The position numbers were made by a program, and so were the translations under genes. Below, piece by piece: positions 1 to 64,000 of a stretch of 64,000 bases of DNA (position 1 is its first letter; the number at the start of each line of letters is the position of its first letter). The DNA lies in assembly GCA_965263355.1 (NCBI GenBank), contig CBDHHL010000049.1, forward strand, positions 64,001-128,000. Direction: 5' to 3'. This DNA comes from Leptolyngbyaceae cyanobacterium. Lineage in GTDB: Bacteria; Cyanobacteriota; Cyanobacteriia; Phormidesmidales; Phormidesmidaceae. The notes beneath the pieces were generated by a model, which was not told where the DNA came from, did not search any database, and saw only the letters and a list, made by a program, of their open reading frames with translations.

Positions 1-167
1 ACAACAATCATCACGCTTTTCCAAGCTCCGCTGTAGCTGGTTTTTATTGGTGGCAGATTGATCCAAGTACCTGGTTACTCAGAGCATTAGAAAAAGCTGG
101 CTGGGTTTGGGATTTGAAGGTACCTAATAAAGCCATGCTTAATGCCAAACGAATTGTAACAAGTTAA
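1..167 (+). CDS. 3' end of a membrane fatty-acid desaturase (truncated by window edge)
   Basis: Frame from nt 3 reads NNHHAFPSSAVAGFYWWQIDPSTWLLRALEKAGWVWDLKVP...VTS* (TAA 165-167). This contains the third His box and parallels the C-termini of the next two ORFs. Not in the supplied ORF track. Confidence 0.9.
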   Translation, partial: NNHHAFPSSAVAGFYWWQIDPSTWLLRALEKAGWVWDLKVPNKAMLNAKRIVTS

Positions 168-198
168 CAGCCATATACCCACACTCCCTGCTAGACAA

Positions 199-1197
199 AT
201 GTATAGTCAACTGCCTGATAACACAATTACTAGAGAGTTAGACTCCTTGCCAGAGTATAAAACTCCAATATCTACTCGGCAAGATACGTTGAGTAACCAA
301 CATCTAAAAAGTATTCATCGTCGATTTAGTATAGCCACCATTATGATTCCAACTTTAGGCACTGTGGTGGCTGTGAGCCTGATCCCCTATTGGGGATTTG
401 GCACCATGGAACTCAGTCTTTTAATCTGTGGTTATTTTTTAACCTTGTCGGGGGTGGAAACAGGATTTCACCGTCTCTTTTCTCACAAATCGTTTCAGTG
501 CAATAAAGGGGTTTGGCTGTGGTTTGGTATTCTCGGGTCCATGGCAGCGGAAGGTCCGGTGATCAATTGGGCAGCTACCCATCGACGCCATCATCGCTAC
601 AGTGATAGACTCGGCGATCCTCACTCACCGGTTTACAACAAAACCACTAAACTGAAAACACTGCCCGGTTTTTTGCATGCCCACATGGGCTGGATGTTTA
701 ACCCGGAAGTGACCAATTCAATTTTATATGCCAGAGACTTTTTACGTGACCCACTCGTGTTTTGGATCAACCGCTGGTATTTAGGTTGGGTTAGCCTTGG
801 GTTACTCATTCCTACGGTGTTAGGATTTGCGATTACTGGCAGTTGGGTAGGAGCTGTAAAAGGATTATTGTGGGGTGGATTGGTGCGTATTTTTTGCGTA
901 CATCATGCCACCTGGTCCACAAATTCCCTGGGCCATATTATTGGCAGACGACCCTATGGTACAAAAGACAGAAGTACTAATAATTTTTGGCTGTCTATTC
1001 TCTCAGTGGGTGGATCCTGGCACAACAACCATCATGCTTTTGCCTATTCGGCTTGCCATGGTTTGGAATGGTGGCAGCTAGACCCAGGAGCCTGGACCTT
1101 GAGAACGTTAGAGAAGCTCGGCTGGGTTTGGGCCATGCGAGTACCAACAGAACAGGTAAAACAAGCAAAGCGACGGGACCTCTCAGCCAATGACTAG
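199..1197 (+). CDS. Membrane di-iron fatty-acid desaturase / possible acetylenase (delta9-like, JamB-type context)
   Basis: His boxes HRLFSH, HRRHH, HNNHH; hydrophobic helices; upstream of an ACP and PKS. Confidence 0.9.
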   Translation: MYSQLPDNTITRELDSLPEYKTPISTRQDTLSNQHLKSIHRRFSIATIMIPTLGTVVAVSLIPYWGFGTMELSLLICGYFLTLSGVETGFHRLFSHKSFQCNKGVWLWFGILGSMAAEGPVINWAATHRRHHRYSDRLGDPHSPVYNKTTKLKTLPGFLHAHMGWMFNPEVTNSILYARDFLRDPLVFWINRWYLGWVSLGLLIPTVLGFAITGSWVGAVKGLLWGGLVRIFCVHHATWSTNSLGHIIGRRPYGTKDRSTNNFWLSILSVGGSWHNNHHAFAYSACHGLEWWQLDPGAWTLRTLEKLGWVWAMRVPTEQVKQAKRRDLSAND

Positions 1198-2191
1198 TTT
1201 AGATGCTTCAATCGGGAAGAATCCTCTCCCACAGGTTTCAGAAACGGATATAAAATCCTCCAACGCTAAAATTTTTCTAGATAATCCACGCATTTATAAA
1301 CTGCAGTATCGGGTGGCTCTGGTCAGTGTGGTTGTTCCTACGATTGGTACAATGGTCGCCCTGGTGTCATTACCATTTTGGGGTATTAATGTCGTATCCA
1401 TAGGGCTATTGGTGGTCTTTTATAGTTTGACCATGACGGGTATTATTGTCGGATTTCATCGATATTTCTCTCACCGTTCTTTTGAGACAACCCGATCCAT
1501 TCGGGCATTGTTGTTGATTTTAGGCTCCATGGCTATGCAGGGTCCTCTGATTAATTGGGTAGCCACTCACCGACGACATCATAAATATAGTGATGTCCCA
1601 CTGGATACCCATTCTCCCCACTGGCGTGGAGACGAACAGGTGTCAGGAATTCGAGGGTTTTGGCATGGACACATTGGCTGGATGTTTGTCAGTAAAATCA
1701 CAAATTCGGCTCTTTTTGCCAAAGACTTGTTGCAAGACCCGCTAATTGTCAAGTTAAATCGGAGTTACTTTGGCTGGATTACCCTTGGTGTATTGCTGCC
1801 AGCAATTCTAGGAGGTTTACTCACTCAAAGTTGGCAGGGAGCTTGCCAGGGTTTTCTTTGGGGTGGATTGGTACGAATCTTTTTAGTACACCATGCATGC
1901 TGGGCGATTTCTTCAGTTGCACATAACTATGGAACCCGTCCCTTTATAACGCCAGACAGAAGTACCAACAACCGTTGGTTAGCCATCCCTAGTTTTGGCG
2001 GCACCTGGCATAACAATCACCATGCTTTTCCCCAGTCACCCGTCACAGGGTTGATGTGGTGGCAGTTTGACATTGGAGGAATAATTGTTCAAGCAATGAG
2101 TTTTCTTGGTCTTGCTTGGAACTTAAAGACACCTTCACGGAGCTTGATTGAGTCTAGACAGAAGAGGAGAGTATTAATGGATACGCTATGA
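1190..2191 (+). CDS. Membrane di-iron fatty-acid desaturase / possible acetylenase
   Basis: His boxes HRYFSH, HRRHH, HNNHH; 8-nt overlap with the previous gene. Confidence 0.9.
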   Translation: MTSLDASIGKNPLPQVSETDIKSSNAKIFLDNPRIYKLQYRVALVSVVVPTIGTMVALVSLPFWGINVVSIGLLVVFYSLTMTGIIVGFHRYFSHRSFETTRSIRALLLILGSMAMQGPLINWVATHRRHHKYSDVPLDTHSPHWRGDEQVSGIRGFWHGHIGWMFVSKITNSALFAKDLLQDPLIVKLNRSYFGWITLGVLLPAILGGLLTQSWQGACQGFLWGGLVRIFLVHHACWAISSVAHNYGTRPFITPDRSTNNRWLAIPSFGGTWHNNHHAFPQSPVTGLMWWQFDIGGIIVQAMSFLGLAWNLKTPSRSLIESRQKRRVLMDTL

Positions 2192-2307
2192 GTTAGGTAT
2201 TACCCCACAAGGAAGTGTCAAGACTTCTGTCTCGACGCTGCCATAGACGTCTCAACAGGATTTATTCAGCAATCGATATAACTACATATTTTTGGTAGGA
2301 GAGACTT

Positions 2308-2577
2308 ATGACTTCTGTAAATGTTTCTGATAAAGCTAGCAATCTGACTGCGGCATCTATTCAAGAGTGGCTCACCCACTATCTTGCAAATCTGCTGGAT
2401 ATAGACTCTGACGATATTGATGTTGAAACTCCGTTTGAAGGATATGGTTTGGACTCTGCCGCTGCTGTTGCTATGACTGGAGACTTAGAGGACTGGCTAC
2501 AGGTTGAGCTAGATCCCACCCTGGTGTATGACTATCCAACCGTTGAAAAGTTGTCTAATCACCTGGCAGTTCAGTAA
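2308..2577 (+). CDS. Free-standing acyl carrier protein (JamC-like starter ACP)
   Basis: YGLDSAAAV phosphopantetheine motif; acidic 89 aa; AGGAG upstream. Confidence 0.93.
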   Translation: MTSVNVSDKASNLTAASIQEWLTHYLANLLDIDSDDIDVETPFEGYGLDSAAAVAMTGDLEDWLQVELDPTLVYDYPTVEKLSNHLAVQ

Positions 2578-2620
2578 CAAACTGCACTTTATTTTTGCTT
2601 GAGTCTGGAGGGGCACAGAG

Positions 2621-5600
2621 ATGGCAATTGAGTCAAGGGTAGAATCTATTGCAATTATTGGAGTGGGTTGCCGGTTTCCAGGAGCCCAGAATCCACAAGC
2701 ATTTTGGCAATTGTTGAAGGATGGTGTAGATGCCATTACTGAAGTGCCAAAAAGTCGTTGGGATGTGGATGAATTCTACTTTTCTGAGCCAGCTACCCAA
2801 GGGAAGATGAGTACCCGCTGGGGCGGATTTGTAGAGCCCATTGATCGATTTGATCCGGGTTTCTTCAACATTTCTCCTCGGGAAGCAGAGCATATGGATC
2901 CCCAGCAACGACTGATGCTGGAGGTAGCCTGGGAAGCGTTGGAAGATGCTTCTATTGTGCCTGATTCTTTGGCAGGTTCTCGAACTGGTGTGTTTGTGGG
3001 AGTGGGATCCTATGACTATCATAAGATTCTCACACGGGAACCTGAGAATGCTGGTCCCTACAGTGGTTTGGGTACCTCGAACTGTATTACGGCCAGCCGA
3101 GTTGCCTATGCTCTGGACTTGAAGGGACCTAATCTCTCGGTGGACACCGGATGTTCATCATCGTTGGTGGCCACTCACTATGCTTGTCAAAGTCTTCAAT
3201 CAGGGGAGTCTGATCTGTGTATGGTGGGTGGAGTGAATGTGATTCTCTCTCCTGCCATTAGTGTTGCATTCTCCCAAGCTCGGATGATGTCACCTACAGG
3301 GCGCTGCAAGGCATTTGATGCTTCAGCGGATGGCTACGTACGGGGCGAGGGATGTGGTGTTGTCATTCTCAAGCGTTTGTCAGATGCCCTAGAAGATTGC
3401 GATCGCATCTTAGCAGTCATCAAAGGCACCGCCATCAACCAGGACGGGACAACCAACGGTATTACCGCCCCCAATGGACTTTCTCAACAGACCCTAATTA
3501 AAGAAGCCATTGCCAATGCCGGGCATAGTCCTGCCCAACTGGCTTACATAGAAGCCCACGGGACCGGCACGCCCCTAGGAGACCCCATTGAGTTTAAAGC
3601 GCTCAAGGCGGTGATGAAGGATCGCCCTGAAGATTATACCTGTTGGGTCGGGTCGGTTAAAACCAATGTAGGGCATTTGGAAGCAGCGGCAGGGATGGCC
3701 GGATTAATCAAGGTGATTTTGTCACTTCACTATGATTGGATTCCTCCCCATCTTCACTTAAATGAACTAAATCCTTATATTTCGCTAAAAGGAACTGCTC
3801 TAGATATTCCTAAGCAGGGACAACCCTGGCCTGATGTGGCAGACACTCGTGTGGCTGGAGTGAGCGGCTTTAGCTTTGGTGGTACCAACTGTCACCTGGT
3901 TATTGAAGAACCACCACTGACCGTATTAGAGCGCTCTGAGAGTTCCTTAAAAGAACAGCTCCTCACCCTATCAGCCAAAGATGAAGATGCTCTGCAGGAG
4001 CTGGCGGGACATTATATTGACTATATTCGCAACCATCCATCTATTCATCTGGCTGAGCTGTGTAGTGCTGCTAATCATGGGCGTACCCATTTTGAAAGTC
4101 GGTTAGCGATCTCAGCCCACACTACCGACGAAGTCGCAGATCAATTGCAGACGTTTGTGGCTAGTGGAAAAACATCAGGCAATATTGTGTCGGGCCAGCG
4201 CAAGCGTAAGCGTGGTCTCAAGGTAGCCTTTTTATTCACTGGTCAGGGCAGCCAGTATTCTCAAATGGGTGCTGAGCTTTATGAGCAGGAATCTGTCTTC
4301 CAAGATGCAATTGACTGCTGTAGTGAGGTATTAAATCCACTTTTGGAAGTCTCCCTTCAGGAATTACTTTATGGTGAAACCAATGGGGAGGATGAATCTC
4401 TTCTAAACCAAACTCGTTACACTCAACCCTGTTTGTTTGCGGTGGAATATGCTCTGGCTCAACTGTGGCAGTCTTGGGGCATTGAGCCCATGGTGGTGAT
4501 GGGGCACAGTGTAGGCGAATATGTCGCAGCTACCGTGGCAGGGGTATTTTCCCTGGCGGATGGGTTGCGTCTGATTGCTGAGCGAGGACGTCTGATGCAG
4601 TCCTTGCCCAGCGGTGGCGGCATGCTTTCAGTGTTAAGCTCTGAAGCGGCCTTAGCATCCCATCTAGCTCACTACGATAGCAAGATAAGTATTGCCGCCT
4701 TCAATGGTCCTGAAAGTACTGTTTTATCTGGAACGCTAACCGCCATTGAATCCCTGGCAAAAGACCTTACAGACGCAGGTATTAAGGTAAAACGGCTTAA
4801 GGTTTCCCACGGATTCCATTCTCCACTTATGGAGCCTATTTTAGAAGACTTTCGTGAGATTGCTGGGACTATAGAATACGGGGTTCCCAAAATCAAGCTA
4901 ATATCCAACCTCACAGGAGACATTGCTAATCCATCGATAATAACTCCGGATTACTGGGTGGACCACCTTCGCCAGCCAGTAAATTTTGCAGAGGGAATGA
5001 ATACCCTAGCAGAGATTAAACTGGATGCCTATGTGGAAGTGGGAACAAAACCCATTCTGCTGGGCATGGGCCGTCAATGTATCGATTTCCCAGAAAATCT
5101 TTGGTTGCCCTCTCTGCGTCCTGGTCAGGGAGATCGACCACAGCTGCTCAACAGTTTAGCTCATCTTTATGTGCGTGGAGCTAAGGTCAACTGGCAGACA
5201 ATTTCGCCTAAGCTACCGCAAACAATTCCATCGTTGCCCACCTATCCATTTCAGCGTCAGCGCTACTGGGTGGATCTGGATTCTCCCCACACCTCCCGTA
5301 ATCAAACATTAACTAATCAACAGCATAGTGTTCATCCATTACTGGGGCAGGCGTTTCAGGTGGCAGGTCATGACACCCCCTACTATGAAACGGTTATTAG
5401 CTCAGTTTCTCCTGCCTATCTAGGAGACCATTGTGTATTTGAGCAGGTGATTGTGCCGGCCACCGCTTTTCTGGAGATGGTGCTGGCAGCAGCAGAGCAA
5501 CAGTTTAAGCAGTTTCCATTGTGTGTGGAGTCAGCCCAGATTAAGCAGGGGCTGTTGCTAACTGACCAAACTACCCTACAAACCACTGTCCATAGCCAGA

Positions 5601-8600
5601 ATGGCGAGAGCTGTACCGTTGCAGTGTATAGCCGTTTAACCCAGGGCAATTGGCAAAAACATATTGCAGCCCAGATCAGCCTGACAGACGACAGGGCGGC
5701 TTCTCTAGATCTGGCCCAATATCAGACAGCCTGTGGCACGGAAGTAACCGTAGCAGAACATTATGTTCGCTGTGGTGAGCGAGGGCTAAACTATGGTGAT
5801 TGTTTCCAGGGGATAACTCAGCTTTGGAGGGGAGATTCCCAGGCCATTGCTCAGGTACAACTACCCGCGTCCCTACTGACCGATGAGACCCTTGCAGACT
5901 ATCTCATCCACCCAGCCCTATTAGATGCTGCATTCCAGGTATTAACCCATGCCATTGATGGCAATGATCGTCGCACCTATTTACCCATTAGCCTGGAAAA
6001 ATTAACCCTTTATCGTCGTCCCACAGGCACCGTTTGGGCCTTAGGGGAAGTTAGCAGAGGTCGCCGTCTGCGGGGCACCCTTACCCTGATGGATAGCAGT
6101 GGAGAGATTTTTGCCCGATTGGAAGGGTTGCGGGTTATTCCCGTTACGATGAAGAGTTTATTGCGGCGGCTGCAACCCAATGGAGTTGACGAGAATCTGT
6201 ATCAGCTGACATGGGTGCAAAAGGAATTGCAATTTTCTGCTGCAGAAGTTGTGCGATCGCATGCCCCATCTCCTCAACAGCCCCCCTGGCTGCTGTTTCT
6301 CAACCAGAACACCCCAGCTAGCCAACAACTCTCCACAGCATTAGTCCAGAAACTGACTGAAGCTGGTCATCCTTCCATCCGTGTTCTCCTGGGTACCAAA
6401 TACGCCCAGCTCGATGAGCACTGTTACCAAATCAGGGCTAACCACCGCAACGATCTCGCTCAGCTACTGGAGACAATTCCCACTGTTCAGGGTATTGCCT
6501 ATCTCTGGGGCACTTCAGACAGCCATCAGCCCTGGCAAATTGACCAGGCCCAAAACTGCGGTACATTAATAGCCCTGGTTCAAGAATTAGCCCATTCCCG
6601 CACCCCTGAAAAGTATCCTCTATGGGTTGTTACTCGGGGCACTCAATCTATTGCTAGTGCAGCGGATGTCACCCAACCTCAACAGGCTTCTCTCTGGGGA
6701 TTGGGTCGCGTCATCACCCTGGAGCATCCTGAACTCCAATGTCGTTATATTGACCTCGAAGCCGAGACAGGTCCCAAGACTTGCGGCCAACTTCTGGTTC
6801 AAGAACTATTGGCTAGCCAGGGTGACGACAATTCAGATATAGCTGAACAACAAATTGCCTATCGTTTTGCCTATCGTCAGCAACAGCGCTACGTGGCTCG
6901 ACTGGAACGCCATGCCATTACTCCTCTGGACGAGAGCAATGAAGCATTTCAACTACGACTGTCGGATTACGGTCTGATTGATAATCTGCATCTGTCTTCT
7001 TTGGAACGTCGTACACCTAACGCGGACGAAGTAGAAATCGCAGTAGATACCGTTGGCCTCAACTTCCGGGATGTACTCAATACCCTGGGTCTGCTTAAAG
7101 ACTACTACAAAGACACCTTTGGTATCGAATCAGCGGACCAGCTTACCTTTGGGTTTGAATGTGCCGGACGCATTAGTACTGTCGGAGCTGATGTCACCCA
7201 TTGGCAGGTGGGCGATGAGGTGATTGCCACCCTACTCATGGATGGCTTTAGTTGCTATATCACCGTTAATGAGCAACAGGTGATGGCCAAGCCCAGCACC
7301 ATGACCAGTGCAGAGGCCGCCACACTGCCCTTGAGTTATCTCACTGCGTACTACGGTCTCGTGAGTCTGGCTCAGCTAAAACCTGGTGATACAGTCTTGA
7401 TCCATTCTGCGGCTGGCGGCGTGGGCCAAGCGGCAGTGCAAATTGCCCAGCATATTGGTGCAGAAATCTACGCTACCGCCAGCCAGGGTAAATGGTCTGC
7501 TTTGCGAGCCATGGGCATTGACCATGTCATGGATTCCCGCAGTTTGGACTTTGCTGAACAGATTCTAGACCAGACCGGTGGTCAGGGTGTCGATGTTGTT
7601 CTCAATAGCTTTAATGGAGACTACATTCCCAGGACCCTGAATTGTTTAGCGACCAACGGACGGTTTGTGGAAATTGGTAAGCTCGGCATCTGGTCGACAG
7701 AATCAATGGCCGAGGCCAGAGTTGATGTAGCCTATTATCCCTTTGACTTAGGAGAAGTGGCCACCCAGGAACCTGAAACTCTGGCCGCTCTCATTCAAGA
7801 CCTCTCTAAAGCCTGGGAGTCCGGTGTTCTTAAGGCTCTACCCTATAAGGAATTTGAACGGGAAAATATCCAGGATGCCTTCCGATTTATGCAACAGACC
7901 CGCCATGTGGGCAAAGTTGTTATCCAATGGAAACAGCCTACGGTGACTCCGGTTGAGATTACCGCCGAGGGTAGCTATCTGATTACTGGCGGACTAGGAG
8001 CCCTGGGTCTAGAAGTTGCCAAGGGATTGGTAGAACGGGGCGCACGACACCTGGCACTGATGGGTCGACGAGGTCCCAAGTCTGCTGCCGAGAAAGTGAT
8101 TGCGGCTTTAGAAAAACAGGGGGCAGTGATTGCCCTGGTCCAGGCAGATGTCTCCAATGCAGACGATATTGAGCGGGCATTCCAGCAGGTGGCGCAGGAA
8201 CTCCCGCCGCTAAAAGGAATTGTCCATGGGGCTGGTCTACTAGACGATGGACTGCTGTATCAGATGGACTGGGCTCAGATGGAGCGGGTAATGGCACCCA
8301 AGGTAGCCGGTAGCTGGTACTTACATCAACAAAGCCAGACATTGGACCTGGACTTCTTTGTCTGTTTCTCTTCCATGGCAGCACTGCTGGGGTCTCCTGG
8401 TCAAGGTAACTATGCCGCGGCCAATGCCTTTATGGATGGTCTGATGGACTATCGCCGTGGACAAGGATTGCCTGGACAAAGTATCCACTGGGGTCCCTGG
8501 GGTGAAATAGGCATGGCAGCTCAGCTCTCTGCACCACAACAGCAGCGATTGAGGGAAGGGGGGCTCACTCCCTTGAATCCCCAGGCAGGTATTCAAACCC

Positions 8601-11600
8601 TGTTTGACCTGATTCAAAATCGGTCTGCTAACACAGCGGTCCTGCCTATTGAATGGTCAGCGTTTCTCTCTCAGTTTTCTTCAGTTCCTACAGTCTTTAA
8701 TACTATTGCTCCTAAGCGACAGCACCAACCGGTGATTAAGCAACAACAGCAACTTTCTCCGGTGGTACAACAGCTTCAAACACTGTCTACAGAAGAACGT
8801 CGTAACTTCTTGATCGACCTATTACGTAGTCAGGTGGCTAAGGTGGTTGGCCGGACAGATCCTAAACGCATCGGTATGCGTCAGTCCCTGTTTGATTTGG
8901 GCCTTGATTCCCTAATGGCTATTGAGCTAAAAAGCCAGCTAGAATCCAATCTGCAAATTTCGGTGGGTAACACACTACTGTTTGACTACCCCACCATTGA
9001 ATCATTGGTAGACTATCTGCTGTCCGATAGTCAATTAGCCACTTATTTTGAACGTAAACCACAAGCAGTAGCCCTTTCCCAGAAAAATCTTTCAGCTGTC
9101 CCAGATATTGGTGACACTGAGCCCATTGCCATTGTTGGCATGAGCTGTCGTTTTCCAGGTGGGGTAACCTCACCCGAAGAGTTTTGGCAACTGCTCTATC
9201 AGGGTATAGATGGTATTTCGGTGGTGCCCAAGAGCCGTTGGAATATTGATGAATACTATGATGCTGACCCCGATGCTCCTGGCAAAATTGTTACCCGTTT
9301 TGGTGGCTTTGTCTCCAATGCAGAAAACTTTGATGCAGGATTCTTTGGCATTGCGCCTCGGGAGGCCGAGAGTCTAGATCCTCAACAGCGGCTATTACTG
9401 GAAGTCAGTTGGGAAGCACTGGAACGAGCCCATCAAGTACCCGAATCGTTGTTTAACAGTCTGACTGGGGTGTTTATTGGTATCTGCTCCAATGACTACA
9501 CTGACCGTTTGGCCCAGGTTGATACACCCCAGGCTTACTGGGGGACAGGTAATGCCCTGAGTGTAGCAGCGGGGCGTCTGTCCTATGTTCTGGGACTGAC
9601 TGGACCAAGTATGTCAGTCGATACAGCCTGTTCGTCTTCATTGGTGTCGCTACATCTGGCTTGTCAGAGTCTGCGTCAGGGAGAATGTAATCTGGCTCTA
9701 GCAGGTGGTGTGAACTTGCTGCTGTCACCGGGACAAAGTGTGGTTTTTTCCCAGGCTGGGATGCTCTCCCCTGATGGTCGTTGTAAGACCTTTGATGCCT
9801 CTGCCAATGGCTATGTGCGGGGAGAAGGCTGTGGGATACTTGTGCTCAAGCGTCTGTCCGATGCCCAGCGGGATGGCGACAACATTCTCGCGATGGTGCG
9901 TGGCAGTGCAGTCAATCAGGATGGCCCCAGTGGTGGTTTGACGGTACCCAACGGTCCGTCGCAACAAAGTGTGATTCGTCAAGCATTGGCCAATGGTGGA
10001 GTGACCCCGACTGAGGTGAGTTACATTGAGGCCCATGGTACGGGTACTAGCCTGGGTGACCCAATTGAAGTGGCGGCATTAGGGGAAGTCTTTAGGGACC
10101 ATGGTCAGGCTAATCCGCTGCTGATTGGCTCGACAAAAACCAATATTGGTCACCTGGAAGGGGCGGCAGGTGTTGCGGGTCTGATGAAGGTAATCTTGCA
10201 ACTGCAGTATAAACAGATTGTGCCCCATCTCCATTTTTCAGACCCCAATGGCTATATTGATTGGGACAATCTACCGGTGAAGGTACCTACGGCTGCAACA
10301 GAATGGCAGCCCTCTCAGCAAAACCGCATTGCAGGGGTGAGTTCCTTTGGCTTTGGTGGTACTAACTGCCATGTTGTATTGCAGGAAGCGCCGACTTCAG
10401 GCCAACAATCAGAGATTTCGATTTCCTCGCAAGAGGGGCCTTACCTGTTGACTTTGTCGGCGAAATCGCAGGCTGGATTAGAAGCGGTGGCTCAGCGGTA
10501 CAGTGCTTATTTGCAGCAGTCAGAGGTTGCGTTAGCGGCATTGAGTGGGGTGGTGAATTGCGATCGCACCCACTTTCCCCATCGTCTTGCTATTCTCACA
10601 GATACCACTGAGGAGTTAAGTCGTGCCCTTGGCAATATTCATGCAGATAACATAATTACCGGTCAGGCGACCATTGACCAGACACCCACCGTTGCCTTTC
10701 TATTTACTGGTCAGGGGTCCCAATATCTGCATATGGGCAAGGAACTCTATGCCCAGGAATCGGTCTTCCGAGAGGCCATTGATCGCTGTAGTGACGTATT
10801 AAATCAACTGCTGGATATCCCCCTCCAGTCCTTGCTCTATCCCGAGAATAATAACAATGGCTACGGCGCAGTGCTGACCGAGCGTCTGAATCAGACCCAA
10901 TACACTCAGCCAGTATTGTTTGCCTTTGAATATGCCTTGGCCCAACTGTGGCTCTCCTGGGGGATTCAACCCTCGGTAGTGATGGGTCACAGCGTTGGTG
11001 AATATGTGGCAGCAACTATTGCGGGTGTATTTTCGTTAGACGATGGCCTACGATTGATTGCGGAGCGGGGACGGTTGATGCAGTCCTTGCCTGCGGGTGG
11101 CGGCATGCTGTCGGTGTTGGCATCGGAGAAGATGCTTAAGCCCTATTTAGAAGAGATTGAGAGTGAAGCGGACAGGGTTTCCATTGCCGCATTTAATGGG
11201 CCGGAAAGTATTGTGCTGTCGGGTAGTTGGGATCACCTAACCAGGTTAGAGGACAAACTGACTAAGGCAGGCATTAAAACAAAACAACTGGCCGTTTCCC
11301 ATGGGTTCCACTCCCACTTAATGGACCCCATCCTTGAAGAGTTTCGGCGCGTTGTCGATCAGGCTACCATCCACGCGCCTTCCTTAAAGTTGATTTCTAA
11401 CCTGACCGGTGAAGTTGCTAACGAAACCATCGCCACTGCTGATTATTGGGTAAATCATATTCGCCAACCGGTGATGTTTTCAAAGGGCATGCATACCCTC
11501 TCAGAGAATGCTGTAGATGCCTACCTGGAAGTAGGAGCTAAGCCTATTCTGTTAGGCATGGGTCGTCAGTATGTTACCACCTCAGAAGCGACCTGGTTGC

Positions 11601-14600
11601 CTTCCCTGCGACCGGGGCAGGAAGATAGACAACAGATGCTCAACAGTTTAGCTCAGCTCTATGTTCTTGGGGCTAAGGTTAACTGGCCAGCAGTTTCTCC
11701 CAAGACTCAGGAGCCCCTGCCACCGCTGCCCACCTATCCCTTCCAGCGTCAGCGTTATTGGATTGATCCAGCTCCAGCAGGTAGTAGGGCAGTTGCAAAA
11801 CAAAATTCCGCTAAGAGTCATCCCCTTCTAGGACAGCGACTGCGGATGGCAGGTCAGGCCAGTCGTCAGTATGAGACCCAGATTAAAGCATCATTCCCTG
11901 ACTACTTGTATGACCATCAGGTATTTGACCAGGTGATCATGCCCGCTACGGGCTTTATTGAAATGTCCCTGATGGCGGGGGCAAAAATGTTCAAGGGGGC
12001 TGCCCTGCAACTGTTACAGATGAGTGTGGAACGAGGCTTGTTGCTTAGCCATGAACAATGGACCACCCTGCAAACCCTGGTCACTAAAGGTGAGACCATC
12101 GACGATCAAACTGTACAACAAGTAGAGCTATACTCCCTGGATGGTGCAGACGAGTCCATGGCTGAGGAGGACGAGCCCATCTGGTGCCGTCATTGTGTGG
12201 CCCAGGTCGTTCCCCTCCAAGTATCTGAACAGCCTGTGGTGGATTTAACTACATATCAGCAACAGTGCTCAGAAGAAATTTCTGTAGAAGATCATTACAA
12301 TCTTTGCAGTCAGCGCGGCCTTAATTATGGCAACACTTTTCAAGGGATAGAACAACTGTGGCAGGGAGAGAATCAGGTGCTGGCCAAGCTACGATTACCT
12401 ACCCACCTGGTCACAGCCGCTGACTTTGCCCACTATCAGATTCACCCAGCTCTATTGGATGCCGCGTTCCAGACATTGGTCCATGCCATTGATGCCACTG
12501 ATAATCACACCTATTTACCCATCACTCTAGAACAGTTGAACTTTTATCAATCTCCTGGTGGAACAGTATGGGTCGTGGGTTCTGTAGACCAGAAAGGTCA
12601 GGGCATTATTGGCCAGCTAAAGCTAGTGGACAGTCAGGGACGGGTATGTGCCGAACTCAAGGGACTTCGGGTGATTCAGACCACCGCTCAGGTGCTGATG
12701 CAACAACTCCAGCCCAAGGTACAGGACAAACTCTATCAGGTGAGCTGGCAGTCACAGTCCCTGACTGATAAAAGCTTTGATAGAACAGAGGCTACTAGGG
12801 TAGAAGCGTCCGAACCTTGGTTACTACTAGCTACTCCAGCAATGGATCGTACGGGCTTAACAGACGCCTTTACCCAGGCTGGTCAGTCTTGCATTTGGGT
12901 GATACCTGGCAGCACCTACTATCAGTTGGACAAAAAGCTATACCAGGTATCTGCCAGGACTGAGGATTTAGTCAGTCTGTTGCAGGCTGTACCCAATGCC
13001 CGAGGAATTGTCTATCTGTGGTCTCTGGATAGCAATGAGGTCCACGGCGACACCCTGGCGTCTCTGGATATGACGGCGTGGTCTCAGCATCAGGGCTGCG
13101 GTCCCGTGTTAGCTCTAGTGCAGGTCCTGGTGGCTTCTGACTTAGAACAACTACCTCCGCTATATCTGGTGACCCAGGGCACCCAGGCAGTAGAGAGCGC
13201 TGATGAGGTGATCTTCCCTCTCCAGGCTACGGTGTGGGGACTGGGTCAAGTAATTACCCTAGAACATCCCGAACTTAACTGTCGCCGTATTGATCTGGCC
13301 CCTGAGTTAAGGACGGGTATGCAGTCCCAGACATTGGTTAGAGAACTGTCACAAGGTCAGACGGACAACCAGGTGGCTTATCGCCATGGCGAACGGTTTG
13401 TGCCCAGACTGTTGCGACAACAGCAAGTGAACGCACAACGACAACAGCAGCAAGTTATCGTACCCACCGATGTCCCCTTCCAACTGAAGTTGTCGGATTA
13501 CGGTCTAATCGATAATCTCCACCTGCAACTCATGGAGCGCCTTGTGCCCCAAGCCCAACAGGTGGAGATTGAAGTGATCAGCGTGGGTCTTAATTTCCGA
13601 GATGTGCTCAATGCCCTGGGTTTACTTCAGGAGTATTATCGTGAAGCCTTTGGCATCGAGCAGGCTAGTCAACTCACCTTTGGCTTTGAATGTACCGGAC
13701 GTATTGCCCGAGTAGGAGATGGTGTGGAGCAGTGGCAGGTAGGGGATGAGGTGATGGCTACCCTCTTGTTGGATGGCTTTAGCAGTTATCTCACTCTGGA
13801 TGCCAGTCAGGTTATGGCTAAGCCAACAACCATGACCTTTGATCAGGCAGCCACCCTGCCACTGAGTTTCTTGACGGCCTACTACAGTCTGGTGGAACTG
13901 GCCAAGTTACAGCCGGGAGAGAGAGTTCTGATTCACTCGGCTGCAGGGGGTGTGGGTCAGGCGGCGGTGCAGATCGCCCAGGCCATCGGTGCGGAAATCT
14001 ATGCTACAGCCAGCCCCGGCAAATGGGATACCCTGAAGCAAATGGGTATCAATCATGTGATGAATTCGCGCACCCTAGAATTTGCTGAGGAGATTCTCAA
14101 GACTACTAACGGACAAGGGGTGAGTGTGGTCCTTAATAGCTTTAATGGTGACTTTATTGACAAGAGTTTTGACGTTCTAAAACAGAACGGACGGTTTGTG
14201 GAAATTGGCAAACTGGGCATCTGGTCCGCTGAACACGCCAACCAAGTTCGACCGGATGCAGCCTATTTCCCCTTTGATTTAGGAGAAGTCGCTAGCCAAG
14301 ATCCTAACATTATTGCCACCATGGCCCAGTCCCTTGACCAACACTGGGAAGAGGGTACCTTATCTGCTTTACCCCACAGAGTGTTTGCGGTGGAGGAGAT
14401 TAAGGATGCCTTCCGGTTTATGCAGCAGGCTAAGCATGTGGGTAAAGTGGTTGTGCGCTGGCAGCCCCAGGCACAGACGCTGACCTTAAAGCCTGATGCC
14501 ACCTATCTAATTACGGGAGGGCTGGGGGCATTGGGTCTACATACCGCCCAGGGCCTGGTGAATCAGGGGGCTAAGCATCTGGTGCTGATGGGTCGGCGGG

Positions 14601-15724
14601 ATCCCTCGCAACAGGTCCAACAAACCCTGGATGAATTGTTGTTGCAGGGAACCAAAGTCTATCCAGTACGGGGGGATGTCACCAAGCTAGACGATGTGCG
14701 GCGGATTGTGGATTACATTCATCAGGAGTTACCTCCACTCAAAGGGGTTATCCATGCCGCCGGACGATTAGACGATGGTCTGTTGCACGGTCTCGATTGG
14801 CCCCGATTTGAAGCGGTTTTAGCTCCTAAAGTAACCGGCACCTGGAACTTGCATCAGGTCACCCAGCAACAATCTCTCGATTTCTTTGTCTGTTTCTCGT
14901 CGGTGGCTTCCCTGTTAGGCTCTCCAGGTCAGGGTAACTATGCTGCGGCCAATGCCTTTATGGATAGCTTGATGCAGTGGCGACGTCGTCAGGGTCTTCC
15001 CGGTGTGAGTATTAACTGGGGGCCCTGGGCAGATGGGGGCATGGCAGCTCAGCTCAGCGATAAACAACAGGCGCGGGTCCAGGCCAATGGCATCAGTCCA
15101 TTAACCACACAACAGGGCTTAATGGCACTTAGTCAGGTAGCCATGGGTAACGCTGCTCAGGTGGGCGTATTTGACATTAATTGGCACGGATTTTTGGCCC
15201 AGTTTGGGCGACAACCTATCCCCGATTTCTTTGATGCCTTTATGGGCCAAAAACAACAGCCGGAAGCGTCAGGACCACCTCCCCTGCTTCTGCAGCTAGA
15301 AGCGGCCCCCATTGCCGAGAGAACGGAGCTGTTGACGGAGTTGTTGCGAGGACAGGTGGCCAAGGTATTGGGGTTGAAGGAACCCCTGGCCATTGATGTG
15401 CGTCAACCTCTATTTGATTTGGGCCTGGATTCTCTGATGGCGGTGGAGCTAAAAAAACAATTGGAGACCAGTTTGGATATTTCGGTAGGGACCACCCTGC
15501 TGTTTGACTACCCTTCCATTGAAGCGTTGACGGAGTACCTCACCGATGCAGAGAGACTGCCCATAGAGTTTGTCGAAGTTGGTGCCCCGTCGAATGAAGG
15601 ACTCGGTTCCATGGCCTCTCCAGAAGAGGTGGAAAAGGACACCCTGGAGGAGAGTTTAGGAGACCTTTCTGACCTGGAACTGGCCCAGTTATTAGCTGCA
15701 GAATTAGATTTGGAGAACGTATAG
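2621..15724 (+). CDS. Bimodular cis-AT type I PKS: [KS-AT-DH-ER-KR-ACP]x2
   Basis: KS DTGCSSS/DTACSSS and HGTGT; AT GHSVG with HGFH (malonyl-type); DH DHCVFEQVIVP/DHQVFDQVIMP; ER LIHSAAGGVGQAA; KR GGLGALG, LDD, YAAAN; ACP GLDSLMA twice. Confidence 0.96.
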   Translation: MAIESRVESIAIIGVGCRFPGAQNPQAFWQLLKDGVDAITEVPKSRWDVDEFYFSEPATQGKMSTRWGGFVEPIDRFDPGFFNISPREAEHMDPQQRLMLEVAWEALEDASIVPDSLAGSRTGVFVGVGSYDYHKILTREPENAGPYSGLGTSNCITASRVAYALDLKGPNLSVDTGCSSSLVATHYACQSLQSGESDLCMVGGVNVILSPAISVAFSQARMMSPTGRCKAFDASADGYVRGEGCGVVILKRLSDALEDCDRILAVIKGTAINQDGTTNGITAPNGLSQQTLIKEAIANAGHSPAQLAYIEAHGTGTPLGDPIEFKALKAVMKDRPEDYTCWVGSVKTNVGHLEAAAGMAGLIKVILSLHYDWIPPHLHLNELNPYISLKGTALDIPKQGQPWPDVADTRVAGVSGFSFGGTNCHLVIEEPPLTVLERSESSLKEQLLTLSAKDEDALQELAGHYIDYIRNHPSIHLAELCSAANHGRTHFESRLAISAHTTDEVADQLQTFVASGKTSGNIVSGQRKRKRGLKVAFLFTGQGSQYSQMGAELYEQESVFQDAIDCCSEVLNPLLEVSLQELLYGETNGEDESLLNQTRYTQPCLFAVEYALAQLWQSWGIEPMVVMGHSVGEYVAATVAGVFSLADGLRLIAERGRLMQSLPSGGGMLSVLSSEAALASHLAHYDSKISIAAFNGPESTVLSGTLTAIESLAKDLTDAGIKVKRLKVSHGFHSPLMEPILEDFREIAGTIEYGVPKIKLISNLTGDIANPSIITPDYWVDHLRQPVNFAEGMNTLAEIKLDAYVEVGTKPILLGMGRQCIDFPENLWLPSLRPGQGDRPQLLNSLAHLYVRGAKVNWQTISPKLPQTIPSLPTYPFQRQRYWVDLDSPHTSRNQTLTNQQHSVHPLLGQAFQVAGHDTPYYETVISSVSPAYLGDHCVFEQVIVPATAFLEMVLAAAEQQFKQFPLCVESAQIKQGLLLTDQTTLQTTVHSQNGESCTVAVYSRLTQGNWQKHIAAQISLTDDRAASLDLAQYQTACGTEVTVAEHYVRCGERGLNYGDCFQGITQLWRGDSQAIAQVQLPASLLTDETLADYLIHPALLDAAFQVLTHAIDGNDRRTYLPISLEKLTLYRRPTGTVWALGEVSRGRRLRGTLTLMDSSGEIFARLEGLRVIPVTMKSLLRRLQPNGVDENLYQLTWVQKELQFSAAEVVRSHAPSPQQPPWLLFLNQNTPASQQLSTALVQKLTEAGHPSIRVLLGTKYAQLDEHCYQIRANHRNDLAQLLETIPTVQGIAYLWGTSDSHQPWQIDQAQNCGTLIALVQELAHSRTPEKYPLWVVTRGTQSIASAADVTQPQQASLWGLGRVITLEHPELQCRYIDLEAETGPKTCGQLLVQELLASQGDDNSDIAEQQIAYRFAYRQQQRYVARLERHAITPLDESNEAFQLRLSDYGLIDNLHLSSLERRTPNADEVEIAVDTVGLNFRDVLNTLGLLKDYYKDTFGIESADQLTFGFECAGRISTVGADVTHWQVGDEVIATLLMDGFSCYITVNEQQVMAKPSTMTSAEAATLPLSYLTAYYGLVSLAQLKPGDTVLIHSAAGGVGQAAVQIAQHIGAEIYATASQGKWSALRAMGIDHVMDSRSLDFAEQILDQTGGQGVDVVLNSFNGDYIPRTLNCLATNGRFVEIGKLGIWSTESMAEARVDVAYYPFDLGEVATQEPETLAALIQDLSKAWESGVLKALPYKEFERENIQDAFRFMQQTRHVGKVVIQWKQPTVTPVEITAEGSYLITGGLGALGLEVAKGLVERGARHLALMGRRGPKSAAEKVIAALEKQGAVIALVQADVSNADDIERAFQQVAQELPPLKGIVHGAGLLDDGLLYQMDWAQMERVMAPKVAGSWYLHQQSQTLDLDFFVCFSSMAALLGSPGQGNYAAANAFMDGLMDYRRGQGLPGQSIHWGPWGEIGMAAQLSAPQQQRLREGGLTPLNPQAGIQTLFDLIQNRSANTAVLPIEWSAFLSQFSSVPTVFNTIAPKRQHQPVIKQQQQLSPVVQQLQTLSTEERRNFLIDLLRSQVAKVVGRTDPKRIGMRQSLFDLGLDSLMAIELKSQLESNLQISVGNTLLFDYPTIESLVDYLLSDSQLATYFERKPQAVALSQKNLSAVPDIGDTEPIAIVGMSCRFPGGVTSPEEFWQLLYQGIDGISVVPKSRWNIDEYYDADPDAPGKIVTRFGGFVSNAENFDAGFFGIAPREAESLDPQQRLLLEVSWEALERAHQVPESLFNSLTGVFIGICSNDYTDRLAQVDTPQAYWGTGNALSVAAGRLSYVLGLTGPSMSVDTACSSSLVSLHLACQSLRQGECNLALAGGVNLLLSPGQSVVFSQAGMLSPDGRCKTFDASANGYVRGEGCGILVLKRLSDAQRDGDNILAMVRGSAVNQDGPSGGLTVPNGPSQQSVIRQALANGGVTPTEVSYIEAHGTGTSLGDPIEVAALGEVFRDHGQANPLLIGSTKTNIGHLEGAAGVAGLMKVILQLQYKQIVPHLHFSDPNGYIDWDNLPVKVPTAATEWQPSQQNRIAGVSSFGFGGTNCHVVLQEAPTSGQQSEISISSQEGPYLLTLSAKSQAGLEAVAQRYSAYLQQSEVALAALSGVVNCDRTHFPHRLAILTDTTEELSRALGNIHADNIITGQATIDQTPTVAFLFTGQGSQYLHMGKELYAQESVFREAIDRCSDVLNQLLDIPLQSLLYPENNNNGYGAVLTERLNQTQYTQPVLFAFEYALAQLWLSWGIQPSVVMGHSVGEYVAATIAGVFSLDDGLRLIAERGRLMQSLPAGGGMLSVLASEKMLKPYLEEIESEADRVSIAAFNGPESIVLSGSWDHLTRLEDKLTKAGIKTKQLAVSHGFHSHLMDPILEEFRRVVDQATIHAPSLKLISNLTGEVANETIATADYWVNHIRQPVMFSKGMHTLSENAVDAYLEVGAKPILLGMGRQYVTTSEATWLPSLRPGQEDRQQMLNSLAQLYVLGAKVNWPAVSPKTQEPLPPLPTYPFQRQRYWIDPAPAGSRAVAKQNSAKSHPLLGQRLRMAGQASRQYETQIKASFPDYLYDHQVFDQVIMPATGFIEMSLMAGAKMFKGAALQLLQMSVERGLLLSHEQWTTLQTLVTKGETIDDQTVQQVELYSLDGADESMAEEDEPIWCRHCVAQVVPLQVSEQPVVDLTTYQQQCSEEISVEDHYNLCSQRGLNYGNTFQGIEQLWQGENQVLAKLRLPTHLVTAADFAHYQIHPALLDAAFQTLVHAIDATDNHTYLPITLEQLNFYQSPGGTVWVVGSVDQKGQGIIGQLKLVDSQGRVCAELKGLRVIQTTAQVLMQQLQPKVQDKLYQVSWQSQSLTDKSFDRTEATRVEASEPWLLLATPAMDRTGLTDAFTQAGQSCIWVIPGSTYYQLDKKLYQVSARTEDLVSLLQAVPNARGIVYLWSLDSNEVHGDTLASLDMTAWSQHQGCGPVLALVQVLVASDLEQLPPLYLVTQGTQAVESADEVIFPLQATVWGLGQVITLEHPELNCRRIDLAPELRTGMQSQTLVRELSQGQTDNQVAYRHGERFVPRLLRQQQVNAQRQQQQVIVPTDVPFQLKLSDYGLIDNLHLQLMERLVPQAQQVEIEVISVGLNFRDVLNALGLLQEYYREAFGIEQASQLTFGFECTGRIARVGDGVEQWQVGDEVMATLLLDGFSSYLTLDASQVMAKPTTMTFDQAATLPLSFLTAYYSLVELAKLQPGERVLIHSAAGGVGQAAVQIAQAIGAEIYATASPGKWDTLKQMGINHVMNSRTLEFAEEILKTTNGQGVSVVLNSFNGDFIDKSFDVLKQNGRFVEIGKLGIWSAEHANQVRPDAAYFPFDLGEVASQDPNIIATMAQSLDQHWEEGTLSALPHRVFAVEEIKDAFRFMQQAKHVGKVVVRWQPQAQTLTLKPDATYLITGGLGALGLHTAQGLVNQGAKHLVLMGRRDPSQQVQQTLDELLLQGTKVYPVRGDVTKLDDVRRIVDYIHQELPPLKGVIHAAGRLDDGLLHGLDWPRFEAVLAPKVTGTWNLHQVTQQQSLDFFVCFSSVASLLGSPGQGNYAAANAFMDSLMQWRRRQGLPGVSINWGPWADGGMAAQLSDKQQARVQANGISPLTTQQGLMALSQVAMGNAAQVGVFDINWHGFLAQFGRQPIPDFFDAFMGQKQQPEASGPPPLLLQLEAAPIAERTELLTELLRGQVAKVLGLKEPLAIDVRQPLFDLGLDSLMAVELKKQLETSLDISVGTTLLFDYPSIEALTEYLTDAERLPIEFVEVGAPSNEGLGSMASPEEVEKDTLEESLGDLSDLELAQLLAAELDLENV

Positions 15725-15726
15725 TC

Positions 15727-18700
15727 ATGAGTCAGGTAATAAAGTCTAACAACGTATCATCATCCCAATCTAACGGAGCTAACGGCAATGGGGCCGCCAA
15801 TAATGGGGTGGACTACGGTGCTCTGATGAAAAAAGCCTTAGTAGAATTGCGGGAAACCAAGGCCAAACTCAAAGCTCTGGAGAAACGGGCAAATGAAGCG
15901 ATCGCAATCATTGGCATGGGCTGTCGATTTCCTGGCGGTGTCACCTCTCCAGAAGCATTCTGGCAATTGCTGAGTCAGGGGGTAGACGCCATTACCGAAG
16001 TGCCCAGCAACCGCTGGAGTATAGATGATGTGTACGATCCTGACCCCGAAACCCTGGGTAAAGTGGTCACCCGTTACGGGGGCTTTATTGACGAAGTCGA
16101 AACCTTTGATGCCAGATTCTTCGGCATTTCTCCCCGCGAGGTCCACAGCCTCGACCCCCAGCAGCGATTGTTGCTAGAGGTAGCCTGGGAAGCTTTGGAG
16201 GCAGCCTACTGTCTCCCTGAGCGTTTGTTTAATACTCCGACAGGTGTGTTTATTGGCATTTGCAACAACGACTACGGCAATCGTCTAGGGGCTACCGAAC
16301 TCCCTGAAGCCTACTGGGGTACGGGCAATGCCCTCAGCGTAGCGGCGGGGCGTCTGTCCTATGCTCTGGGGCTAACGGGGCCTAGCTTAGCAGTGGATAC
16401 GGCCTGTTCGTCTTCGCTAGTGTCAGTGCATTTGGCCTGTCAGAGTTTGCGCCAGGGAGAATGTAATGTGGCCCTGGCCGGTGGCGTCAACCTGTTACTG
16501 GCCCCTGGTCAAAGCATGATCTTTTCCCAAGCAGGCATGTTGGCCCCAGATGGACGTTGTAAAACATTTGACGCCAATGCCAATGGCTATGTACGGGGTG
16601 AGGGCTGCGGCATCATTATGCTGAAGCGACTGTCGGATGCTGAACAAGATGGGGATATTATTCTCGCCACCATTCGCGGCAGTGCAGTGAATCAGGATGG
16701 CCCCAGTGGTGGTCTAACGGTGCCCAATGGCCCCTCACAACAAACCGTGATTCGTCAGGCGCTGAAACAGGGTAATGTGAAGCCGGAACAGGTGAGTTAC
16801 ATCGAAGCCCATGGCACAGGTACCAGCCTGGGAGACCCCATCGAAGTGGCGGCTCTGGGTGAAGTCTTTAAAGAGCGCAGACAGAACAATCCGTTACTGA
16901 TCGGCTCTGCCAAGACAAACATTGGTCATTTGGAAGGGGCGGCGGGCATTGCCGGGTTGATGAAGGTGGTGCTTCAGCTACAGCATCGTCAGATTCCCCC
17001 CCATCTCCATTTCAACGAGCCCAATCCTTTTATTAACTGGGCTGAACTACCGGTAACAGTGGCCAACGATGGCACTGACTGGCAGCCCAACCAAGAAACC
17101 TGTATTGCTGGGGTAAGTTCTTTCGGCTTTAGTGGTACCAACTGTCACATTGTTCTCGAAGAGGCCATAAATCCTGTTGAGCCCAAGGAATCAGGAGAGG
17201 TAGAGATTCCCCAACGACCGATCCAGCTGCTTACCTTATCTGCAAAGTCACCTAAGGCGTTGCACGGACTAATAGCAGACTACAGCAGTTATATGGCCCA
17301 GGGAGATGTAGATTTAGCTAGTCTCTGTGCTGCTGCGAACACCGGTCGTACTCACTTTAACCATCGTCTGGTGATTTTGACGCAGGATAGCGTAGACCTA
17401 CAGCTCACCTTGGAGGCTTTTCAGGTCAGTGAGTCCATTGATGGGTTGGACTGTCCAGGAGCGATCATCGGTCATGTCAAAGGTAACCGGGTGCCTAAGG
17501 TGGCGTTTTTGTTTACCGGTCAAGGTGCCCAGTACATCAATATGGGTCGGGAGCTTTACCAAACCGAGCCCGTATTTCGTAAGTACCTAGATCGCTGCGC
17601 CCAGGGTCTGGAAGGAATTTTAGACTTGCCCCTGTTGGCACTGTTGTATCCTGAACTGTCGCAGGATCAGACTAATGACAACAGTGCTGAAACCATAGCG
17701 GAGCGCATTCACCAGACCGCCTACGCTCAACCCTGTTTGTTTGCGGTGGAGTATGCCCTAGCGCAACTGTGGTTTTCCTGGGGCATTAAACCCACCGTGG
17801 TTATGGGGCATAGCGTGGGCGAATATGTGGCGGCTACCCTGGCAGGTGTTTTTAGTCTGGAAGATGGTCTAAGGTTAATCACCGAGCGGGGGCGCTTGAT
17901 GCAATCTTTGCCCAGTGGTGGTGGCATGCTCTCTGTGCTGGCATCTGAGGAGATTCTTAAGCCCTATTTAGAAGAGATTAAGGGTGAAGAGGGTGAGAGT
18001 GAAGGGGGTACTATTGCTGCCGTCAATGGACCGGAAAGTACTGTAGTCTCTGGTTCTTTGGCTATTCTGGCTTGCTTAGCTAAGCGATTAAATGACGCTG
18101 ATATTAAGGTTAAACATCTCAATGTTTCCCATGGCTTCCATTCTCCAATGATGGAGCCGATTTTAAGTAAGTTTAAGGCATTTGCTCAACAGATTACATA
18201 TCATACCCCTTCCCTCAAGCTAGTATCCAACGTCACGGGGCAGCTTGCCGATAACAGTATTGCCTCTGCGGACTACTGGACTAATCATATTCGTCAGCCG
18301 GTGCAGTTTGCTCAGGGCATGGAGAGCCTGGTGAAGGCTAACATCGATACCTTTATTGAAATTGGCCCCAAACCTGTTCTACTGGGCATGGCTCGCCAGT
18401 TTGTTGCAGAAGGTATCTGGTTGCCCTCACTACAGCCTAAGGTAGCTGACGCCCATGGCAGCGAGTATTATCCTCTGCTCACCAGTTTGGCTCAGCTGCA
18501 TGTGGCAGGTTATCCCATTGCCTGGGATAACCTTGCTGCTCAAGGGCTACCGCTGCCTCGTCCCTTGCCCACCTATCCGTTCCAGCGCCAGCGATTCTGG
18601 GTGGATCCGGTATCACTGACGGGACATCAGCCTACGATATTAGCTAATTACAGTACGTTAGAAGATCAAGAAGAGATTGAGGAAAACGTTAAGACATTTC

Positions 18701-21700
18701 CCTTGCTCCACCAGCTTAGTGCTGTGTCGGTGGACGAGCGGAGTAATGTTCTCATCGCCAGTCTACAGACCCAGGTAGCAAGAATTATGGGAATGGACAG
18801 CCCCGATGAGGTAGATATTCACCAGTCCCTGACGGAATTGGGGCTGGATTCTCTAATGGGTGTAGAACTTAAGAATCGTTTGGAGTCTGCCTTGAATCTT
18901 TCCTTGCCGACGACCATTCTGTTCCAACATCCTGATATTGCAAGTCTTAGCAATCATTTAACCATAGAGTTTTTAGGTGCCGAGATTCTAGAACTGAATG
19001 GGAATTCTGCGACTAGTGCCCATATTATTCCTGTAGCGGATCGCACCCAATCCCTACCCCTATCCTACGCTCAGCAGCGCATGTGGGTCCTAGCCCAGCT
19101 AGAAGCCCTGGATGCCGCCTATCATCTGCCAGCAGCGATCAAACTCATCGGGGATTTGAATTATGGAGCCCTGGAAAAGTCTTTGACCCTGATCATAGAA
19201 CGCCACGAGAGTTTAAGAACGGTTTTTGTGGTTAGTGCGAGCGGTGAACTGGAACAACAGATCAAGGATGACGTTGTGGTTACGTTACCTATCGTCGACT
19301 TACAAGAGTTGGTACCTGCAGCCCAAACGGAAGTATTTAATCGACTATCGGACGAGAACGATGCTGCCTTTGACCTGACCACCGGACCTCTGTTCCGTCT
19401 TAAGCTGATTTGCCTGCAGCCCCAGGAACACATTCTGCTACTAAACTTCCACCATATTGTCTTTGATGGCTGGTCCAGTGGAGTGTTGATCCAGGAGTTT
19501 CGCGAGGTATATGGTGCCCTGGTGCAGGGAGAGTCTCCGCAACTGCCAGAGCTAACCGTCCAATATGCTGACTTTGTGCAATGGCAACGGCAACAGCTTC
19601 AGGGTCCAGTACTCAGTCAACACCTGGAGTACTGGACCCTGCAGCTAGCAGATGCTCCTCCCCTGCTAGAGCTACCCACAGACCGCCCCCGCCCCACTGT
19701 TCAAACTGTCAATGGAGCAATCTTTAACCAATCCTTATCGGACGAACTGTCCCAAAAGCTGCGCCAACTCAGCCAGTCAACAGCCAAAACCCTCTATATG
19801 ACCCTGTTGACTGGTTTTACTATTCTGCTTCATCGCTACAGTGGCCAAACCGATATCAGTATCGGCTCTCCCATTGCCAATCGTCCCCACCAGAAGCTGG
19901 AAGGGCTGATCGGCCTGTTCCTCAACACCCTTGTGCTACGCACTGATCTCTCTGGTAATCCCTCCGTAGCAGAGTTGTTAGAACGGGTGGAGAAAGTCGC
20001 CCTTGGTGCTTATGACCACCAGGATGTGCCCTTTGAGTATCTGATTGACCAGCTCAAGCCGGAGCGGCATAGGGATCATTCCCTATGGTTCCAGGTAATG
20101 TTTATTTTGCAAAACACGCCCCAACAGTCTCTGGGGGCTGCCAATGTAGACATGGCCTATCTGGAGCTCAAGAAAGCGGTCGCCAAGTTTGACATCACCC
20201 TTTCGGTAAAGGAACACGATACGGGTCTACAGTTGGAGTGGGAGTACAACACCGATCTATTTGACGCCAGTACCATTGAGCGCATGGCTCACCATTACGA
20301 GCGGGTGCTTGATGCCATGGTGGCGGATCTCCAACAGCCCATTGCCACCCTGCCTTTGTTATCTATAAAAGAACAGGCATCGCTGCTCTCTTTACCACAG
20401 AGTGACCTAGCTGTTTCCCCCGAAATCACCATCCACAGTCTGATTGAAGCCCAGGTTTATCAATCTCCTGATGCGATCGCACTACAATGGGAACACACCA
20501 CCCTCACCTACGCTGACCTCAACCAACAGGCCAATCAGCTAGCCCATCATTTAATTGAGCTAGGAGTGACCCCCGATACCCTATTGGGTCTGTGCATCGA
20601 ACGCTCGCCCCAGATGATTATCGCAGTGCTGGGGATTTTGAAGGCGGGGGCGGCCTATGTACCCCTGGACCCCACCTATCCCCAGGAGAGAATTGACTAC
20701 ATTGTGGCGGATGCCAGTATCGATATGGTGGTCACCACCGCCAATCTGGAAACTGTTATCGGTGCTAAGGCTCAGCGAGTCTATCTAGACAGCCAATGGG
20801 CAACCATTGCTCAGCAGCCCATCCAGAACCCAGATGTAACTGTCGCAGGGCAACATCTGGCCTATGCCATTTATACGTCGGGATCTACCGGCAAACCCAA
20901 GGGTGTATTGATTGAGCATGGTTCCTTGGTGAACTTTGTCCAGGGGGCTATTCAAGACTATGGGTTCACCGCTGAGGACCGAGTGCTGCAGTTTGCCTCC
21001 ATTAGCTTTGATACGGCAGCTGAGGAGATTTATCCCACCCTGGTGAGCGGGGCCACATTGGTGTTGCGTAATGATGCTAGTGCTAGTGGTGTCCAGGCTT
21101 TATGGCAACAGTGTCAAGACTGGCAACTGACGGTGTTGGACCTGCCGACGGCCTATTGGCAACAGTTAGTTGTGGACTGTGAACGGACCCACCAAACCTT
21201 CCCTAAAGATCTACGTCTAATCATCATCGGTGGCGAAAAAGTCTCCGTAGAAAGCGTCCGTCTGTGGCAACAGCTAGGTCACGGTGCTACTCCCCGCCTA
21301 CTCAACACCTATGGCCCCACAGAAACCACTGTCGTCGCCACCCTTTACGAAATTCCCAACAGTCCTACAGCAATGCTGGGTCAGGAAATCCCCATCGGTA
21401 AACCCCTACCCAATATTTTCACTTGCGTCTTAGACGCCCAGGAACAACTAGTGCCCGTCGGTGTCCCTGGCGAGCTGTACATTGGTGGCCCCGGTGTGGC
21501 TCGTGGCTACCTCAATCAGCCCGAGAAAACCGCAGCAAGCTTTATTCCTAACCTTCTACTCTCCCCCTCTCCTACTCTCCCCCTCTCCCCCACCCTTTAC
21601 AAAACCGGCGACCGAGTGAAGCGTCTGGCCAACGGCAACCTCGAATACCTGGGCCGTCTGGACCATCAGGTAAAAATTCGTGGCTTCCGTATCGAGCTAG

Positions 21701-24700
21701 GGGAAATTGAAAACCAACTCTCTAGCCACAGTGCCATTGAGGAGACCCTGGTCACCGTCATCAAAGCTCAACCAGGTAACAAACAGCTAGTGGCCTACTG
21801 TGTCACCTCCGCTAAGGTTGTCCGGCCCAGCGATTTACGCACCTACCTCCAGACTCGCTTGCCGGAGTACATGGTGCCCTATGTATTCATATTGTTGGAG
21901 CAGTTTCCCCTGACGGCCAATGGCAAAGTAGACCGCAAGTCTTTACCCATGCCCGATCAAACCGATCTGCGCCAGGGGCAGGACTATGTTGCCCCTCGCA
22001 ACGCGACAGAAGCTGCCATTTCCTTTATTGTGGCCGAGGTGTTAAGTCTGGAGCGTGTAGGCATCTACGACAATTTCTTTGAAATTGGTGGCCATTCCCT
22101 GCTAGCTACCCAAGTGATTGTCCGAGTGCAGGACATGTTCTCGGTAACGATAGCTCTAAAGGGTCTGTTTGAGCAGCCCACAGTAGCCGGTCTTGCTGTT
22201 CTGACCGAGCAGGCAATTCAGACCAACACAGGTTTAGAAAAGACAGTTCAGACTGACCTGGTGGCCATTGACCGTGACCAGCCCCTCCCACTTTCCTATG
22301 CTCAGCAGCGCATATGGGTACTGAACCAGCTAGAAACTCATACCTCTGCTTACCATCTTCCTGCCGCTGTTCAACTGTCAGGCCCGCTCAGCAGACCAGC
22401 ACTAGACCAGAGTTTCAATGCTATTGTTAAACGTCACGAGAGTCTCAGAACCCACTTCATTAACCAGGATGGTGAACCGATTCAAGTGATTCACCCCTGT
22501 TTAGATGAACTCCCCCTTACCACGGTGGATCTAGGCAGGTTAAGCGATATTGAACAGCAACAGGAGCTGGATAACCTCATAGTTCAAAACAGAGATAAAC
22601 CCTTTAACCTGACGGCGGCTCCCCTATTCCGTCTTTGCCTGGTGCGGTTGGGCAAGACAGCCCATGTGCTGCTGCTAAACTTCCACCACATTATTTTTGA
22701 TGGCTGGTCTGTGGGGGTCTTGATTCAAGAGTTTCGTCTGTTCTATCAGGCCTTTGCCCAAGGTCAAACCCCTCAGTTACCCGAGCTAAGTGTACAGTAT
22801 GCCGACTACGCCCACTGGCAACGGCAACAGCTCCGGGGAGAGAAACTGGAGAGTCATTTAGACTACTGGCGTGGCAAGCTGACCGATGCACCCTCATTGC
22901 TAGAACTGCCCACAGACCGTCGTCGCCCTACAGTGCAAACGGTGAATGGAGCGGCCTTTATTCAGACATTGTCTCTAGAACTAGGAGACCGGTTACGTCA
23001 GTTGGCAAAGAATAACAGCGCTACCCTGTTTATGGTCTTGCTAACTGGCTTTAACGTATTACTTCACCGCTACAGCGGCCAGGATGACATTGCGGTGGGG
23101 TCTCCCATTGCCAATCGTCCTAATCCTCAGTTGGAAGGGTTGATGGGGCTATTCCTCAATACTTTGGTGTTGCGTAGTGACCTATCGGGTCAGCCAACAG
23201 TGCAGGAATTGTTGCAGCGGATAAAGACCACCGCCCTGGATGCCTATCGCTATCAGAATGTGCCCTTTGAGGTGCTGATTGACCAACTGAAGCCAGAGCG
23301 TCACATGGATCATTCCCTATGGTTCCAGGTGATGTTTATTTTGCAGAATACGCCGCAGCAATCCTTAGGAACCGACAGCTTGGAAATGTCCTTGATGGAG
23401 ACCGAAAAAACCGTTGCTAAGTTTGACATCACTCTGTCTGTGGAAGAGCGAGAAAAAGGACTGCGGATGGAGTGGGAATACAACAGCGACCTGTTTGATG
23501 CCAGCACCATTGAACGCATGGCTGGTCACTACGAGACCCTACTCCAGGCCATGGTGGATAATCCAAAGCAGTCAATTGCCACTCTGCCTCTGATGTCACC
23601 AGCAGAGCAAAACTCTCTACTTTCTTTACCAGAGAGTGAAATCGCTATTTCTCCTGAAACCACCACCCACAGTTTAATTGAGGCTCAGGTGGATAGATTA
23701 CCTGATGAGATCGCACTGCAGTGGGAAGACACCACCCTCACCTATGCTGAGCTAAATCAACAAGCCAATCAGCTGGCCCATTACTTAATTGAGCTGGGAG
23801 TGACCCCCGATACCCTATTGGGTCTGTGCATCGAACGCTCGCCCCAGATGATTATCGCAGTGCTGGGGATTTTGAAGGCGGGGGCGGCCTATGTACCCCT
23901 GGACCCCACCTATCCCCAGGAGAGAATTGATTACATTGTGGCGGATGCCAGTATCGATATGGTGGTCACCACCGCCAATCTGGAAACTGTTATCGGTGCT
24001 AAGGCTCAGCGAGTCTATCTAGACAGCCAATGGGCAACCATTGCTCAGCAGCCCATCCAGAACCCAGATGTAACTGTCGCAGGGCAACATCTGGCCTATG
24101 CCATTTATACGTCGGGATCTACCGGCAAACCCAAGGGTGTATTGATTGAGCATGGTTCCTTGGTGAACTTTGTCCAGGGGGCTATTCAAGACTATGGGTT
24201 CACCGCTGAGGACCGAGTGCTGCAGTTTGCCTCCATTAGCTTTGATACGGCAGCTGAGGAGATTTATCCCACCCTGGTGAGTGGGGCCACATTGGTGTTG
24301 CGTAATGATGCTAGTGCTAGTGGTGTCCAGGCTTTATGGCAACAGTGTCAAGACTGGCAACTGACGGTGTTGGACTTGCCCACTGCCTACTGGCAACAGC
24401 TGGTGGCCGAATGTGTGCGCAGCCAAACCCCATTCCCTAACTCCCTGCGCCTGGTAATCATCGGCGGTGAAAAAGTTTCTGTAGAAAGCGTGAGGCTGTG
24501 GCAACAGCTGATGGAGCACCCAAGCGATCCCCCCCGTCTGCTCAACACCTATGGCCCGACGGAAACGACTGTCGTCGCTACCTTATACGAGATTCCCAAC
24601 AATTCTACAGACGAGATGTTAGGCCAGGAAATCCCGATTGGTAAACCTCTGCCCAATGTATTCACCTGTGTGCTCGATGCTCAGCAGCAGTTAGTGCCTG

Positions 24701-25524
24701 TGGGGGCACCTGGAGAGTTATACATCGGTGGCCCCGGTGTGGCCCGTGGCTATCTCAATCAGGCAGAGAAGACGGCTGTTAGCTTTATTGACTCTCCCTT
24801 TGGTTCAGGCCGACTCTATAAAACAGGTGACCGTGTCCGCTATTTGCCTGACGGTAATCTCGAATATCTGGGTCGTCTGGATCATCAGGTGAAGATTCGC
24901 GGCTTTCGCATTGAGCTGGGGGAGATTGAAGCTCAGCTTACCAGCCACAGCTTGATTGAGGAGGCCGTTGTTATCAGCCACGAAGACCAGCCCAGTAGAC
25001 CTCAATTAGTCGGCTATGTAGTATCTCAACCGGGCAGCAGTGTTGCATCCACCAAACTCAAGGCCTATCTCAAAGAGCGGCTGCCCCATTATATGGCCCC
25101 GGATGTGATCATGGTGCTCGATGCCCTCCCCTTAAACGCTAATGGCAAGGTGGACCGCAAGGCACTGCCTGCACCACTGGCCGATGCCCTGCGCCAAGGG
25201 CAGACCTATGTCGCTCCTCGCACGGACACAGAGACTGAGCTGGTGGCTATTGTGGCCGATGTGCTTTCCCTGGACCGTGTAGGTGTGGAAGACAACTTCT
25301 TTGAGATTGGTGGCCATTCTTTACTGGCCACCCAGGTAATTGCGCGGGTACAGGACCAGTTCCATGTGGACATTACCCTGCGCAGTTTGTTTGAACAACC
25401 AACGGTGGCGGTATTGGCAGAACAGATCGAACAACAGCAGCTAGCGGCTGCCGACGATTTAGATGCGTTGTTAAATGATCTGGAGGGACTATCGGATGAA
25501 GATGTGGCCAGGTTATTGACATGA
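15727..25524 (+). CDS. Hybrid PKS/NRPS: KS-AT-ACP-C-A-T-C-A-T (both A domains predicted Lys/basic residue)
   Basis: KS DTACSSS; AT GHSVG/HGFH; ACP GLDSLMG; C domains HHIVFDG and HHIIFDG; A domains YTSGSTGKPKG, YGPTE, YKTGD; T domains GGHSLL. Pocket residues read against GrsA give D-T-E-D-I-G-T-V-V-K for both A domains. Confidence 0.95.
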   Translation: MSQVIKSNNVSSSQSNGANGNGAANNGVDYGALMKKALVELRETKAKLKALEKRANEAIAIIGMGCRFPGGVTSPEAFWQLLSQGVDAITEVPSNRWSIDDVYDPDPETLGKVVTRYGGFIDEVETFDARFFGISPREVHSLDPQQRLLLEVAWEALEAAYCLPERLFNTPTGVFIGICNNDYGNRLGATELPEAYWGTGNALSVAAGRLSYALGLTGPSLAVDTACSSSLVSVHLACQSLRQGECNVALAGGVNLLLAPGQSMIFSQAGMLAPDGRCKTFDANANGYVRGEGCGIIMLKRLSDAEQDGDIILATIRGSAVNQDGPSGGLTVPNGPSQQTVIRQALKQGNVKPEQVSYIEAHGTGTSLGDPIEVAALGEVFKERRQNNPLLIGSAKTNIGHLEGAAGIAGLMKVVLQLQHRQIPPHLHFNEPNPFINWAELPVTVANDGTDWQPNQETCIAGVSSFGFSGTNCHIVLEEAINPVEPKESGEVEIPQRPIQLLTLSAKSPKALHGLIADYSSYMAQGDVDLASLCAAANTGRTHFNHRLVILTQDSVDLQLTLEAFQVSESIDGLDCPGAIIGHVKGNRVPKVAFLFTGQGAQYINMGRELYQTEPVFRKYLDRCAQGLEGILDLPLLALLYPELSQDQTNDNSAETIAERIHQTAYAQPCLFAVEYALAQLWFSWGIKPTVVMGHSVGEYVAATLAGVFSLEDGLRLITERGRLMQSLPSGGGMLSVLASEEILKPYLEEIKGEEGESEGGTIAAVNGPESTVVSGSLAILACLAKRLNDADIKVKHLNVSHGFHSPMMEPILSKFKAFAQQITYHTPSLKLVSNVTGQLADNSIASADYWTNHIRQPVQFAQGMESLVKANIDTFIEIGPKPVLLGMARQFVAEGIWLPSLQPKVADAHGSEYYPLLTSLAQLHVAGYPIAWDNLAAQGLPLPRPLPTYPFQRQRFWVDPVSLTGHQPTILANYSTLEDQEEIEENVKTFPLLHQLSAVSVDERSNVLIASLQTQVARIMGMDSPDEVDIHQSLTELGLDSLMGVELKNRLESALNLSLPTTILFQHPDIASLSNHLTIEFLGAEILELNGNSATSAHIIPVADRTQSLPLSYAQQRMWVLAQLEALDAAYHLPAAIKLIGDLNYGALEKSLTLIIERHESLRTVFVVSASGELEQQIKDDVVVTLPIVDLQELVPAAQTEVFNRLSDENDAAFDLTTGPLFRLKLICLQPQEHILLLNFHHIVFDGWSSGVLIQEFREVYGALVQGESPQLPELTVQYADFVQWQRQQLQGPVLSQHLEYWTLQLADAPPLLELPTDRPRPTVQTVNGAIFNQSLSDELSQKLRQLSQSTAKTLYMTLLTGFTILLHRYSGQTDISIGSPIANRPHQKLEGLIGLFLNTLVLRTDLSGNPSVAELLERVEKVALGAYDHQDVPFEYLIDQLKPERHRDHSLWFQVMFILQNTPQQSLGAANVDMAYLELKKAVAKFDITLSVKEHDTGLQLEWEYNTDLFDASTIERMAHHYERVLDAMVADLQQPIATLPLLSIKEQASLLSLPQSDLAVSPEITIHSLIEAQVYQSPDAIALQWEHTTLTYADLNQQANQLAHHLIELGVTPDTLLGLCIERSPQMIIAVLGILKAGAAYVPLDPTYPQERIDYIVADASIDMVVTTANLETVIGAKAQRVYLDSQWATIAQQPIQNPDVTVAGQHLAYAIYTSGSTGKPKGVLIEHGSLVNFVQGAIQDYGFTAEDRVLQFASISFDTAAEEIYPTLVSGATLVLRNDASASGVQALWQQCQDWQLTVLDLPTAYWQQLVVDCERTHQTFPKDLRLIIIGGEKVSVESVRLWQQLGHGATPRLLNTYGPTETTVVATLYEIPNSPTAMLGQEIPIGKPLPNIFTCVLDAQEQLVPVGVPGELYIGGPGVARGYLNQPEKTAASFIPNLLLSPSPTLPLSPTLYKTGDRVKRLANGNLEYLGRLDHQVKIRGFRIELGEIENQLSSHSAIEETLVTVIKAQPGNKQLVAYCVTSAKVVRPSDLRTYLQTRLPEYMVPYVFILLEQFPLTANGKVDRKSLPMPDQTDLRQGQDYVAPRNATEAAISFIVAEVLSLERVGIYDNFFEIGGHSLLATQVIVRVQDMFSVTIALKGLFEQPTVAGLAVLTEQAIQTNTGLEKTVQTDLVAIDRDQPLPLSYAQQRIWVLNQLETHTSAYHLPAAVQLSGPLSRPALDQSFNAIVKRHESLRTHFINQDGEPIQVIHPCLDELPLTTVDLGRLSDIEQQQELDNLIVQNRDKPFNLTAAPLFRLCLVRLGKTAHVLLLNFHHIIFDGWSVGVLIQEFRLFYQAFAQGQTPQLPELSVQYADYAHWQRQQLRGEKLESHLDYWRGKLTDAPSLLELPTDRRRPTVQTVNGAAFIQTLSLELGDRLRQLAKNNSATLFMVLLTGFNVLLHRYSGQDDIAVGSPIANRPNPQLEGLMGLFLNTLVLRSDLSGQPTVQELLQRIKTTALDAYRYQNVPFEVLIDQLKPERHMDHSLWFQVMFILQNTPQQSLGTDSLEMSLMETEKTVAKFDITLSVEEREKGLRMEWEYNSDLFDASTIERMAGHYETLLQAMVDNPKQSIATLPLMSPAEQNSLLSLPESEIAISPETTTHSLIEAQVDRLPDEIALQWEDTTLTYAELNQQANQLAHYLIELGVTPDTLLGLCIERSPQMIIAVLGILKAGAAYVPLDPTYPQERIDYIVADASIDMVVTTANLETVIGAKAQRVYLDSQWATIAQQPIQNPDVTVAGQHLAYAIYTSGSTGKPKGVLIEHGSLVNFVQGAIQDYGFTAEDRVLQFASISFDTAAEEIYPTLVSGATLVLRNDASASGVQALWQQCQDWQLTVLDLPTAYWQQLVAECVRSQTPFPNSLRLVIIGGEKVSVESVRLWQQLMEHPSDPPRLLNTYGPTETTVVATLYEIPNNSTDEMLGQEIPIGKPLPNVFTCVLDAQQQLVPVGAPGELYIGGPGVARGYLNQAEKTAVSFIDSPFGSGRLYKTGDRVRYLPDGNLEYLGRLDHQVKIRGFRIELGEIEAQLTSHSLIEEAVVISHEDQPSRPQLVGYVVSQPGSSVASTKLKAYLKERLPHYMAPDVIMVLDALPLNANGKVDRKALPAPLADALRQGQTYVAPRTDTETELVAIVADVLSLDRVGVEDNFFEIGGHSLLATQVIARVQDQFHVDITLRSLFEQPTVAVLAEQIEQQQLAAADDLDALLNDLEGLSDEDVARLLT
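20563..24375 (+). repeat. Near-identical ~580-bp duplication inside the two A domains (20563-21141 and 23797-24375)
   Basis: Offset 3234 nt; only two mismatches noticed by eye (gactac/gattac, agcggg/agtggg). Confidence 0.9.
21556..21587 (+). repeat. Short tandem repeat (CTACTCTCCCCCTCTC x2) within A-domain coding sequence
   Basis: Directly visible; encodes LLSPSPTLPLS where the paralogous A domain has DSPFGSGR. Confidence 0.8.
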
Positions 25525-25618
25525 TTTTGAGGCCGCCGCAGACGATTTTGTGGAGTTTGTGATTGTTTTTAGCGTTTAACGTTAACCACTTATTTAAAAC
25601 ACTAGGTGAGAAGGGATT

Positions 25619-28600
25619 ATGAGTACATCAACACCAGGATTAGACCAACGACTACAGCAGCTTTCTCCTGAAAAGCGAGCGTTATTGTTAAAGCGTCTGC
25701 GGGAACAGGCGGCAGCAAAGGCGACGGCGCAGGAGATTACCATCACTTCGGTGGATCGTACTCAGCCTATTCCCTTGTCCTTTGCCCAACAAAGACTCTG
25801 GTTTCTCTCTCAGTTTGAAGGGGCCAGCGCCGCCTATAATATTGCCAATGCTGTGCGTATAGAAGGTTCGGTAAATCTGGATTTGCTGGAACAGGCCACA
25901 CAGATGGTGGTTGAACGCCATGAAGCCCTACGCACCACATTTCAGATCAAGGATGGTAATCCAGTACAGGTGATTGCCCCCAGTCTGACATTGCCCATAA
26001 CTGTTTATGATTTGCGACAGACGGACGCTCAGGACTATAGCCATCTGATTGCTGAGAGTACCCAGACCCCATTTGACCTGGCTAAGGGACCGTTGATGCG
26101 GGTGGAGACCATTCACCTGGAGGATGACGTCACTATTGTTATGGTGACTATGCACCATATTGTTTCCGATGGTTGGTCCCTGGGTGTCCTGATTAAAGAG
26201 GTGTTTAGCCTTTATCATGCCCTTGCCAATGGCCTGGAATTCCCCCTGACTCCCCTCAATGTTCAATATGCTGACTTTGCTAACTGGCAGCGTCAGTGGC
26301 TCCAGGGAGATATTTTAGACAGTCAATTGAACTACTGGCGAGAAAAAATGGACGGGGCTCCTGCCCTACTAGATCTGCCCAGCGATAAACCCCGTCCCCC
26401 TGTCCATCGGTTTCAGGGAAAGTCTCTGGCATTTGAAATTTCAGCATCTTTGACCGCTCAGCTAACGGACCTAGCCAAGGCTACTAATACTACATTGTTT
26501 ATGGTGCTAGAGTCGGCTCTAGCGGTACTGTTATTTCGCCTCAGTGGCCAGGATGATATTGTGGTGGGCTCCCCCATTGCTAATCGGACCCTCAAGTCTC
26601 TAGAATCGCTGATTGGTTTCTTTGTAAATACGCTTTTATTGCGCAATGACTGTTCTGGCAACCCTACCTTTAAGGCATTGCTAAGCCAGGTACAACAAAC
26701 GGCGCTGGATGCCTATCAGCATCAGGATGTGCCCTTTGAACAATTGGTGGATGCCCTGAAAACAGAGCGAACCCTCAGTTATACGCCATTGTTTCAGGTG
26801 ATGTTTGCCTTGCAAAATATGCCAATGGAATCGCTGGAGTTGGGGGATCTCACTATTACTCCCCTGACGTTGAAAAATCCCACGGCCAAGTTTGATTTGA
26901 CCATTTTTATGATGGAAGATAATGGGCTGTTACGAGGGGTGTGGGAGTACAACGAGGATTTATTTGAACCGGCCACGGCGGAGAGAATGGTGGGCCAGTT
27001 TAAGACGGTGTTGAGCGCGATCGCAACCAACCCCAATCAGCACCTGTTGGATATTCCTCTCCTCAGCCCAGAAGAATGCCACAAAATTATTGTGGCATGG
27101 AACCAGACTGAGGCTCCCTACCCCACGGACACCTGTTTGCATCAGCTATTTGAAACCCAGGTGGCGCATACCCCTGACAATGTGGCAGCTATCTGCCGCG
27201 ATGAAAGTTTTACCTATGCTGACCTGAACGCCCGTGCCAATCAGTTAGCCTACAGCCTGGTTGTGCAAGGACTTCAACCAGGAGACTTTGTCGGCATTTG
27301 TGTCGAACGCTCCCTGGACATGATGGTGGCCGTGTTTGGGGTGCTTAAGGCGGGCGGTGTCTATGTACCCATGGATCCCACCTACCCTGCTGACCGGCTG
27401 GCCCACATGCTCAGCGATGCTCAGGTAGTGGTGCTGTTGACCCAGTCTCACTTAGTAGAGCGACTCCCCAAAAATGATGTGAAAACTGTTTGTCTGGATA
27501 CGGATTGGAGCACTATTGCAACTGCTCCGGAGATTAACCTGGATTGCTCCCGTCAGGTAACAGATCTGGCCTATGTAATCTACACGTCCGGTTCCACAGG
27601 CAAACCCAAGGGGGTGATGATCGACCATCGAGGTGCCGTCAATACCCTGGCAGACATCAACCGCCGCTACCGGGTCACTGCCGAGGACCGAGTGCTGGGA
27701 TTGTCTTCTCTTAGCTTTGACCTGTCGGTGTATGACATTTTTGGTCTGTTAGCTATCGGTGGTGCCGTAGTGATTCCTGAACCGGAAGCGGCCCTGACCC
27801 CCCAACGATGGTGGGAGCTAATCCAAGAACAACAAGTAACTATCTGGAATACTGCTCCCGCCGTTATGGATCTGTTTGCTAGCCATGTGGCTCGACAACA
27901 GCTAACTATTCCTGCCAGTTTACGGGTGGTGATGATGAGTGGTGATGCTATTTCGATTACCCTGCCGGATCAGATTAGAGCATTGGCAGAAAACAAAGCT
28001 ATCAGTGTCAACAGTCTGGGGGGGGCCACCGAGGGTTCTATCTGGTCGATCTGTTATCCAATTGATGCTGTGGACCCCAGCTGGACTAGCATTCCCTACG
28101 GTCAGCCTCTGGATAACCAAACCTTTCATATTCTCGATGAGCGGCTCAATCCAGTGCCCGTAGGCACCCCTGGAGAACTACACATTGGCGGTCTGGGGGT
28201 GGCCCTGGGCTATCTCAACCGACCAGAGCTAACTGCAAAACGGTTTATTCCTGATCCCTTTAGCAACCGTTCCGATGCCCGCCTCTACAAAACCGGTGAC
28301 ATGGGCCGCTACCGTCCTGACGGCGTAATTGAATTCCTGGGCCGCATCGACAACCAGGTGAAAATTCGTGGCTTCCGGGTGGAGCTAGGGGAGATTGAGG
28401 CCTTGTTGGTGCAACAACCCCAGGTAAGCGAAGCAGTCGTTATTGTGTGGGAACCCCAACCTGGCGATCAGCGCCTCTGCGCCTACGTGGTGATGCCCAA
28501 TTTGGCGTCAGAAGATCAGGCAGGACAAACCGCCATTCTGAAGCGGACATTACGGGAACAACTCCCTGGTCATATGGTTCCTGCCGCTTTTGTGGTGCTG

Positions 28601-29035
28601 GATGAAATTCCTCTCACCGCTAACGGCAAGGTGAACCGTAAAGCATTGCCTGCTCCTACTGAACAGGTGCCCCAGAGCGACATCCCTTTTATCGCCGCTA
28701 AAACCCAGACCGAGCGCACCATAGCCACCGTATGGCAAGAGGTGCTCCAACTGGAAAAAGTTGGTACCCAGGATAACTTCTTTGACCTGGGAGGCCATTC
28801 CTTGCTGATGGTGCAGGTCCATACTGAGCTGCTGGAAAAACTGGATGGCAGCCTCACCATTGTGGAGTTGTTCCAATATTCAACCGTTGCCACCCTGGCC
28901 CAATATGTGGACCAAAAACAAACGGTTGTGTCTGCCACGGACCAGGCTCAGCAACGGCAGCAGGTCCGCACTCGTCGGCAGGGAGCTGTTGCCCAGCGTC
29001 GGCAGGCTCGACAAAAACATCGTCGTAATGTATAG
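25619..29035 (+). CDS. Monomodular NRPS C-A-T, A domain predicted Cys
   Basis: C motif HHIVSDGWS; A motifs FDLSVYDIF, WNTAP, VMMSGD, SLGGATEGSIWS give code DLYNMSLIWK; T motif GGHSLL. Confidence 0.93.
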   Translation: MSTSTPGLDQRLQQLSPEKRALLLKRLREQAAAKATAQEITITSVDRTQPIPLSFAQQRLWFLSQFEGASAAYNIANAVRIEGSVNLDLLEQATQMVVERHEALRTTFQIKDGNPVQVIAPSLTLPITVYDLRQTDAQDYSHLIAESTQTPFDLAKGPLMRVETIHLEDDVTIVMVTMHHIVSDGWSLGVLIKEVFSLYHALANGLEFPLTPLNVQYADFANWQRQWLQGDILDSQLNYWREKMDGAPALLDLPSDKPRPPVHRFQGKSLAFEISASLTAQLTDLAKATNTTLFMVLESALAVLLFRLSGQDDIVVGSPIANRTLKSLESLIGFFVNTLLLRNDCSGNPTFKALLSQVQQTALDAYQHQDVPFEQLVDALKTERTLSYTPLFQVMFALQNMPMESLELGDLTITPLTLKNPTAKFDLTIFMMEDNGLLRGVWEYNEDLFEPATAERMVGQFKTVLSAIATNPNQHLLDIPLLSPEECHKIIVAWNQTEAPYPTDTCLHQLFETQVAHTPDNVAAICRDESFTYADLNARANQLAYSLVVQGLQPGDFVGICVERSLDMMVAVFGVLKAGGVYVPMDPTYPADRLAHMLSDAQVVVLLTQSHLVERLPKNDVKTVCLDTDWSTIATAPEINLDCSRQVTDLAYVIYTSGSTGKPKGVMIDHRGAVNTLADINRRYRVTAEDRVLGLSSLSFDLSVYDIFGLLAIGGAVVIPEPEAALTPQRWWELIQEQQVTIWNTAPAVMDLFASHVARQQLTIPASLRVVMMSGDAISITLPDQIRALAENKAISVNSLGGATEGSIWSICYPIDAVDPSWTSIPYGQPLDNQTFHILDERLNPVPVGTPGELHIGGLGVALGYLNRPELTAKRFIPDPFSNRSDARLYKTGDMGRYRPDGVIEFLGRIDNQVKIRGFRVELGEIEALLVQQPQVSEAVVIVWEPQPGDQRLCAYVVMPNLASEDQAGQTAILKRTLREQLPGHMVPAAFVVLDEIPLTANGKVNRKALPAPTEQVPQSDIPFIAAKTQTERTIATVWQEVLQLEKVGTQDNFFDLGGHSLLMVQVHTELLEKLDGSLTIVELFQYSTVATLAQYVDQKQTVVSATDQAQQRQQVRTRRQGAVAQRRQARQKHRRNV

Positions 29036-29063
29036 GTGGCCATTTCCCATGTTCCTTTCCCCA

Positions 29064-29083
29064 GTGGGCTGTGCCCACCCTAC
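29064..29083 (-). repeat. REP-like palindrome GTAGGGTGGGCACAGCCCAC
   Basis: 5' GTAG followed by a GTGGGC-ACA-GCCCAC hairpin in the intergenic gap. Confidence 0.6.
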
Positions 29084-29133
29084 CCCTGCTGATTTATCCC
29101 CGCTGACTTATCGCACCAATCCCTTGCACCATA

Positions 29134-32100
29134 ATGACTTTACCCACTGGCCAGCCACTCCCCGAATACCCTGTAAGCGACACCGATATCGCCGTCATCG
29201 GCATGGCTGGTCAATTTCCAGGGGCCGCTAACGTGGAGGAGTTCTGGCGGAACATTCGTGATGGCCACGAGTCAGTGCAGTTCTTCTCTGATGAAGCATT
29301 GCAGGCGGCGGGGGTACCGGCGTTTATGCTACAGGACCCCAACTATGTCAAAGCAGCGGCGGTGTTGGAAAATATCGAATATTTTGACGCGCCGTTCTTT
29401 GGGTTTAGTCCCCGTGAGGCAGAGATGATGGACCCCCAGCACCGCCTGTTTTTAGAACAGGCTTGGACAGCCCTGGAACATGCGGGCTATGCCACGGACC
29501 AGTATGAGGGTGCGATCGCAGTCTACGCCGGTACGGGCATTAACCAATATCTTCTCAGTCAGCTGTACCCCCGCATGCAGCAGGCTGACGGCGGCGTCAC
29601 TTACCAGGCCATTATCCGCAACGACAAAGACTTTTTACCTACTCTGGTGTCCTACAAACTCAATCTCAAAGGACCCAGTATCGCTGTGCAAACTGCCTGT
29701 TCCACATCTTTGGTGGCAGTACACATGGCCTGTCAGAGTCTGCTTAACGGCGAATGTGATATGGCCCTGGCGGGGGCTGTTTCTATTCATGTGGACCAAA
29801 AACGGGGATACCTTTATGAAGAGGGCATGATTATGTCCCCCGATGGCCACTGCCGCGCCTTTGATGCTGATGCCCGAGGCACGGTTCTGGGGAGTGGTGC
29901 CGCCACCGTAGTCCTCAAACGGCTGGCAGATGCTTTAGAAGATGGCGATACTGTTCACGCCGTGCTCAAGGGCTCCGCAGTGAATAACGATGGCGACAAC
30001 AAGGTGGGCTACACCGCCCCCAGCGTTAGCGGTCAGGCGGCGGTAATTGCCGAAGCCCAGGCCATTGCAGGTGTAGACCCCAACACCATTACTTACATCG
30101 AGGCTCACGGCACTGGCACCGTTCTGGGAGACCCTATCGAAATCGCTGCTCTCAACGAAGCCTTTCAAGACAGTGACCAGCCCTGCGCTATCGGCTCTGT
30201 TAAAACCAATGTAGGTCACCTGGATACCGCTTCTGGGGTAACGGGGGTAATCAAAGCGGTTTTAGCCTTACAGCACCGTCAGATTCCCCCCAGTCTCCAC
30301 TATCAGTCTCCCAACCCCGCTATTAATTTTGACCGGGGTCCCTTTTTCGTTAACGCTCAACTCACCAACTGGAATCCTGGGGATATGTCTAGACGGGCGG
30401 GCGTCAGTTCCTTTGGGATTGGTGGCACCAATGCCCATGTGGTTCTAGAAGAAGCTCCCTTGGTGGCTCCATCCGGTCCTAGTCGTACTACCCAGCTGAT
30501 TCCCTTATCAGCTAAGACCCCAACAGCATTGACGGCCCTGTCCACGAACCTGGCCGCATTTCTCCAGGCCAATCCTGAAACAGATCTGGCAGATGTGGCC
30601 TATACCCTCAGCCGGGGTCGCCAGGGTTTAGACTGTCGCCATACCCTAGTAGCGAATACTCTAGATCAGGCTGTGGCTGGTTTAGAGGCTTGGGTCAAAC
30701 AATCGCAGCCCAGCCCAAAATTCTCTCGTCCCGATTGTCGTACGACGACGGCCTTTATGTTTTCGGGGCAAGGTAGTCAATACGTCAACATGGGGCGGGA
30801 CTTGTACGACAGCGAGCCTGTATTTCGGAATGCTGTTGACTGCTGTAGCAAAATTCTGTTTCCCTTACTAGGAGTAGACCTGCACAAGTTTCTCTATCCA
30901 GCTGATAAGAGTCTGATCGATATCTGTACTACAAAACTTAATCAAACAACCTTTACCCAGCCTGCTCTATTTGTAGTGGAGTATGCCCTAGCCCAGCTGT
31001 GGATGGCTTGGGGAGTTAAGCCCCAGGCCATGATTGGCCATAGCATTGGCGAATATGTCGCGGCCTGTATCGCTGGGGTGTTTTCCCTGGAGGACGGTCT
31101 CCAACTGGTCGCCAGTCGGGGCCAGTTGATGCAGTCCCTACCGATGGGTAGCATGCTGGCCATTTCTCTGCCTGCAGATCAGGTGATGGCTTTAATCGAG
31201 GATTATCCCCATATCGATCTGGCTACCCTCAATGGACCTGTCTGCGTAGTGTCTGGTCCTACCTCTGAGATTACTGCTCTACAAACTCAGCTGGAAACTA
31301 CTGGTGCAGATGGGATAGTGATTACCTGTCGCCGATTGCATACGTCCCATGCATTTCACTCGAAGATGATGGAGCCGATTTTGCCCACATTTACCCGTCA
31401 TGTGGAGATAATCAAGCTTCAGGCACCTCAAATTCCGTATCTATCCAATGTTACTGGCACCTGGATTACGGAGGATCAGGCAACGGATCCCAACTATTGG
31501 GCACAGCATCTGCGGCTGCCAGTACGCTTTGCAGATGGTCTAGATCAGCTGCTGGATGACCCCACAGTGCAACTTTTGGAAGTGGGGCCAGGACGTAGCC
31601 TTAGCCAACTGGCCAAACGCCACCCAGCTTTCCAGGCGAATCATTATTGCGTTACGTCCCTGCGTCATCCTCAGGAGACTGCTTCCGATGTGGCCTTTAT
31701 TCTCAAGAGTTTGGGCGATCTATGGGCTAATGGCAGCACTGTACATTGGGCCGGTGTTTATGGCGAACAGCAGCGCCGTCGTCTGCCCCTGCCTACATAT
31801 CCCTTTGAACGTCAGCGCTACTGGTTAGAGGCAACGGAGACTAGTGGTCTCGATTTACGACAGTTTCAAACGGTACCCCGTAAGCCAGAGGTAACGGATT
31901 GGTTCTATGAACCTAGCTGGGTGCGATCGCAACTTCCCCCCATCGTTACCCAACTCCCGCCTGCAACGTGGCTGATTTTCCTGGATGCTTTGGGTCTAGG
32001 TCAGCAGCTGGCCCAGCGCCTTACCCAGTTAGGTCAGACCGTGTGGACCGTTGCTGTTGGTAATCAGTGGGAAATTTTGGGCGATCGCACCCTGGCCCTC

Positions 32101-34800
32101 AATCCCGAAAATCCAGAGGACTTCGACCAGCTGATCACTCACCTACAACAGCAAGATCAGCTGCCCAACAAGATTCTCCACGGCTGGGGGCTTTCCCATA
32201 TAACCCAGAGAAATCTGGACCTGGAGCAAGCCAACTACCACCAAACCCTGGGGCTACACACCCTGATTTCTCTAGCCCAGAGCCTGGGCAAACTACCCCG
32301 ATTCCCAGACATTGAACTGTTTACCATCGCCAATGGTCTCTATAGCGTCACTGGCGATGAAACCATCCACCCCACCAAGGTGACTGCCCTGGCTCCAATC
32401 AAGATATTGCCCATTGAATATCCTCACATCCATTGTCGCAGCATTGATGTGATTCCCTCAGGCTTAGGGGTGACCGATAAGCTAGTTACCCAGGTGCTGG
32501 CGGAATGTTGCCATCCTAGCGATGCCCTGGAAGTGGCCTACCGGGGGAGCTGCCGCTGGACCCCCACCTATATTCCCAGTGCTATTCCCAGTACAGCTAA
32601 CGATGTCCCCGCAATGGCTCGCTTGCAGCCCCAGGGGGTATATCTAGTGACCGGTGGTTTAGGTGGCATTGGTTTGACTCTGGCCCAGTACCTGGCCCAG
32701 TCGGTGCAGGCGCGGCTGGTACTGGTGAAGCGTTCCCCCTTTATTCCCAAGGACCAGTGGGCCGCCTGGCTCGATAGCCATGACACCGAGGATGCTACAG
32801 CCGAGACTATTCGACGTCTCCAGGCATTGGAAACCGCTGGCGGAGCGGTTGAAGTGATGGCTGCCGATGTGACCGACCAGTCGCAAATGCAGCAGGTGGT
32901 AGATGCCACCCTTGAGACCTACGGTGCCATTAATGGTGTGCTGCACTGTGCGGGTTTGGCGGACTTTGGTGGGATTGTACAAGGCCGGACGCGGGCGGAT
33001 AGCGATCTCATCCTCGCTGCCAAACTCCAGGGCACCCTCGTACTACAACAGGTGCTGGCCCAGCAGCCTCTGGACTTCTTTGTCCTTAGCTCCTCCCTCA
33101 GCGCCACCCTTTACAAAACCTTATTTGGCCAGGTAGCCTACTGCGCTGCTAACGACTTCCTGGATGCCTTTGCCCATCACCACACTGCCACTACTGGCAC
33201 CTTTACCTTAGCCATCGACTGGACCGAATGGCTGGAAGTAGGGATGGCAGTCAATAGTCAGGCCCAACAGGCTGATGACAATTCCATGGCGGCCCAGCTG
33301 GCCCTCGACGATGTTCTGCTAGGCATTACCCCCAGCGAAGGACAGCAGGCATTTCACCATTTGTTGTATCAGCCAGCTCCCCGCATCGTGGTCTCCACCC
33401 AGGACCTCACTGCCCTACTGCGACAGCAGGCTGCCTTTAACCCCCACGAGTTTCTCCAACAGTTCATGATGCAGGAACCCGACCCAGATGCGGTCAAATA
33501 TCCTCGCCCCGATTTGGGGGTGGACTATGTGGCTCCCCAGACACCCTTACAGCAATTTGTTGCTGAACTGTGGCAAACTTTCCTAGGACTAGAACCCGTC
33601 GGTTTGGACGACAACTTTTTTGACCTGGGTGGAGATTCTCTTAGCAGCCTTGGTTTGACTACCCAAATCGAGGCCAAGCTAGACATTGAGCTAGGCAGCA
33701 ATGTGTTGTTAACCAATGCCACCTTGACAGAATTTGTCAGCTATCTGGAAAGCAACTATGACGCATCCCTTGCCCCATTTCTGACCAAGACCAGCACTCA
33801 CCAAACCAGCACAACCCAGACTAACAAAACAAAATCAGGTCAGCCTCCAGAAGTCAGAGAGTCTGTACAGGCACCCTCGTCTCCCTCCATTGGTGCTGCA
33901 GTAGTGCCCCAGGGCAAAATAGACCCTTTAGTGCCTGTTTCCCAAAAAGCAACCATTACCGCCGCTACTCTGGTCAGGATGCAACGGGGTAGCTCGGATC
34001 AGCCCCCTTTGTTCTTTGCCCACCCCATTGGTGGTGGGGTCGCCTGTTATACCACTTTGGGGCGTCATCTCAATTCAGACCGACCTTTTTACGGACTGAG
34101 AGCCGTGGGTATGGACGATGGCCAAACACCCTACACCGATATCCGCACCATGGCGGCCAGTTACCTGGAAGCCATCAGAACTATTCAACCTCACGGCCCC
34201 TACCACCTGGGGGGATGGTCCATGGGAGGTGTGATTGCCTATGAAATGGCCCAGCAACTGGGACACGATGTGGCCACGGTGATTATGGTAGATAGCCCCG
34301 CCCCTATCCGCAAAGACGACCCAGACCCGTTGATGACCCAGCTATTTGTGTTTGCCCGCAGTCTGGGTATTCCCCAACTTCAGGCTGGCATTCTAGTAGA
34401 GTCTGAAAACTTCCAAGCTCTAGAGCTGAGGGCTCAATTGGAAAGTATTTTGCACCAGGGCATTGGCCTTAGATTATTACCCAAGTCCTTTGAAGCCGAG
34501 AGAATTACAGCTCTATTTGAGGTGTTTAGAAGCAACAACGTTGCCCTTAAGCAGTATGTCGCTAGCCGAGACATCACCTCAGCTTCTATGCTCTATGTGC
34601 GGGCTGATGATAGCCGCACCGCGATTACCAGCGACCACGATGAACAGGGCTGGCATCAGCTAGCTGGCGATGTTGTCAATTTTACCTATGCTCCTGGTGA
34701 CCACTACAGTATGGTGCTCAAACCCCATGCTACAGCGCTCGCCCAACAGATTGAACAACATTTGCTCAATCTGCGGAGGTTGCCCCTGGCCCAGTGTTAA
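29134..34800 (+). CDS. Terminal PKS module KS-AT-KR-ACP-TE
   Basis: KS QTACSTS (amino-acyl-accepting type); AT GHSIG/HAFH; KR GGLGGIG and YCAAN without LDD; ACP GGDSL; TE GWSMG and GDHYS. Confidence 0.95.
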   Translation: MTLPTGQPLPEYPVSDTDIAVIGMAGQFPGAANVEEFWRNIRDGHESVQFFSDEALQAAGVPAFMLQDPNYVKAAAVLENIEYFDAPFFGFSPREAEMMDPQHRLFLEQAWTALEHAGYATDQYEGAIAVYAGTGINQYLLSQLYPRMQQADGGVTYQAIIRNDKDFLPTLVSYKLNLKGPSIAVQTACSTSLVAVHMACQSLLNGECDMALAGAVSIHVDQKRGYLYEEGMIMSPDGHCRAFDADARGTVLGSGAATVVLKRLADALEDGDTVHAVLKGSAVNNDGDNKVGYTAPSVSGQAAVIAEAQAIAGVDPNTITYIEAHGTGTVLGDPIEIAALNEAFQDSDQPCAIGSVKTNVGHLDTASGVTGVIKAVLALQHRQIPPSLHYQSPNPAINFDRGPFFVNAQLTNWNPGDMSRRAGVSSFGIGGTNAHVVLEEAPLVAPSGPSRTTQLIPLSAKTPTALTALSTNLAAFLQANPETDLADVAYTLSRGRQGLDCRHTLVANTLDQAVAGLEAWVKQSQPSPKFSRPDCRTTTAFMFSGQGSQYVNMGRDLYDSEPVFRNAVDCCSKILFPLLGVDLHKFLYPADKSLIDICTTKLNQTTFTQPALFVVEYALAQLWMAWGVKPQAMIGHSIGEYVAACIAGVFSLEDGLQLVASRGQLMQSLPMGSMLAISLPADQVMALIEDYPHIDLATLNGPVCVVSGPTSEITALQTQLETTGADGIVITCRRLHTSHAFHSKMMEPILPTFTRHVEIIKLQAPQIPYLSNVTGTWITEDQATDPNYWAQHLRLPVRFADGLDQLLDDPTVQLLEVGPGRSLSQLAKRHPAFQANHYCVTSLRHPQETASDVAFILKSLGDLWANGSTVHWAGVYGEQQRRRLPLPTYPFERQRYWLEATETSGLDLRQFQTVPRKPEVTDWFYEPSWVRSQLPPIVTQLPPATWLIFLDALGLGQQLAQRLTQLGQTVWTVAVGNQWEILGDRTLALNPENPEDFDQLITHLQQQDQLPNKILHGWGLSHITQRNLDLEQANYHQTLGLHTLISLAQSLGKLPRFPDIELFTIANGLYSVTGDETIHPTKVTALAPIKILPIEYPHIHCRSIDVIPSGLGVTDKLVTQVLAECCHPSDALEVAYRGSCRWTPTYIPSAIPSTANDVPAMARLQPQGVYLVTGGLGGIGLTLAQYLAQSVQARLVLVKRSPFIPKDQWAAWLDSHDTEDATAETIRRLQALETAGGAVEVMAADVTDQSQMQQVVDATLETYGAINGVLHCAGLADFGGIVQGRTRADSDLILAAKLQGTLVLQQVLAQQPLDFFVLSSSLSATLYKTLFGQVAYCAANDFLDAFAHHHTATTGTFTLAIDWTEWLEVGMAVNSQAQQADDNSMAAQLALDDVLLGITPSEGQQAFHHLLYQPAPRIVVSTQDLTALLRQQAAFNPHEFLQQFMMQEPDPDAVKYPRPDLGVDYVAPQTPLQQFVAELWQTFLGLEPVGLDDNFFDLGGDSLSSLGLTTQIEAKLDIELGSNVLLTNATLTEFVSYLESNYDASLAPFLTKTSTHQTSTTQTNKTKSGQPPEVRESVQAPSSPSIGAAVVPQGKIDPLVPVSQKATITAATLVRMQRGSSDQPPLFFAHPIGGGVACYTTLGRHLNSDRPFYGLRAVGMDDGQTPYTDIRTMAASYLEAIRTIQPHGPYHLGGWSMGGVIAYEMAQQLGHDVATVIMVDSPAPIRKDDPDPLMTQLFVFARSLGIPQLQAGILVESENFQALELRAQLESILHQGIGLRLLPKSFEAERITALFEVFRSNNVALKQYVASRDITSASMLYVRADDSRTAITSDHDEQGWHQLAGDVVNFTYAPGDHYSMVLKPHATALAQQIEQHLLNLRRLPLAQC

Positions 34801-34818
34801 TTTCAAGGAGATACTTTT

Positions 34819-35073
34819 ATGACTACCACCCCCAGACCAGACTACCTAACTACCAATACCGAACTCGTTTTAGGGTTTGTTCCTGGCTTGGCGAGCAGCA
34901 GCATGTTATTAAACCCAACCGGTGGATTTACCGAACTAATTTTTAACTTGACGGTGCCTAGGATCCTCGAAGTTTATAGCTTTACCCTGGCTATGGCCAT
35001 TGTTTCTGGGTCGGCCTGCTGTATTTCGAGTACAGCAGGCCGACCCAGCAGAAGTCTTTTAATCAACAGATAA
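34819..35073 (+). CDS. Small hydrophobic hypothetical protein (84 aa)
   Basis: AAGGAG just upstream of the ATG; fills the gap between PKS-TE and MFS almost exactly (18 nt before, 9 nt after). Confidence 0.55.
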   Translation: MTTTPRPDYLTTNTELVLGFVPGLASSSMLLNPTGGFTELIFNLTVPRILEVYSFTLAMAIVSGSACCISSTAGRPSRSLLINR

Positions 35074-35082
35074 ACAAACAGG

Positions 35083-36396
35083 ATGGCTACTTTTCTTATT
35101 GTATGGATTGGCCAATTATTATCTCTGATTGGCTCAGAGTTAACCGGATTTACGTTGGGGGTGTGGGTCTATCAACAAAATAATTCTGCCACCCAGTTTG
35201 CCCTGATTTCCATTTGTACCCTATTACCCTCGATTCTGCTATCGCCCATGGCCGGGGTACTGATTGACCGATGGGACCGTCGGTTAGTAATGCTGATGAG
35301 CGACATTGGTGCTGGTCTGACCACCCTCACCATAGCGATCTTATTAGCCACGAATCAGCTCAGTATTGTCCATATTTACGCCCTGATGGCCATCGCTTCC
35401 GTGTTTAATGGCTTTCAGCATCCTGCCTTTGTCGCCGCGAGTAGTTTGTTGTTGCCTAAACATCAGCTAGCCAGGGGCAGCGGTCTAATCTCCATGAGTG
35501 AAGCAATTTCACGCCTGGTAGCTCCAGTCTTGGGGGGAGTCCTACTCTTTCTGATTGACTTAAAGGGTGTGATGATGGTGGACTTCACCACATTTTTGTT
35601 TGCTGTAGTTACATTACTGGTAGTGCGATTCCCTGCAGTTCCCACCAGTAATGTAACTGATCAAGATAAAGACTCTTTTTGGGTTGAAGCGACAACGGCC
35701 TGGCGCTTTTTGAGACAACATCCTGGCCTGATGGCATTACTGTCGTTCTTCTGCGTCAAAAATGTGTTTCAAGGTACCATTTTAGTGCTAATCACTCCCC
35801 TGGCACTCTCCTTTAGCACGCCAAAAGTCTTAGGAATGGTGCTGTCTATGGGCGGTGTAGGGATGATTCTTGGTAGCAGCCTTTTGACCCTGACTAACGA
35901 CCGGCAACGCCGCACCCACTTAATTTTTACGTTTACTACTCTATTAGGCATGTCTGTATTTGTTGCTGGGTTTAGGGTATCCGTTCCCCTATTTACCGTT
36001 GCTACTTTCCTATATTCCGTGGGGCTGCCCCTGATTCATGGGTCTGGACAAGTTATCTTCCAGTTAAAAACGCCGCCCCAGATCCAGGGGCGGGTATTTA
36101 GCTTTAACAATGCGGTGGCAGGGCTGGCAATTCCCCTGGGTTATCTCCTGGGAGGTCCCCTATCGGACTATGTGTTTGAACCACTGATGGTCTCTGATGG
36201 TTTGTTTGCAAGCACTGTAGGGGCTATCATCGGTGTTGGACCGGGTCGGGGCATTGGCTTAATGTTCATGTTACTGGGCTGTCTCCATGTGCTGTTGGCC
36301 TTAATTGCCAGTCGCTATATACCCCTGGTTAAGGTGGAAACACTACTGCCCGACCAGCTTGAAAATATAATTCCTCAGGAAATTGTTCAGATGTAA
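35083..36396 (+). CDS. MFS efflux transporter (macrolide-efflux/DHA3-like)
   Basis: Motif A GVLIDRWDRR, QGRVF, multiple hydrophobic helices. Confidence 0.92.
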   Translation: MATFLIVWIGQLLSLIGSELTGFTLGVWVYQQNNSATQFALISICTLLPSILLSPMAGVLIDRWDRRLVMLMSDIGAGLTTLTIAILLATNQLSIVHIYALMAIASVFNGFQHPAFVAASSLLLPKHQLARGSGLISMSEAISRLVAPVLGGVLLFLIDLKGVMMVDFTTFLFAVVTLLVVRFPAVPTSNVTDQDKDSFWVEATTAWRFLRQHPGLMALLSFFCVKNVFQGTILVLITPLALSFSTPKVLGMVLSMGGVGMILGSSLLTLTNDRQRRTHLIFTFTTLLGMSVFVAGFRVSVPLFTVATFLYSVGLPLIHGSGQVIFQLKTPPQIQGRVFSFNNAVAGLAIPLGYLLGGPLSDYVFEPLMVSDGLFASTVGAIIGVGPGRGIGLMFMLLGCLHVLLALIASRYIPLVKVETLLPDQLENIIPQEIVQM

Positions 36397-37560
36397 AGGG
36401 ATTATCCCTAAACACTTTATTGTTCAACTGATTCCATCGGGTGAATTTGAAGACATCCCCAAGAAAAATAGCGGAGTCGAAGTCCAGCTAAGTCGGAAGT
36501 TAACTTAAGCGATATAGCCTCTTTTAACTGGGAAAGTTACGATCACAGCTAATCCCAGAACAAAATCAGAGAAAAAAATAGCATAAACAAACTCTAAATG
36601 ACAGAATATTACTAACATGGAGTTTTTGTACGGCAAGGCTATCCTTAATTGAATGAGACTTTTTAGCTGAGCAAACCCTACCTTAACCATACAAGGCAAT
36701 ACAAGATATCTGTGCCAGGGTTATAAGTATTACCAGAGAACCATGCAGGGACTATGTATGGAGTAATGATTCGATTAATTATGAATTCGTTCGTTCTAAT
36801 CAGAAAGTTTTCTCTTGAGAAATAAAAAGAGGCTGTTTCATACGGATCATTGCCAACAAAATGTTACTGACGAACCTATGAGCTTTAGATATACTTAGTA
36901 GCGTGATGGATATACCTGGAGGTTAGATAGATTTTTTAGAGATTGTTAACACTGTTGTTAATATGTTAATTAATCTCCATGATCTATGTGATCTATATTT
37001 AGCTAAGGTAGCCAACACAAGATTTTGGGGGTTAGCGTATTATCTGAAGCTGTTGTTCCTATGTCTAAAGTGTTTCAACGGTTTTAGTTATTACCTGAGA
37101 TAATTTTTTGAGTTGTGCATAGGATCTCGATAAATCAGTATTGATAAAAATCTCCACACATGGCTGATTGTTTCTGGAGAATCCTTTAGTTCGAAGCACC
37201 CTAGGTCTCAAGCTTTCTTGAGTGAGGTACTGATGTCTAGTAGAGTTATATCTTCTGGCCACAATATTTTGTAGAGTTTTTTATTTCTACAGAAGACTGT
37301 CTCCTCTGTTTAAATGCCTTGATTTGGGTTTATGCTTTCTGACTTTTCCTGGCACATAGTTAAAAAGAGAACTAAAAAGAGATTAGCCTTAACAATCTTT
37401 TTGCAAGTTCTACTATAGATAACTGTGATTATCATTACTGTTAAGGTAGATATGTAAAGTTACCTGCAAACGGCTTCTTTTCAGATGTCTAAGTTTAAGG
37501 TTAAGTGAGCATCCACAGAAATGTTGTGCGAGCTATTTTGCATGGCCTCTTATCTATGTG

Positions 37561-37586
37561 ATAACTCAGAAAAATAACTCAGAAAA
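37561..37586. promoter_or_regulatory. 13-bp direct repeat ATAACTCAGAAAA x2 upstream of the surface-protein gene; possible regulator site
   Basis: Perfect tandem copy ~135 nt upstream of the ATG at 37721; function is only inferred. Confidence 0.25.
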
Positions 37587-37720
37587 ATCGCATCTTGATA
37601 GCCAGCAATTAGATACCTCGTTCGCTAATTGCTTGGGTAAAACTGAATATTCATGGCTGACAGCAGCTGTTGTTGCGGCTGCGGTTGTTTGTTGTAGTAT
37701 AATTTATCGGGCAGAAATCA

Positions 37721-40552
37721 ATGGGTTATTACGGCAAAATTGGCGATAAAGTTTTCTTTGATGCTAATAATAATGGTCTCCAAGATTATGGTGAAGCTGG
37801 CGTTGAAGGGGTAACAGTTACTCTCCTGGGTGCTGGTTCTGACTGGCGTTTTGGCACCAGCGATGACATCACTCTGACTCAAGTAACTAACTCTAACGGT
37901 AATTACAAATTCTCTGGTCTGCGTTCAGGCAAGTATAAGGCTTTCTTCACTGACATCCCCGCTGGTTTTCAATTCACTACTCCTGACGTAGGTAAATACA
38001 AATACAGCATTGACTCCGATGTAATCGATTTTGCTACCGGAGGCACCGATGTCATCTATCTAAAGTCATACGAGTCTAACCTCAAAATTGATGCTGGTCT
38101 CATAGCACTCCCCAACGCTAACCCGGATGCAGTTGATAATTTTTACACTGTGTCAGCTGGCAACATCATCAATATTCCGGCAGGCAATAACACCAATCCC
38201 CTGGGCAATGACATCGATGCCGATGGCGATGCATTATTTGTTCAAGCCCTCAACGGTGAAGACTTGACGATTGGTGGCGATGACTTTGATTTTGCCGATG
38301 GTAGCACTGGCGGTCAGTTTACTATCTTCCAAAATGGTCAATTTAGCTTTGATCCCCAAGGTGACTTCAATGACCTATTTATAGGCGAATTCCGCGACAC
38401 GACCGTTCAATACACCATTGCTGATGGTAAAGGCGGTACTGATACTGCAAACATTACTGTCCGAGTCGAAGGGCAACAAGTTCGTAATAACGACCCCAAT
38501 GCCGCTGATGACATTGCCACTGCTGCGTTCAATAGCCCCGTTGTATTCAATGTGTTAGGTAATGACAGTGACCCCGATGGTGACCCCTTGAGTGTTACCT
38601 CCATCAATGGTCAGTCCGTTTCCCCTGGCGATTCCGTTAATGTTGGCGATGGTATCGTAACTCTGTTTGGCGACGGTTTCTTAGACTTTACGCCTAATGC
38701 AGGTTTTGTTGGTGATGCCACCTTCGAATATCATGCTGACGATGGCAATGGCGGTGAAGACACGGCTAATGTGACGGTGACGGTTAACGGTCCGGTTAAC
38801 AATGATCCCAATGCCAATGATGACAGTGCTACCACGCCTCTCGACACGCCGGTTCTGCTCAATGTGTTGGGTAATGACAGTGACCCCGATGGTGACCCCT
38901 TGAGTGTTACCTCCATCAATGGTCAGTCCGTTGCCCCTGGCGACACGGTTGATGTTGGCGACGGTACTGTATCCGTGCTTAACAACGGCTCATTGTTCTT
39001 TACGCCGGATGCTGGCTTCACAGGCGATGCCACCTTCGAATACCATGCCGATGATGGCAATGGCGGTGAAGATCTGGCTAACGTGACGGTCACGGTTAAC
39101 GGTCCGGTTAACAATGATCCCAATGCCAATGATGACAGTGCTACCACGCCTCTCGACACGCCGGTTCTGCTCAATGTGTTGGGTAATGACAGTGACCCCG
39201 ATGGTGACCCCTTGAGTGTTACCTCCATCAATGGTCAGTCCGTTGCCCCTGGCGACACGGTTGATGTTGGCGACGGTACTGTATCCGTGCTTAACAACGG
39301 CTCATTGTTCTTTACGCCGGATGCTGGTTTCACAGGCGATGCCACCTTCGAATACCATGCCGATGATGGCAATGGCGGTGAAGATCTGGCTAACGTTACA
39401 GTGACGGTTAACGGTCCGGTTAACAACGCAAGTGTTGGCGATACGGTTTTCTTGGATGCTAATGGCAATGGTATTCAGGATGCTGGTGAATCTGGTGTTC
39501 AAGGGGTACAGGTTACCCTGACTGGTGCTGGCAATGATGGCGTAATTGGCACCGCTGATGACACCACGGCTACCGAGTTCACCAATGGAACTGGTAACTA
39601 CCAATTTGGCAACCTTGCTGCTGGCGACTACAAAGTTACCTTCTCTGGCCTACCGGCTGGTTTTGAGTTCACAACACCTAATGTGGGCAGTGACAGCCTC
39701 GACTCCGATGCTGACCCCTTCACAGGTAAGACTGACGTCTTTACCCTGGCAGCGGGTGAGAGTAATCAGACTATCGATGCTGGTTTGGTGCAAACAGCAC
39801 CGCCCGCTGGCGATAAAGACCGTGACTGCGTCTTCTTGGATGCCAATGGCAATGGTGTTCTTGATGCCGGTGAGTCTGGTGTCGCAGGTGTAACCGTTAC
39901 CCTAAACGGTGCGGGTGCTGACAATCTCTTTGACACTGCTGATGATATCACGGCCACGGATGTCACTGATGCTAATGGCTATTATCAGTTCGCTAACATC
40001 ACGGCTGGTGACTATCAGGTGACCTTCTCTAACTTGCCCTCTGGTTTTGAATTTACCACGGCTAATGTTGGTGATGACAGATTCGATTCTGATGCTGACC
40101 CAGCTACTGGCAAGACTCAAATTGTTGGCCTCGCTGACGGTGCTACTATTCTGAGTCTAGATGCGGGTCTAGTGGCGGTTTCTGGTGGTGTCAATATCAT
40201 TCCAGGTACATCTGGCAACGATGACCTCATCGGTACATCCGGTGCTGATCGTTTAGTTGGCTTCGGTGGCATTGATAGACTGACGGGTAACGACGGTCCT
40301 GATATCTTTGTGCTTGGTGATGAGACAGGTGGCTTCTACGATAAGCACGGTTATCAAGACTTCGCTGACATTATTGACTTCGCAGCGGGGCAAGATACTA
40401 TCCAACTGAACGGTTCTATGGGTGATTACGCCTTTAAGGCTGTCAATGGGGGTACTTGGATCTTCCAGGGTGATGAGCATAGCGGAGAGTTGGTGGCTGA
40501 TGTCTTCAATGCGTCCGTCAGCGATGTAAAGGCGAGTGTTCAATTTGTCTAA
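37721..40552 (+). CDS. Secreted/surface repeat protein: SdrD-B-like domains, cadherin/Ig-like repeats, RTX-like C-terminus
   Basis: Three (GD)xVFxDANxNG...G(A/E)xGV...IDAGL-type units; NDSDPDGDPL repeats; GxxGxDxL nonapeptides; no evident signal peptide. Confidence 0.88.
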   Translation: MGYYGKIGDKVFFDANNNGLQDYGEAGVEGVTVTLLGAGSDWRFGTSDDITLTQVTNSNGNYKFSGLRSGKYKAFFTDIPAGFQFTTPDVGKYKYSIDSDVIDFATGGTDVIYLKSYESNLKIDAGLIALPNANPDAVDNFYTVSAGNIINIPAGNNTNPLGNDIDADGDALFVQALNGEDLTIGGDDFDFADGSTGGQFTIFQNGQFSFDPQGDFNDLFIGEFRDTTVQYTIADGKGGTDTANITVRVEGQQVRNNDPNAADDIATAAFNSPVVFNVLGNDSDPDGDPLSVTSINGQSVSPGDSVNVGDGIVTLFGDGFLDFTPNAGFVGDATFEYHADDGNGGEDTANVTVTVNGPVNNDPNANDDSATTPLDTPVLLNVLGNDSDPDGDPLSVTSINGQSVAPGDTVDVGDGTVSVLNNGSLFFTPDAGFTGDATFEYHADDGNGGEDLANVTVTVNGPVNNDPNANDDSATTPLDTPVLLNVLGNDSDPDGDPLSVTSINGQSVAPGDTVDVGDGTVSVLNNGSLFFTPDAGFTGDATFEYHADDGNGGEDLANVTVTVNGPVNNASVGDTVFLDANGNGIQDAGESGVQGVQVTLTGAGNDGVIGTADDTTATEFTNGTGNYQFGNLAAGDYKVTFSGLPAGFEFTTPNVGSDSLDSDADPFTGKTDVFTLAAGESNQTIDAGLVQTAPPAGDKDRDCVFLDANGNGVLDAGESGVAGVTVTLNGAGADNLFDTADDITATDVTDANGYYQFANITAGDYQVTFSNLPSGFEFTTANVGDDRFDSDADPATGKTQIVGLADGATILSLDAGLVAVSGGVNIIPGTSGNDDLIGTSGADRLVGFGGIDRLTGNDGPDIFVLGDETGGFYDKHGYQDFADIIDFAAGQDTIQLNGSMGDYAFKAVNGGTWIFQGDEHSGELVADVFNASVSDVKASVQFV
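38486..39421 (+). repeat. Three tandem 312-bp (104-aa) Ig/cadherin-like coding repeats
   Basis: Units start at 38486, 38798 and 39110; units 2 and 3 are nearly identical in DNA. Confidence 0.92.
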
Positions 40553-40590
40553 GACAGTTTGTCTTTGACAAAACCACTAGTCATTAGTTA

Positions 40591-40634
40591 AAAAACAGGC
40601 AATCTCTCATCAGAGATTGCCTGTTTTGGTTTTT
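40591..40634. terminator. Likely bidirectional intrinsic terminator
   Basis: AAAACAGGCAATCTCT-catc-AGAGATTGCCTGTTTT perfect stem between convergent genes. Confidence 0.85.
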
Positions 40635-40681
40635 ATGTCCTCATCTACCCAGCCTCACTCAGGACTGAGATTATTACCTAC

Positions 40682-42121
40682 CTATGGCGTCGGCGCCCAA
40701 ATTCCCTGGAAACCCAAGGGCACTACCTGGAGTAAGGCTAACCGACACACGGGGTCGTGATCTAAATGAGCGGCGTCAAAAATCCATAGTTCACTGCGAT
40801 CGCAATCACCATTGAAAACCACCGTCAATATCCAGCCTGGGTCTGTTGTATTGGGCCTTGGCGCATAGATTGGCAGCGAGGGCCAACAGTTCTCCTCAAA
40901 GTGGGTTTCTTTAAGAGTGCCTGTTTGATGGTCAAACTGGGCGATCGCCCCAGGCAAATCGTCACCACTGATCGAATCAGGTCGTTGCACCGATAGATAC
41001 GTATATCGCCAGGGTCTACCCACATCAGTGGGGGCAGTTGTGGGAAACTCACAGCCGCGATCAAAAAGTTGCTGCTTTTCAATTACCTTGGCTGATTGTG
41101 GATCAATCCGAATCTGCCAAAGAGTACCTGGAGCTGTTGTCTGGGTTTGGCCAGTAAGCACCTCCTGTAAAAACTGATTAATATCAGGAAAGTTTGGATA
41201 ACATACAATATTGGTGAGAATTGAGCCATCGCTATCGTCACAACTATTACCAAATCGCCATTGAAACCAGGTATCAGCCGTACTCCGACTGACCACCGAA
41301 AAGGTCTGACGATCAATCACCAAAACCTGTGTTCCTTTGTTAGGCTTCCAACTCAGCGCTTGACTAAAGCTTTTTTGCTTTGTGAGAAATGGCAATACAT
41401 TCAACGAAACCGGAGGGATGAAAAATATCAGATAGTTCTGAGTCAGGGCAAAATCATGGATCAGGGGTTGTTGCTTGAGACTGTGGTTAGCCTTTTGTAG
41501 TAACTTTCCTGTGGAACTATGACGATATAGATGTAACTGCGCCTGGGGGCCATAGCTGATGCCAAAATTAAAGATTTCTCCCGTCTCTGGATCGATTTTA
41601 GGCAGAACAGCATAGGGCGCATCTGCAGATAACCCCAATGACCTTTCTAGACCAACCGTTTTGAGTGTGTGCCGATGGAGCGCGTGGGGAGCACCAATCC
41701 CCCAAAGTGCCAGCAACCTATCTGGCAGGACTAGCAGTCCAGAATTAGCACTATTCTTGACGGGTAAACTAACCTGTTGCCACAATGAGCCCGACGGTGT
41801 TCGATCATATCCACCAAAAAGAAAGCGTCCGGCCTTTTCTTCCGCCTGGTAACCATCCGTTTGAACATAGCGATAAACACCCGTAGCCCCTGCGTCGGCA
41901 AATCGCACCCCCAACACAGCACCATCGCCGTCGAACCAGTGTCGAATACGTTCGCCAGAGCGTTCCAGCAGGCCAGCCCCATTTTGATATAAGCTTCCTC
42001 TCAATTCCAGGGGAATCTCTCCAGAAATCACATCAAGGGAAGCTGACGAAAACTCGACACCAGAATAAGCCATGAGGGCTTCCCAGGGCCGATTCTTTTG
42101 CAATTGGGTCGAAGGGATCAC
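40682..42121 (-). CDS. Carotenoid cleavage oxygenase (RPE65-family) homolog with degenerate iron site
   Basis: GEIPLELRGSLYQNG, HWFDGDG, IHDF, CEFP, ELWIFDA; AAGGAG upstream of the GTG start. Expected AHPK, WHF and GFHG read VLPK, WRF and GFQG. Confidence 0.88.
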   Translation of the reverse strand: MIPSTQLQKNRPWEALMAYSGVEFSSASLDVISGEIPLELRGSLYQNGAGLLERSGERIRHWFDGDGAVLGVRFADAGATGVYRYVQTDGYQAEEKAGRFLFGGYDRTPSGSLWQQVSLPVKNSANSGLLVLPDRLLALWGIGAPHALHRHTLKTVGLERSLGLSADAPYAVLPKIDPETGEIFNFGISYGPQAQLHLYRHSSTGKLLQKANHSLKQQPLIHDFALTQNYLIFFIPPVSLNVLPFLTKQKSFSQALSWKPNKGTQVLVIDRQTFSVVSRSTADTWFQWRFGNSCDDSDGSILTNIVCYPNFPDINQFLQEVLTGQTQTTAPGTLWQIRIDPQSAKVIEKQQLFDRGCEFPTTAPTDVGRPWRYTYLSVQRPDSISGDDLPGAIAQFDHQTGTLKETHFEENCWPSLPIYAPRPNTTDPGWILTVVFNGDCDRSELWIFDAAHLDHDPVCRLALLQVVPLGFQGIWAPTP

Positions 42122-43323
42122 GAAACAGGTCTCCTTATAAATAAATAAATAAATTAATTAATCAATCAATCAACTGGATATTCCCTTTTCAAACGTCCAA
42201 CTCATTCAAGGGGCACTTTAAGCCCTGAATCACCTCAGGTCGAAAATTGAGCCTTCGCCAAATGTTCAGAATAAGCAGCTGGGGATCTGTTTTAAGAGGG
42301 GTACCTTGTTCACTCAATATACAACCAAGAATTCATGACAAACAAGCTAAATTGCAATCACTCCAAACAGTATTTTATAAAAATTTGATATGGAGTAGAT
42401 CCCTACAAGAAAATTGTTTTGAAGGTAATATTTTTGTATGCTACATAACAAAAATATTACAGGTGCTTGTACAATTAAGAGTAAGAATAAGTAGGAATAA
42501 GTAGGAAGAAAAATTAGTTTTGGACTTTAAAGAAAATAGTATGTTAATAAAAGTCAATGCCCTGGAAAGCCTTTTTGGCTAATGAATTAGCTCATATGCT
42601 CATATTTATATTTTAGTTTTATGTGCATCTCTCCTAACTTATCTATTTAATTAAACCAATTTCGATAATTGACTGCACACACTTCAAAACTAATTTTTGT
42701 CAAGTTTTCTAGATGGTTTTAAGTTTTATCTAACAAAGTTCTATGCTAAGCTTCTTACTATTAATTACAAAAGACACTTGAAGGCGTTTTTTGACCATGG
42801 TAAATATTTAAATATGCCTAGCCGGGGAAATGAGTATAGGTTTTATTTGTTGAATTAGTGTTTTCCTAGCTTGGGGTCCATGAGTCTTTGATAAAAGAAA
42901 TTTTATCGCTGAAATAATGTATTTAACATTGTTTGTTGAGGATTAACTATATTTCGACTGTTTTTTATGTTTTTCGCTGATTTCATAAATAAGGAATTTG
43001 ACGTCCATCCAAAGTGCCTAATCTATTCATGCTTTAGTTTTAGGACTTGAATTAGAACTATTTCGGTTACAAAAGTAACCTTATGGGTCAGTTTTTGATA
43101 AACAGCATACACATAATTAGGAAGAAATTGATGAGCGGTATCTCCATCCAAAATTGAGACTTGATTCAAAGGCAACATTCTGTTTGCGATCTCTTCAAGT
43201 AAATTACTTTGAGGTGTTTTTGAAATCCTCCTACTGAAGCCGCTGTTGATTCCATAGGTTTTCTCACTGAGAGCACCTATGCCTATGGGTAATGCACTAA
43301 ACATTTTTTAATGGGGATAATTC

Positions 43324-46300
43324 TTGATGATTCATTCACCTGAAGGGCAATCAGTTTTAACTAATGATGCCCCTGCGATCGCAATTGTTGGCATGGGTTG
43401 TTATTATCCGGGTGCTAGTGATTTACGCACCCTGTGGGAAAATATTTTGTCTAAGCGACAACAGTTTCGTCGGTCCCTCGACAGCCGGTTGCCTATCGCA
43501 GAGTACTACGATCCAGATCCTGCTACCCCTGACAAAACCTATGGCGATCGGGCGGCAGTGATAGACGGATTTGCATTTGATTGGGTGAAACGGCGAATCC
43601 CAAAGATATCCTTTGAATCTACCGATGTGGTGCATTGGTTGGCCCTAGAAACAGCCCTAAAAGCAATTGAAGATGTTGGCTACACTCGAAAAACTGTTCC
43701 CACTGAACGCACTGGCTTTATTCTGGGGAACACCCTGACGGGAGAACAAACACGTTCCACTACAGTGCGTTTACGTTGGCCGTTTGTCAGGCGGGCTTTG
43801 CAGGCCGCTGCTGCTGCCAAGGGCATGACTGAGGCCACCATAGACGAGTTGGTCTCTTTTATGGAAGGTGTGTATAAATCTGCATTTACCCCCATTACCG
43901 AAGATTCTTTGGCAGGAGGCCTTTCCAATACGATTGCCGGACGAGTTTGCAATTTCTTTGATTTTAAGGGGGGAGGCTACACTGTCGATGGGGCCTGTTC
44001 ATCATCCCTGATTGCCATTGCCACCGCCGCCAATGCTCTGGTCAGTGGTGATCTAGACATGGCCCTGGCTGGAGGGGTCGATATTAGTCTCGACACCTTT
44101 GAACTCATTGGGTTTGCCAAGGTAGGGGCGTTAACAGCCCAAGATATGACGGTTTATGATCGGACCGCCAGTGGATTTATCCCAGGTGAAGGCTGTGGCT
44201 GTGTGGTCATGAAACGTCTGGAAGATGCCCGGCGGGATGGGGATTATGTCTATGCCGTTTTAAATGGCTGGGCCATTTCTTCGGATGGTAAGGGAGGGAT
44301 TACGGCACCGTCCAAGGTGGGACAGTCCAATGCCCTCCAGTGGGCCTACAATCGGGCGGGCTATAGTAGCCATCAACTCGACTTTATTGAAGGTCATGGG
44401 ACCGGCACACCTGTAGGTGACCGCACCGAAATTGAGGGCATCGCCTTAACATTAGCTGCTGATGGTAAGTTGTCTCCCCGCCAGGTAGGGTTGACATCTT
44501 TTAAATCTCTGGTGGGACATACCAAGGCGGCAGCGGGTGTGGGCGGATTTATCAAGACTGTTATAGCGGTCAATCAGCGTGTTTTGCCACCCACCTGTGG
44601 CTGTAAAGAGCCCAACCCTATCTTTGATACGGTGGCCCAAGCCGTTTACCCCATTCTGCAGGGAGAAGTGCGCAGCTCAGATGACACCCTGACAGCAGGA
44701 ATCTCGGCTATGGGGTTTGGTGGCATTAACTGCCATGCCACTATTACCTCCGGGGATACTCCTCGCGATCGCTTAAAGCCCACCCTGCCTGAACGCGCCC
44801 TGATGGTGTCCCATCAGGAAACAGAATTATTTATTTTTAGCGCTGGTACTATCCCTGAGCTGTTGTCACAGGTAAGCGCTGTAGCTAAGGATGCTAGGGA
44901 TATTAGTCTAGCGGAAATGGTGGATTTGGCGGCTCATCTTGCTAAGCAGATAACCCCTCAACAACCTATCAGGGCGGCTGTGATTGCCAATTCTCCTAAG
45001 ACGTTGGTGCAACGGCTGGCCCAATTACAAGATTTAGCCCAGGACCGTCCCTGTGGTCCGGGAACAGTCTTGACAGCCCACCAGGATGGTTTGCCCCAGG
45101 CGGTGTGGCTAAGTCATTCGGCCCGACGAGATCGCGTTGCCTTTCTCTTCCCAGGGCAGGGGTCACAACAGCTGAATATGGCCAGGGTTTTGGTGGAACG
45201 CCATGGCTGGGCTCAAGAGCTACTTCAGCAAACGGATCAATGGTTGGCGGAGATTGACTGTGAGCCCATTAGTACCTACATGTTCCGCTCGACTGATCGG
45301 GCGGCCAATACAGACGAATTAGGGAACTGGATGAAGTCCTTGACCCGAGCTGATATTGCCCCAGCGGCCATCTGTTTTGCGTCATTGTTATGGCACCAAT
45401 ATTTGACCCGATTGGGGATCACCCCCGTTGCGGTGGGGGGCCATAGCTTGGGAGAACTGTCGGCGTTCTATGCGGCGGGTGCCTACGATGCCAAAACCCT
45501 GATTCAGTTTGCAGCAGTGCGCGGTAAAGCGATGCTCTCACCTCAGGGACAAGCGGGCTCGATGGTGAGTTTGGGGTGCGATCTCACCACAGCAGAAAAT
45601 CTTTTGAAACAAATCTCAGGCTATGCCGTTGTCGCCAACATCAACCATCCCCAACAAACCGTAATATCGGGCCATGCCGAAAGTATCAAGCAAGTGCTCC
45701 TAGCAGCAGAACGAGACGTGTTATATGCCCGTCAGCTAGCCGTTGCCAATGCATTCCACTCAGCTCTGGTGGAAGAGGCAGCAGCCCAGGTAAAAGAAAA
45801 GGCACCCATTCCGACAGAACTAACGTCAATTAACATGCCCATTATCTCCGCTATGACAGGTCAGCCTGTCAATGTCGGACTCAAATTGCCTGATTACTTT
45901 GCCCAACAAATCACATCCCAGGTCGACTTTATTTCATTGATCAACACCATCAACCCCCTGTGTGATCTGATGGTCGAAGTGGGAACCGGAAAAGTATTAT
46001 CCAAATTGGCGCAAACCAATTTAGATGGACAACCTGACCGATGCTTTGCAGTGGAAGCAAAGGTGGGAGAAGCCCTGAGTTTGAATACGTTTCTAGGTAA
46101 CTTTTTTGTTCAAGGGGGTGCGATTAAATGGGACATAGTCTATGAAAATCGTATGGTGCGCCCTTACATTTCCCCGTCAGACCGGGTATTTATCGGCAAT
46201 CCCTGCGAAAATCCACTCCAGGTTCCAGAAACCAAACCATTTACCACTGCTCCCTATTCGGGGGCTGTTAACGGCAATACCATGCCTCAAAATGCCTATC

Positions 46301-46434
46301 AACTCTCTGATGATGAGTTAGTTAATGTGCTTTCAGATTACTTTACTCGCCGTGGAGACTTTCTGGCCGAAATTATCCAGGCAGATATGCAGTTTGTTCC
46401 CCTTTCACTAACAGTTAAGCAATATCATGAATAA
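43324..46434 (+). CDS. Enediyne-type (PksE-like) iterative PKS, N-terminal KS-AT part
   Basis: PksE-characteristic GNTLTGE..R....RLRWPFVRR and EDSLAGGLSNTIAGRVCN.FD..GGGYTVDGACSSSL; EGHGTGT; GHTKAAAG; AT GHSLG/NAFHS. The true start may be the ATG at 43327. Confidence 0.9.
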   Translation: MMIHSPEGQSVLTNDAPAIAIVGMGCYYPGASDLRTLWENILSKRQQFRRSLDSRLPIAEYYDPDPATPDKTYGDRAAVIDGFAFDWVKRRIPKISFESTDVVHWLALETALKAIEDVGYTRKTVPTERTGFILGNTLTGEQTRSTTVRLRWPFVRRALQAAAAAKGMTEATIDELVSFMEGVYKSAFTPITEDSLAGGLSNTIAGRVCNFFDFKGGGYTVDGACSSSLIAIATAANALVSGDLDMALAGGVDISLDTFELIGFAKVGALTAQDMTVYDRTASGFIPGEGCGCVVMKRLEDARRDGDYVYAVLNGWAISSDGKGGITAPSKVGQSNALQWAYNRAGYSSHQLDFIEGHGTGTPVGDRTEIEGIALTLAADGKLSPRQVGLTSFKSLVGHTKAAAGVGGFIKTVIAVNQRVLPPTCGCKEPNPIFDTVAQAVYPILQGEVRSSDDTLTAGISAMGFGGINCHATITSGDTPRDRLKPTLPERALMVSHQETELFIFSAGTIPELLSQVSAVAKDARDISLAEMVDLAAHLAKQITPQQPIRAAVIANSPKTLVQRLAQLQDLAQDRPCGPGTVLTAHQDGLPQAVWLSHSARRDRVAFLFPGQGSQQLNMARVLVERHGWAQELLQQTDQWLAEIDCEPISTYMFRSTDRAANTDELGNWMKSLTRADIAPAAICFASLLWHQYLTRLGITPVAVGGHSLGELSAFYAAGAYDAKTLIQFAAVRGKAMLSPQGQAGSMVSLGCDLTTAENLLKQISGYAVVANINHPQQTVISGHAESIKQVLLAAERDVLYARQLAVANAFHSALVEEAAAQVKEKAPIPTELTSINMPIISAMTGQPVNVGLKLPDYFAQQITSQVDFISLINTINPLCDLMVEVGTGKVLSKLAQTNLDGQPDRCFAVEAKVGEALSLNTFLGNFFVQGGAIKWDIVYENRMVRPYISPSDRVFIGNPCENPLQVPETKPFTTAPYSGAVNGNTMPQNAYQLSDDELVNVLSDYFTRRGDFLAEIIQADMQFVPLSLTVKQYHE

Positions 46435-49400
46435 TATCGATTCTGATCAAGAGATGCTGCAATTGCTCTCCCAATATTTTGCGACGAGGGGTAATTTTTT
46501 AGCCCAGGTGATTCGTGCTGATATGCGCACATTACCTGGGCATCAGTTGGCCCAGACCCATAGTGTGAATGGGAGCAATGGCTATAACAACAGCCATAAC
46601 GGCAATGGCTATAACCATCAATTCAACGGTTTATCGACCAATGGTGCGGTCAACAACGGTGCGGTCAACAACGGTGCGGCCAATAACGGTGTACCTCATG
46701 TTCAGGTCGTTACTCCCGTTGCCCCCTCTGTGGTACCTGAAGTAGTACCGAGCCAGACGACGACCCACGACCAGGTGGTAGGTACGTTAGTGAACCTGAT
46801 TGTTGAGAAAACTGGATATCCTCAAGAAAGTATTACATTAGACTCCCGGCTGCTGGATGACCTAAATTTAGATTCCATTAAAGCCGGGGAAGTAGTCGCA
46901 ACAGCAGCCAAGCAATTTGGCGTAACCGGGGACTTAGATCCAACGGCCCTAGCCAATGTCACCCTAGCAGAAGTAGCCCAGGCTATTTGCGACACCCTGC
47001 CCGACGCAGGCCCATTACCAGAGACATCTATCGGTAACAACAACTCTGCCCTGGTGCCCTCGGTTCCCGAGACGAAAAATGTCTCCCAAATGCTGCTGAA
47101 CTTGGTGGAAGAAAGCACTGGCTTTCCCAAATCATCCTTGGCGATGGACATGCGGTTGTTGGATGATTTAAACCTAGATTCCATTAAGGCAGCTGAGCTA
47201 GTGGGACGAGCCGCCAAACAATTGGGCATTGATGGTCAGCTAGACCCCTCCACCCTGGCCAATGCCACCTTAACCGACGTGGCGACTACCCTGGAGAATG
47301 CCGCCACCATGACGGTGCCTGCGCAAGCAGTGAATCCAGCCCTTAAGCCCGCTAAACCGACTGCGATCGCCTTGAGTAAATGGGTGAGAAACTTTGCCGT
47401 TGACTATATAGAAGCGGCCCTGCCCGAACGCACCCCTGAGACCTGGTCTAACGCCAAGGTGAGATTGGTGGCCGATACCTCAGACAGTCCCGTGGTCGCT
47501 GCCCTAGCTGCTCAAATCACCTCCCTGGGTGGAGAGATTGTTCACTCCACATTCACCGAGATTCTATCGGCAGCGGCGGAAACCGGCTATAGCCATATTA
47601 TTGCCGTTTTACCGCAGCCTGCCGAGGCCGCAGAATTATCGTCTCTGCCCCTAGCCGAAATGACCGTGCGGCTAAAGGGCATCACCACCCTGGCCGATGC
47701 CGCTAAGACAGCTTGTGTGGCCTACGTCCAGTTTGGCGGCGGCCAGTTTGGCACAGACTCAGCCCTGGCACCCGAATCCTGTTGTGCCGCCGCCTTTGCC
47801 CGCAGTCTGCATCTGGAGCGTCCCTCTTTGCGAGTTCGGGTGGTAGACCTGGCGTCTGCCCTGGTTCCAGAACAAAGTGCTGAGCTGGTAATCTCAGAGC
47901 TCTCAGGTGAAGAGACTATTGTCACAGCGGGCTACGATGCTGAACAAGTGCGTCGGGTTCCCCAGTCGCGACTGCACCAACCTGCCACCTACACCCCCCG
48001 TGAGCAAAGCTGGTCTAATACCGATGTAATTCTGGTGACCGGTGGTGCTAAGGGAATTACGGCGGAATGTGCCCTGGCCATTGCTGAATCGACAGGGGCG
48101 AAAATGGCCTTGGTGGGTCGCTCGGCAGCGCCTGCCCCCGGCAGCCAGAACGAGATTGCTAAAACGTTGGCTCGATATGGCCAGCAGGATCTGAAGGCTG
48201 AGTATTATTCCTGTGACATTGCCAATCCTGAGGCAGTGGTCACCTTGGTTGAGACTATCACTAAAGAGCTTGGCTCGGTAACTGGCGTTATCCATGGGGC
48301 TGGCTTAAATACCCCCCGTCGGGTAGAACAGGTGAGTTTAGAGGAGGCCCAAAAGGAAGCGGGTCCAAAATTAATCGGAGCGCAAAATCTTCTTCAGGCC
48401 CTCGCTGAGCATCCGCCCAAACTGTTCCTGGCCTTTACCTCCATCATTGGTATCACTGGCATGCCGGGCAACAGCTGGTATGGCTTTGCTAATGAATCTC
48501 TGGCGCTGTTGCTGCGCCGCTTTAATCATCTGCATCCAGAAACTCAGGTGGTCTCCCTGGCCTACAGCGTCTGGGATGAAGTGGGTATGGGGGCTCGCAT
48601 GGGCAGTGTGAAGAACCTGGAACGCATGGGCATTGGGGCCATATCGCCCGAGGAAGGGATTGAGCGCTGTGTCAGACTCTTCCATAATGATCCAGGTGTG
48701 CAGCAGGTGGCCATAGCTGCCCGTCTTGGTGGTTTAGATACCTGGATTCCCATCCCGCAGATTCCCATCGATCAGCTGCGATTTATGGAACGGGTCACCT
48801 ATCTTGAGCCCGGTGTAGAACTCACCGTGCGCACCCATCTCACCCAGGAGAGAGATCTCTATGTCAAGGATCATATCTGGCGAGGGTCCTACCTGTTTCC
48901 CACCGTCTTTGGTTTAGAAGCCATGGCCCAGGCGGCAGCAGTGATATCGGCAGACCCTGAGCCCACCATTGTGCGACTGGAAAATATCTCCCTGCGGCGT
49001 CCCATTGTGGTTAGTCCAGAGACTGGTGTTGAGATTGAAATCCACGCCGAGATGACCGAACTCAACAGCGCTGGTGAGAGGCAAATTAAAATCGGCATTC
49101 GTACTGAACAAACCGGCTTTAACACCGACCACTTCTCTGCCACCCTGGTATTGGGGGAGCGTCAACCCAGTCAAACCCTGAAGCATCAACTTGGTGCGCC
49201 ATTGGCCATTGAGCCCAAACGGGATCTCTACGGCAGTTTACTCTTCCAAGGGGAGCTGTTCCAGCAGATGGATAGTATCTACTCCCTCAGTCGAGAGCAA
49301 AGTCTGCTAGAATCCCATGCCCAAGCCTCAGCCGACTTAACGGAAACCGGCTTCCCCGTTGGCCAGGGCAGTGACTTCCTGCTAGGTGACCCCTATTTAC

Positions 49401-51484
49401 GGGATGTGTTGTTGCAATGTATGCAGCTGAATATTCCTCAAGATATCTGTCTGCCTGTTGAGATTGAACGTATAGACCTGTTTGCAAATCCGCTAACCGG
49501 AGCAGGGCGACGGATCATCACCGCAATTTTGAATGAAAAAATCGACAAAGAATACATTTGTGAGGTAGTTGCCACCGATGAGGTAGGCACCATCATTGAG
49601 CACTTGCACGGCTACCGATTACGGGTCCTAGAAGAACATCCCGAAAACCCCAGCGCAGTAGAATTGGCATCTCCGGAACGGCGGGACCAACAAACCTTAC
49701 AACAAACTCTGACAGTTGCCTGTAGTCAGGTGGGTGTGCAAACACCCACTGTCGCCCTGGGCTACGCCCCTGGACTGGGCGCACAAGCTAAGAAAAAGCG
49801 TCGGCAGATAGAAAAGGGACTTGTTGATCGGGTTATTAAGCGCACCCGTAATCTTGCACCAGACTCTGCGGCTCTCACATTTACTATCCGCACCCACAGC
49901 TCGGGTAAACCCTATCTGAGTGGACAGGCGTTTCAGGATCTGGAGGCTCCTCCAGAGCTTTCTCTGTCCCACGACGATCACTACTGTCTCTGTACGGTGG
50001 CTGATACTCCCCAGGGGTGTGATATCGAATCGGTTAACCATCGCTCTGAGGAAGATTGGGTAGCGCTGTTGAGCAATGCCCGCACCGACATTGTTAATCA
50101 GCTAGTGGCCTCGGGGGACGAGCGAGATGTGGCAGGTACTCGGGTGTGGTCAGCCTTAGAGGCGCTGCATAAGGCTTTTAATGGTATTGATTTCACCCTA
50201 TACCTTCAACAGCGTCAGGACAGCACCGTGTTATTGCATGCCCAAACAGACCAGGGAGATAACTATTATGTTTTGACCCTGCCAGTGCAGCTGACCCGCT
50301 ATCCACAGCGCATGGTGGCGATGGTAGTGAACCTGTCCCCTGAGACATCCACCGTGGGTTCGCCTGTAGGTTCGCCTGGTTCACTCCTGGTAGACGAACA
50401 GCCTGATCCCTATGGCATTATCCGTCCTGGAGAACATCGCACCCGCATCACGGAAGATGGTCCCCAAAATCAACCGGTGTACGAAAAACGGTTCCCAGTT
50501 ACCTTTAAGGAGGGGTGTAGCATAAGCCGTAAAGTAACGGTGTCACAGTATATCAGCTGGGTGGGCAAGATTCGAGAACTGCCATTGAGAAGCATGGCAG
50601 AACAGATGGTGCCCGATTTCCTAAGCGGTGAGTTTGGCATGGTGACTAATAGCGTTACCCTGCGAGTCTTAGGAGAGGCCACTACCTATGACACGATCCA
50701 GGCTCGGTGTTGGTTAGGCAATTTAGTCAACTCGTCCTTCTCCACATATATGGAATTCTGCAAAGTGTTACCCGATGACACCTTAGAACGGGTAGCCATG
50801 GCAGAAGTCCGGGCAACTTGGGTGCGGTTAATCAGCTATGGTATTCCGGCCCCTGAGCCCATGCCAAATTATCTGCAGGCCTATATGGATCAGTTCTGTG
50901 CCAAATTACCTGCCACCATCGATCTAAAAGAATCTCCCACCGATACCTTACAGGTGTTACCCGAAAGTCTATCGGCGATGCAACCAGGGGGTATCCAGTA
51001 TCAGTCTTCTGCAATCCCCCATGGTGATTTAGTGTTTACTGAGGTTTTCCAAACCACCTTAGAAGAGTCCAACCTGGTGGGGAATGTCTACTACGGCAAT
51101 TACTTCATCTGGCAAGGACGGGTGATCGATCTCTTCCTTTACTCCTTGGCCCCCAACTACTTTAGAGTGTCAACAGCGCAGGGAGAAGCGGTCTCACTTT
51201 ACAGCCATATGAACTTTATGCGAGAGGCCATGCCCTTTGATAAAATCCGCGTCAATCTCTATCTCCATAGCGTGACTGACTGTGGAGCAGTATTTAACTT
51301 CGAGTTTTTCCGAGAAATGCCCGGCGACAAGCAAGAAAAACTGCACACAGGACAGCAGGAAGTAATTTGGGCCAACCGTCAAGCCGACGGGTCCCCCATC
51401 CCTGCCTCCTGGCCTGAGGCAATTCGTAAAGCCCTAATTCAACAACAATCCACCTCAAACACCATGGGTTACGCCATGGCGTAG
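46427..51484 (+). CDS. PksE-like iterative PKS, C-terminal part: ACP-ACP-KR-DH-PPTase-hotdog TE x2
   Basis: LLDDLNLDSIK twice; KR VTGGAKGITAECA and WYGFANE; DH DHIWRGSYLFP; PPTase GKP, SLSH, GCDIE, WSALEALHKA; TE EESNLVGNVYYGNYFIWQGR preceded by a diverged copy (YISWVGKIRE). Confidence 0.9.
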   Translation: MNNIDSDQEMLQLLSQYFATRGNFLAQVIRADMRTLPGHQLAQTHSVNGSNGYNNSHNGNGYNHQFNGLSTNGAVNNGAVNNGAANNGVPHVQVVTPVAPSVVPEVVPSQTTTHDQVVGTLVNLIVEKTGYPQESITLDSRLLDDLNLDSIKAGEVVATAAKQFGVTGDLDPTALANVTLAEVAQAICDTLPDAGPLPETSIGNNNSALVPSVPETKNVSQMLLNLVEESTGFPKSSLAMDMRLLDDLNLDSIKAAELVGRAAKQLGIDGQLDPSTLANATLTDVATTLENAATMTVPAQAVNPALKPAKPTAIALSKWVRNFAVDYIEAALPERTPETWSNAKVRLVADTSDSPVVAALAAQITSLGGEIVHSTFTEILSAAAETGYSHIIAVLPQPAEAAELSSLPLAEMTVRLKGITTLADAAKTACVAYVQFGGGQFGTDSALAPESCCAAAFARSLHLERPSLRVRVVDLASALVPEQSAELVISELSGEETIVTAGYDAEQVRRVPQSRLHQPATYTPREQSWSNTDVILVTGGAKGITAECALAIAESTGAKMALVGRSAAPAPGSQNEIAKTLARYGQQDLKAEYYSCDIANPEAVVTLVETITKELGSVTGVIHGAGLNTPRRVEQVSLEEAQKEAGPKLIGAQNLLQALAEHPPKLFLAFTSIIGITGMPGNSWYGFANESLALLLRRFNHLHPETQVVSLAYSVWDEVGMGARMGSVKNLERMGIGAISPEEGIERCVRLFHNDPGVQQVAIAARLGGLDTWIPIPQIPIDQLRFMERVTYLEPGVELTVRTHLTQERDLYVKDHIWRGSYLFPTVFGLEAMAQAAAVISADPEPTIVRLENISLRRPIVVSPETGVEIEIHAEMTELNSAGERQIKIGIRTEQTGFNTDHFSATLVLGERQPSQTLKHQLGAPLAIEPKRDLYGSLLFQGELFQQMDSIYSLSREQSLLESHAQASADLTETGFPVGQGSDFLLGDPYLRDVLLQCMQLNIPQDICLPVEIERIDLFANPLTGAGRRIITAILNEKIDKEYICEVVATDEVGTIIEHLHGYRLRVLEEHPENPSAVELASPERRDQQTLQQTLTVACSQVGVQTPTVALGYAPGLGAQAKKKRRQIEKGLVDRVIKRTRNLAPDSAALTFTIRTHSSGKPYLSGQAFQDLEAPPELSLSHDDHYCLCTVADTPQGCDIESVNHRSEEDWVALLSNARTDIVNQLVASGDERDVAGTRVWSALEALHKAFNGIDFTLYLQQRQDSTVLLHAQTDQGDNYYVLTLPVQLTRYPQRMVAMVVNLSPETSTVGSPVGSPGSLLVDEQPDPYGIIRPGEHRTRITEDGPQNQPVYEKRFPVTFKEGCSISRKVTVSQYISWVGKIRELPLRSMAEQMVPDFLSGEFGMVTNSVTLRVLGEATTYDTIQARCWLGNLVNSSFSTYMEFCKVLPDDTLERVAMAEVRATWVRLISYGIPAPEPMPNYLQAYMDQFCAKLPATIDLKESPTDTLQVLPESLSAMQPGGIQYQSSAIPHGDLVFTEVFQTTLEESNLVGNVYYGNYFIWQGRVIDLFLYSLAPNYFRVSTAQGEAVSLYSHMNFMREAMPFDKIRVNLYLHSVTDCGAVFNFEFFREMPGDKQEKLHTGQQEVIWANRQADGSPIPASWPEAIRKALIQQQSTSNTMGYAMA

Positions 51485-51540
51485 GGTGTGTTTTAACGCA
51501 CCGTCCAGAGGCGTAGGGTGCGTTAAAACGCACCGTCCAG
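51478..51540 (+). repeat. Two tandem REP-like palindromic units (32-bp period)
   Basis: GGCGTAGGGTGTGTTTTAACGCACCGTCCAG and GGCGTAGGGTGCGTTAAAACGCACCGTCCAG; GTAG followed by a GGTGCGTT/AACGCACC hairpin. Confidence 0.8.
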
Positions 51541-51571
51541 TTAACAGCACTTAAATCAAAAAACAATACCC

Positions 51572-51802
51572 ATGACTCAGTCCAAAGGCACCTTAAGAAA
51601 CCAACTCCGCAATATCCATATCCTGGCCTCTGTTGCCTTGGGGGCATTTATCTATTCCCCCTGGCGCAACAGTGCTGGCTTTCCCATGATCATGGGGGCT
51701 GTTGTTTTTCCCATCCTGTCATTGACGGGGTTATGGATGTGGCAGGGACACCGTATCAGTCGCTGGTTTAAGAACAAAAAAAATACAACCCCAGCCGCTT
51801 AA
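51572..51802 (+). CDS. Small two-helix membrane protein
   Basis: Two hydrophobic segments with a His in the first and LTGLWMW in the second (reminiscent of PepSY-associated helices); operonic position. Confidence 0.75.
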   Translation: MTQSKGTLRNQLRNIHILASVALGAFIYSPWRNSAGFPMIMGAVVFPILSLTGLWMWQGHRISRWFKNKKNTTPAA

Positions 51803-51873
51803 GCGTGAGGCGTCGCTACCCCTCAGCATGATTCCATCGAGAGCTTTCTATCCTTTCACTATCCAACCTTAAG

Positions 51874-53700
51874 ATGACCACTATGCAATGTACTGAAACC
51901 TACGATGTTGTGATTATGGGGGCAGGATTTGCGGGTCTTTGTCAGGCTCGGCATCTCATGCTCAAAATTCCGAACATTAAGATTGCCCTGGTTGATCCGC
52001 GTTCTCCAGAAAGAAGTCCTGAGAAAGATTTGAAGATTGGAGAATCAACGGTGGAAGTTGCGGCGTTGTTTCTCGCTAAGGAACTGGGGCTATACGAATA
52101 TTTGGTAGAAAAACAAGTGCCAAAATTTGGCCTAAATTTTCACTGGCCGAAGACGCCTAAAAACACCCAGAAAATCGACGATTACTATCATATTTGGACC
52201 AATCGCCAGCCAGAAATTGCATCTTTCCAGGTGGATCGGTCTGAATTTGAACAGGACCTGCTCAAGATGAATATTGAGCAGGGTGCCCACTTTATTAATG
52301 GTCGGGTGGTCGATATCGATTTACCCCAGGGAGATGGCATTAATACCGTTAAAGTTCGGGCAAATGGTGAAATCCGAGACCTGAAAGCCAAGCATGTGAT
52401 TGATGCTGCTGGACGTAAGTTTTTGATTGGTAAAAAGACAGATAATCTGTTGTTTGGTCCCGAAAACCTCTACGGATTAAACAATGGCGCAGCCTGGGTC
52501 AGGGTAAAAAATGTTGACCGTGATCTTTTCCACGATGGCTACGATCCGGAGAATACTTCTGTCAGTCATTACTATGCCACCAATCACTACTTTGGTCATG
52601 GCCATTGGCTATGGATGATCCCCATCGACACAGAGAACCAACAACTGTCCATTGGGGTAATGCACCACCATGATGTGCTGGCGGCAAACCAGGTTAACAA
52701 GCAAGAGAAGTTCCTGGCGTTTTTGAAGGCCAATCATACGGTTTTGTACGATCTTATTAAAAGTGGTGAAACCGTTGACTTTCACTATTGGCCCAGGGCT
52801 GCCCACAAATCAAAGACAATGTTCTCCGAAGATAACTGGTATGTGATCGGGGATGCGGCCTGTATCTTTGATGCCTTTTATTCCCAGGGGTCCACGTTAA
52901 CCACCTTTGCCATTGAAGGGGCCACGGAGATTATTCGCTCAAAGCTGGCCCAGGAACCCGATGCTGAGCAAAAACGCGTTGCCTACAACAGCTTTACTCT
53001 GGGATATAACGACTTAGTCAACAGTCTTTATCGCGATCATGACAAACAGCTAGGTGATGCCAGCATTATGAGCTGGCGCATTTACTTTGAATACATTTGG
53101 TGGTTCGGTGTGGTGGTGCCGCTGTATATCGGCAAGTGGCATTTGGACATCGACGTTTGCAACAGAACCGTGAAGATCTTTAACGGTCTATCGAAGCTAT
53201 GGTTCGATGTGTACGATCAGTTTAATGAACTGATTGAGAAACAAGTCAATCTTGGGTTTTTGGACTGTTATCGGGCCGATCAATTAATTTTTGGCTATAC
53301 CACGGCTAAGCATTTTGACGATTTCACTCAGAATGCTAAGTATGAGCCCTTCCGAGTGAATGTGTTTGGCAGTTTGAAGAATGCCTGTTTTTATGCGATC
53401 GCATGGTTAATTAAGTTCAAATGGAAAGGCTTTGGCTTAGCAGGATTGCTCAGCCCTAAAACCATTGGCAATATTGCTTGGGTCTCATCGATTATGGGGC
53501 TAGCCGCTATGGGGGAAATTGTTTTCAAGATTAAAACCATGGGCACCCCTGACAATAGCGACATTGAGCAAATGCGCAAAGAGTTCAAGAGCTATCAGTA
53601 TATCCCTGAACTCCAACCCTCGCTCTTTGAAAAACGTAAGCCTGAAGAGTTATCTGCAGGGGCTGAAAACATCTCTTCAGCAGAACTGGTTAGGAATTAA
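51874..53700 (+). CDS. Flavin-dependent halogenase-like oxidoreductase 1
   Basis: GAGFAG, KIGEST, conserved Lys in PKFGLNF, WLWMIP (WxWxIP), GDAACIFDAFYSQG. Confidence 0.85.
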   Translation: MTTMQCTETYDVVIMGAGFAGLCQARHLMLKIPNIKIALVDPRSPERSPEKDLKIGESTVEVAALFLAKELGLYEYLVEKQVPKFGLNFHWPKTPKNTQKIDDYYHIWTNRQPEIASFQVDRSEFEQDLLKMNIEQGAHFINGRVVDIDLPQGDGINTVKVRANGEIRDLKAKHVIDAAGRKFLIGKKTDNLLFGPENLYGLNNGAAWVRVKNVDRDLFHDGYDPENTSVSHYYATNHYFGHGHWLWMIPIDTENQQLSIGVMHHHDVLAANQVNKQEKFLAFLKANHTVLYDLIKSGETVDFHYWPRAAHKSKTMFSEDNWYVIGDAACIFDAFYSQGSTLTTFAIEGATEIIRSKLAQEPDAEQKRVAYNSFTLGYNDLVNSLYRDHDKQLGDASIMSWRIYFEYIWWFGVVVPLYIGKWHLDIDVCNRTVKIFNGLSKLWFDVYDQFNELIEKQVNLGFLDCYRADQLIFGYTTAKHFDDFTQNAKYEPFRVNVFGSLKNACFYAIAWLIKFKWKGFGLAGLLSPKTIGNIAWVSSIMGLAAMGEIVFKIKTMGTPDNSDIEQMRKEFKSYQYIPELQPSLFEKRKPEELSAGAENISSAELVRN

Positions 53701-53824
53701 TTCACACTTGCACCTGCTTGCAGGCTAGCCGGTTCAAACCCATCGTTTTCAAGTTTTTCATCTTGTTTTCAAATAAACTTCCGTCGTTAAACATTTCACT
53801 TTCTATCGAGGGAAATCTCAAACT

Positions 53825-55666
53825 ATGACCAGCACGTTAATGCGAGAGACAACATATCACGAGACTAAAAACCATAACTACGACGTGGTGATCATAGGGG
53901 CAGGGTTTGCTGGTCTTTGTCAGGCTCGTCACCTGATGCTCAATATTCCTAATCTCAAGATTGCCCTCATCGATCCTCGCCCCATTGAGCGAGGTGATAA
54001 GGACCTCAAAATTGGTGAATCTACCATTGAAATTGCCGCCTTGTTTTTGAGTAAGGAACTGGGTCTGTATGAATATCTGGTGGAAAACCATGTTCCCAAA
54101 ATCGGCTTGAATTTCCACTGGCCAAAGGAGGGCGACAAGACCGAAAAACTTGAGGACTACTATCACATCTGGTCTAACCGTCAGGTATCGATTCCAGCGT
54201 TTCAAATGAATCGAGCTAAGTTAGAGCGTGATTTACTCAAGATGAATCAAGAGATGGGGGTAACATTCTATAACGGTCGCGCCAAAGATGTTGATCTTAC
54301 CCCTGGCGATGCAACTAAGCAGGTCACGGTGAAACTCAAGGGTGAAGAGGTTACCCTCAACTGTAAGCATGTGATCGATGCAGCCGGTCGTAACTTTATC
54401 ATTGGCCGTAAGAAAGATAACGTACTGTCTGGCCCAGAGAATCTCTTAGGTCTGAATAATGGCTCTGCTTGGATGCGGGTTAAAGGCGTAGATCGCTCTA
54501 TTTTTCATGACGGGTACGACCCCAACAATGCCTCCACCAGTCACTATTACGCCACCAATCACTACTTTGGCCATGGTCACTGGCTATGGATGATTCCCAC
54601 CGATAGCAAGACCATGGAAGTGTCCATCGGCATGATGCACCACCACGATCAGCTGCCCGCTGAAGAGGTTAGGACCCAGGAGAAGTTTACTAACTTCTTA
54701 AAGCACAACCACACGATGCTTTATAGGCTGATCGAAAGTGGCGAAGCCATTGACTTTAACTATCGTCCTAAGGTGGCCCACAAGAGTAAGGAGATGTTCT
54801 CCAAAGATAACTGGTATGTGATTGGAGACGCGGCCTATATCTTTGATGCGTTCTACTCCTACGGCACGTCCACGGTAGCGCTGGCGATTGAAAGTGTCAC
54901 CGAAATTATCCGCTCCAAGGTAGCTCAAGAACCCGAAACAGAAGCAAAGCGAGATGCCTTTAACAAGTTCAACCTGATCTTTGCCCTCACCGTTAACTAT
55001 CTCTATCGCGATCACGGTAAGCAGTTGGGCCATGCCAGTGTGATGAGCTGGCGCATCTATTGGGAATATATGTGGTGGTTCGGCATGATGGTGCCCATGT
55101 ATGTCGGTAAGTGGCATATTGACCAAACCTTTATTGACATTTTCTTAGGCATCAACAAGAAAATTGACGGCATGTTCTCCCATATCAACAAGCAGTTCAA
55201 TGAACTGGTGGAACGGGATGCCAACCTGGGGTTAATGGATTGTTATCGGGCAGACCAGCTGATCTGGGGCTACTATACTCCCAAACAGTTTGATAATTAT
55301 CTGGCCAATACAAAGCTGGAACCCCTTCACTGTAATGTCTTTGCCTGCATCAAAAACACCTGTTTCTTTGTGGCAGTGTGGTACGCCAAGTTCCTTTGGA
55401 AGGGCTTTGGTCTCAAGGGCGTGCTGAACCCTAAAAACCTTTACTATCTGATGGTGCTGATGGGCTTTACCATTCAGTCGGCGATTGGTGAGATGGTCTA
55501 CAAGTTTAAGACTAGAGGTCTTTCCAACAATAGTCAGATTACTCAGATGCGTGAGGAGTTTAAGTCTTATCAATACAAGCCTGAACTCCGCTCCTGGATG
55601 ACAGATGTGGCTGCCAAAACTCAGACGATGGCAGACAAAGAATCTGCAGAATACGCGTTCAAATAA
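53825..55666 (+). CDS. Flavin-dependent halogenase-like oxidoreductase 2
   Basis: GAGFAG, KIGEST, PKIGLNF, WLWMIP, GDAAYIFDAFYSYG; clear paralog of its neighbours. Confidence 0.85.
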   Translation: MTSTLMRETTYHETKNHNYDVVIIGAGFAGLCQARHLMLNIPNLKIALIDPRPIERGDKDLKIGESTIEIAALFLSKELGLYEYLVENHVPKIGLNFHWPKEGDKTEKLEDYYHIWSNRQVSIPAFQMNRAKLERDLLKMNQEMGVTFYNGRAKDVDLTPGDATKQVTVKLKGEEVTLNCKHVIDAAGRNFIIGRKKDNVLSGPENLLGLNNGSAWMRVKGVDRSIFHDGYDPNNASTSHYYATNHYFGHGHWLWMIPTDSKTMEVSIGMMHHHDQLPAEEVRTQEKFTNFLKHNHTMLYRLIESGEAIDFNYRPKVAHKSKEMFSKDNWYVIGDAAYIFDAFYSYGTSTVALAIESVTEIIRSKVAQEPETEAKRDAFNKFNLIFALTVNYLYRDHGKQLGHASVMSWRIYWEYMWWFGMMVPMYVGKWHIDQTFIDIFLGINKKIDGMFSHINKQFNELVERDANLGLMDCYRADQLIWGYYTPKQFDNYLANTKLEPLHCNVFACIKNTCFFVAVWYAKFLWKGFGLKGVLNPKNLYYLMVLMGFTIQSAIGEMVYKFKTRGLSNNSQITQMREEFKSYQYKPELRSWMTDVAAKTQTMADKESAEYAFK

Positions 55667-55707
55667 GCCCTTTTTATACCACTAATACCGATTCCCTAGA
55701 CAACTCC

Positions 55708-57492
55708 ATGAATACAACACCAGTACTTGAGAAACCCTCTACTAAACCGGGCCAACATGATTACGATGTAGTCATCATGGGCGCAGGCTTTGCCGGAATT
55801 TGTCAGGCTAGACATCTGGCCCTCAATATTCCTAACATCAAAGTTGCTCTCGTTGACTTTCGCCCCGAGGAGAGAGACGTCAAGGATATGAAAATTGGCG
55901 AATCCATGGTGGAAGTTGCCGCTCTTTTTGTTTGTAAAGAGCTGGGTCTGCATGAGTACATGATCGAAAATCACACCCCTAAGGCAGGGCTTAATTTCCA
56001 CTGGCCCAAGGAACCAGAAGATACGGACCAGCTGGATGATTATTACCATGTTTGGTCCAATCGTCAGACTGCGATCGCATCTTTCCATATGAACCGGGCC
56101 AAATTTGAGCGCGATGTGCTGGCCATGACCCGCGAGATGGGTGTAGACTTTTACAACGGTCGCGTCATAGATGTGGAGTTGCCCGCAGGCGACAGTCTTA
56201 ACACCGTTAAAGTGAAGCTTAACGGTGAGTTGATGGCACTTACTGCCAAGCATGTAGTGGATGCTGCGGGTCGACAATGCATGATAGGCAAGAAAAAAGA
56301 CAATGTGATTAGCGATCCTGAAAATTTATATGGCCTCAAAACAGGATCTGCTTGGGTTCGGGTCAAGAATATTGACCGTAAGCTGTTTGACGAAGGATAT
56401 AATCCTGACCGTGCCACTAGCAGCAGTTACTATGCCACCAATCACTTCTTTGGTCAGGGGCACTGGCTGTGGATGATTCCCACCGATCGCGAATCGATGG
56501 AACTTTCCATTGGCATCATCCATCACCATGATGTGATTCCATCTAATTCAATTAATTCCAAAGAAAAGTTTTACGCGTTTCTAAAGTCCAATCACAAGAT
56601 TCTTTCCAATTTAGTAGAATCCGGTGAAGACATTGATTTCCGTTATCGTCGTAGCATTGCCTACAAGAGTAAGGAAATGTTCTCTCCCGATAACTGGTAT
56701 GTACTAGGGGATGCTGCTTACATCTTTGATGCTTTTTACTCCTATGGCACCACCACCGTTGCCTTTGCAGTAGAAGGTGTCACCGAAATTATCCGGGCCA
56801 AGCTAGCGGGCGAATCTGACGCTGAGACCAAGCGTGATGCCTACAATAAATTTAATCTCGCCTACGCCGAAAATGTAAACCACCTGATCCGCTACCATGA
56901 CAAGCAACTGGGGCATGCCAGTGTGATGAGCTGGCGGGTTTACTTTGAGTATATGTGGTGGTTTGGTGTCCATGTACCGATGTATGTGGGTAAGTGGCAC
57001 CTCAATCTTACCTTTGTCAACAAGTTCCTGAAGCTGTTGCCAGCCAATATGAAGGGACTGTTTGTTGATGTGTATGGACAGTTTAATCAGATTGTGGATC
57101 GCGGTGGCAATATTGGCTTAATGGATGCTTATCGGGCCGATCAGCTCATTGGTGATTATAGTCCCCTGAATCACTTCGATCATTTTTTGGAGAATTCAAA
57201 GCTTGAACCATTACGCTGTAATGTCTTTGCGGGCATGAAGCATGCCTACTTCTTTATTGCCATTTGGTATTTGAAGTTCCAATGGATGGGCTTTGGTCTG
57301 CTAGGGGTGCTACATCCCCGCCATGTATACCATTTCTTCCGTCTGTTGAGTCTGTCATTCCAGGCAATTATTGGTGAGAAAATCTATCAGTCCAAGACCA
57401 AGCACTTGCCTGAAAATACAGATACCGAGAAAATGCGCGAGGAATTTAAACAGTATACGTATCAACCAGTCTGGCAGTCTGGTAAGGGATAA
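55708..57492 (+). CDS. Flavin-dependent halogenase-like oxidoreductase 3
   Basis: GAGFAG, KIGESM, PKAGLNF, WLWMIP, GDAAYIFDAFYSYG. Confidence 0.85.
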   Translation: MNTTPVLEKPSTKPGQHDYDVVIMGAGFAGICQARHLALNIPNIKVALVDFRPEERDVKDMKIGESMVEVAALFVCKELGLHEYMIENHTPKAGLNFHWPKEPEDTDQLDDYYHVWSNRQTAIASFHMNRAKFERDVLAMTREMGVDFYNGRVIDVELPAGDSLNTVKVKLNGELMALTAKHVVDAAGRQCMIGKKKDNVISDPENLYGLKTGSAWVRVKNIDRKLFDEGYNPDRATSSSYYATNHFFGQGHWLWMIPTDRESMELSIGIIHHHDVIPSNSINSKEKFYAFLKSNHKILSNLVESGEDIDFRYRRSIAYKSKEMFSPDNWYVLGDAAYIFDAFYSYGTTTVAFAVEGVTEIIRAKLAGESDAETKRDAYNKFNLAYAENVNHLIRYHDKQLGHASVMSWRVYFEYMWWFGVHVPMYVGKWHLNLTFVNKFLKLLPANMKGLFVDVYGQFNQIVDRGGNIGLMDAYRADQLIGDYSPLNHFDHFLENSKLEPLRCNVFAGMKHAYFFIAIWYLKFQWMGFGLLGVLHPRHVYHFFRLLSLSFQAIIGEKIYQSKTKHLPENTDTEKMREEFKQYTYQPVWQSGKG

Positions 57493-57535
57493 ATCAACCA
57501 TTTTTTGCTAGAACAGACCTAATTTATCCTAGGAT

Positions 57536-57580
57536 GCGATCGCACCTTTTCTGTTAATACGGGAAGGTGCGATCGCGTTT
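57536..57580 (+). terminator. Stem-loop ending the halogenase operon, with HIP1 in both arms
   Basis: GCGATCGCACCTTTTCTGT-taat-ACGGGAAGGTGCGATCGC followed by GTTT. Confidence 0.65.
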
Positions 57581-58032
57581 AAATTCCATACAATCTAAAA
57601 AGAGAATCATTGTAATACAACCTTTGGAAACAAAATATTACTATACCTAAATCTTCCTTACAGTATAGAAGTAACTTAATTAAATAAGAGTCTTAAAGCG
57701 CTCATTCAATTAATCTGTTGATTTGTATTGTTATCTTTATAAGATTTCTAAAACCATATAAGAGTTTGACAAAGAACTCTCTTTCATTCTGCTGTAACGA
57801 CCAAAACAATATTAGAGTTCAATTGGCTGAGCATCATAAATTACCTGGGTAATCAGGTATGACCAAAATTGAGTGTAGGGTAGTGTGTTGACACTCCTCA
57901 GCTATGGGGGATTCAAGTCATAGTGATTTACCACCCAAGAGCTTCACCTGACCCCTTTCAACCGTTATTGGGATAGGTCTGGCCCTATTAGGGTGTTGTT
58001 GACACAACAAACCTTTATTCTTTGCTAACTTC

Positions 58033-60990
58033 ATGACAACCAATAATATCGTCACTCCAGGAGTATCAAACCCCCTTAGCATTGCCTTTGTCGATGGTAA
58101 TGTCGCCCAGGCAGATGAACTCTTAGCCAGTCTGCAGACCGACAAAGTGTTCCTGTTAAATGACCAGTCCAGTGGGATTGATCAAATTACCCAGACTCTT
58201 GCAGATTATACAAACCTAGAAAGTGTTCATATCGTTTCCCATGGTAGCCAGGGAGCACTCCAGCTGGGTAACAGTATTTTTAGTCAGACCAATCTAACTG
58301 AGTACCAAGCAGACTTAGAAAGCTGGCAAACTGCCTTCTCTGACCATGGCGATCTATTGTTTTATGGCTGTAATCTAGCCGCTGCTGACGCCACGTTTGT
58401 CAACCAAATTAGTCAACTCACCCAGACCGATGTCGCCGCATCCAATGACTTGACAGGCACTGGCGGTGACTGGGACTTAGAAGTCACCACCGGTAGCATT
58501 GAAGCCACCATTGGCCTGAGTGCAGCCGCCCAAACAGCTTACCAGGGACAATTAAACCTATTGATTGAGGGCAGCACGGGCACGATTGACATCCTCAACG
58601 GCACTGCAGGCGCTGATATGTTTGTGCTTGGGGATGAAACCGGTAGCCTCTATGCCCAACATGAATACGGTGACTATGCCGACATTCTTAACTTCTCTGC
58701 CGGGGAAGATACCATTCTCCTCGCTGGCTCCATTGACGATTACACCCTTAAAACAGAAGGCAATAATACCTGGATCTTTGTCGGCGATGCCTACAGCTCA
58801 GAACTGGTAGCAGATGTCTTTAATGCTTCTATCGATGAGGTCACTAGCAACCTTGCCTTTGTCGAGGCTAGCGGTGCTGATCCAGACCCTACGCCCAATC
58901 CAGACCCTACACCCGATCCTGGCGACTTAACCTTAATTAAGGGCAGCACGGGTACGATTGACATCCTCAACGGCACTGCAGGCGCTGATATGTTTGTGCT
59001 TGGGGATGAAACCGGTAGCCTCTATGCCCAACATGAATACAGTGACTATGCCGACATTCTTAACTTCTCTGCCGGGGAAGATACCATTCTCCTCGCTGGC
59101 TCCATTGACGATTACACCCTCAAAACAGAAGGCAATAATACCTGGATCTTTGTCGGCGATGCCTACAGCTCAGAACTGGTAGCAGATGTTTTCAACGCAT
59201 CCGTGGATCAGGTGATTAACAGTCTTACCTTTATTGGCGATACACCTACCCAGCCAGAGGGGACAACTATTGATTTCTCCAATGCGATCACCATTAATGT
59301 TGGGTTTGACCCAACTAACAATAATCCCGCCTTTACAACGGTGATCACAGGTACCAGTCAATTTGCTTTTGGCGCTCCTCAAGATGCCATCATCAACGAC
59401 CCGTTACTGGGCAGCGTTGGCACCGTTGACGGCAATGGTGATGTGATCTTGAGTGAGATTGTTAGCTCAGTCTCTGAAGGACCCGGATTTGCAGGCGCAG
59501 ATATCAGCGTTACCATTGGTGACGGCACCCCCGATCTTATCTTTGAACCCGGCAGTGCAGAGCTGTCATCTGTCACATTAGAGTCTGGCGGAGCCGTTGT
59601 TGAAGATACTGATGGGCTTAAAGCGTTTTACCAGATTTCCTTACAAATCCAGGATGCCCCCAATGGCACCCTGCGTAATCTGAATCCGATTACCGTCGAA
59701 AGTGATTTTATTGGACCGATCTCTTCCTTCGACCAGTTGGATTCTTTCGACCAGCTAAATCTACAATTTTCCACCAATGCTGTAGTGCCTCTATTTGCAG
59801 CTGGACCTGACGGTGTCTTTTGGACCGGGGATGAAGTTGTTGCCGCTAAATTAGTTCCTGGAGTTGATGGTAAGTCCCTAACGGTCAATCTGCAATCACC
59901 CTCCACTGAGCCTCCGGTTGGCACCTCCAATGGCATCATAAATGGTTCCTTTGAAGCTAACCAAATTAACCGTAGGCAGAAAATGGTGGATGCGTCGCAG
60001 GTTGATGGCTGGAAATCCCTTAACGGTGAGCCTCTTGAGATCTGGAGAAGCGGTTTCAATGGTGTTGAATCAGACAACGGGTCTCAGCATCTGGAATTAG
60101 ATGCTGACAAAGGCAAGATCGACGGCATCTATCAGGATGTTCAAACAGCAGCCGGTCAGATCTATGAGCTGACCTTTACCGTCCGTTCTCGCGGTGAACA
60201 CTTCAATTCTAACGATGAAGCCGTTGTTGTGGAATGGAATGGCCAGAAGTTGAAAGTCGATGGCTTCAGAGCTGAAAAAGCCGGTGAGTGGAGCACCATC
60301 ACGGCTAGAGTGATCGGTACTGGCGGCATGGATCGTCTGTTGTTCCGTGAGTCGACGTCTTACGGTGCCAACGATAGCACTGGTCCATTCCTAGACAACA
60401 TTACCCTACGGGCCATCGCTCAGCTTAACCTACCCACCCCACCTGGATTTAATGCCGTATTTGGTGGCCCCGGTAATGATCAGCTAAGCACCAGCGAAGG
60501 GAATGACTTTGTTCTTGGAGACGATGGAGACGATATCTTATCTGGCAACGGTGGTGTCGATCTGCTCCAGGGTGAAGCCGGTAACGATATCTTAAATGGC
60601 GGCAATCAAAACGATCAGCTCAATGGTGGTATTGGCAACGACACTCTCAACGGCGGACACGGCAACGACCAATTGCTCGGTGGAGAGGGCAATGATTTGC
60701 TGAGCGGTGATCGTGGCGATGATCAACTCGACGGTGGAGCCGGTGATGATGTCGCTGTATTCCGTGGGGTTAAGGTTGTTGTTCGTCAAGACGATGGCCA
60801 AATCGGTGTCCAAAGTAAAGATGGTGAAGATGTATTGTCCAATATCGAATATATCGAATCGAACGGTACACGGTACACGGTTGACGAAGCACTGAAAAAG
60901 TTTGCGCTGCCCACTCCCACCAAGCCTGTCTACCAGACAATTGGGGGCATTATTTGGGCTCCATTCAAGTTAATCGGATCAATTTTCTAA
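58033..60990 (+). CDS. Secreted Ca-binding RTX-type protein with N-terminal DUF4347-like domain
   Basis: [33 protein letters not shown] (DUF4347-like); duplicated ~100-aa domain; PD/PT linker; NGSFE beta-sandwich-like region; many GGxGNDxLx repeats. Confidence 0.88.
58570..59190 (+). repeat. Near-identical ~250-bp internal duplication (copies start 58570 and 58942)
   Basis: Offset 372 nt; both copies encode [25 protein letters not shown]...[10 protein letters not shown]. Confidence 0.9.
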
Positions 60991-61014
60991 AATATCCGAT
61001 TAATTTTTACATTC

Positions 61015-61053
61015 AAGCGATGGGTGAAACTTGTTCACCCATCGCTTCTTTTT
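61015..61053. terminator. Intrinsic terminator between convergent genes
   Basis: AAGCGATGGGTGAA-acttg-TTCACCCATCGCTT followed by CTTTTT. Confidence 0.85.
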
Positions 61054-61131
61054 GCGAACTATCCTCACCGGAATAGGTTTCTCGTTTATCCACTCACTAT
61101 TTCAACCCTAGTTTTTAATCTTGACGCGGCA

Positions 61132-64000
61132 CTAGGCTTGAAGCTTTTGCAACAGACTAGCAATGTTCTTACGGACTACCGATTCAGACGATACATCTCC
61201 TAAAGCACCATAAATATCAGCAGCCTGTCGGTAGAAGTTCACCGCCTCTTCCGGCTGATCTAGGTTGTTATTGTAAAGATTGCCCAACCCATTTAAGTTC
61301 TTAGCCTGGCCTGCCAAATTGTTGGTCTCGACCGCAATATTCAAGGAGTGAAGGTAGGCGACTTCCGCGTTGTCATAATTGCCTGCATTTTTTTGCACCT
61401 CACCGATTTGGTACCAGATACCAGCTACTAATAAGGGTGAATCCTGCTGTTCAAATAGGGAGCGGGCATCTTGATAGAGTGCGATCGCATCACCATAATT
61501 TTCCTGGGAAATTCTAATCGCAGCCAGGTTAGCTTTAGCAACCGCCACTCCCCGCACATTGTTGAGTTTTTCACTCCAGGTGATGTACTCTACACATTTT
61601 TGGGCTGCCTCATCCAACTGACCCAACAGCTGAAAACAGTTTGCTTGTTCATGGAGTACTACAGACATAGCTACGGGGGCCATACCGCCTTTCCGATTCC
61701 CCAACGACTCGAATAATCGCTGGGCTTTTGCTAAAAACTCAAGTGCCAAAGCCAATTGATCAGACGCTTTCAGAACCTGTCCCATCAAGCTGTAGGCCAT
61801 GGCCAGATCATAGTCCACCTCACGATAAGCCCCTGCTCCCACTGCCTTAGCATTTTCTAAAAGCCGCTGAGCCTTTTCGTAGGCCAATTGCCATTGCTCC
61901 TGCTCCAACAGTTGCTCAATCAAATATCGCTCACGGTTAAACTGGGTATGCCCCCACTCCGATGGCAATGTTACCGCTGGGGTGGGCAAGTTTACCGAAG
62001 TACTACCCTTGCTAGGATAACCAATGGGAGACTTTATCCACAGCGGTTGGGCTGTTTCATGGGCTGGTTTCCGTCGCTGTTGCTCTTGTTGTGGCGACTG
62101 TTGTTGTGGCTGGTTAAATCGCCCATTTTGTTCCTCCATCGGCAATGTCACAGCCTGTTCCGAAATCCTATCCGCAGATTTTACGACGGCCCCTTGGGAA
62201 CGATAAATTAACAAATAAGCGGACGGGATAAAATATAAGGCCAACAGGGTTGCCCCCCCCAGCCCCCCAGCGATCGAAATCGCCAACGGCGGCCAAAACC
62301 CAGTACTATCAAATAATAAAGGCGTAAATCCAATAATCGTTGTAACCGTAGTCGCCACCACATGGCGGGTGGACTTAACCACGACCTGTTGGATCGCAGC
62401 CGCATCCCCCTGGCGAGCTAAGGGATGCTCTCGCAAAGCGGCTAAGACCACAATGGAGTCGTTAATGGCTAGGCCAATCAATCCCAGGGTGCCAAGAATA
62501 GCCGTAAAGCCAAACAATGAATTAAATACCCACAACGCCATTGCAGCCAGACCGACTGCGGCCAAGGCCACCACAAACAGTAGCCCAGCTAAGGCAAATG
62601 AGTTAAACGACAACACCAGGGTGGCGGTCATTAATACCACTAAAATGCCCACGGTGGATAACAAGTTGCCCACGGCGGACCCTCGGGCATCGGCTTCACC
62701 GCCATAGCTAAGGCGATACCCCAACGGCAACTCAAATCCTTGATCGTCGAGAGCTTGCTGAAACTCAGCTAAGACGATACTGGGCAGCGACCCCGCCGTA
62801 ATAAAGGCCTGGACCGTATTCACCCGTTCTCCATCTTGTCGTGCGATCGCACTCTGGTCTGGACGCAAGTTAACCGACGCCACAGCCGAAAAGGGAACCG
62901 TTGTGCCATCGGCACTGATCAGATCAATGGACGTAATACTGGCCAGGTCGCCCCGCTCATATTCCGGTAGCTGCACACGCACCGGAATATCTTCCGTATC
63001 TTCCAGAATTGATCCTCCTAGCTGACCATCTAGAAGGATACTGAGTTGAGATGCGATCTCACTATTACTCAACCCCACCCGTTGAGCCGCTGCTTCATCC
63101 ACCTCCAACGCCAGTTTTGGAGATAATTCCGTTAATGTGGAGCGCGTATTAGTAACCTCATCCAATTGAGATAAAATCAGCTGCAACTGATTTCCTAATG
63201 CCCTTAACTCTTCTAGATTAGGACCGTAAATACTAACCTCAATGGGAGCATCCACCGGAGGTCCCTGCTCCAGCTGCTTTACCAGGATTTGCGCATCAGG
63301 AAAAGCCGCATCCAATTCCGTTTGTAGCGTTTGAATGGTGCCACTGAGATCATCCGTTGACGATAACTGCACAATTCCCTGGGCATATTCAGAAGCATTG
63401 CGCAGAGTACCCACCACATTGTAGAAAAATGACGGCGCGGTTTCACCTAAAAACCAATGAATATCTTCAACCGCCGGATGCTGCCGAATCAACTTACGCA
63501 TGGCCAAGGTTTGGGTGCGGGTGGCTGCAATCGAGCTAGAGGCCTGTCGCTGTAGCTCGATTTGAAACTGATCACGGTTGGTCGGCGGAAAAAATTGTTG
63601 TGGCAAACTACCAAACTGAACAAACCCCACCACCGGCAACACCATGGCAATCACTACACCCAGGATAGGTCGACGAAAAACGTCCCTCAAACTGTCTTCA
63701 TAGAGACGAGAGAGCCATTCATTGGTCCAGCCAGTCACTAGCCAATGTGGTGGTTCAGCCCCTGACTGAGAAGCCCCTGATTGAGTCCCCGATTGAGCCT
63801 CTAATGGCCGCCAGCGATACATCAGACCGGCAAACGCTGCAATGATCGTCAACGATAAGGTCAGCGAACTCACCAGGGCTAAAATCACCGTACTGCCAAT
63901 GGTGCCAATAAACTCCCCTGTTCCTCCTGGCGACGTAGCAATCGGCACAAATGCCAATACAGTGGTCAGGGTGGATGCCAACAGGGGGACCGTCAAATGC
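61132..64000 (-). CDS. RND (AcrB/MdtC-like) efflux permease, 5'-truncated by the window, fused to a C-terminal TPR region
   Basis: FFPPTNR, GPPVDAPI, GLIGLAINDSIV, TTVTTIIGFTPL, WPPLAISIAGGL, then a Gln/Pro linker and TPR-like helices; the frame stays open to the window edge. Confidence 0.88.
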   Translation of the reverse strand, partial: HLTVPLLASTLTTVLAFVPIATSPGGTGEFIGTIGSTVILALVSSLTLSLTIIAAFAGLMYRWRPLEAQSGTQSGASQSGAEPPHWLVTGWTNEWLSRLYEDSLRDVFRRPILGVVIAMVLPVVGFVQFGSLPQQFFPPTNRDQFQIELQRQASSSIAATRTQTLAMRKLIRQHPAVEDIHWFLGETAPSFFYNVVGTLRNASEYAQGIVQLSSTDDLSGTIQTLQTELDAAFPDAQILVKQLEQGPPVDAPIEVSIYGPNLEELRALGNQLQLILSQLDEVTNTRSTLTELSPKLALEVDEAAAQRVGLSNSEIASQLSILLDGQLGGSILEDTEDIPVRVQLPEYERGDLASITSIDLISADGTTVPFSAVASVNLRPDQSAIARQDGERVNTVQAFITAGSLPSIVLAEFQQALDDQGFELPLGYRLSYGGEADARGSAVGNLLSTVGILVVLMTATLVLSFNSFALAGLLFVVALAAVGLAAMALWVFNSLFGFTAILGTLGLIGLAINDSIVVLAALREHPLARQGDAAAIQQVVVKSTRHVVATTVTTIIGFTPLLFDSTGFWPPLAISIAGGLGGATLLALYFIPSAYLLIYRSQGAVVKSADRISEQAVTLPMEEQNGRFNQPQQQSPQQEQQRRKPAHETAQPLWIKSPIGYPSKGSTSVNLPTPAVTLPSEWGHTQFNRERYLIEQLLEQEQWQLAYEKAQRLLENAKAVGAGAYREVDYDLAMAYSLMGQVLKASDQLALALEFLAKAQRLFESLGNRKGGMAPVAMSVVLHEQANCFQLLGQLDEAAQKCVEYITWSEKLNNVRGVAVAKANLAAIRISQENYGDAIALYQDARSLFEQQDSPLLVAGIWYQIGEVQKNAGNYDNAEVAYLHSLNIAVETNNLAGQAKNLNGLGNLYNNNLDQPEEAVNFYRQAADIYGALGDVSSESVVRKNIASLLQKLQA

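Follow-up and report, generated by a model that had tools for sequence, protein, structure and literature searches.

A carotenoid-oxygenase-family protein with an eroded iron centre, linked to PksE-like polyketide synthase/halogenase clusters of cyanobacteria

The four iron-binding histidines of the carotenoid-oxygenase superfamily have been called absolutely conserved (PMC8866865), and the pairing of Glu with His is present in the solved CCDs (PMC13734108, PMC8866865). Replacement of a conserved His or Glu abolishes the isomerohydrolase activity of RPE65, and an 80-fold decrease of kcat/KM by the E150Q change in ACO is cited second-hand in the same source (PMC12710743). Isomerase chemistry has previously been adopted by the CCD fold in RPE65, with iron (PMC12710743). 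The tunnel of ACO includes F69, F113, W149, F236, F303, and F371 (PMC13734108), and Thr136 is its iron-occluding residue (PMC12051055). Clusters that combine a PksE-like polyketide synthase (PKS) with halogenases are already in print as an orphan type (PMC2442094, PMC4247773).

Here, we investigated a CCO-like gene in a stretch of 64,000 nucleotides of cyanobacterial DNA, hereafter the window, where it lies next to a PksE-like PKS/halogenase cluster. Its product is a cluster-linked, conserved pseudoenzyme-like variant of a known family that is apparently undescribed; a His-deficient CCO, or a CCO of this kind in such a cluster, was not found in a search of the full-text literature outside which most subscription papers and supplements fell.

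An oxygenase fold with a single iron histidine

The gene, its codons at the seven ligand sites of Synechocystis ACO, and its flanking signals are as follows:

40682..42121, minus strand: CCO/RPE65-family ORF, 479 aa, reading G-L-H-R-E-L-Q across the seven ligand positions of ACO
41699..41701, minus strand: G141 (GGG) at ACO Glu150, from the alignment to ACO and the codon read-out
41603..41605, minus strand: L173 (CTG) at ACO His183, a His lost only in the window protein and P0003
41456..41458, minus strand: H222 at ACO His238, the sole remaining iron His, invariant in 219/219 aligned near homologs
41255..41257, minus strand: R289 (CGA) at ACO His304, a replacement that characterises the clade (Arg in 40/41 tips, His in 1)
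41048..41050, minus strand: E358 at ACO Glu370, retained in 40/40 Arg-type proteins, the putative salt-bridge partner of R289
40874..40876, minus strand: L416 (CTG) at ACO Glu426, a Glu absent from 45/45 ligand-deficient clade members
40706..40708, minus strand: Q472 (CAG) at ACO His484, a site with 4 changes within the Arg clade
42131..42136, minus strand: AAGGAG ribosome-binding site, 9 nt upstream of the GTG
40592..40627, no strand assigned: perfect 16-bp hairpin, flanked on either side by A/T runs, that separates a convergent adhesin-like ORF from the CCO-like ORF
42122..43323, no strand assigned: divergent spacer, 1.2 kb, AT-rich (32% GC)

Alignment to ACO and the codon read-out leave the window protein with one of the four His and one of the three second-shell Glu of the iron centre (H222 and E358), so that it falls short of both hallmarks of the CCD family, i.e., four iron His (1/4) and three second-shell Glu/Asp (1/3). 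The ligand losses at L173, R289, Q472, G141, and L416 and the retention of H222 and E358 that the original prediction had described are all found, with every stated codon coordinate matching, as are the intact frame of 479 aa, which reads from a GTG start at 42121 to 40682 free of stops, and the ribosome-binding site. A sequencing error or frameshift was rejected as the source of the altered residues, since P0003, a protein 85% identical to that of the window, has the same seven.

Family membership is well supported. The Pfam RPE65 profile (PF03055) matches residues 24–477 with 386 bits against a cut-off of 27, no solved structure is closer in sequence than Synechocystis ACO (E about 3e-72), and the ESM Atlas output for the protein contains the RPE65 family only. 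An AlphaFold2 model built from a 26-row alignment (pLDDT 85.4, pTM 0.88) predicts a seven-bladed beta-propeller that Foldseek superimposes on ACO with a TM score of 0.86 at 32% identity. The NCBIfam equivalogs for CCOs (lignostilbene dioxygenase; 8'-apo-carotenoid 13,14-dioxygenase) stay below their curated cut-offs, with 140/800, 137/675, and 99/650 bits. Judged by its sequence, the window protein is a homolog of the CCD/RPE65 family, and we do not file it as a CCD enzyme. This corrects an annotation, as several proteins of its clade are named "all-trans-8'-apo-beta-carotenal 15,15'-oxygenase" by their sources.

As had been predicted, the residues of a polyene tunnel appear to be retained, together with those of the membrane patch. 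Six of eight ACO tunnel positions could be mapped, all of them apparently aromatic or aliphatic: F69, F113, W149, F236, F303, and F371 correspond to F63, Y105, W140, L220, W288, and F359 of the window protein. ACO Thr136, of which the T136A variant is named in the structure-search result, corresponds to Ser; this position holds Thr in 172/172 canonical proteins vs 10/40 of the Arg-type.

The 16-bp hairpin, 55 nt downstream of the gene, is likely a two-way terminator, a reading based on its stem length and place rather than on the number of sites, as the two terminator-like sites found vs 2.7 expected in shuffled sequences are not significant as a count. No convincing promoter was found in the spacer 42122..43323, where the promoter scan gave fewer sites than shuffled sequences.

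Stepwise ligand loss under relaxed purifying selection

The full E-H-H-H-E-E-H set is present in 172 of 200 near homologs. Among the 136 full-length sequences of the 150 returned representatives of 50%-identity clusters, 132 have four His, four have three, and none has fewer, and three of the four three-His representatives look truncated or frameshifted at the C-terminus. In a tree of 219 sequences, from which the seven ligand columns and that of Thr136 were removed, one clade unites 45 of 47 non-canonical proteins (support 0.977) with no fully liganded member inside; those outside it are P0020 (His304 to Leu) and P0027 (Glu426 to Asp). His304 to Arg without Glu426 is common to 19 of 120 listed proteins, which form one group inside the liganded cyanobacterial subfamily (SH-aLRT 100 in a quick tree). 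The Arg subclade comprises 41 tips, one of which, P0128, reads His again, either as a reversion or as a sequencing variant.

Within this clade, Glu426 was lost first, followed by His304 to Arg, then Glu150 to Gly and His484 to Gln (P0004, P0005, and their kin), and finally His183 to Leu in the window protein and P0003, with a single change each at His183 and Glu150 in the whole clade. Three His are still present in 26/40 Arg-type proteins, and WP_013334439.1 is a three-His member of the clade. On the sequence evidence, the window protein thus shows the greatest erosion within a small cyanobacterial clade that is characterised by His304 to Arg and the loss of Glu426. Other ligands were lost in the sister lineages P0040/P0042, P0149, and P0157, the last of which (S-N-H-Q-N-Q-A), sister to P0149, is a second case in which nearly the whole iron centre was lost, independently of the first. 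Single ligand changes occur also in otherwise ordinary CCOs, with Ala at the Glu426 column in L128 (G043) and Gln at His304 in P0292; either slips in the alignment or additional losses that arose independently may account for them.

The original prediction had taken the two substitutions behind two of the His changes as a sign that the iron centre was removed in a targeted manner. This does not hold: CTG and CGA are both two bases away from a His codon, the amino acid is altered by only one of the two steps, and the Arg codon is CGT in four other loci vs CGA in the window. The double base change therefore points to age and not to targeting, and the loss proceeded stepwise inside an older clade.

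Both genomes that allowed this check, G725 and G694, encode a fully liganded paralog alongside the deficient copy. A metagenome pattern scan gave 12 matches, three in CCO genes and nine unrelated. No Arg-type gene was recovered among the 80 loci of the related-locus search or with a shorter pattern in 401 genomes, where none of 13 matches fell in a CCO gene. Sets of 401, 2, 8, and 251 genomes, which overlap, were also searched with profiles (with as few as 4–6 candidates scored per genome in the large samples); none of the 24 loci checked was of the Arg-type, and a search with a clade profile gave no further Arg-type cluster among the 120 matches listed.

Selection on the clade is purifying, though relaxed. 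Pairwise dN/dS is 0.08–0.25 in all six measurable pairs among four related loci; the four of the ten pairs that compare the window with these loci give no ratio because dS is saturated. Between the window and P0003, dN/dS over residues 232–478 is about 0.10–0.16, a bracket, as only 28 of the 120 base changes are listed. These changes come from a contig of run X5 that equals P0003 at 21/21 checkable codons; over the same residues, 120 bases separate the contig from the window, and 34 residues separate P0003 from the window protein. Random pseudogene decay was rejected as the main cause of the losses, in line with the earlier claim, with dN/dS well below 1 in both comparisons (0.08–0.25; about 0.10–0.16).

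The differences between the window protein and P0003 affect 5/114 family-conserved vs 32/137 variable sites. The ratio of conserved to variable changes is 0.16–0.31 in Arg-type pairs vs 0.03–0.13 in liganded CCO pairs, which is looser, and the CCO-like gene is also less constrained than the adjacent halogenase (0.25 vs 0.12 for L081/L089). Of the 114 family-conserved residues, 20 are missing from the window protein vs 1–7 from each of the eight canonical proteins shown. This relaxation is uneven: against a column mean of 4.2 parsimony changes in the clade, W140, W288, E358, and H222 have none and Y105 has one, and the R289/E358 pair has 0–1, vs seven changes at Glu426, five at Thr136, and four at His484.

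Part of this record would fit a former tailoring oxygenase that is no longer catalytic and is undergoing slow decay or deletion, its sequence conserved only because an expressed protein is costly when misfolded. The ligand loss is stepwise and repeated, the constraint is relaxed, and a long branch (0.33) leads to the one-His pair formed by the window protein and P0003. However, the frames have remained full-length and open over a tree length of about 5.8 substitutions per site after His304 to Arg, with dN/dS of 0.08–0.25, which is hard to reconcile with a function-less gene, and the ribosome-binding site and terminator-like hairpin are intact. We consider a decaying gene unlikely.

Linkage to PksE-like synthase/halogenase clusters

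Across the divergent spacer, the window contains the following genes:

43324..46434, plus strand: PksE-like iterative PKS, first half (KS-AT), 58–77% identical to orthologs in L093, L108, L111, and L113
46427..51484, plus strand: PksE-like PKS, second half (2 ACP-KR-DH) with a C-terminal hot-dog thioesterase related to CalE7/DynE7
51874..53700, plus strand: flavin-dependent halogenase-like protein 1
53825..55666, plus strand: flavin-dependent halogenase-like protein 2
55708..57492, plus strand: flavin-dependent halogenase-like protein 3, with PltA as its closest solved relative (E 1.5e-20)
58033..60990, plus strand: secreted-type DUF4347/RTX-repeat protein

The PKS has the enediyne-type order KS-AT-ACP-KR-DH and a fused CalE7-type thioesterase (E 5e-15), split over two ORFs, and the second half (46427..51484) holds a putative PPTase-like stretch, recognised by motifs only. 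No warhead-forming accessory family (E3/E4/E5) and no DUF1702 were detected among the 16 window ORFs scanned. DUF1702, presumably the mark of one enediyne accessory gene (E3/E4/E5), is present in some related clusters. All three halogenase-like genes match the Trp_halogenase Pfam above its cut-off, with a visible FAD-binding motif, and they also show the KIGES lysine and the WxWxIP motif of flavin-dependent halogenases. Residues about 412–627 of the DUF4347/RTX protein match unnamed secreted-type proteins of four related clusters (L089, L093, L113, L114) at 33–42%, so the gene at 58033..60990 is probably a cluster member; two of these small unnamed proteins gave no Pfam or NCBIfam match. In another locus (L109:10688-18271), a fused PksE-like PKS of 2528 aa has one halogenase on each side, and the split seen in the window is therefore not universal. 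At the end of the window (61132-64000, minus strand, open at the window end), the C-terminal part of a putative AcrB-family transporter is fused in frame to a TPR region, which may be an unusual fusion or an assembly artefact.

Co-occurrence of His-deficient homologs with PksE-like clusters, as originally predicted, is borne out for the Arg-type. All five Arg-type loci with readable surroundings, the window included, are PksE-like PKS and halogenase clusters, a context that was read for five loci, whereas the clade comprises 19 clusters at 90% identity. PksE/halogenase orthologs are absent from the 80 other CCO loci, 47 of them at least 15 kb long, which include L033, itself the locus of a deficient sister protein. 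The CCO and PKS C-terminus trees agree (five taxa, unrooted). The CCO-like gene and genes of the cluster are both covered by contigs from runs X3 and X5, which are silent on synteny because none of the listed pieces bridges the two.

The predicted divergence from the polyene synthase is real in the window and unique to it among the five loci. In the four others (L081, L087, L089, and L093, the last on a plasmid of Gloeothece verrucosa PCC 7822), the gene shares its strand with the same PKS and with three or four orthologous halogenases, which it directly follows. Adjacency to the last halogenase in 4/4 other loci, together with a conserved surface and fold, might suggest that the propeller docks on a halogenase or the PKS and organises both at the membrane. 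Yet the gene is optional in clusters with near-identical halogenases and is transcribed apart from them in the window, and we regard such a scaffold as very unlikely.

The window also holds a separate hybrid cluster (199-36396) with two desaturases, two reducing PKS modules, a PKS-NRPS, an NRPS, a terminal PKS-TE, and an MFS transporter. The CCO-like gene lies between both clusters and is oriented away from the PksE-like side, as it might be if it served the upstream NRPS/PKS cluster or general carotenoid handling. Against this, the gene of the four other loci lies inside PksE/halogenase operons with no such NRPS orthologs adjoining, which makes service to anything but the PksE-like cluster exceedingly improbable.

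The association with the PKS thus stands for the Arg-type loci (5/5), and in the other direction it fails, as the gene is dispensable. The halogenase family occurs in 13 of 401 sampled cyanobacterial genomes, 11 of which have the PksE-like PKS, and the Arg-type gene is found in none of the 13 other halogenase-cluster regions, some of which end at contig borders. In nine of the 13 genomes, the best whole-genome CCO matches are ordinary four-His copies elsewhere. The cluster of G043, sister to that of the window and 69–83% identical, has no Arg-type gene; the gene is also lacking in G037 and G368/G192, and the PKS tree, which ignores G152, G294, and G286 (no homologous C-terminus) and leaves out G366, thus implies at least three gene losses. 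These losses would again suit a tailoring gene on its way out, although no CCO remnants were detected in clusters without the gene by protein searches, which find only intact genes and under-count pseudogenes.

Cleavage as a role for a CCO in these clusters is illustrated by another subfamily. Three PksE-like/halogenase clusters (L118:14696-19785, L119:3597-9899, L124:8688-10136) carry an unrelated CCO, 28% identical, in which the four His are complete; in L118 and L119 its neighbours include an aldehyde dehydrogenase and two DUF1702 genes. The gene set of L118 and L119 suggests, from sequence, that a polyene is cleaved to an aldehyde and acid. This intact CCO is an independent recruitment into the same cluster type, and its four His in three related clusters indicate that cleavage is a real step in some such pathways; it likewise fits the view of the window gene as a leftover of a cleavage role.

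In Plectonema radiosum NIES-515 (L033:1142-11182), the ligand-deficient CCO P0149 (E-H-H-H-A-K-G) follows a putative DarA-like gene, DarB, two desaturase-like genes, and DevBCA. The putative microcarbonin cluster has this layout as well. L089, L093, and 2/79 other related loci likewise contain a DevC homolog; the window has none.

Candidate functions and comparison with known systems

Iron-dependent cleavage by the window protein is very unlikely, a judgement that we hold with high confidence because one His is left and single His or Glu changes already cripple RPE65 and ACO. We instead propose, at about an even chance of being right, that the gene encodes an optional membrane-associated, iron-free binder of the predicted lipophilic product of the cluster, which is predicted to be a halogenated polyene. 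The PKS with its fused thioesterase would release a conjugated polyene, which the three halogenases would modify. Arg289 would pair with Glu358 at the former His304/iron site and close the propeller axis without metal, and the aromatic tunnel (F63, Y105, W140, L220, W288, F359) and a hydrophobic surface patch would draw the polyene from the membrane. The bound polyene could then be shielded from oxidation or from the producer, or be handed to tailoring enzymes or an exporter. If the binder only raises yield or tolerance, as we propose, sister clusters can lose the gene.

Binding is favoured because W140, W288, and Y105 of the tunnel are near-invariant while Glu426, Thr136, and His484 drift. 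Also in its favour are the ligand loss, the retained fold, selection, linkage, co-divergence with the PKS, the presence of P0149 in another lipophile cluster, and the liganded paralogs in G725 and G694. Counting against it are the absence from 13/13 other halogenase regions, the looser constraint, the 20/114 conserved residues lost, the three His in 26/40 Arg-type proteins (a pure binder needs none), the intact CCOs in three related clusters, and the lack of a DevC homolog in the window. Optional presence and relaxed constraint speak against an essential step and leave room for a gene in decay.

The near-invariance of H222, E358, and R289 while other ligands drift could also reflect an altered catalyst, in which the tunnel hosts polyene isomerisation, cyclisation, halide elimination, or cofactor-free oxidation by means of these three residues; the commoner three-His members may still hold metal. 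His183 and Glu150 changed only once each in the clade, the gene is placed like a tailoring gene after the halogenases in 4/4 other loci, and RPE65 sets a precedent for isomerase chemistry in this fold, though with iron (PMC12710743). However, no new His, Asp, Glu, or Cys is common to the window protein and its clade, the sole acidic gain (V434E in 12/19) is absent from the window protein, folding alone can account for the conservation of residues buried in the axis, and sister clusters with the same PKS and halogenases do without the gene. New chemistry of this kind therefore seems improbable to us.

A broader possibility, which we rate somewhat below even, is that a CCO paralog lineage was converted to iron-free carriers or metal-free catalysts in which an Arg-Glu pair replaces the iron, was taken up by at least two kinds of cluster unrelated to each other (PksE/halogenase and dialkylresorcinol), and marks the unexplained 'oxygenase' of such clusters. 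The clade offers a natural graded series of 4, 3, 2, and 1 His under purifying selection in a superfamily whose four iron His are treated as invariant, and hence a direct test of the CCD tunnel as a pure polyene-binding module or as a site of iron-free chemistry. A binding protein could also be used to pull down the product and would open a way into a cluster type that has been on record as an orphan since 2008 (PMC2442094). If the proposal is true, the carotenoid-oxygenase superfamily has a pseudoenzyme branch for reactive lipophilic natural products.

Compared with known systems, the cluster shares with enediyne PKS cassettes the PKS domain order and the CalE7/DynE7-type thioesterase, but in the window the PKS is split in two, the thioesterase is fused, and DUF1702 is missing among the 16 ORFs. 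The orphan cluster of Microcystis aeruginosa PCC 7806, compared by its description, has a PksE-like PKS and three halogenases like the window, whereas the word 'oxygenase' is absent from the main text of that paper (PMC2442094). The putative microcarbonin cluster of Microcystis PCC 9808 has DarA/DarB, two desaturases, DevBCA, and an unexplained 'oxygenase', as does L033, but it represents a dialkylresorcinol and not a PksE pathway (PMC6836626); no Microcystis-named match is among the 120 listed for P0149.

Among proteins, lancelet BCOLg has the CCD fold and an altered second shell (PMC13734108), and C. elegans BCMO-1/2 did not detectably cleave the tested substrates (PMC8866865); unlike the window protein, both are described with all four His and iron. 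ACO (PDB 2biw, 4ou9, 5kjb) is the closest solved relative by sequence and fold, and its tunnel positions map onto the window protein; it differs as an active Fe enzyme, not described as a cluster gene, with His183, His304, His484, Glu150, and Glu426, all of which are replaced here. Closest of all is the widespread liganded cyanobacterial CCO subfamily (P0013, P0021, L001-L080), 43–55% identical, which has the full set of four His and three acidic residues and lies in housekeeping neighbourhoods, and which is the parent subfamily that encloses the deficient clade.

What the first reader, a model, noticed from the sequence alone, without database searches (positions are those of the whole stretch)
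43324..57492. Split, self-sufficient enediyne-type PKS operon with three halogenases and no visible enediyne tailoring cassette
Seen: PksE-signature KS-AT in one gene; ACP-ACP-KR-DH-PPTase plus an E10-like thioesterase in the next; then three paralogous WxWxIP flavoenzymes. Known: actinomycete PksE is one KS-AT-ACP-KR-DH-PPTase polypeptide that makes a linear polyene with a separate hotdog TE (E10) and is accompanied by E3/E4/E5 in enediyne clusters. I recognise no E3/E4/E5 here. Inference: this is a compact pathway to a (poly)halogenated polyene-derived compound. I recall an orphan PksE-like cluster with three halogenases described in Microcystis aeruginosa PCC 7806, so the cluster type may be known but chemically uncharacterised; this recollection needs verifying.
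Basis: partly seen in the sequence, partly recalled or inferred. Interest (0 to 1): 0.85.

Follow-up and report, generated by a model that had tools for sequence, protein, structure and literature searches.

The report
Orphan cyanobacterial polyene-halogenating gene cluster
This cyanobacterial operon pairs the polyene-making synthase of enediyne antibiotic pathways with three halogenase-type enzymes instead of the enediyne warhead genes; the cluster type was noted in Microcystis in 2008, but what it makes still appears to be unknown.

Summary
The two PKS genes are 40% and 30% identical to C-1027 SgcE and keep every catalytic motif checked. The KS falls in the PksE clade, away from PfaA/HglE, on a branch separate from the E3/E4/E5-linked PksEs. 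Three flavoproteins keep GxGxxG, WxWxIP and the lysine that aligns with PltA's.

Corrections:
- The thioesterase is a fused tandem double hotdog.
- A conserved 76-aa membrane ORF was missed.
- There is no flavin reductase, so 'self-sufficient' is overstated.
- The split is real but varies among relatives.
- A divergent carotenoid-oxygenase homologue (3 of 4 iron histidines lost) and a rare secreted domain probably belong to the cluster.

E3/E4/E5 are absent from the window, and no intact cassette was found in 23 related genomes. The window's own genome could not be searched. The Microcystis PCC 7806 recollection is correct (PMC2442094), and my searches found no product.

Best reading (0.58): an iterative PKS builds a conjugated polyene on its carrier domains, the three enzymes halogenate it, and the double hotdog releases a small halogenated polyene-derived lipid. 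This is a new member of a known but chemically orphan cluster family, compact enough to test directly.

The parts
43324..46434 (+). PKS subunit 1: PksE-type KS (about 43375-44604; Cys in DGACSS, both His) and malonyl-type AT (about 45142-45981; GHSLG, AFHS)
   Evidence: 39.7% to SgcE over 1020 columns; KS 51.5% to SgcE; dN 0.12 / dS 2.4 against the closest relative
46306..46392 (+). C-terminal copy of a ~30-aa helix duplicated across the split (candidate docking element)
   Evidence: docking is inferred, not tested
46427..51484 (+). PKS subunit 2: helix copy (46442-46528), ACP1 (46784-46987), ACP2 (47087-47302), KR (48029-48577), DH (48818-49645), PPTase (about 49934-50233), tandem hotdog thioesterase; no ER domain
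   Evidence: (30.3% to SgcE over 1066 columns)
50468..50827 (+). hotdog domain 1: keeps the Arg-Glu pair of the E10 'GRCRE' motif (as GKIRE) but has lost the NxxGNVYY motif
   Evidence: Arg in 78 of 81 didomains
51029..51436 (+). hotdog domain 2: keeps the E10 NLVGNVYYxNY motif; the Arg is replaced by Ile here
   Evidence: Asn 81 of 81, Tyr 80 of 81, Arg only 40 of 81; DynE7 Z 12.1, rmsd 1.9
51572..51802 (+).
   Evidence: 13 other loci from 11 genomes or records, one genome with an in-frame stop; dN 0.16 / dS 2.2; atlas look-alikes all unnamed
51874..53700 (+). flavin-dependent halogenase-type enzyme 1 (608 aa)
53825..55666 (+). flavin-dependent halogenase-type enzyme 2 (613 aa)
55708..57492 (+). 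flavin-dependent halogenase-type enzyme 3 (594 aa); best solved relative is PltA
   Evidence: (PltA E 1.5e-20)
40682..42121 (-). divergently placed carotenoid-cleavage-oxygenase homologue; probable cluster member, probably catalytically dead (ACO H183->L, H304->R, H484->Q; only H238 kept)
   Evidence: 56% to the in-operon copy of Gloeothece PCC 7822; sister to it, SH-aLRT 94, shared His->Arg
59254..59898 (+). rare secreted domain of unknown family inside the 985-aa RTX protein (58033-60990); found at these clusters; candidate product-binding protein
61132..63999 (-). AcrB-type RND transporter fragment fused to TPRs, open at the window end; possible exporter (loosely linked)
   Evidence: relatives at the clusters of L025 and G062

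Best explanation
The operon makes a small halogenated, polyene-derived lipid that is not an enediyne. The KS-AT subunit and the ACP2-KR-DH-PPTase-TE2 subunit assemble into one PksE-type iterative synthase, probably through the helix duplicated at the split (inferred). The in-cis PPTase primes both ACPs (domains shown, activity inferred from SgcE). Repeated malonyl extension, ketoreduction and dehydration without enoyl reduction give a conjugated polyene thioester (established for PksE). The three paralogous flavoenzymes use FADH2 from a reductase encoded elsewhere, O2 and chloride or bromide to halogenate the chain at distinct positions, most likely while it is ACP-bound (inferred). The fused double hotdog acts as a covalent E10 dimer with one composite active site, Arg-Glu from domain 1 and Asn/Tyr from domain 2. 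It releases the chain, possibly with decarboxylation as in the heptaene route (inferred). The product is exported, and may be carried by the cluster-linked secreted domain (speculative).
For: All catalytic motifs are present and align to SgcE; the KS is in the PksE clade. PksE/TE pairs make a polyene (PMC9992847, abstract and passages). GxGxxG, the PltA-aligned Lys and WxWxxP are invariant in 69 of 69 family members. In a sample of 301 cyanobacterial genomes, 9 of the 10 with this halogenase clade (49% identity or more) carry it within about 10 kb of a PksE KS. All 9 genomes with a KS at 63% or more carry it (4 of the 9 were already in my first set). All six operon genes are under strong purifying selection (dN/dS about 0.03-0.07). 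The double hotdog folds as two hotdogs (pLDDT 87) with complementary residue conservation. Precedent: the aurantoside polyene is proposed to be built iteratively and chlorinated by two halogenases (PMC9802089, passages; proposed there, not shown). Sister clusters without a thioesterase carry a C=C-cleaving oxygenase plus aldehyde dehydrogenase, which fits a polyene intermediate.
Against: No product or activity is known. The Fx.Px.Sx.G motif said to mark active halogenases (PMC8407142) is only partly met: S and G are kept, but F is Ile in 59 of 69 and P is Ala in 58 of 69. Similarity to characterised halogenases is remote (Pfam E about 1e-11 to 1e-14; all NCBIfam scores far under cut-off). Most such enzymes act on electron-rich aromatics. 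Hotdog 2 keeps its Arg in 40 of 81 relatives, so the division of labour is not universal. The halogenase clade also occurs without PksE (L020, L026, L027 and beside a modular PKS in L089). Halogenase number varies from 1 to 3, and chain length cannot be predicted.
Confidence: 0.58

Rival explanations
1. Same enzymes, but the halogenated product is cyclic or aromatic. The PKS skips reduction in late rounds, or hotdog 1 acts as a cyclase or product template, giving a pyrone or phenol with a polyene tail that the three enzymes halogenate on the ring.
For: Electron-rich rings are the usual substrates of flavin-dependent halogenases (PMC8407142); the best solved relatives include PltA and ChlB4; double-hotdog folds include product-template domains (Z about 12-13).
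Against: KR and DH catalytic residues are intact; the didomain matches acyl-ACP thioesterases far better (Z 22-23.5) and both halves resemble SgcE10 in sequence; no cyclase or aromatase gene is common to the clusters.
Confidence: 0.15
2. The three flavoproteins are not halogenases but oxygenases, reductases or isomerases that turn the polyene into an epoxide, polyol or reduced lipid.
For: They also hit geranylgeranyl-reductase, LodB, QhpG and lycopene-cyclase models weakly; the Fx.Px.Sx.G motif is altered.
Against: WxWxIP and the PltA-aligned Lys are invariant or nearly so; all 12 solved-structure hits are halogenases or halogenase-annotated.
Confidence: 0.11
3. Halogenation is cryptic: halide is added to the polyene and then eliminated to give alkynes, so the halogenases stand in for the E3/E4/E5 step and the product is an ene-yne or polyyne.
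For: Cryptic halogenation to an alkyne is known for BesD, and an iodinated intermediate occurs in anthraquinone-fused enediyne pathways. DUF1702 (E3-like) genes sit beside these halogenases in 4 of 28 cluster groups.
Against: No lyase or desaturase is encoded in this operon; DUF1702 is absent here and from 22 of 23 genomes searched.
Confidence: 0.1
4. It is a true enediyne pathway with E3/E4/E5 encoded elsewhere in the genome.
For: The window's genome could not be searched; a preprint predicted enediynes for a Microcystis cluster with an enediyne-type synthase gene (10.1101/2022.10.12.511943); complete cassettes exist in other cyanobacteria.
Against: No full-length E4 in 23 of 23 related genomes, DUF1702 in 1 of 23, and only weak E5 paralogues in 11 of 23 (controls rang). 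The cassette-linked KSs form a separate branch.
Confidence: 0.03
5. It is a PUFA or heterocyst-glycolipid type synthase.
For: TIGR02813 PfaA is among the top NCBIfam hits, and there are tandem ACPs.
Against: Scores of 390 and 217 bits are far below the 1010 cut-off; the KS lies outside the PfaA/HglE clade; no PfaB/C/D or ER genes are present.
Confidence: 0.01

Closest known systems
Orphan 'PKSI iterative' (enediyne-type) cluster of Microcystis aeruginosa PCC 7806 (PMC2442094; PMC3741299)
   Same: PksE-like iterative PKS plus three halogenases as described in print. Microcystis loci fetched here have the same KS-AT | ACP2-KR-DH-PPT-TE2 split, the small ORF in three of four, and 53-65% identity for the three full-type loci.
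   Different: I did not compare with the PCC 7806 sequence itself. The four Microcystis loci fetched show two halogenases each, plus a ~125-aa unknown protein and a DevBCA exporter (and an alpha/beta hydrolase in three of four), which the window lacks near the operon.
Gloeothece verrucosa PCC 7822 plasmid cluster (NC_014533.1, L032/L055)
   Same: Identical core order: PKS1, PKS2, small ORF, three halogenase-type genes, at 53-69% identity. It also has the carotenoid-oxygenase homologue and the secreted domain.
   Different: There the oxygenase lies in the operon and keeps three histidines; DevBCA and a hydrolase follow. I found no described product.
Minimal enediyne PKS cassette E3/E4/E5/E/E10 (SgcE/SgcE10 of C-1027; CalE8/CalE7; DynE8/DynE7)
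   Same: KS-AT-ACP-KR-DH-PPTase order, catalytic residues, hotdog thioesterase.
   Different: Two polypeptides, two ACPs, fused tandem thioesterase, no E3/E4/E5, halogenases added; KS on the sister branch.
Aurantoside pathway AtsF + AtsD/AtsE (PMC9802089)
   Same: Proposed iterative polyene assembly from malonate with several halogenases.
   Different: AtsF is part of a PKS-NRPS line ending in a glycosylated tetramic acid; no sequence comparison was made here.
Carrier-dependent flavin halogenases PltA, ChlB4, CndH, and CmlS
   Same: GxGxxG, WxWxIP, aligned Lys.
   Different: About 600 aa, remote similarity, altered Fx.Px.Sx.G motif, no aromatic substrate pathway in the operon.

Membership tests
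Enediyne PKS (PksE) enzyme family | KS in the PksE clade, apart from PfaA/HglE | tested here: met
   (SH-aLRT 99, quick trees); AU p=0.046
Enediyne PKS (PksE) enzyme family | KS-AT-ACP-KR-DH-PPTase order, no ER, catalytic residues intact | tested here: met
   spread over two genes
Enediyne PKS (PksE) enzyme family | E10-type hotdog thioesterase | tested here: met
   fused tandem pair, both halves hit SgcE10
Enediyne PKS (PksE) enzyme family | makes pentadecaheptaene or a related polyene | not testable with these tools
   needs expression and LC-MS/UV
Enediyne biosynthetic cluster (minimal cassette) | E3, E4 and E5 beside the PKS (PMC4480864) | tested here: not met
   none in the 64-kb window, controls rang
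Enediyne biosynthetic cluster (minimal cassette) | E3/E4/E5 elsewhere in the genome | tested here: inconclusive
   own genome not held; in 23 related genomes DUF1702 in 1, full-length E4 in 0, only weak E5 paralogues in 11; many of these assemblies are incomplete
Flavin-dependent halogenases | GxGxxG and WxWxIP | tested here: met
   GxGxxG and W-x-W-x-x-P in 69 of 69, Ile in 66 of 69
Flavin-dependent halogenases | conserved active-site lysine | tested here: met
   Lys92 of enzyme 3 is invariant in 69 of 69 and aligns with the second Lys of PltA's PKKFG; that this is PltA's catalytic lysine is recalled
Flavin-dependent halogenases | Fx.Px.Sx.G tunnel motif | tested here: inconclusive
   D, S, G kept; F->I in 59 of 69 and P->A in 58 of 69; variants are allowed per PMC8407142
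Flavin-dependent halogenases | halide incorporation | not testable with these tools
   needs an assay
PUFA/Hgl synthases | PfaA model over its cut-off; KS in the PfaA/HglE clade; PfaB/C/D partners | tested here: not met
Orphan cyanobacterial PksE + halogenase clusters (Microcystis type) | PksE-like PKS adjacent to 2-3 paralogous halogenases | tested here: met
   direct comparison with PCC 7806 not done
Carotenoid cleavage oxygenases (gene 40682-42121) | four iron-binding histidines | tested here: not met
   1 of 4 kept against Synechocystis-type ACO H183/H238/H304/H484; the ligand role of these residues is recalled

The most novel reading that the evidence does not exclude
A whole sister branch of the enediyne synthases has been rewired in cyanobacteria. 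Flavin halogenases act directly on the PksE polyene, giving either an undescribed class of polyhalogenated polyenes or, through cryptic halogenation and elimination, alkynes without E4/E5. A dedicated secreted domain binds the reactive product, as apoproteins do for 9-membered enediynes. Carriers include Microcystis, Aetokthonos and Prochloron, and Moorena has the halogenase.
Probability: 0.3. Interest if true: 0.85.

Novelty: new member of a known kind. Interest (0 to 1): 0.55.

Why it matters
PksE-like synthases outside actinomycetes are common, and none of the papers I read ties one to a compound (PMC10308959). Some authors read them as enediyne producers. This analysis separates cyanobacterial PksEs into true cassette-linked ones and a halogenase-linked branch, and shows the latter lacks the warhead genes. 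The cluster type has been orphan since 2008 and occurs in bloom-forming and symbiotic cyanobacteria, so its product could be an overlooked natural organohalogen. This copy is among the most compact: a self-priming, self-releasing PKS, a small membrane protein and three enzymes in 14 kb. That makes the question directly testable. It could also give flavin halogenases that act on polyenes, and a naturally fused thioesterase dimer for studying E10 catalysis.

Tried and rejected
Whole-genome search of the host: no genome is held.

Single-sequence AlphaFold of the thioesterase region failed (pLDDT 32); it was repeated with a 34-row alignment.

The careful KS tree did not finish; only quick trees with SH-aLRT were obtained, and some long branches meet. 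For one search I dropped one poorly aligned row (L064) and thinned near-duplicates, and added three rows.

PF07593 rang nowhere, including controls, so it was replaced by SgcE4 with positive controls.

No complex prediction of the two helix copies was obtained, so docking is untested.

The structure papers on SgcE10 and CalE7 and the enediyne neighbourhood-network paper are not held, so thioesterase catalytic roles are recalled.

The ESM Atlas gave nothing for the secreted domain (score 0.76) and only unnamed look-alikes for the small ORF. PDB gave nothing for the secreted domain.

The promoter scan was at chance level (22 found against 28 expected). No RNA holder was listed.

Rejected:
- Frameshift artefact at the split: the same 8-nt overlap occurs in L001, and a contig from another sample spans it without gaps.
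- Membership of the upstream PKS/NRPS genes (199-36396): they have their own thioesterase and exporter, and their best match in any fetched locus is 49%.
- Linkage of the oxygenase in the three closest relatives: it is not beside their clusters.

The tally double-counts truncated halogenases in overlapping loci, so I use it only for presence.

Literature searches found no product; subscription papers and supplements were not seen and could hold one.
Full report
Observation. Gene 1 is KS-AT; gene 2 has two ACPs, KR, DH, a weakly detected PPTase and a hotdog thioesterase; the last three genes hit the Trp_halogenase family. I fetched the C-1027 cassette from plasmid SGLP1. Gene 1 is 39.7% identical to SgcE over 1020 columns and gene 2 is 30.3% over 1066. 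ACP Ser, KR Tyr, DH His and the PPTase D-x-E and W-x3-E-x3-K residues align one to one with SgcE, and the KS Cys-His-His and AT GHSLG/AFHS motifs are intact. No enoyl reductase is present. All six operon genes show dN 0.04-0.16 against dS 1.3-2.4 versus the closest relative, so this is a maintained pathway.

Corrections to the anatomy. The thioesterase is double. SgcE10 hits residues 1545-1670 (32%) and also 1348-1467 (24%, E 1e-5). An AlphaFold model on a 34-row alignment gives two hotdog folds (pLDDT 87, pTM 0.88) whose best structural matches are double-hotdog acyl-ACP thioesterases (Z 23.5), with DynE7 matching the second half (Z 12.1, rmsd 1.9). Stand-alone E10 proteins carry one motif, NLVGNVYYxNY...GRCRE. 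Across 81 distinct didomains, the first hotdog keeps the Arg (78 of 81) and Glu/Asp (78 of 81) but not the Asn-Val-Tyr-Tyr part. The second keeps Asn (81 of 81) and Tyr (80 of 81) but has Arg in only 40 of 81 and Ile in this window. I read this as a fused dimer with one composite active site. That the Arg is catalytic in CalE7 and DynE7 is recalled; those papers were not held. A 76-aa hydrophobic ORF at 51572-51802 was missed; tblastn finds it in 13 other loci from 11 genomes or records. No SgcE6-type flavin reductase was found in the window or any cyanobacterial locus held.

The split. It is real: L001 has the same 8-nt overlap, and a contig from a second sample spans 43021-46680 with 2 differences and no gaps. 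It is also unremarkable. Relatives are fully fused (L002, L003, L019, L017), split after the KS (L004), split as here (L001, L005-L008, L010, L012, L015, L018, L032, L077), split three ways (L009, L016, L021, L022), or interrupted by an aminotransferase (L025). A 30-residue helix is present at the end of gene 1 and again at the start of gene 2 in the split forms examined. Among 120 long homologues, 96 have it, 88 once and 8 twice; it was not detected in SgcE, L002 or L019. One position is Glu in 12 of 13 C-terminal copies and Gln in 11 of 12 N-terminal copies. A docking role is my inference; no complex prediction was obtained.

Phylogeny. In a 58-row and a 34-row KS tree (quick IQ-TREE, SH-aLRT only), the window's KS lies in a PksE clade with support 99, apart from PfaA/HglE-like and modular KSs. 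That clade divides into the E3/E4/E5-linked synthases (actinomycete, Sinorhizobium and two cyanobacterial ones; 91) and a branch holding the window (97). An AU test rejects joining the window's branch to PfaA/HglE only marginally (p 0.046, 18 rows). The PfaA model scores 390 and 217 bits against a cut-off of 1010.

Enediyne cassette. The five-gene cassette E10/E/E5/E4/E3 defines enediyne clusters (PMC4480864, passages). SgcE2-E5 find nothing in the window while control loci ring. The host genome is not held, so I searched 23 cyanobacterial genomes that carry the halogenases, 20 of which showed the KS. DUF1702 was found in 1 of 23; SgcE4 gave two short weak hits and no full-length one; SgcE5 gave weak hits in 11 of 23 (E 4.5e-9 or worse), none in a cluster. 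Two Streptomyces plasmid controls rang in all three searches. Many of these assemblies are drafts. Against a flat 'no E3 ever': DUF1702 genes do sit in 4 of 28 halogenase cluster groups, three of them a variant whose PKS lacks the thioesterase and which adds a carotenoid oxygenase and an aldehyde dehydrogenase.

The flavoenzymes. Their best solved relative is PltA (E 1.5e-20), and the 12 PDB hits are halogenases or so annotated. In 69 full-length family members GxGxxG, the PltA-aligned Lys and W-x-W-x-x-P are invariant. The Fx.Px.Sx.G motif described in PMC8407142 (passages) is only partly met (F->I in 59, P->A in 58 of 69). Each window paralogue has its own orthologue in three close relatives, so the three were kept as distinct lineages, which fits distinct target positions. 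A GTDB scan gave 28 loci, 22 with a PksE-type PKS in view. In a sample of 301 cyanobacterial genomes, 10 had the clade at 49% identity or more, and 9 of these had a PksE KS within about 10 kb; the tenth lies beside a modular PKS. All 9 genomes with a KS at 63% or more had the halogenases. Only the top 4-5 candidates per genome were scored, and 4 of the 9 were already known to me.

The Gloeothece PCC 7822 plasmid has the same core followed by a carotenoid oxygenase gene. The divergent gene at 40682-42121 is 56% identical to it, more than to any match in the 301 genomes (best 53%). The two group together (SH-aLRT 94) and share a His-to-Arg change absent from the other 15 rows. The window's copy keeps only H238 of ACO's four histidines, so it is probably a dead or repurposed cluster gene; the three closest relatives lack it at the cluster. 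Downstream, residues 408-622 of the RTX protein form a domain with no Pfam, PDB or Atlas match. It occurs once each in 9 of 25 genomes, always at the cluster (8 of the 9 were in the alignment). It was found in 4 of 301 sampled genomes, 3 strongly, the one new strong case lying 21 kb from the PKS. Only 14 representatives among 1.84 billion score E<=1e-30. A role as product carrier is speculation. Many relatives also have a DevBCA exporter (17 of 28 groups) and an unknown ~125-aa protein (14 of 28); neither lies at this operon.

Mechanism. PksE/TE pairs make pentadecaheptaene through an ACP-bound 3-hydroxy-hexaenoate, with hydrolysis, decarboxylation and dehydration proposed for the TE (PMC9992847, abstract and passages). 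I therefore favour an ACP-bound polyene, halogenated up to three times by the flavoenzymes with FADH2 supplied in trans, and released by the fused thioesterase (0.58). Domains and linkage are shown; chemistry, timing, halide and chain length are inferred. The aurantoside proposal (PMC9802089, passages) is the nearest precedent. Rivals are a halogenated ring product (0.15), non-halogenating flavoenzymes (0.11), cryptic halogenation to alkynes (0.10), a true enediyne with genes in trans (0.03) and a PUFA-type lipid (0.01).

What is known. PMC2442094 (passages) describes the PCC 7806 iterative PKS similar to PksE with three halogenases. PMC3741299 (passages) lists it as orphan, 15-16 kb, in 2 of 12 genomes. 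PMC4139720 (table passage) counts reads for it in a bloom. PMC4247773 (passages) places a cyanobacterial enediyne KS clade beside the PUFA clades. A preprint (10.1101/2022.10.12.511943, passages) predicts enediynes for a Microcystis cluster with an enediyne-type gene. PMC10308959 (passages) notes that non-actinobacterial enediyne KSs have no known products. PMC8341276, PMC3107222, PMC11264947, PMC13626215 and 10.1101/2024.01.29.577497 were seen as passages and add nothing decisive. Ten searches found no product; subscription papers and supplements were not seen. I did not align the PCC 7806 cluster itself, and the four Microcystis loci I hold show two halogenases, so identity with it is inferred. 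Earlier scan notes describe related PksE variants; they are leads, not support.

Verdict. A real, maintained operon and a new member of a known but chemically orphan family. The details I did not find in the papers read are the composite double thioesterase, the duplicated helix at the split, the small membrane protein, the His-less oxygenase and the cluster-linked secreted domain. Interest 0.55.

Noticed in passing
window 199-36396: A separate hybrid cluster: two fatty-acid desaturases, a two-module reducing PKS, PKS-NRPS, NRPS, PKS-TE and an MFS exporter; best match in any fetched locus is 49%.
   Followed up: partly
window 61132-63999 (-): AcrB-type transporter running into a TPR region in one frame; the TPR part matched no other fetched locus, while the AcrB part has relatives at the clusters of L025 and G062.
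   Followed up: partly
window 37721-40552 and 58033-60990: Two large secreted RTX/Ig-repeat proteins flank the operon and share a ~95-aa domain (one copy in the first, two in the second). Short RTX proteins sit in 6 of 28 related cluster groups.
   Followed up: partly
L082 (G092) 1309-17899; L083 (G131) 4987-16172: Complete E3/E4/E5/E/E10 enediyne cassettes in two cyanobacterial genomes, with no halogenase in the stretch; their KSs group with actinomycete PksE.
   Followed up: partly
L035/L036 (Anabaena minutissima), L086/L087, L088: Variant cluster: PksE without thioesterase, two halogenases, aldehyde dehydrogenase, intact carotenoid oxygenase and two DUF1702 genes; suggests oxidative cleavage of the polyene as the release step and links E3-like proteins to halogenases.
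   Followed up: partly
L025 3-8112: The PKS is cut into KS-AT, ACP and KR-DH-PPTase genes with a class I/II aminotransferase inserted and no hotdog motifs detected.
   Followed up: no
L037, L038, L077/L078: In the three closest relatives a second, divergent cluster (single-module reducing PKS, aminotransferase, dehydrogenase, DUF2141) lies just upstream of the PksE; it is absent from the window.
   Followed up: no
L006 13891-14277 and relatives: An unknown ~125-aa protein with a conserved GIPIYCW-like motif sits beside the halogenases in 14 of 28 cluster groups; no Pfam or NCBIfam hit; absent from the window.
   Followed up: partly
L034 4021-14140: A full E3/E4/E5/E/E10 cassette on an unannotated Sinorhizobium meliloti pSymA record.
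   Followed up: no
L020, L026, L027, L089: Members of the same halogenase clade without a PksE in view: alone, in two non-cyanobacterial MAGs, and beside a modular PKS.
   Followed up: no
window 40592-40627; 42100-43300: A 16-pair hairpin between the convergent RTX and oxygenase genes, and an AT-rich 1.2-kb divergent intergenic region with short tandem repeats.
   Followed up: no
P0055, P0062, P0063, P0068, P0070, P0084: PksE homologues at 65-69% KS identity occur outside cyanobacteria (Thermoflavimicrobium, Laceyella, Derxia, Ca. Methanoperedens); 59 of 109 PksE-type long hits carry the tandem hotdog.
   Followed up: partly

Follow-up and report, generated by a model that had tools for sequence, protein, structure and literature searches.

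Why should two adjacent genes of a cyanobacterium encode proteins of which the first ends, and the second begins, with the same short motif? In the window (the whole stretch of 64,000 nucleotides analysed here) a 33-residue motif lies within the last 33–40 residues of the KS-AT protein of a split polyketide synthase (PKS) and again within the first 37 residues of its partner (table 1). The first-pass annotation, which had given the coordinates and sequences of both copies exactly, took them for a candidate homotypic docking domain. The 17 identities it had counted over 33 gap-free positions, and the divergence of the underlying DNA, are confirmed: 54 of the 99 bases are identical, and the 17 identical residues are written with the same codon in eight cases and with a different codon in nine. 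When the two whole proteins are compared by BLASTP, the motif is the sole significant match (17/32 identical, 81% positives, E 9e-8). When the partner's first 70 residues were shuffled 500 times, the best ungapped 33-residue window had on average 6.8 identities and never more than 10, against the 17 observed.

Table 1. Positions, within the window, of the two genes, the two motif copies and the segments that flank them.
Feature	Position	Strand	Details and basis
KS-AT subunit, split iterative type I PKS	43324..46434	+	ORF list, Pfam, AF2 fold, homologs; 1036-aa ORF from TTG 43324
Flexible linker, post-AT region to C-type copy	46246..46302	+	Residues ~975-993; Pro/Asn/Thr/Gly-rich
C-type motif copy (acidic class; Glu23, Ile24, Gln26)	46303..46401	+	LSDDELVNVLSDYFTRRGDFLAEIIQADMQFVP, residues 994-1026 of 1036-aa ORF
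8-nt gene overlap	46427..46434	+	ATGAATAA; partner start codon within end of KS-AT gene
Partner subunit, ACP-ACP-KR-DH-(PPTase-like)-hotdog thioesterase	46427..51484	+	1685 aa; Pfam
N-type motif copy (neutral/basic class; Gln23, Val24, Arg26)	46439..46537	+	DSDQEMLQLLSQYFATRGNFLAQVIRADMRTLP, residues 5-37 of 1685-aa ORF
Low-complexity linker, N-type copy to first ACP	46538..46780	+	~80 residues; Asn/Gly-rich; translation

What enzyme do the two genes encode? The KS-AT protein contains the Pfam domains ketoacyl-synt (residues 18–302), Ketoacyl-synt_C (310–427) and Acyl_transf_1 (607–886), and its whole-protein AF2 fold, computed from a 36-row alignment that included uncut relatives, has a mean pLDDT of 85.7. 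Its gene probably starts at the ATG at 43327 and not at the TTG at 43324, because the homologs (1031–1044 aa) begin with MIHS... and the database copy of this same protein has 1035 aa. In the partner we find PP-binding twice (best match 120–187), KR (535–717), PKS_DH_N (798–889), PS-DH (920–1073) and 4HBT_2 (1549–1670), together with a PPTase-like region in which ACPS matches residues 1197–1254 at E 0.007, under the Pfam cut-off. The order KS-AT-ACP(n)-KR-DH with a PPTase-like region after it, here spread over two proteins, is that of enediyne PKSs (PKSE) and of PfaA-type PUFA synthases; several relatives are named ‘enediyne polyketide synthase’ in their sources, and the best NCBIfam matches are PKS_plus_SDR and PfaA, all with scores under the curated cut-offs. 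Unlike those types, the partner has a hotdog thioesterase fused at its end, and its PPTase match is weak. The single-module architecture fits what would be an iterative synthase. We propose that the two genes together encode one iterative, enediyne-PKS-like type I PKS that has been cut into halves between the AT and the ACPs.

The 8-nt overlap of the genes and the flexible linkers beside both copies, described in the first-pass annotation, are present. The same arrangement of −8 recurs at one other split locus (L002); at the remaining loci the spacing runs from −1 to +182 nt. The Pro/Asn/Thr/Gly-rich linker of the KS-AT protein (about residues 970–994) varies in sequence among homologs and is unconserved, and residues 975–994 have a pLDDT below 50 in the whole-protein fold. 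Inside the partner's linker lies a 15-nt tandem repeat (46639–46691; period 15, 3.5 copies; Tandem Repeats Finder), and the first ACP starts at residue ~120.

How many copies do related synthases carry? Copies were found by HMMs. Of 126 representatives of the uncut family, 55 have one copy, 71 have none and none has two; the single copy falls at residues ~930–1150, between the AT and the ACP. All 12 split loci in which both halves are visible (the window, L001, L002, L003, L011, G043, G046, G037, G356, G382, G384 and G209) have an adjacent pair of copies. The pattern that had been suggested from the window's sequence, two copies in split homologs and a single one between AT and ACP in unsplit ones, is therefore what we found wherever the uncut relatives have the element at all. 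Since about half of them lack it, the element is not essential to the enzyme class; the list also contained 24 modular PKSs, none of which matched the motif. In the split systems the motif is terminal and conserved. It stands at the C-terminus of eight of eight KS-AT proteins, 3–12 residues before the stop, and is kept among KS-AT proteins that are 66–86% identical overall; 55 of 57 split partners have it inside their first 70 residues, the exceptions being P0069, which lacks it, and P0101, where it occupies residues 116–136. The element has been duplicated, and it is old and under selection, in support of the earlier contention that the split is old and selected: the DNA has diverged, and the protein motif has been kept.

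Might the repeat nevertheless be a neutral scar of gene cutting, left for example by tandem duplication and complementary loss, and without present function? Fission by duplication and complementary degeneration would be expected to leave an overlap segment in both halves. However, the synonymous sites have diverged and the protein motif has not, its retention in every split locus and in nearly all partners extends across genera, the residues that distinguish the two copies are fixed by class, and the motif was copied anew when a further subunit split off (both described below). This explanation is already disfavoured, and we regard it as very improbable.

Are the two copies equivalent? At position 23 all 16 unique C-type copies have Glu, whereas the 51 N-type copies have Gln (38), Lys (10) or Arg (3); among the 77 single copies, 36 have Glu and 18 Asp. 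Position 24 is Leu or Ile in the C-type and Val in 49 of the 51 N-type copies, and the fixed differences between C-type and N-type lie at positions 23, 24 and 26. Mean net charge is −4.75 (range −7 to −3) for the C-type, +0.1 for the N-type and −0.96 for single copies. The pair is consequently not ‘homotypic’, as had been supposed; the copies instead belong to two distinct classes, each conserved, of which the C-type is acidic and the N-type neutral or basic. Such fixed differences are what one would expect from paralogs that complement each other rather than from one self-associating peptide, and together with the charge classes they lend indirect support to a specific binding of the two types.

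Self-association has a claim of its own all the same. Because type I PKSs are homodimers and the uncut enzymes carry one copy per chain, a homodimeric contact would be the simplest ancestral role. Might each copy then have inherited that role, as a self-dimerization element of its own subunit, while the halves meet via other surfaces such as ACP–KS and ACP–AT contacts? Splitting costs the ACP-KR-DH half the KS dimer interface, for which a replacement might be needed, and the element is carried on flexible linkers and is predicted to be unpacked on the KS-AT body. On the other hand, the strongly negative mean charge of the C-type speaks against its self-pairing. The KS-AT protein dimerizes through its KS already, yet it has kept its copy in all eight proteins and all 12 loci. 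An N-type tag is also found on a small protein that consists of ACPs only (at L003 and G046), a carrier protein without obvious need to dimerize. Finally, the classes differ at fixed positions rather than having drifted independently. We think it unlikely that the copies act in this way.

What shape might the motif adopt? In the whole-protein KS-AT model the C-type copy is helical, one continuous helix from 996 to 1023 with a pLDDT of 53–70, the KS and AT domains being mostly above 90; the C-type element is thus predicted to be without confident packing on KS-AT. In an AF2 model of the two-copy segment of the fused proteins P0032 and P0020 (2-row alignment, mean pLDDT 49), each copy instead breaks at a conserved Arg-Gly, giving H10–25/H30–38 and H64–77/H81–91 at a pLDDT of ~50. 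The models therefore differ in the shape of the motif, helix-break-helix against continuous helix, at pLDDT values of 49–70. Prediction of a complex between KS-AT 980–1036 (8-row alignment) and partner 1–48 (34-row alignment) scored 0.12 and 0.01, where the mark is 0.32; made without controls, it weighs neither for nor against mutual binding.

Neither copy of the motif is covered by any Pfam family at E 0.01. At E up to 10, the two termini and the single copy of Derxia returned the chance-level matches DUF4949 and COG3_C and no docking family. A profile of 14 motif copies, searched at E up to 10 over every PDB chain, matched one unrelated lipoprotein (E 0.49) and no PKS chain, and the best score in the ESM Atlas was 0.84, below the useful range. 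Since Pfam, the PDB and the Atlas gave no relative, the motif is without independent functional annotation.

Could both copies bind a common third surface, whether the KS-AT body, an ACP or a trans-acting tailoring enzyme, so that the N-type docks and the C-type is a competing or regulatory remnant? At some PKS junctions a terminal peptide does bind a catalytic domain, as the excerpted text of PMC9113145 relates for DHD domains and for SLiM/β-hairpin docking. Against this, the KS-AT fold, with its 36-row alignment, places the C-type helix nowhere with confidence and leaves its flanks below a pLDDT of 50. A remnant, moreover, would lose its class signature, which every one of the 16 unique C-type sequences retains, and the charge complementarity of the classes would go unexplained. 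A shared third surface seems to us unlikely.

Three variants of the tagged system occur in nature. In a three-subunit variant at two Dolichospermum-like loci (L003 and G046), an oxoamine-synthase-like gene lies between the genes for an ACP-only protein of ~245 aa and a KR-DH protein, and each of these two proteins begins with its own N-type tag, the tags being identical at 28 of 52 residues. In P0020 and P0032, fused proteins of ~2700 aa, both copies are kept ~22 residues apart, each with the correct class signature. Thirdly, the trees of the two halves disagree. With two Actinomadura relatives of 1968 aa as outgroup, which lack the motif and which we take to be canonical enediyne synthases, the split KS-AT halves all group, together with the two fused proteins, in a single clade (SH-aLRT 100), whereas the split KR-DH halves fall in three places; a single KR-DH clade is rejected (p-AU 8.9e-6, for a group chosen after the first tree had been seen). 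We reject three independent splits, each with its own duplication, since the split KS-AT halves all belong to that clade; the scattered KR-DH halves appear better explained by an exchange of partners. As for the fused proteins, in the KR-DH trees they lie within groups of split forms with a support of 99–100, which favours re-fusion over intermediates that precede the fission, although the KS-AT tree gives them a basal position in the split clade. The double N-tags, the fused two-copy proteins and the single KS-AT clade with its scattered partners lend support to what may be a portable docking tag.

Which known system does this pair resemble? The class 1 and class 2 docking domains of cis-AT modular PKSs (DEBS- and curacin-type) have the same task, the joining of subunits via terminal helical peptides. 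They connect an ACP to a KS from one module to the next, and the two sides of a pair do not resemble each other; in contrast to them, the window's termini match no Pfam docking family at E up to 10. The closest described analogue is the helix-turn-helix pair of trans-AT PKSs. The excerpts of PMC9113145 describe, at split modules of trans-AT PKSs, pairs of ~25-residue domains that have a hydrophobic core, with salt bridges for specificity, and four-α-helix-bundle (‘double-helix pair’) docking domains in VirA/VirFG (PDB 2N5D) and in macrolactin MlnD/MlnE. Measured against those excerpts, the window's copies are likewise short (~25–33 residues in the two systems), sit at an upstream C-terminus and a downstream N-terminus of a junction inside a module, are helical (here by prediction), have one hydrophobic face together with charged positions that possibly give specificity, and are portable between catalytic contexts. 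They differ in having no sequence relation to such pairs, 2N5D for example, that the PDB profile or Pfam could detect, and in their host, which is a cis-AT iterative, enediyne-PKS-like enzyme with its own AT, cut between AT and ACP. They differ also in descent: the window's partners are paralogs of one another and of the internal element of uncut relatives, a relationship that section 9 of PMC9113145, in its excerpted part, does not remark on for the trans-AT pairs. The contrast with the usual heterologous PKS docking pairs, drawn in the first-pass annotation, therefore stands for origin and context and falls for principle, because docking of helix against helix is already known in trans-AT PKSs, according to the same excerpts of PMC9113145.

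A second likeness concerns the undivided enzymes. Modular PKSs have a dimerization element (DE), a short ordered segment next to the KR that stabilizes the module dimer, as PMC6155766 describes it. The single-copy ancestor that we propose would similarly have carried a short internal helical element, between the AT and the downstream domains, that would pair with its counterpart in the homodimer. Unlike the DE, however, the element of the window's family precedes ACPs and not the KR and has no sequence match in Pfam, and its self-association is a proposal.

How, then, might the pair have arisen? Like many of the uncut relatives today, the ancestor would have had one short amphipathic helical element at the AT/ACP site, with flexible linkers on both sides. 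In one cyanobacterial lineage the element would have been duplicated and the gene cut between the copies, so that one copy came to close the KS-AT half and the other to open the ACP-KR-DH half; the copies would then have specialized into the acidic C-type and the neutral or basic N-type. They would pack helix against helix in a small bundle that returns the ACPs and the reducing domains to the KS-AT dimer. We infer both the mutual binding of the two types and the geometry of their contact. At a probability of roughly 0.6, we favour the reading of the two copies as a paralogous helical docking pair that reunites the halves of the split PKS.

What role might the element play in the uncut synthases? 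Tentatively, and with the odds somewhat against us, we suggest that it is a symmetric self-pairing helix which keeps both ACP tethers on the axis of the dimer, that its duplication turned this into an asymmetric heteromeric contact (Glu23 retained by the acidic C-type, Arg26 by the basic N-type) which made gene fission viable, and that the tag pair then became a portable connector. If so, it would account for one KS-AT lineage recruiting three unrelated reducing halves, for a three-subunit version made by copying the N-type tag and for the tolerance of re-fusion. It would also be a natural, datable case of a docking-domain pair arising de novo from a dimer interface.

PKSs are cut and recombined chiefly by way of their docking domains. 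Within the literature covered, from which subscription journals were mostly absent, we found little on how docking domains originate and nothing that describes this motif or docking in split synthases of the enediyne/PUFA type. The present locus lets such an origin be read from sequence, from internal element through duplication and cut to complementary classes and natural reuse, which took in the exchange of partners, a tag on a third subunit and renewed fusion of the halves. Should the two peptides bind, they would offer a small natural pair with which iterative enediyne- or PUFA-type synthases could be split at the AT/ACP boundary, and specificity would most obviously be sought at positions 23, 24 and 26, which define the classes.

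How is the synthase of the window divided? Two overlapping forward-strand genes encode one synthase in two pieces, a KS-AT subunit and a partner subunit (first table). The PPTase-like match in the partner is weak (E 0.007, under the cut-off). For both proteins PKS_plus_SDR and PfaA are the nearest NCBIfam families, with scores under the curated cut-offs, and several close relatives carry the source-database name 'enediyne polyketide synthase'; we call the enzyme an enediyne-PKS-like iterative type I PKS. The first gene probably starts at ATG 43327, because its homologs begin MIHS. The two genes share 8 nt (ATGAATAA), the overlap claimed by the first-pass annotation, and across split loci the spacing at this junction runs from -8 to +182 nt.

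Coordinates of features in the window, in relatives' loci and in fused homologs (residues for P0020 and P0032).
Feature	Position	Strand	Content
KS-AT subunit (ORF)	43324-46434	+	1036 aa; KS and AT domains
Partner subunit (ORF)	46427-51484	+	1685 aa; two ACPs, KR, DH, PPTase-like, C-terminal hotdog thioesterase
C-type motif copy	46303-46401	+	end of KS-AT subunit
N-type motif copy	46439-46537	+	start of partner
15-nt tandem repeat	46639-46691		3.5 copies, 92% matches
Three tandem genes, downstream of synthase	51874-57492	+	~600-aa FAD-dependent halogenase-like proteins (likely tailoring enzymes)
Separate hybrid cluster, upstream	199-36396	+	
Genes between the two clusters	37721-42121	+; -	943-aa surface protein (+); carotenoid-oxygenase (RPE65) gene (-)
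Three-subunit synthase form	L003:8468-12973		ACP-only protein, 458-aa putative oxoamine-synthase-like protein, KR-DH protein
Three-subunit synthase form	L043 (G046):4036-9282	reverse	as in L003
KS frame break	L003:6160-6168	+	
KS frame break	L043 (G046):1595-1604	reverse	
KS frame break	L011:7965-11023		
Tandem motif copies	P0020:989-1071		fused protein
Tandem motif copies	P0032:1003-1086		fused protein

The three halogenase-like proteins match Trp_halogenase at E 1e-11 to 1e-14, the first two being 61% identical, and are likely tailoring enzymes of the synthase cluster. ORFs of 612 and 619 aa likewise lie downstream of the synthase in two relatives' loci, L001 and L002. The upstream hybrid cluster contains two fatty-acid desaturase genes, a 4367-aa two-module PKS, a 3265-aa PKS-NRPS, a 1138-aa NRPS, a 1888-aa PKS with a terminal thioesterase and an MFS transporter. 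The surface protein has cadherin-like and SdrD B-like repeats; neither its gene nor the RPE65 gene has an evident link to the motif of the split synthase.

What do the two subunits have in common? The first-pass annotation gave the exact positions of the 33-residue stretches, which align without gaps at 17/33 identities. When the whole KS-AT protein was compared with the whole partner by BLASTP, the motif was the sole match of note (E 9e-8); shuffling the first 70 residues of the partner 500 times gave at most 10 identities in any window, against 17 observed. The DNA of the copies is identical at 54/99 positions, and 9/17 conserved residues are encoded by differing codons. By these figures the duplication is old and its protein sequence constrained. 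Low-complexity linkers flank both copies, as had been described: KS-AT residues 975-994 are modelled at pLDDT <50, against mostly >90 for the catalytic core, and the N-terminal copy is followed by an Asn/Gly-rich stretch of ~80 residues with a 15-nt tandem repeat. The latter encodes NGAVN repeats in the linker separating the N-type tag from the first ACP; the length of this linker is probably variable.

How many copies do uncut relatives carry? One had been predicted, against two in split homologs. A motif HMM was run over all fetched sequences. Among the best 150 KS-AT representatives from a library of 1.84 billion proteins, 24 were large modular PKSs and gave no match; the other 126 held one copy in 55, none in 71 and two in 0. 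The single copies lie at residues ~930-1150, directly past the AT, and their carriers include Derxia, Laceyella, a Polyangiales MAG and many Nostocales. The pair was present in 12/12 split loci with both halves visible, that is, the window, L001, L002, two further relatives' loci (L003, L011) and seven of 401 sampled cyanobacterial genomes. Any motif match occurred in 12 genomes of that sample: nine had adjacent pairs (two of which contain L001 and L011) and three had single copies only, in ORFs of 2121-2293 aa; one of the nine has an additional single copy in a separate 2296-aa ORF. The predicted difference in copy number is thus borne out. The motif stands at the end of KS-AT proteins in 8/8 and within the first 70 residues of split partners in 55/57, the exceptions being P0069, which lacks it, and P0101 (residues 116-136). 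That the repeat is a neutral scar is very improbable, given this conservation.

Are the copies of one kind? We compared unique C-terminal (n=16), N-terminal (n=51) and single copies (n=77; second table). All three share Arg17, Phe20, Ile25 and Asp28 with little or no variation. Each daughter copy retained some features of the ancestral pattern but not the others, and the charges became opposite; in C-type and N-type copies alike, conservation of the first helix reaches ~4 residues further N-terminal than in single copies. Since the classes have the look of a complementary pair, 'homotypic', the term of the first-pass annotation, is the wrong word; its reading of an old, selected duplication that would serve reassembly was right in substance.

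Residues and charge that distinguish the motif classes.
Feature	C-type	N-type	Single
Position 23	Glu 16/16	Gln 38, Lys 10, Arg 3; never acidic	Glu 36, Asp 18
Position 24	Leu/Ile	Val 49/51	Val 67/77
Position 26	mostly Gln (7; Arg 3, Lys 3)	Arg 31, Lys 7	Arg 47, Lys 13
Mean net charge	-4.75 (range -7 to -3)	+0.1	-0.96

On what might the motif pack? Hydrophobic residues recur at positions 6, 7, 10, 13, 14, 20, 21, 24, 25 and 29. So spaced, they form a single broad apolar face; an element of this size has no room for its own core and must pack on something. In the whole KS-AT fold, made on a 36-row alignment (mean pLDDT 85.7), it forms a helix at residues 996-1023 with pLDDT 53-70 between disordered stretches, and so is not confidently packed on KS-AT. 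The natural two-copy segment folded poorly (pLDDT 49), with two helices per copy separated by a break at Arg-Gly. Binding of both copies to a third surface is quite unlikely, as this KS-AT model and the charge classes both speak against it. We infer that the C-type and N-type helices would pack together as a small bundle by which the KS-AT dimer holds the ACPs and reducing domains; the long linkers would give the ACPs reach. In uncut enzymes, the single copy may pair with its twin across the homodimer.

How does the tag behave when the synthase is divided further? In L003, from a Dolichospermum MAG, and in the complete genome G046, a gene for what we read as a putative oxoamine-synthase-like enzyme stands between those for the ACP-only and KR-DH proteins. 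Each of these two proteins starts with its own N-type tag (mutually identical at 28/52 residues and 104/156 bases), and the AT-containing protein ends in a C-type tag. Judged by sequence, a tag copied at each splitting-off of a piece behaves as an address label. Dimerisation of each subunit by its own copy is unlikely: a tag on an ACP-only protein fits it poorly, as does the very acidic C-type. The C-terminal tail of the ACP-only protein and the N-terminus of the inserted enzyme resemble a further, different docking pair. Each of the three Dolichospermum-type loci (L003, L043 of G046, and L011) has its KS split over two frames, with the break at about residue 250; in two of them the break falls at a G-run within conserved LAGGVD codons (G9 in L003, G10 in G046), for which codon count gives eight G in frame. 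Candidate causes are an error in homopolymer sequencing, slippage or phase variation at the site, and gene decay.

The two fused homologs, P0020 and P0032 (~2700 aa), carry both copies ~22 residues apart, with the C-type signature in the first and the N-type in the second; the joint of P0020 still reads as a C-terminal tail, then Met plus an N-terminus. Their nesting among split forms in KR-DH trees (support 99-100) points to probable re-fusions of split genes; given their place at the base of the split clade in the KS-AT tree, they may be intermediates. The two fused proteins fall in a single clade (SH-aLRT 100) with every split KS-AT half, those of the Dolichospermum type and of a second group with ~1150-aa partners among them. 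The KR-DH regions of split synthases fall with three separate sets of uncut enzymes; a single KR-DH clade, a group named after the first tree was seen, is rejected (lnL difference 139.5, p-AU 8.9e-6). The differing histories imply exchange of downstream halves between clusters; one fission, then such exchange with the tag pair as constant connector, is the simplest reading.

Among described systems, the ~25-residue helix-turn-helix docking pair of trans-AT PKSs comes closest; according to PMC9113145 (section 9), it also lies at split-module junctions, is portable, and combines a hydrophobic core with salt bridges for specificity. On our reading the present pair would work like it but is not a member, because the motif has no PDB or Pfam match, a cis-AT iterative synthase hosts it, the cut lies between AT and ACP, and both sides are paralogous to an internal element. 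For the proposed ancestral role, the dimerisation element of modular PKSs (PMC6155766) is the nearest analogue. Cyanobacterial enediyne-type clusters are treated as cryptic in passages of PMC4247773 and bioRxiv 10.1101/2022.10.12.511943, and in the literature found, these passages included, there is no mention of the motif or of docking in these synthases.

P0020 and P0032 would offer the proposed complex as one natural chain. The evolutionary history of the proposed docking pair is unusually legible.
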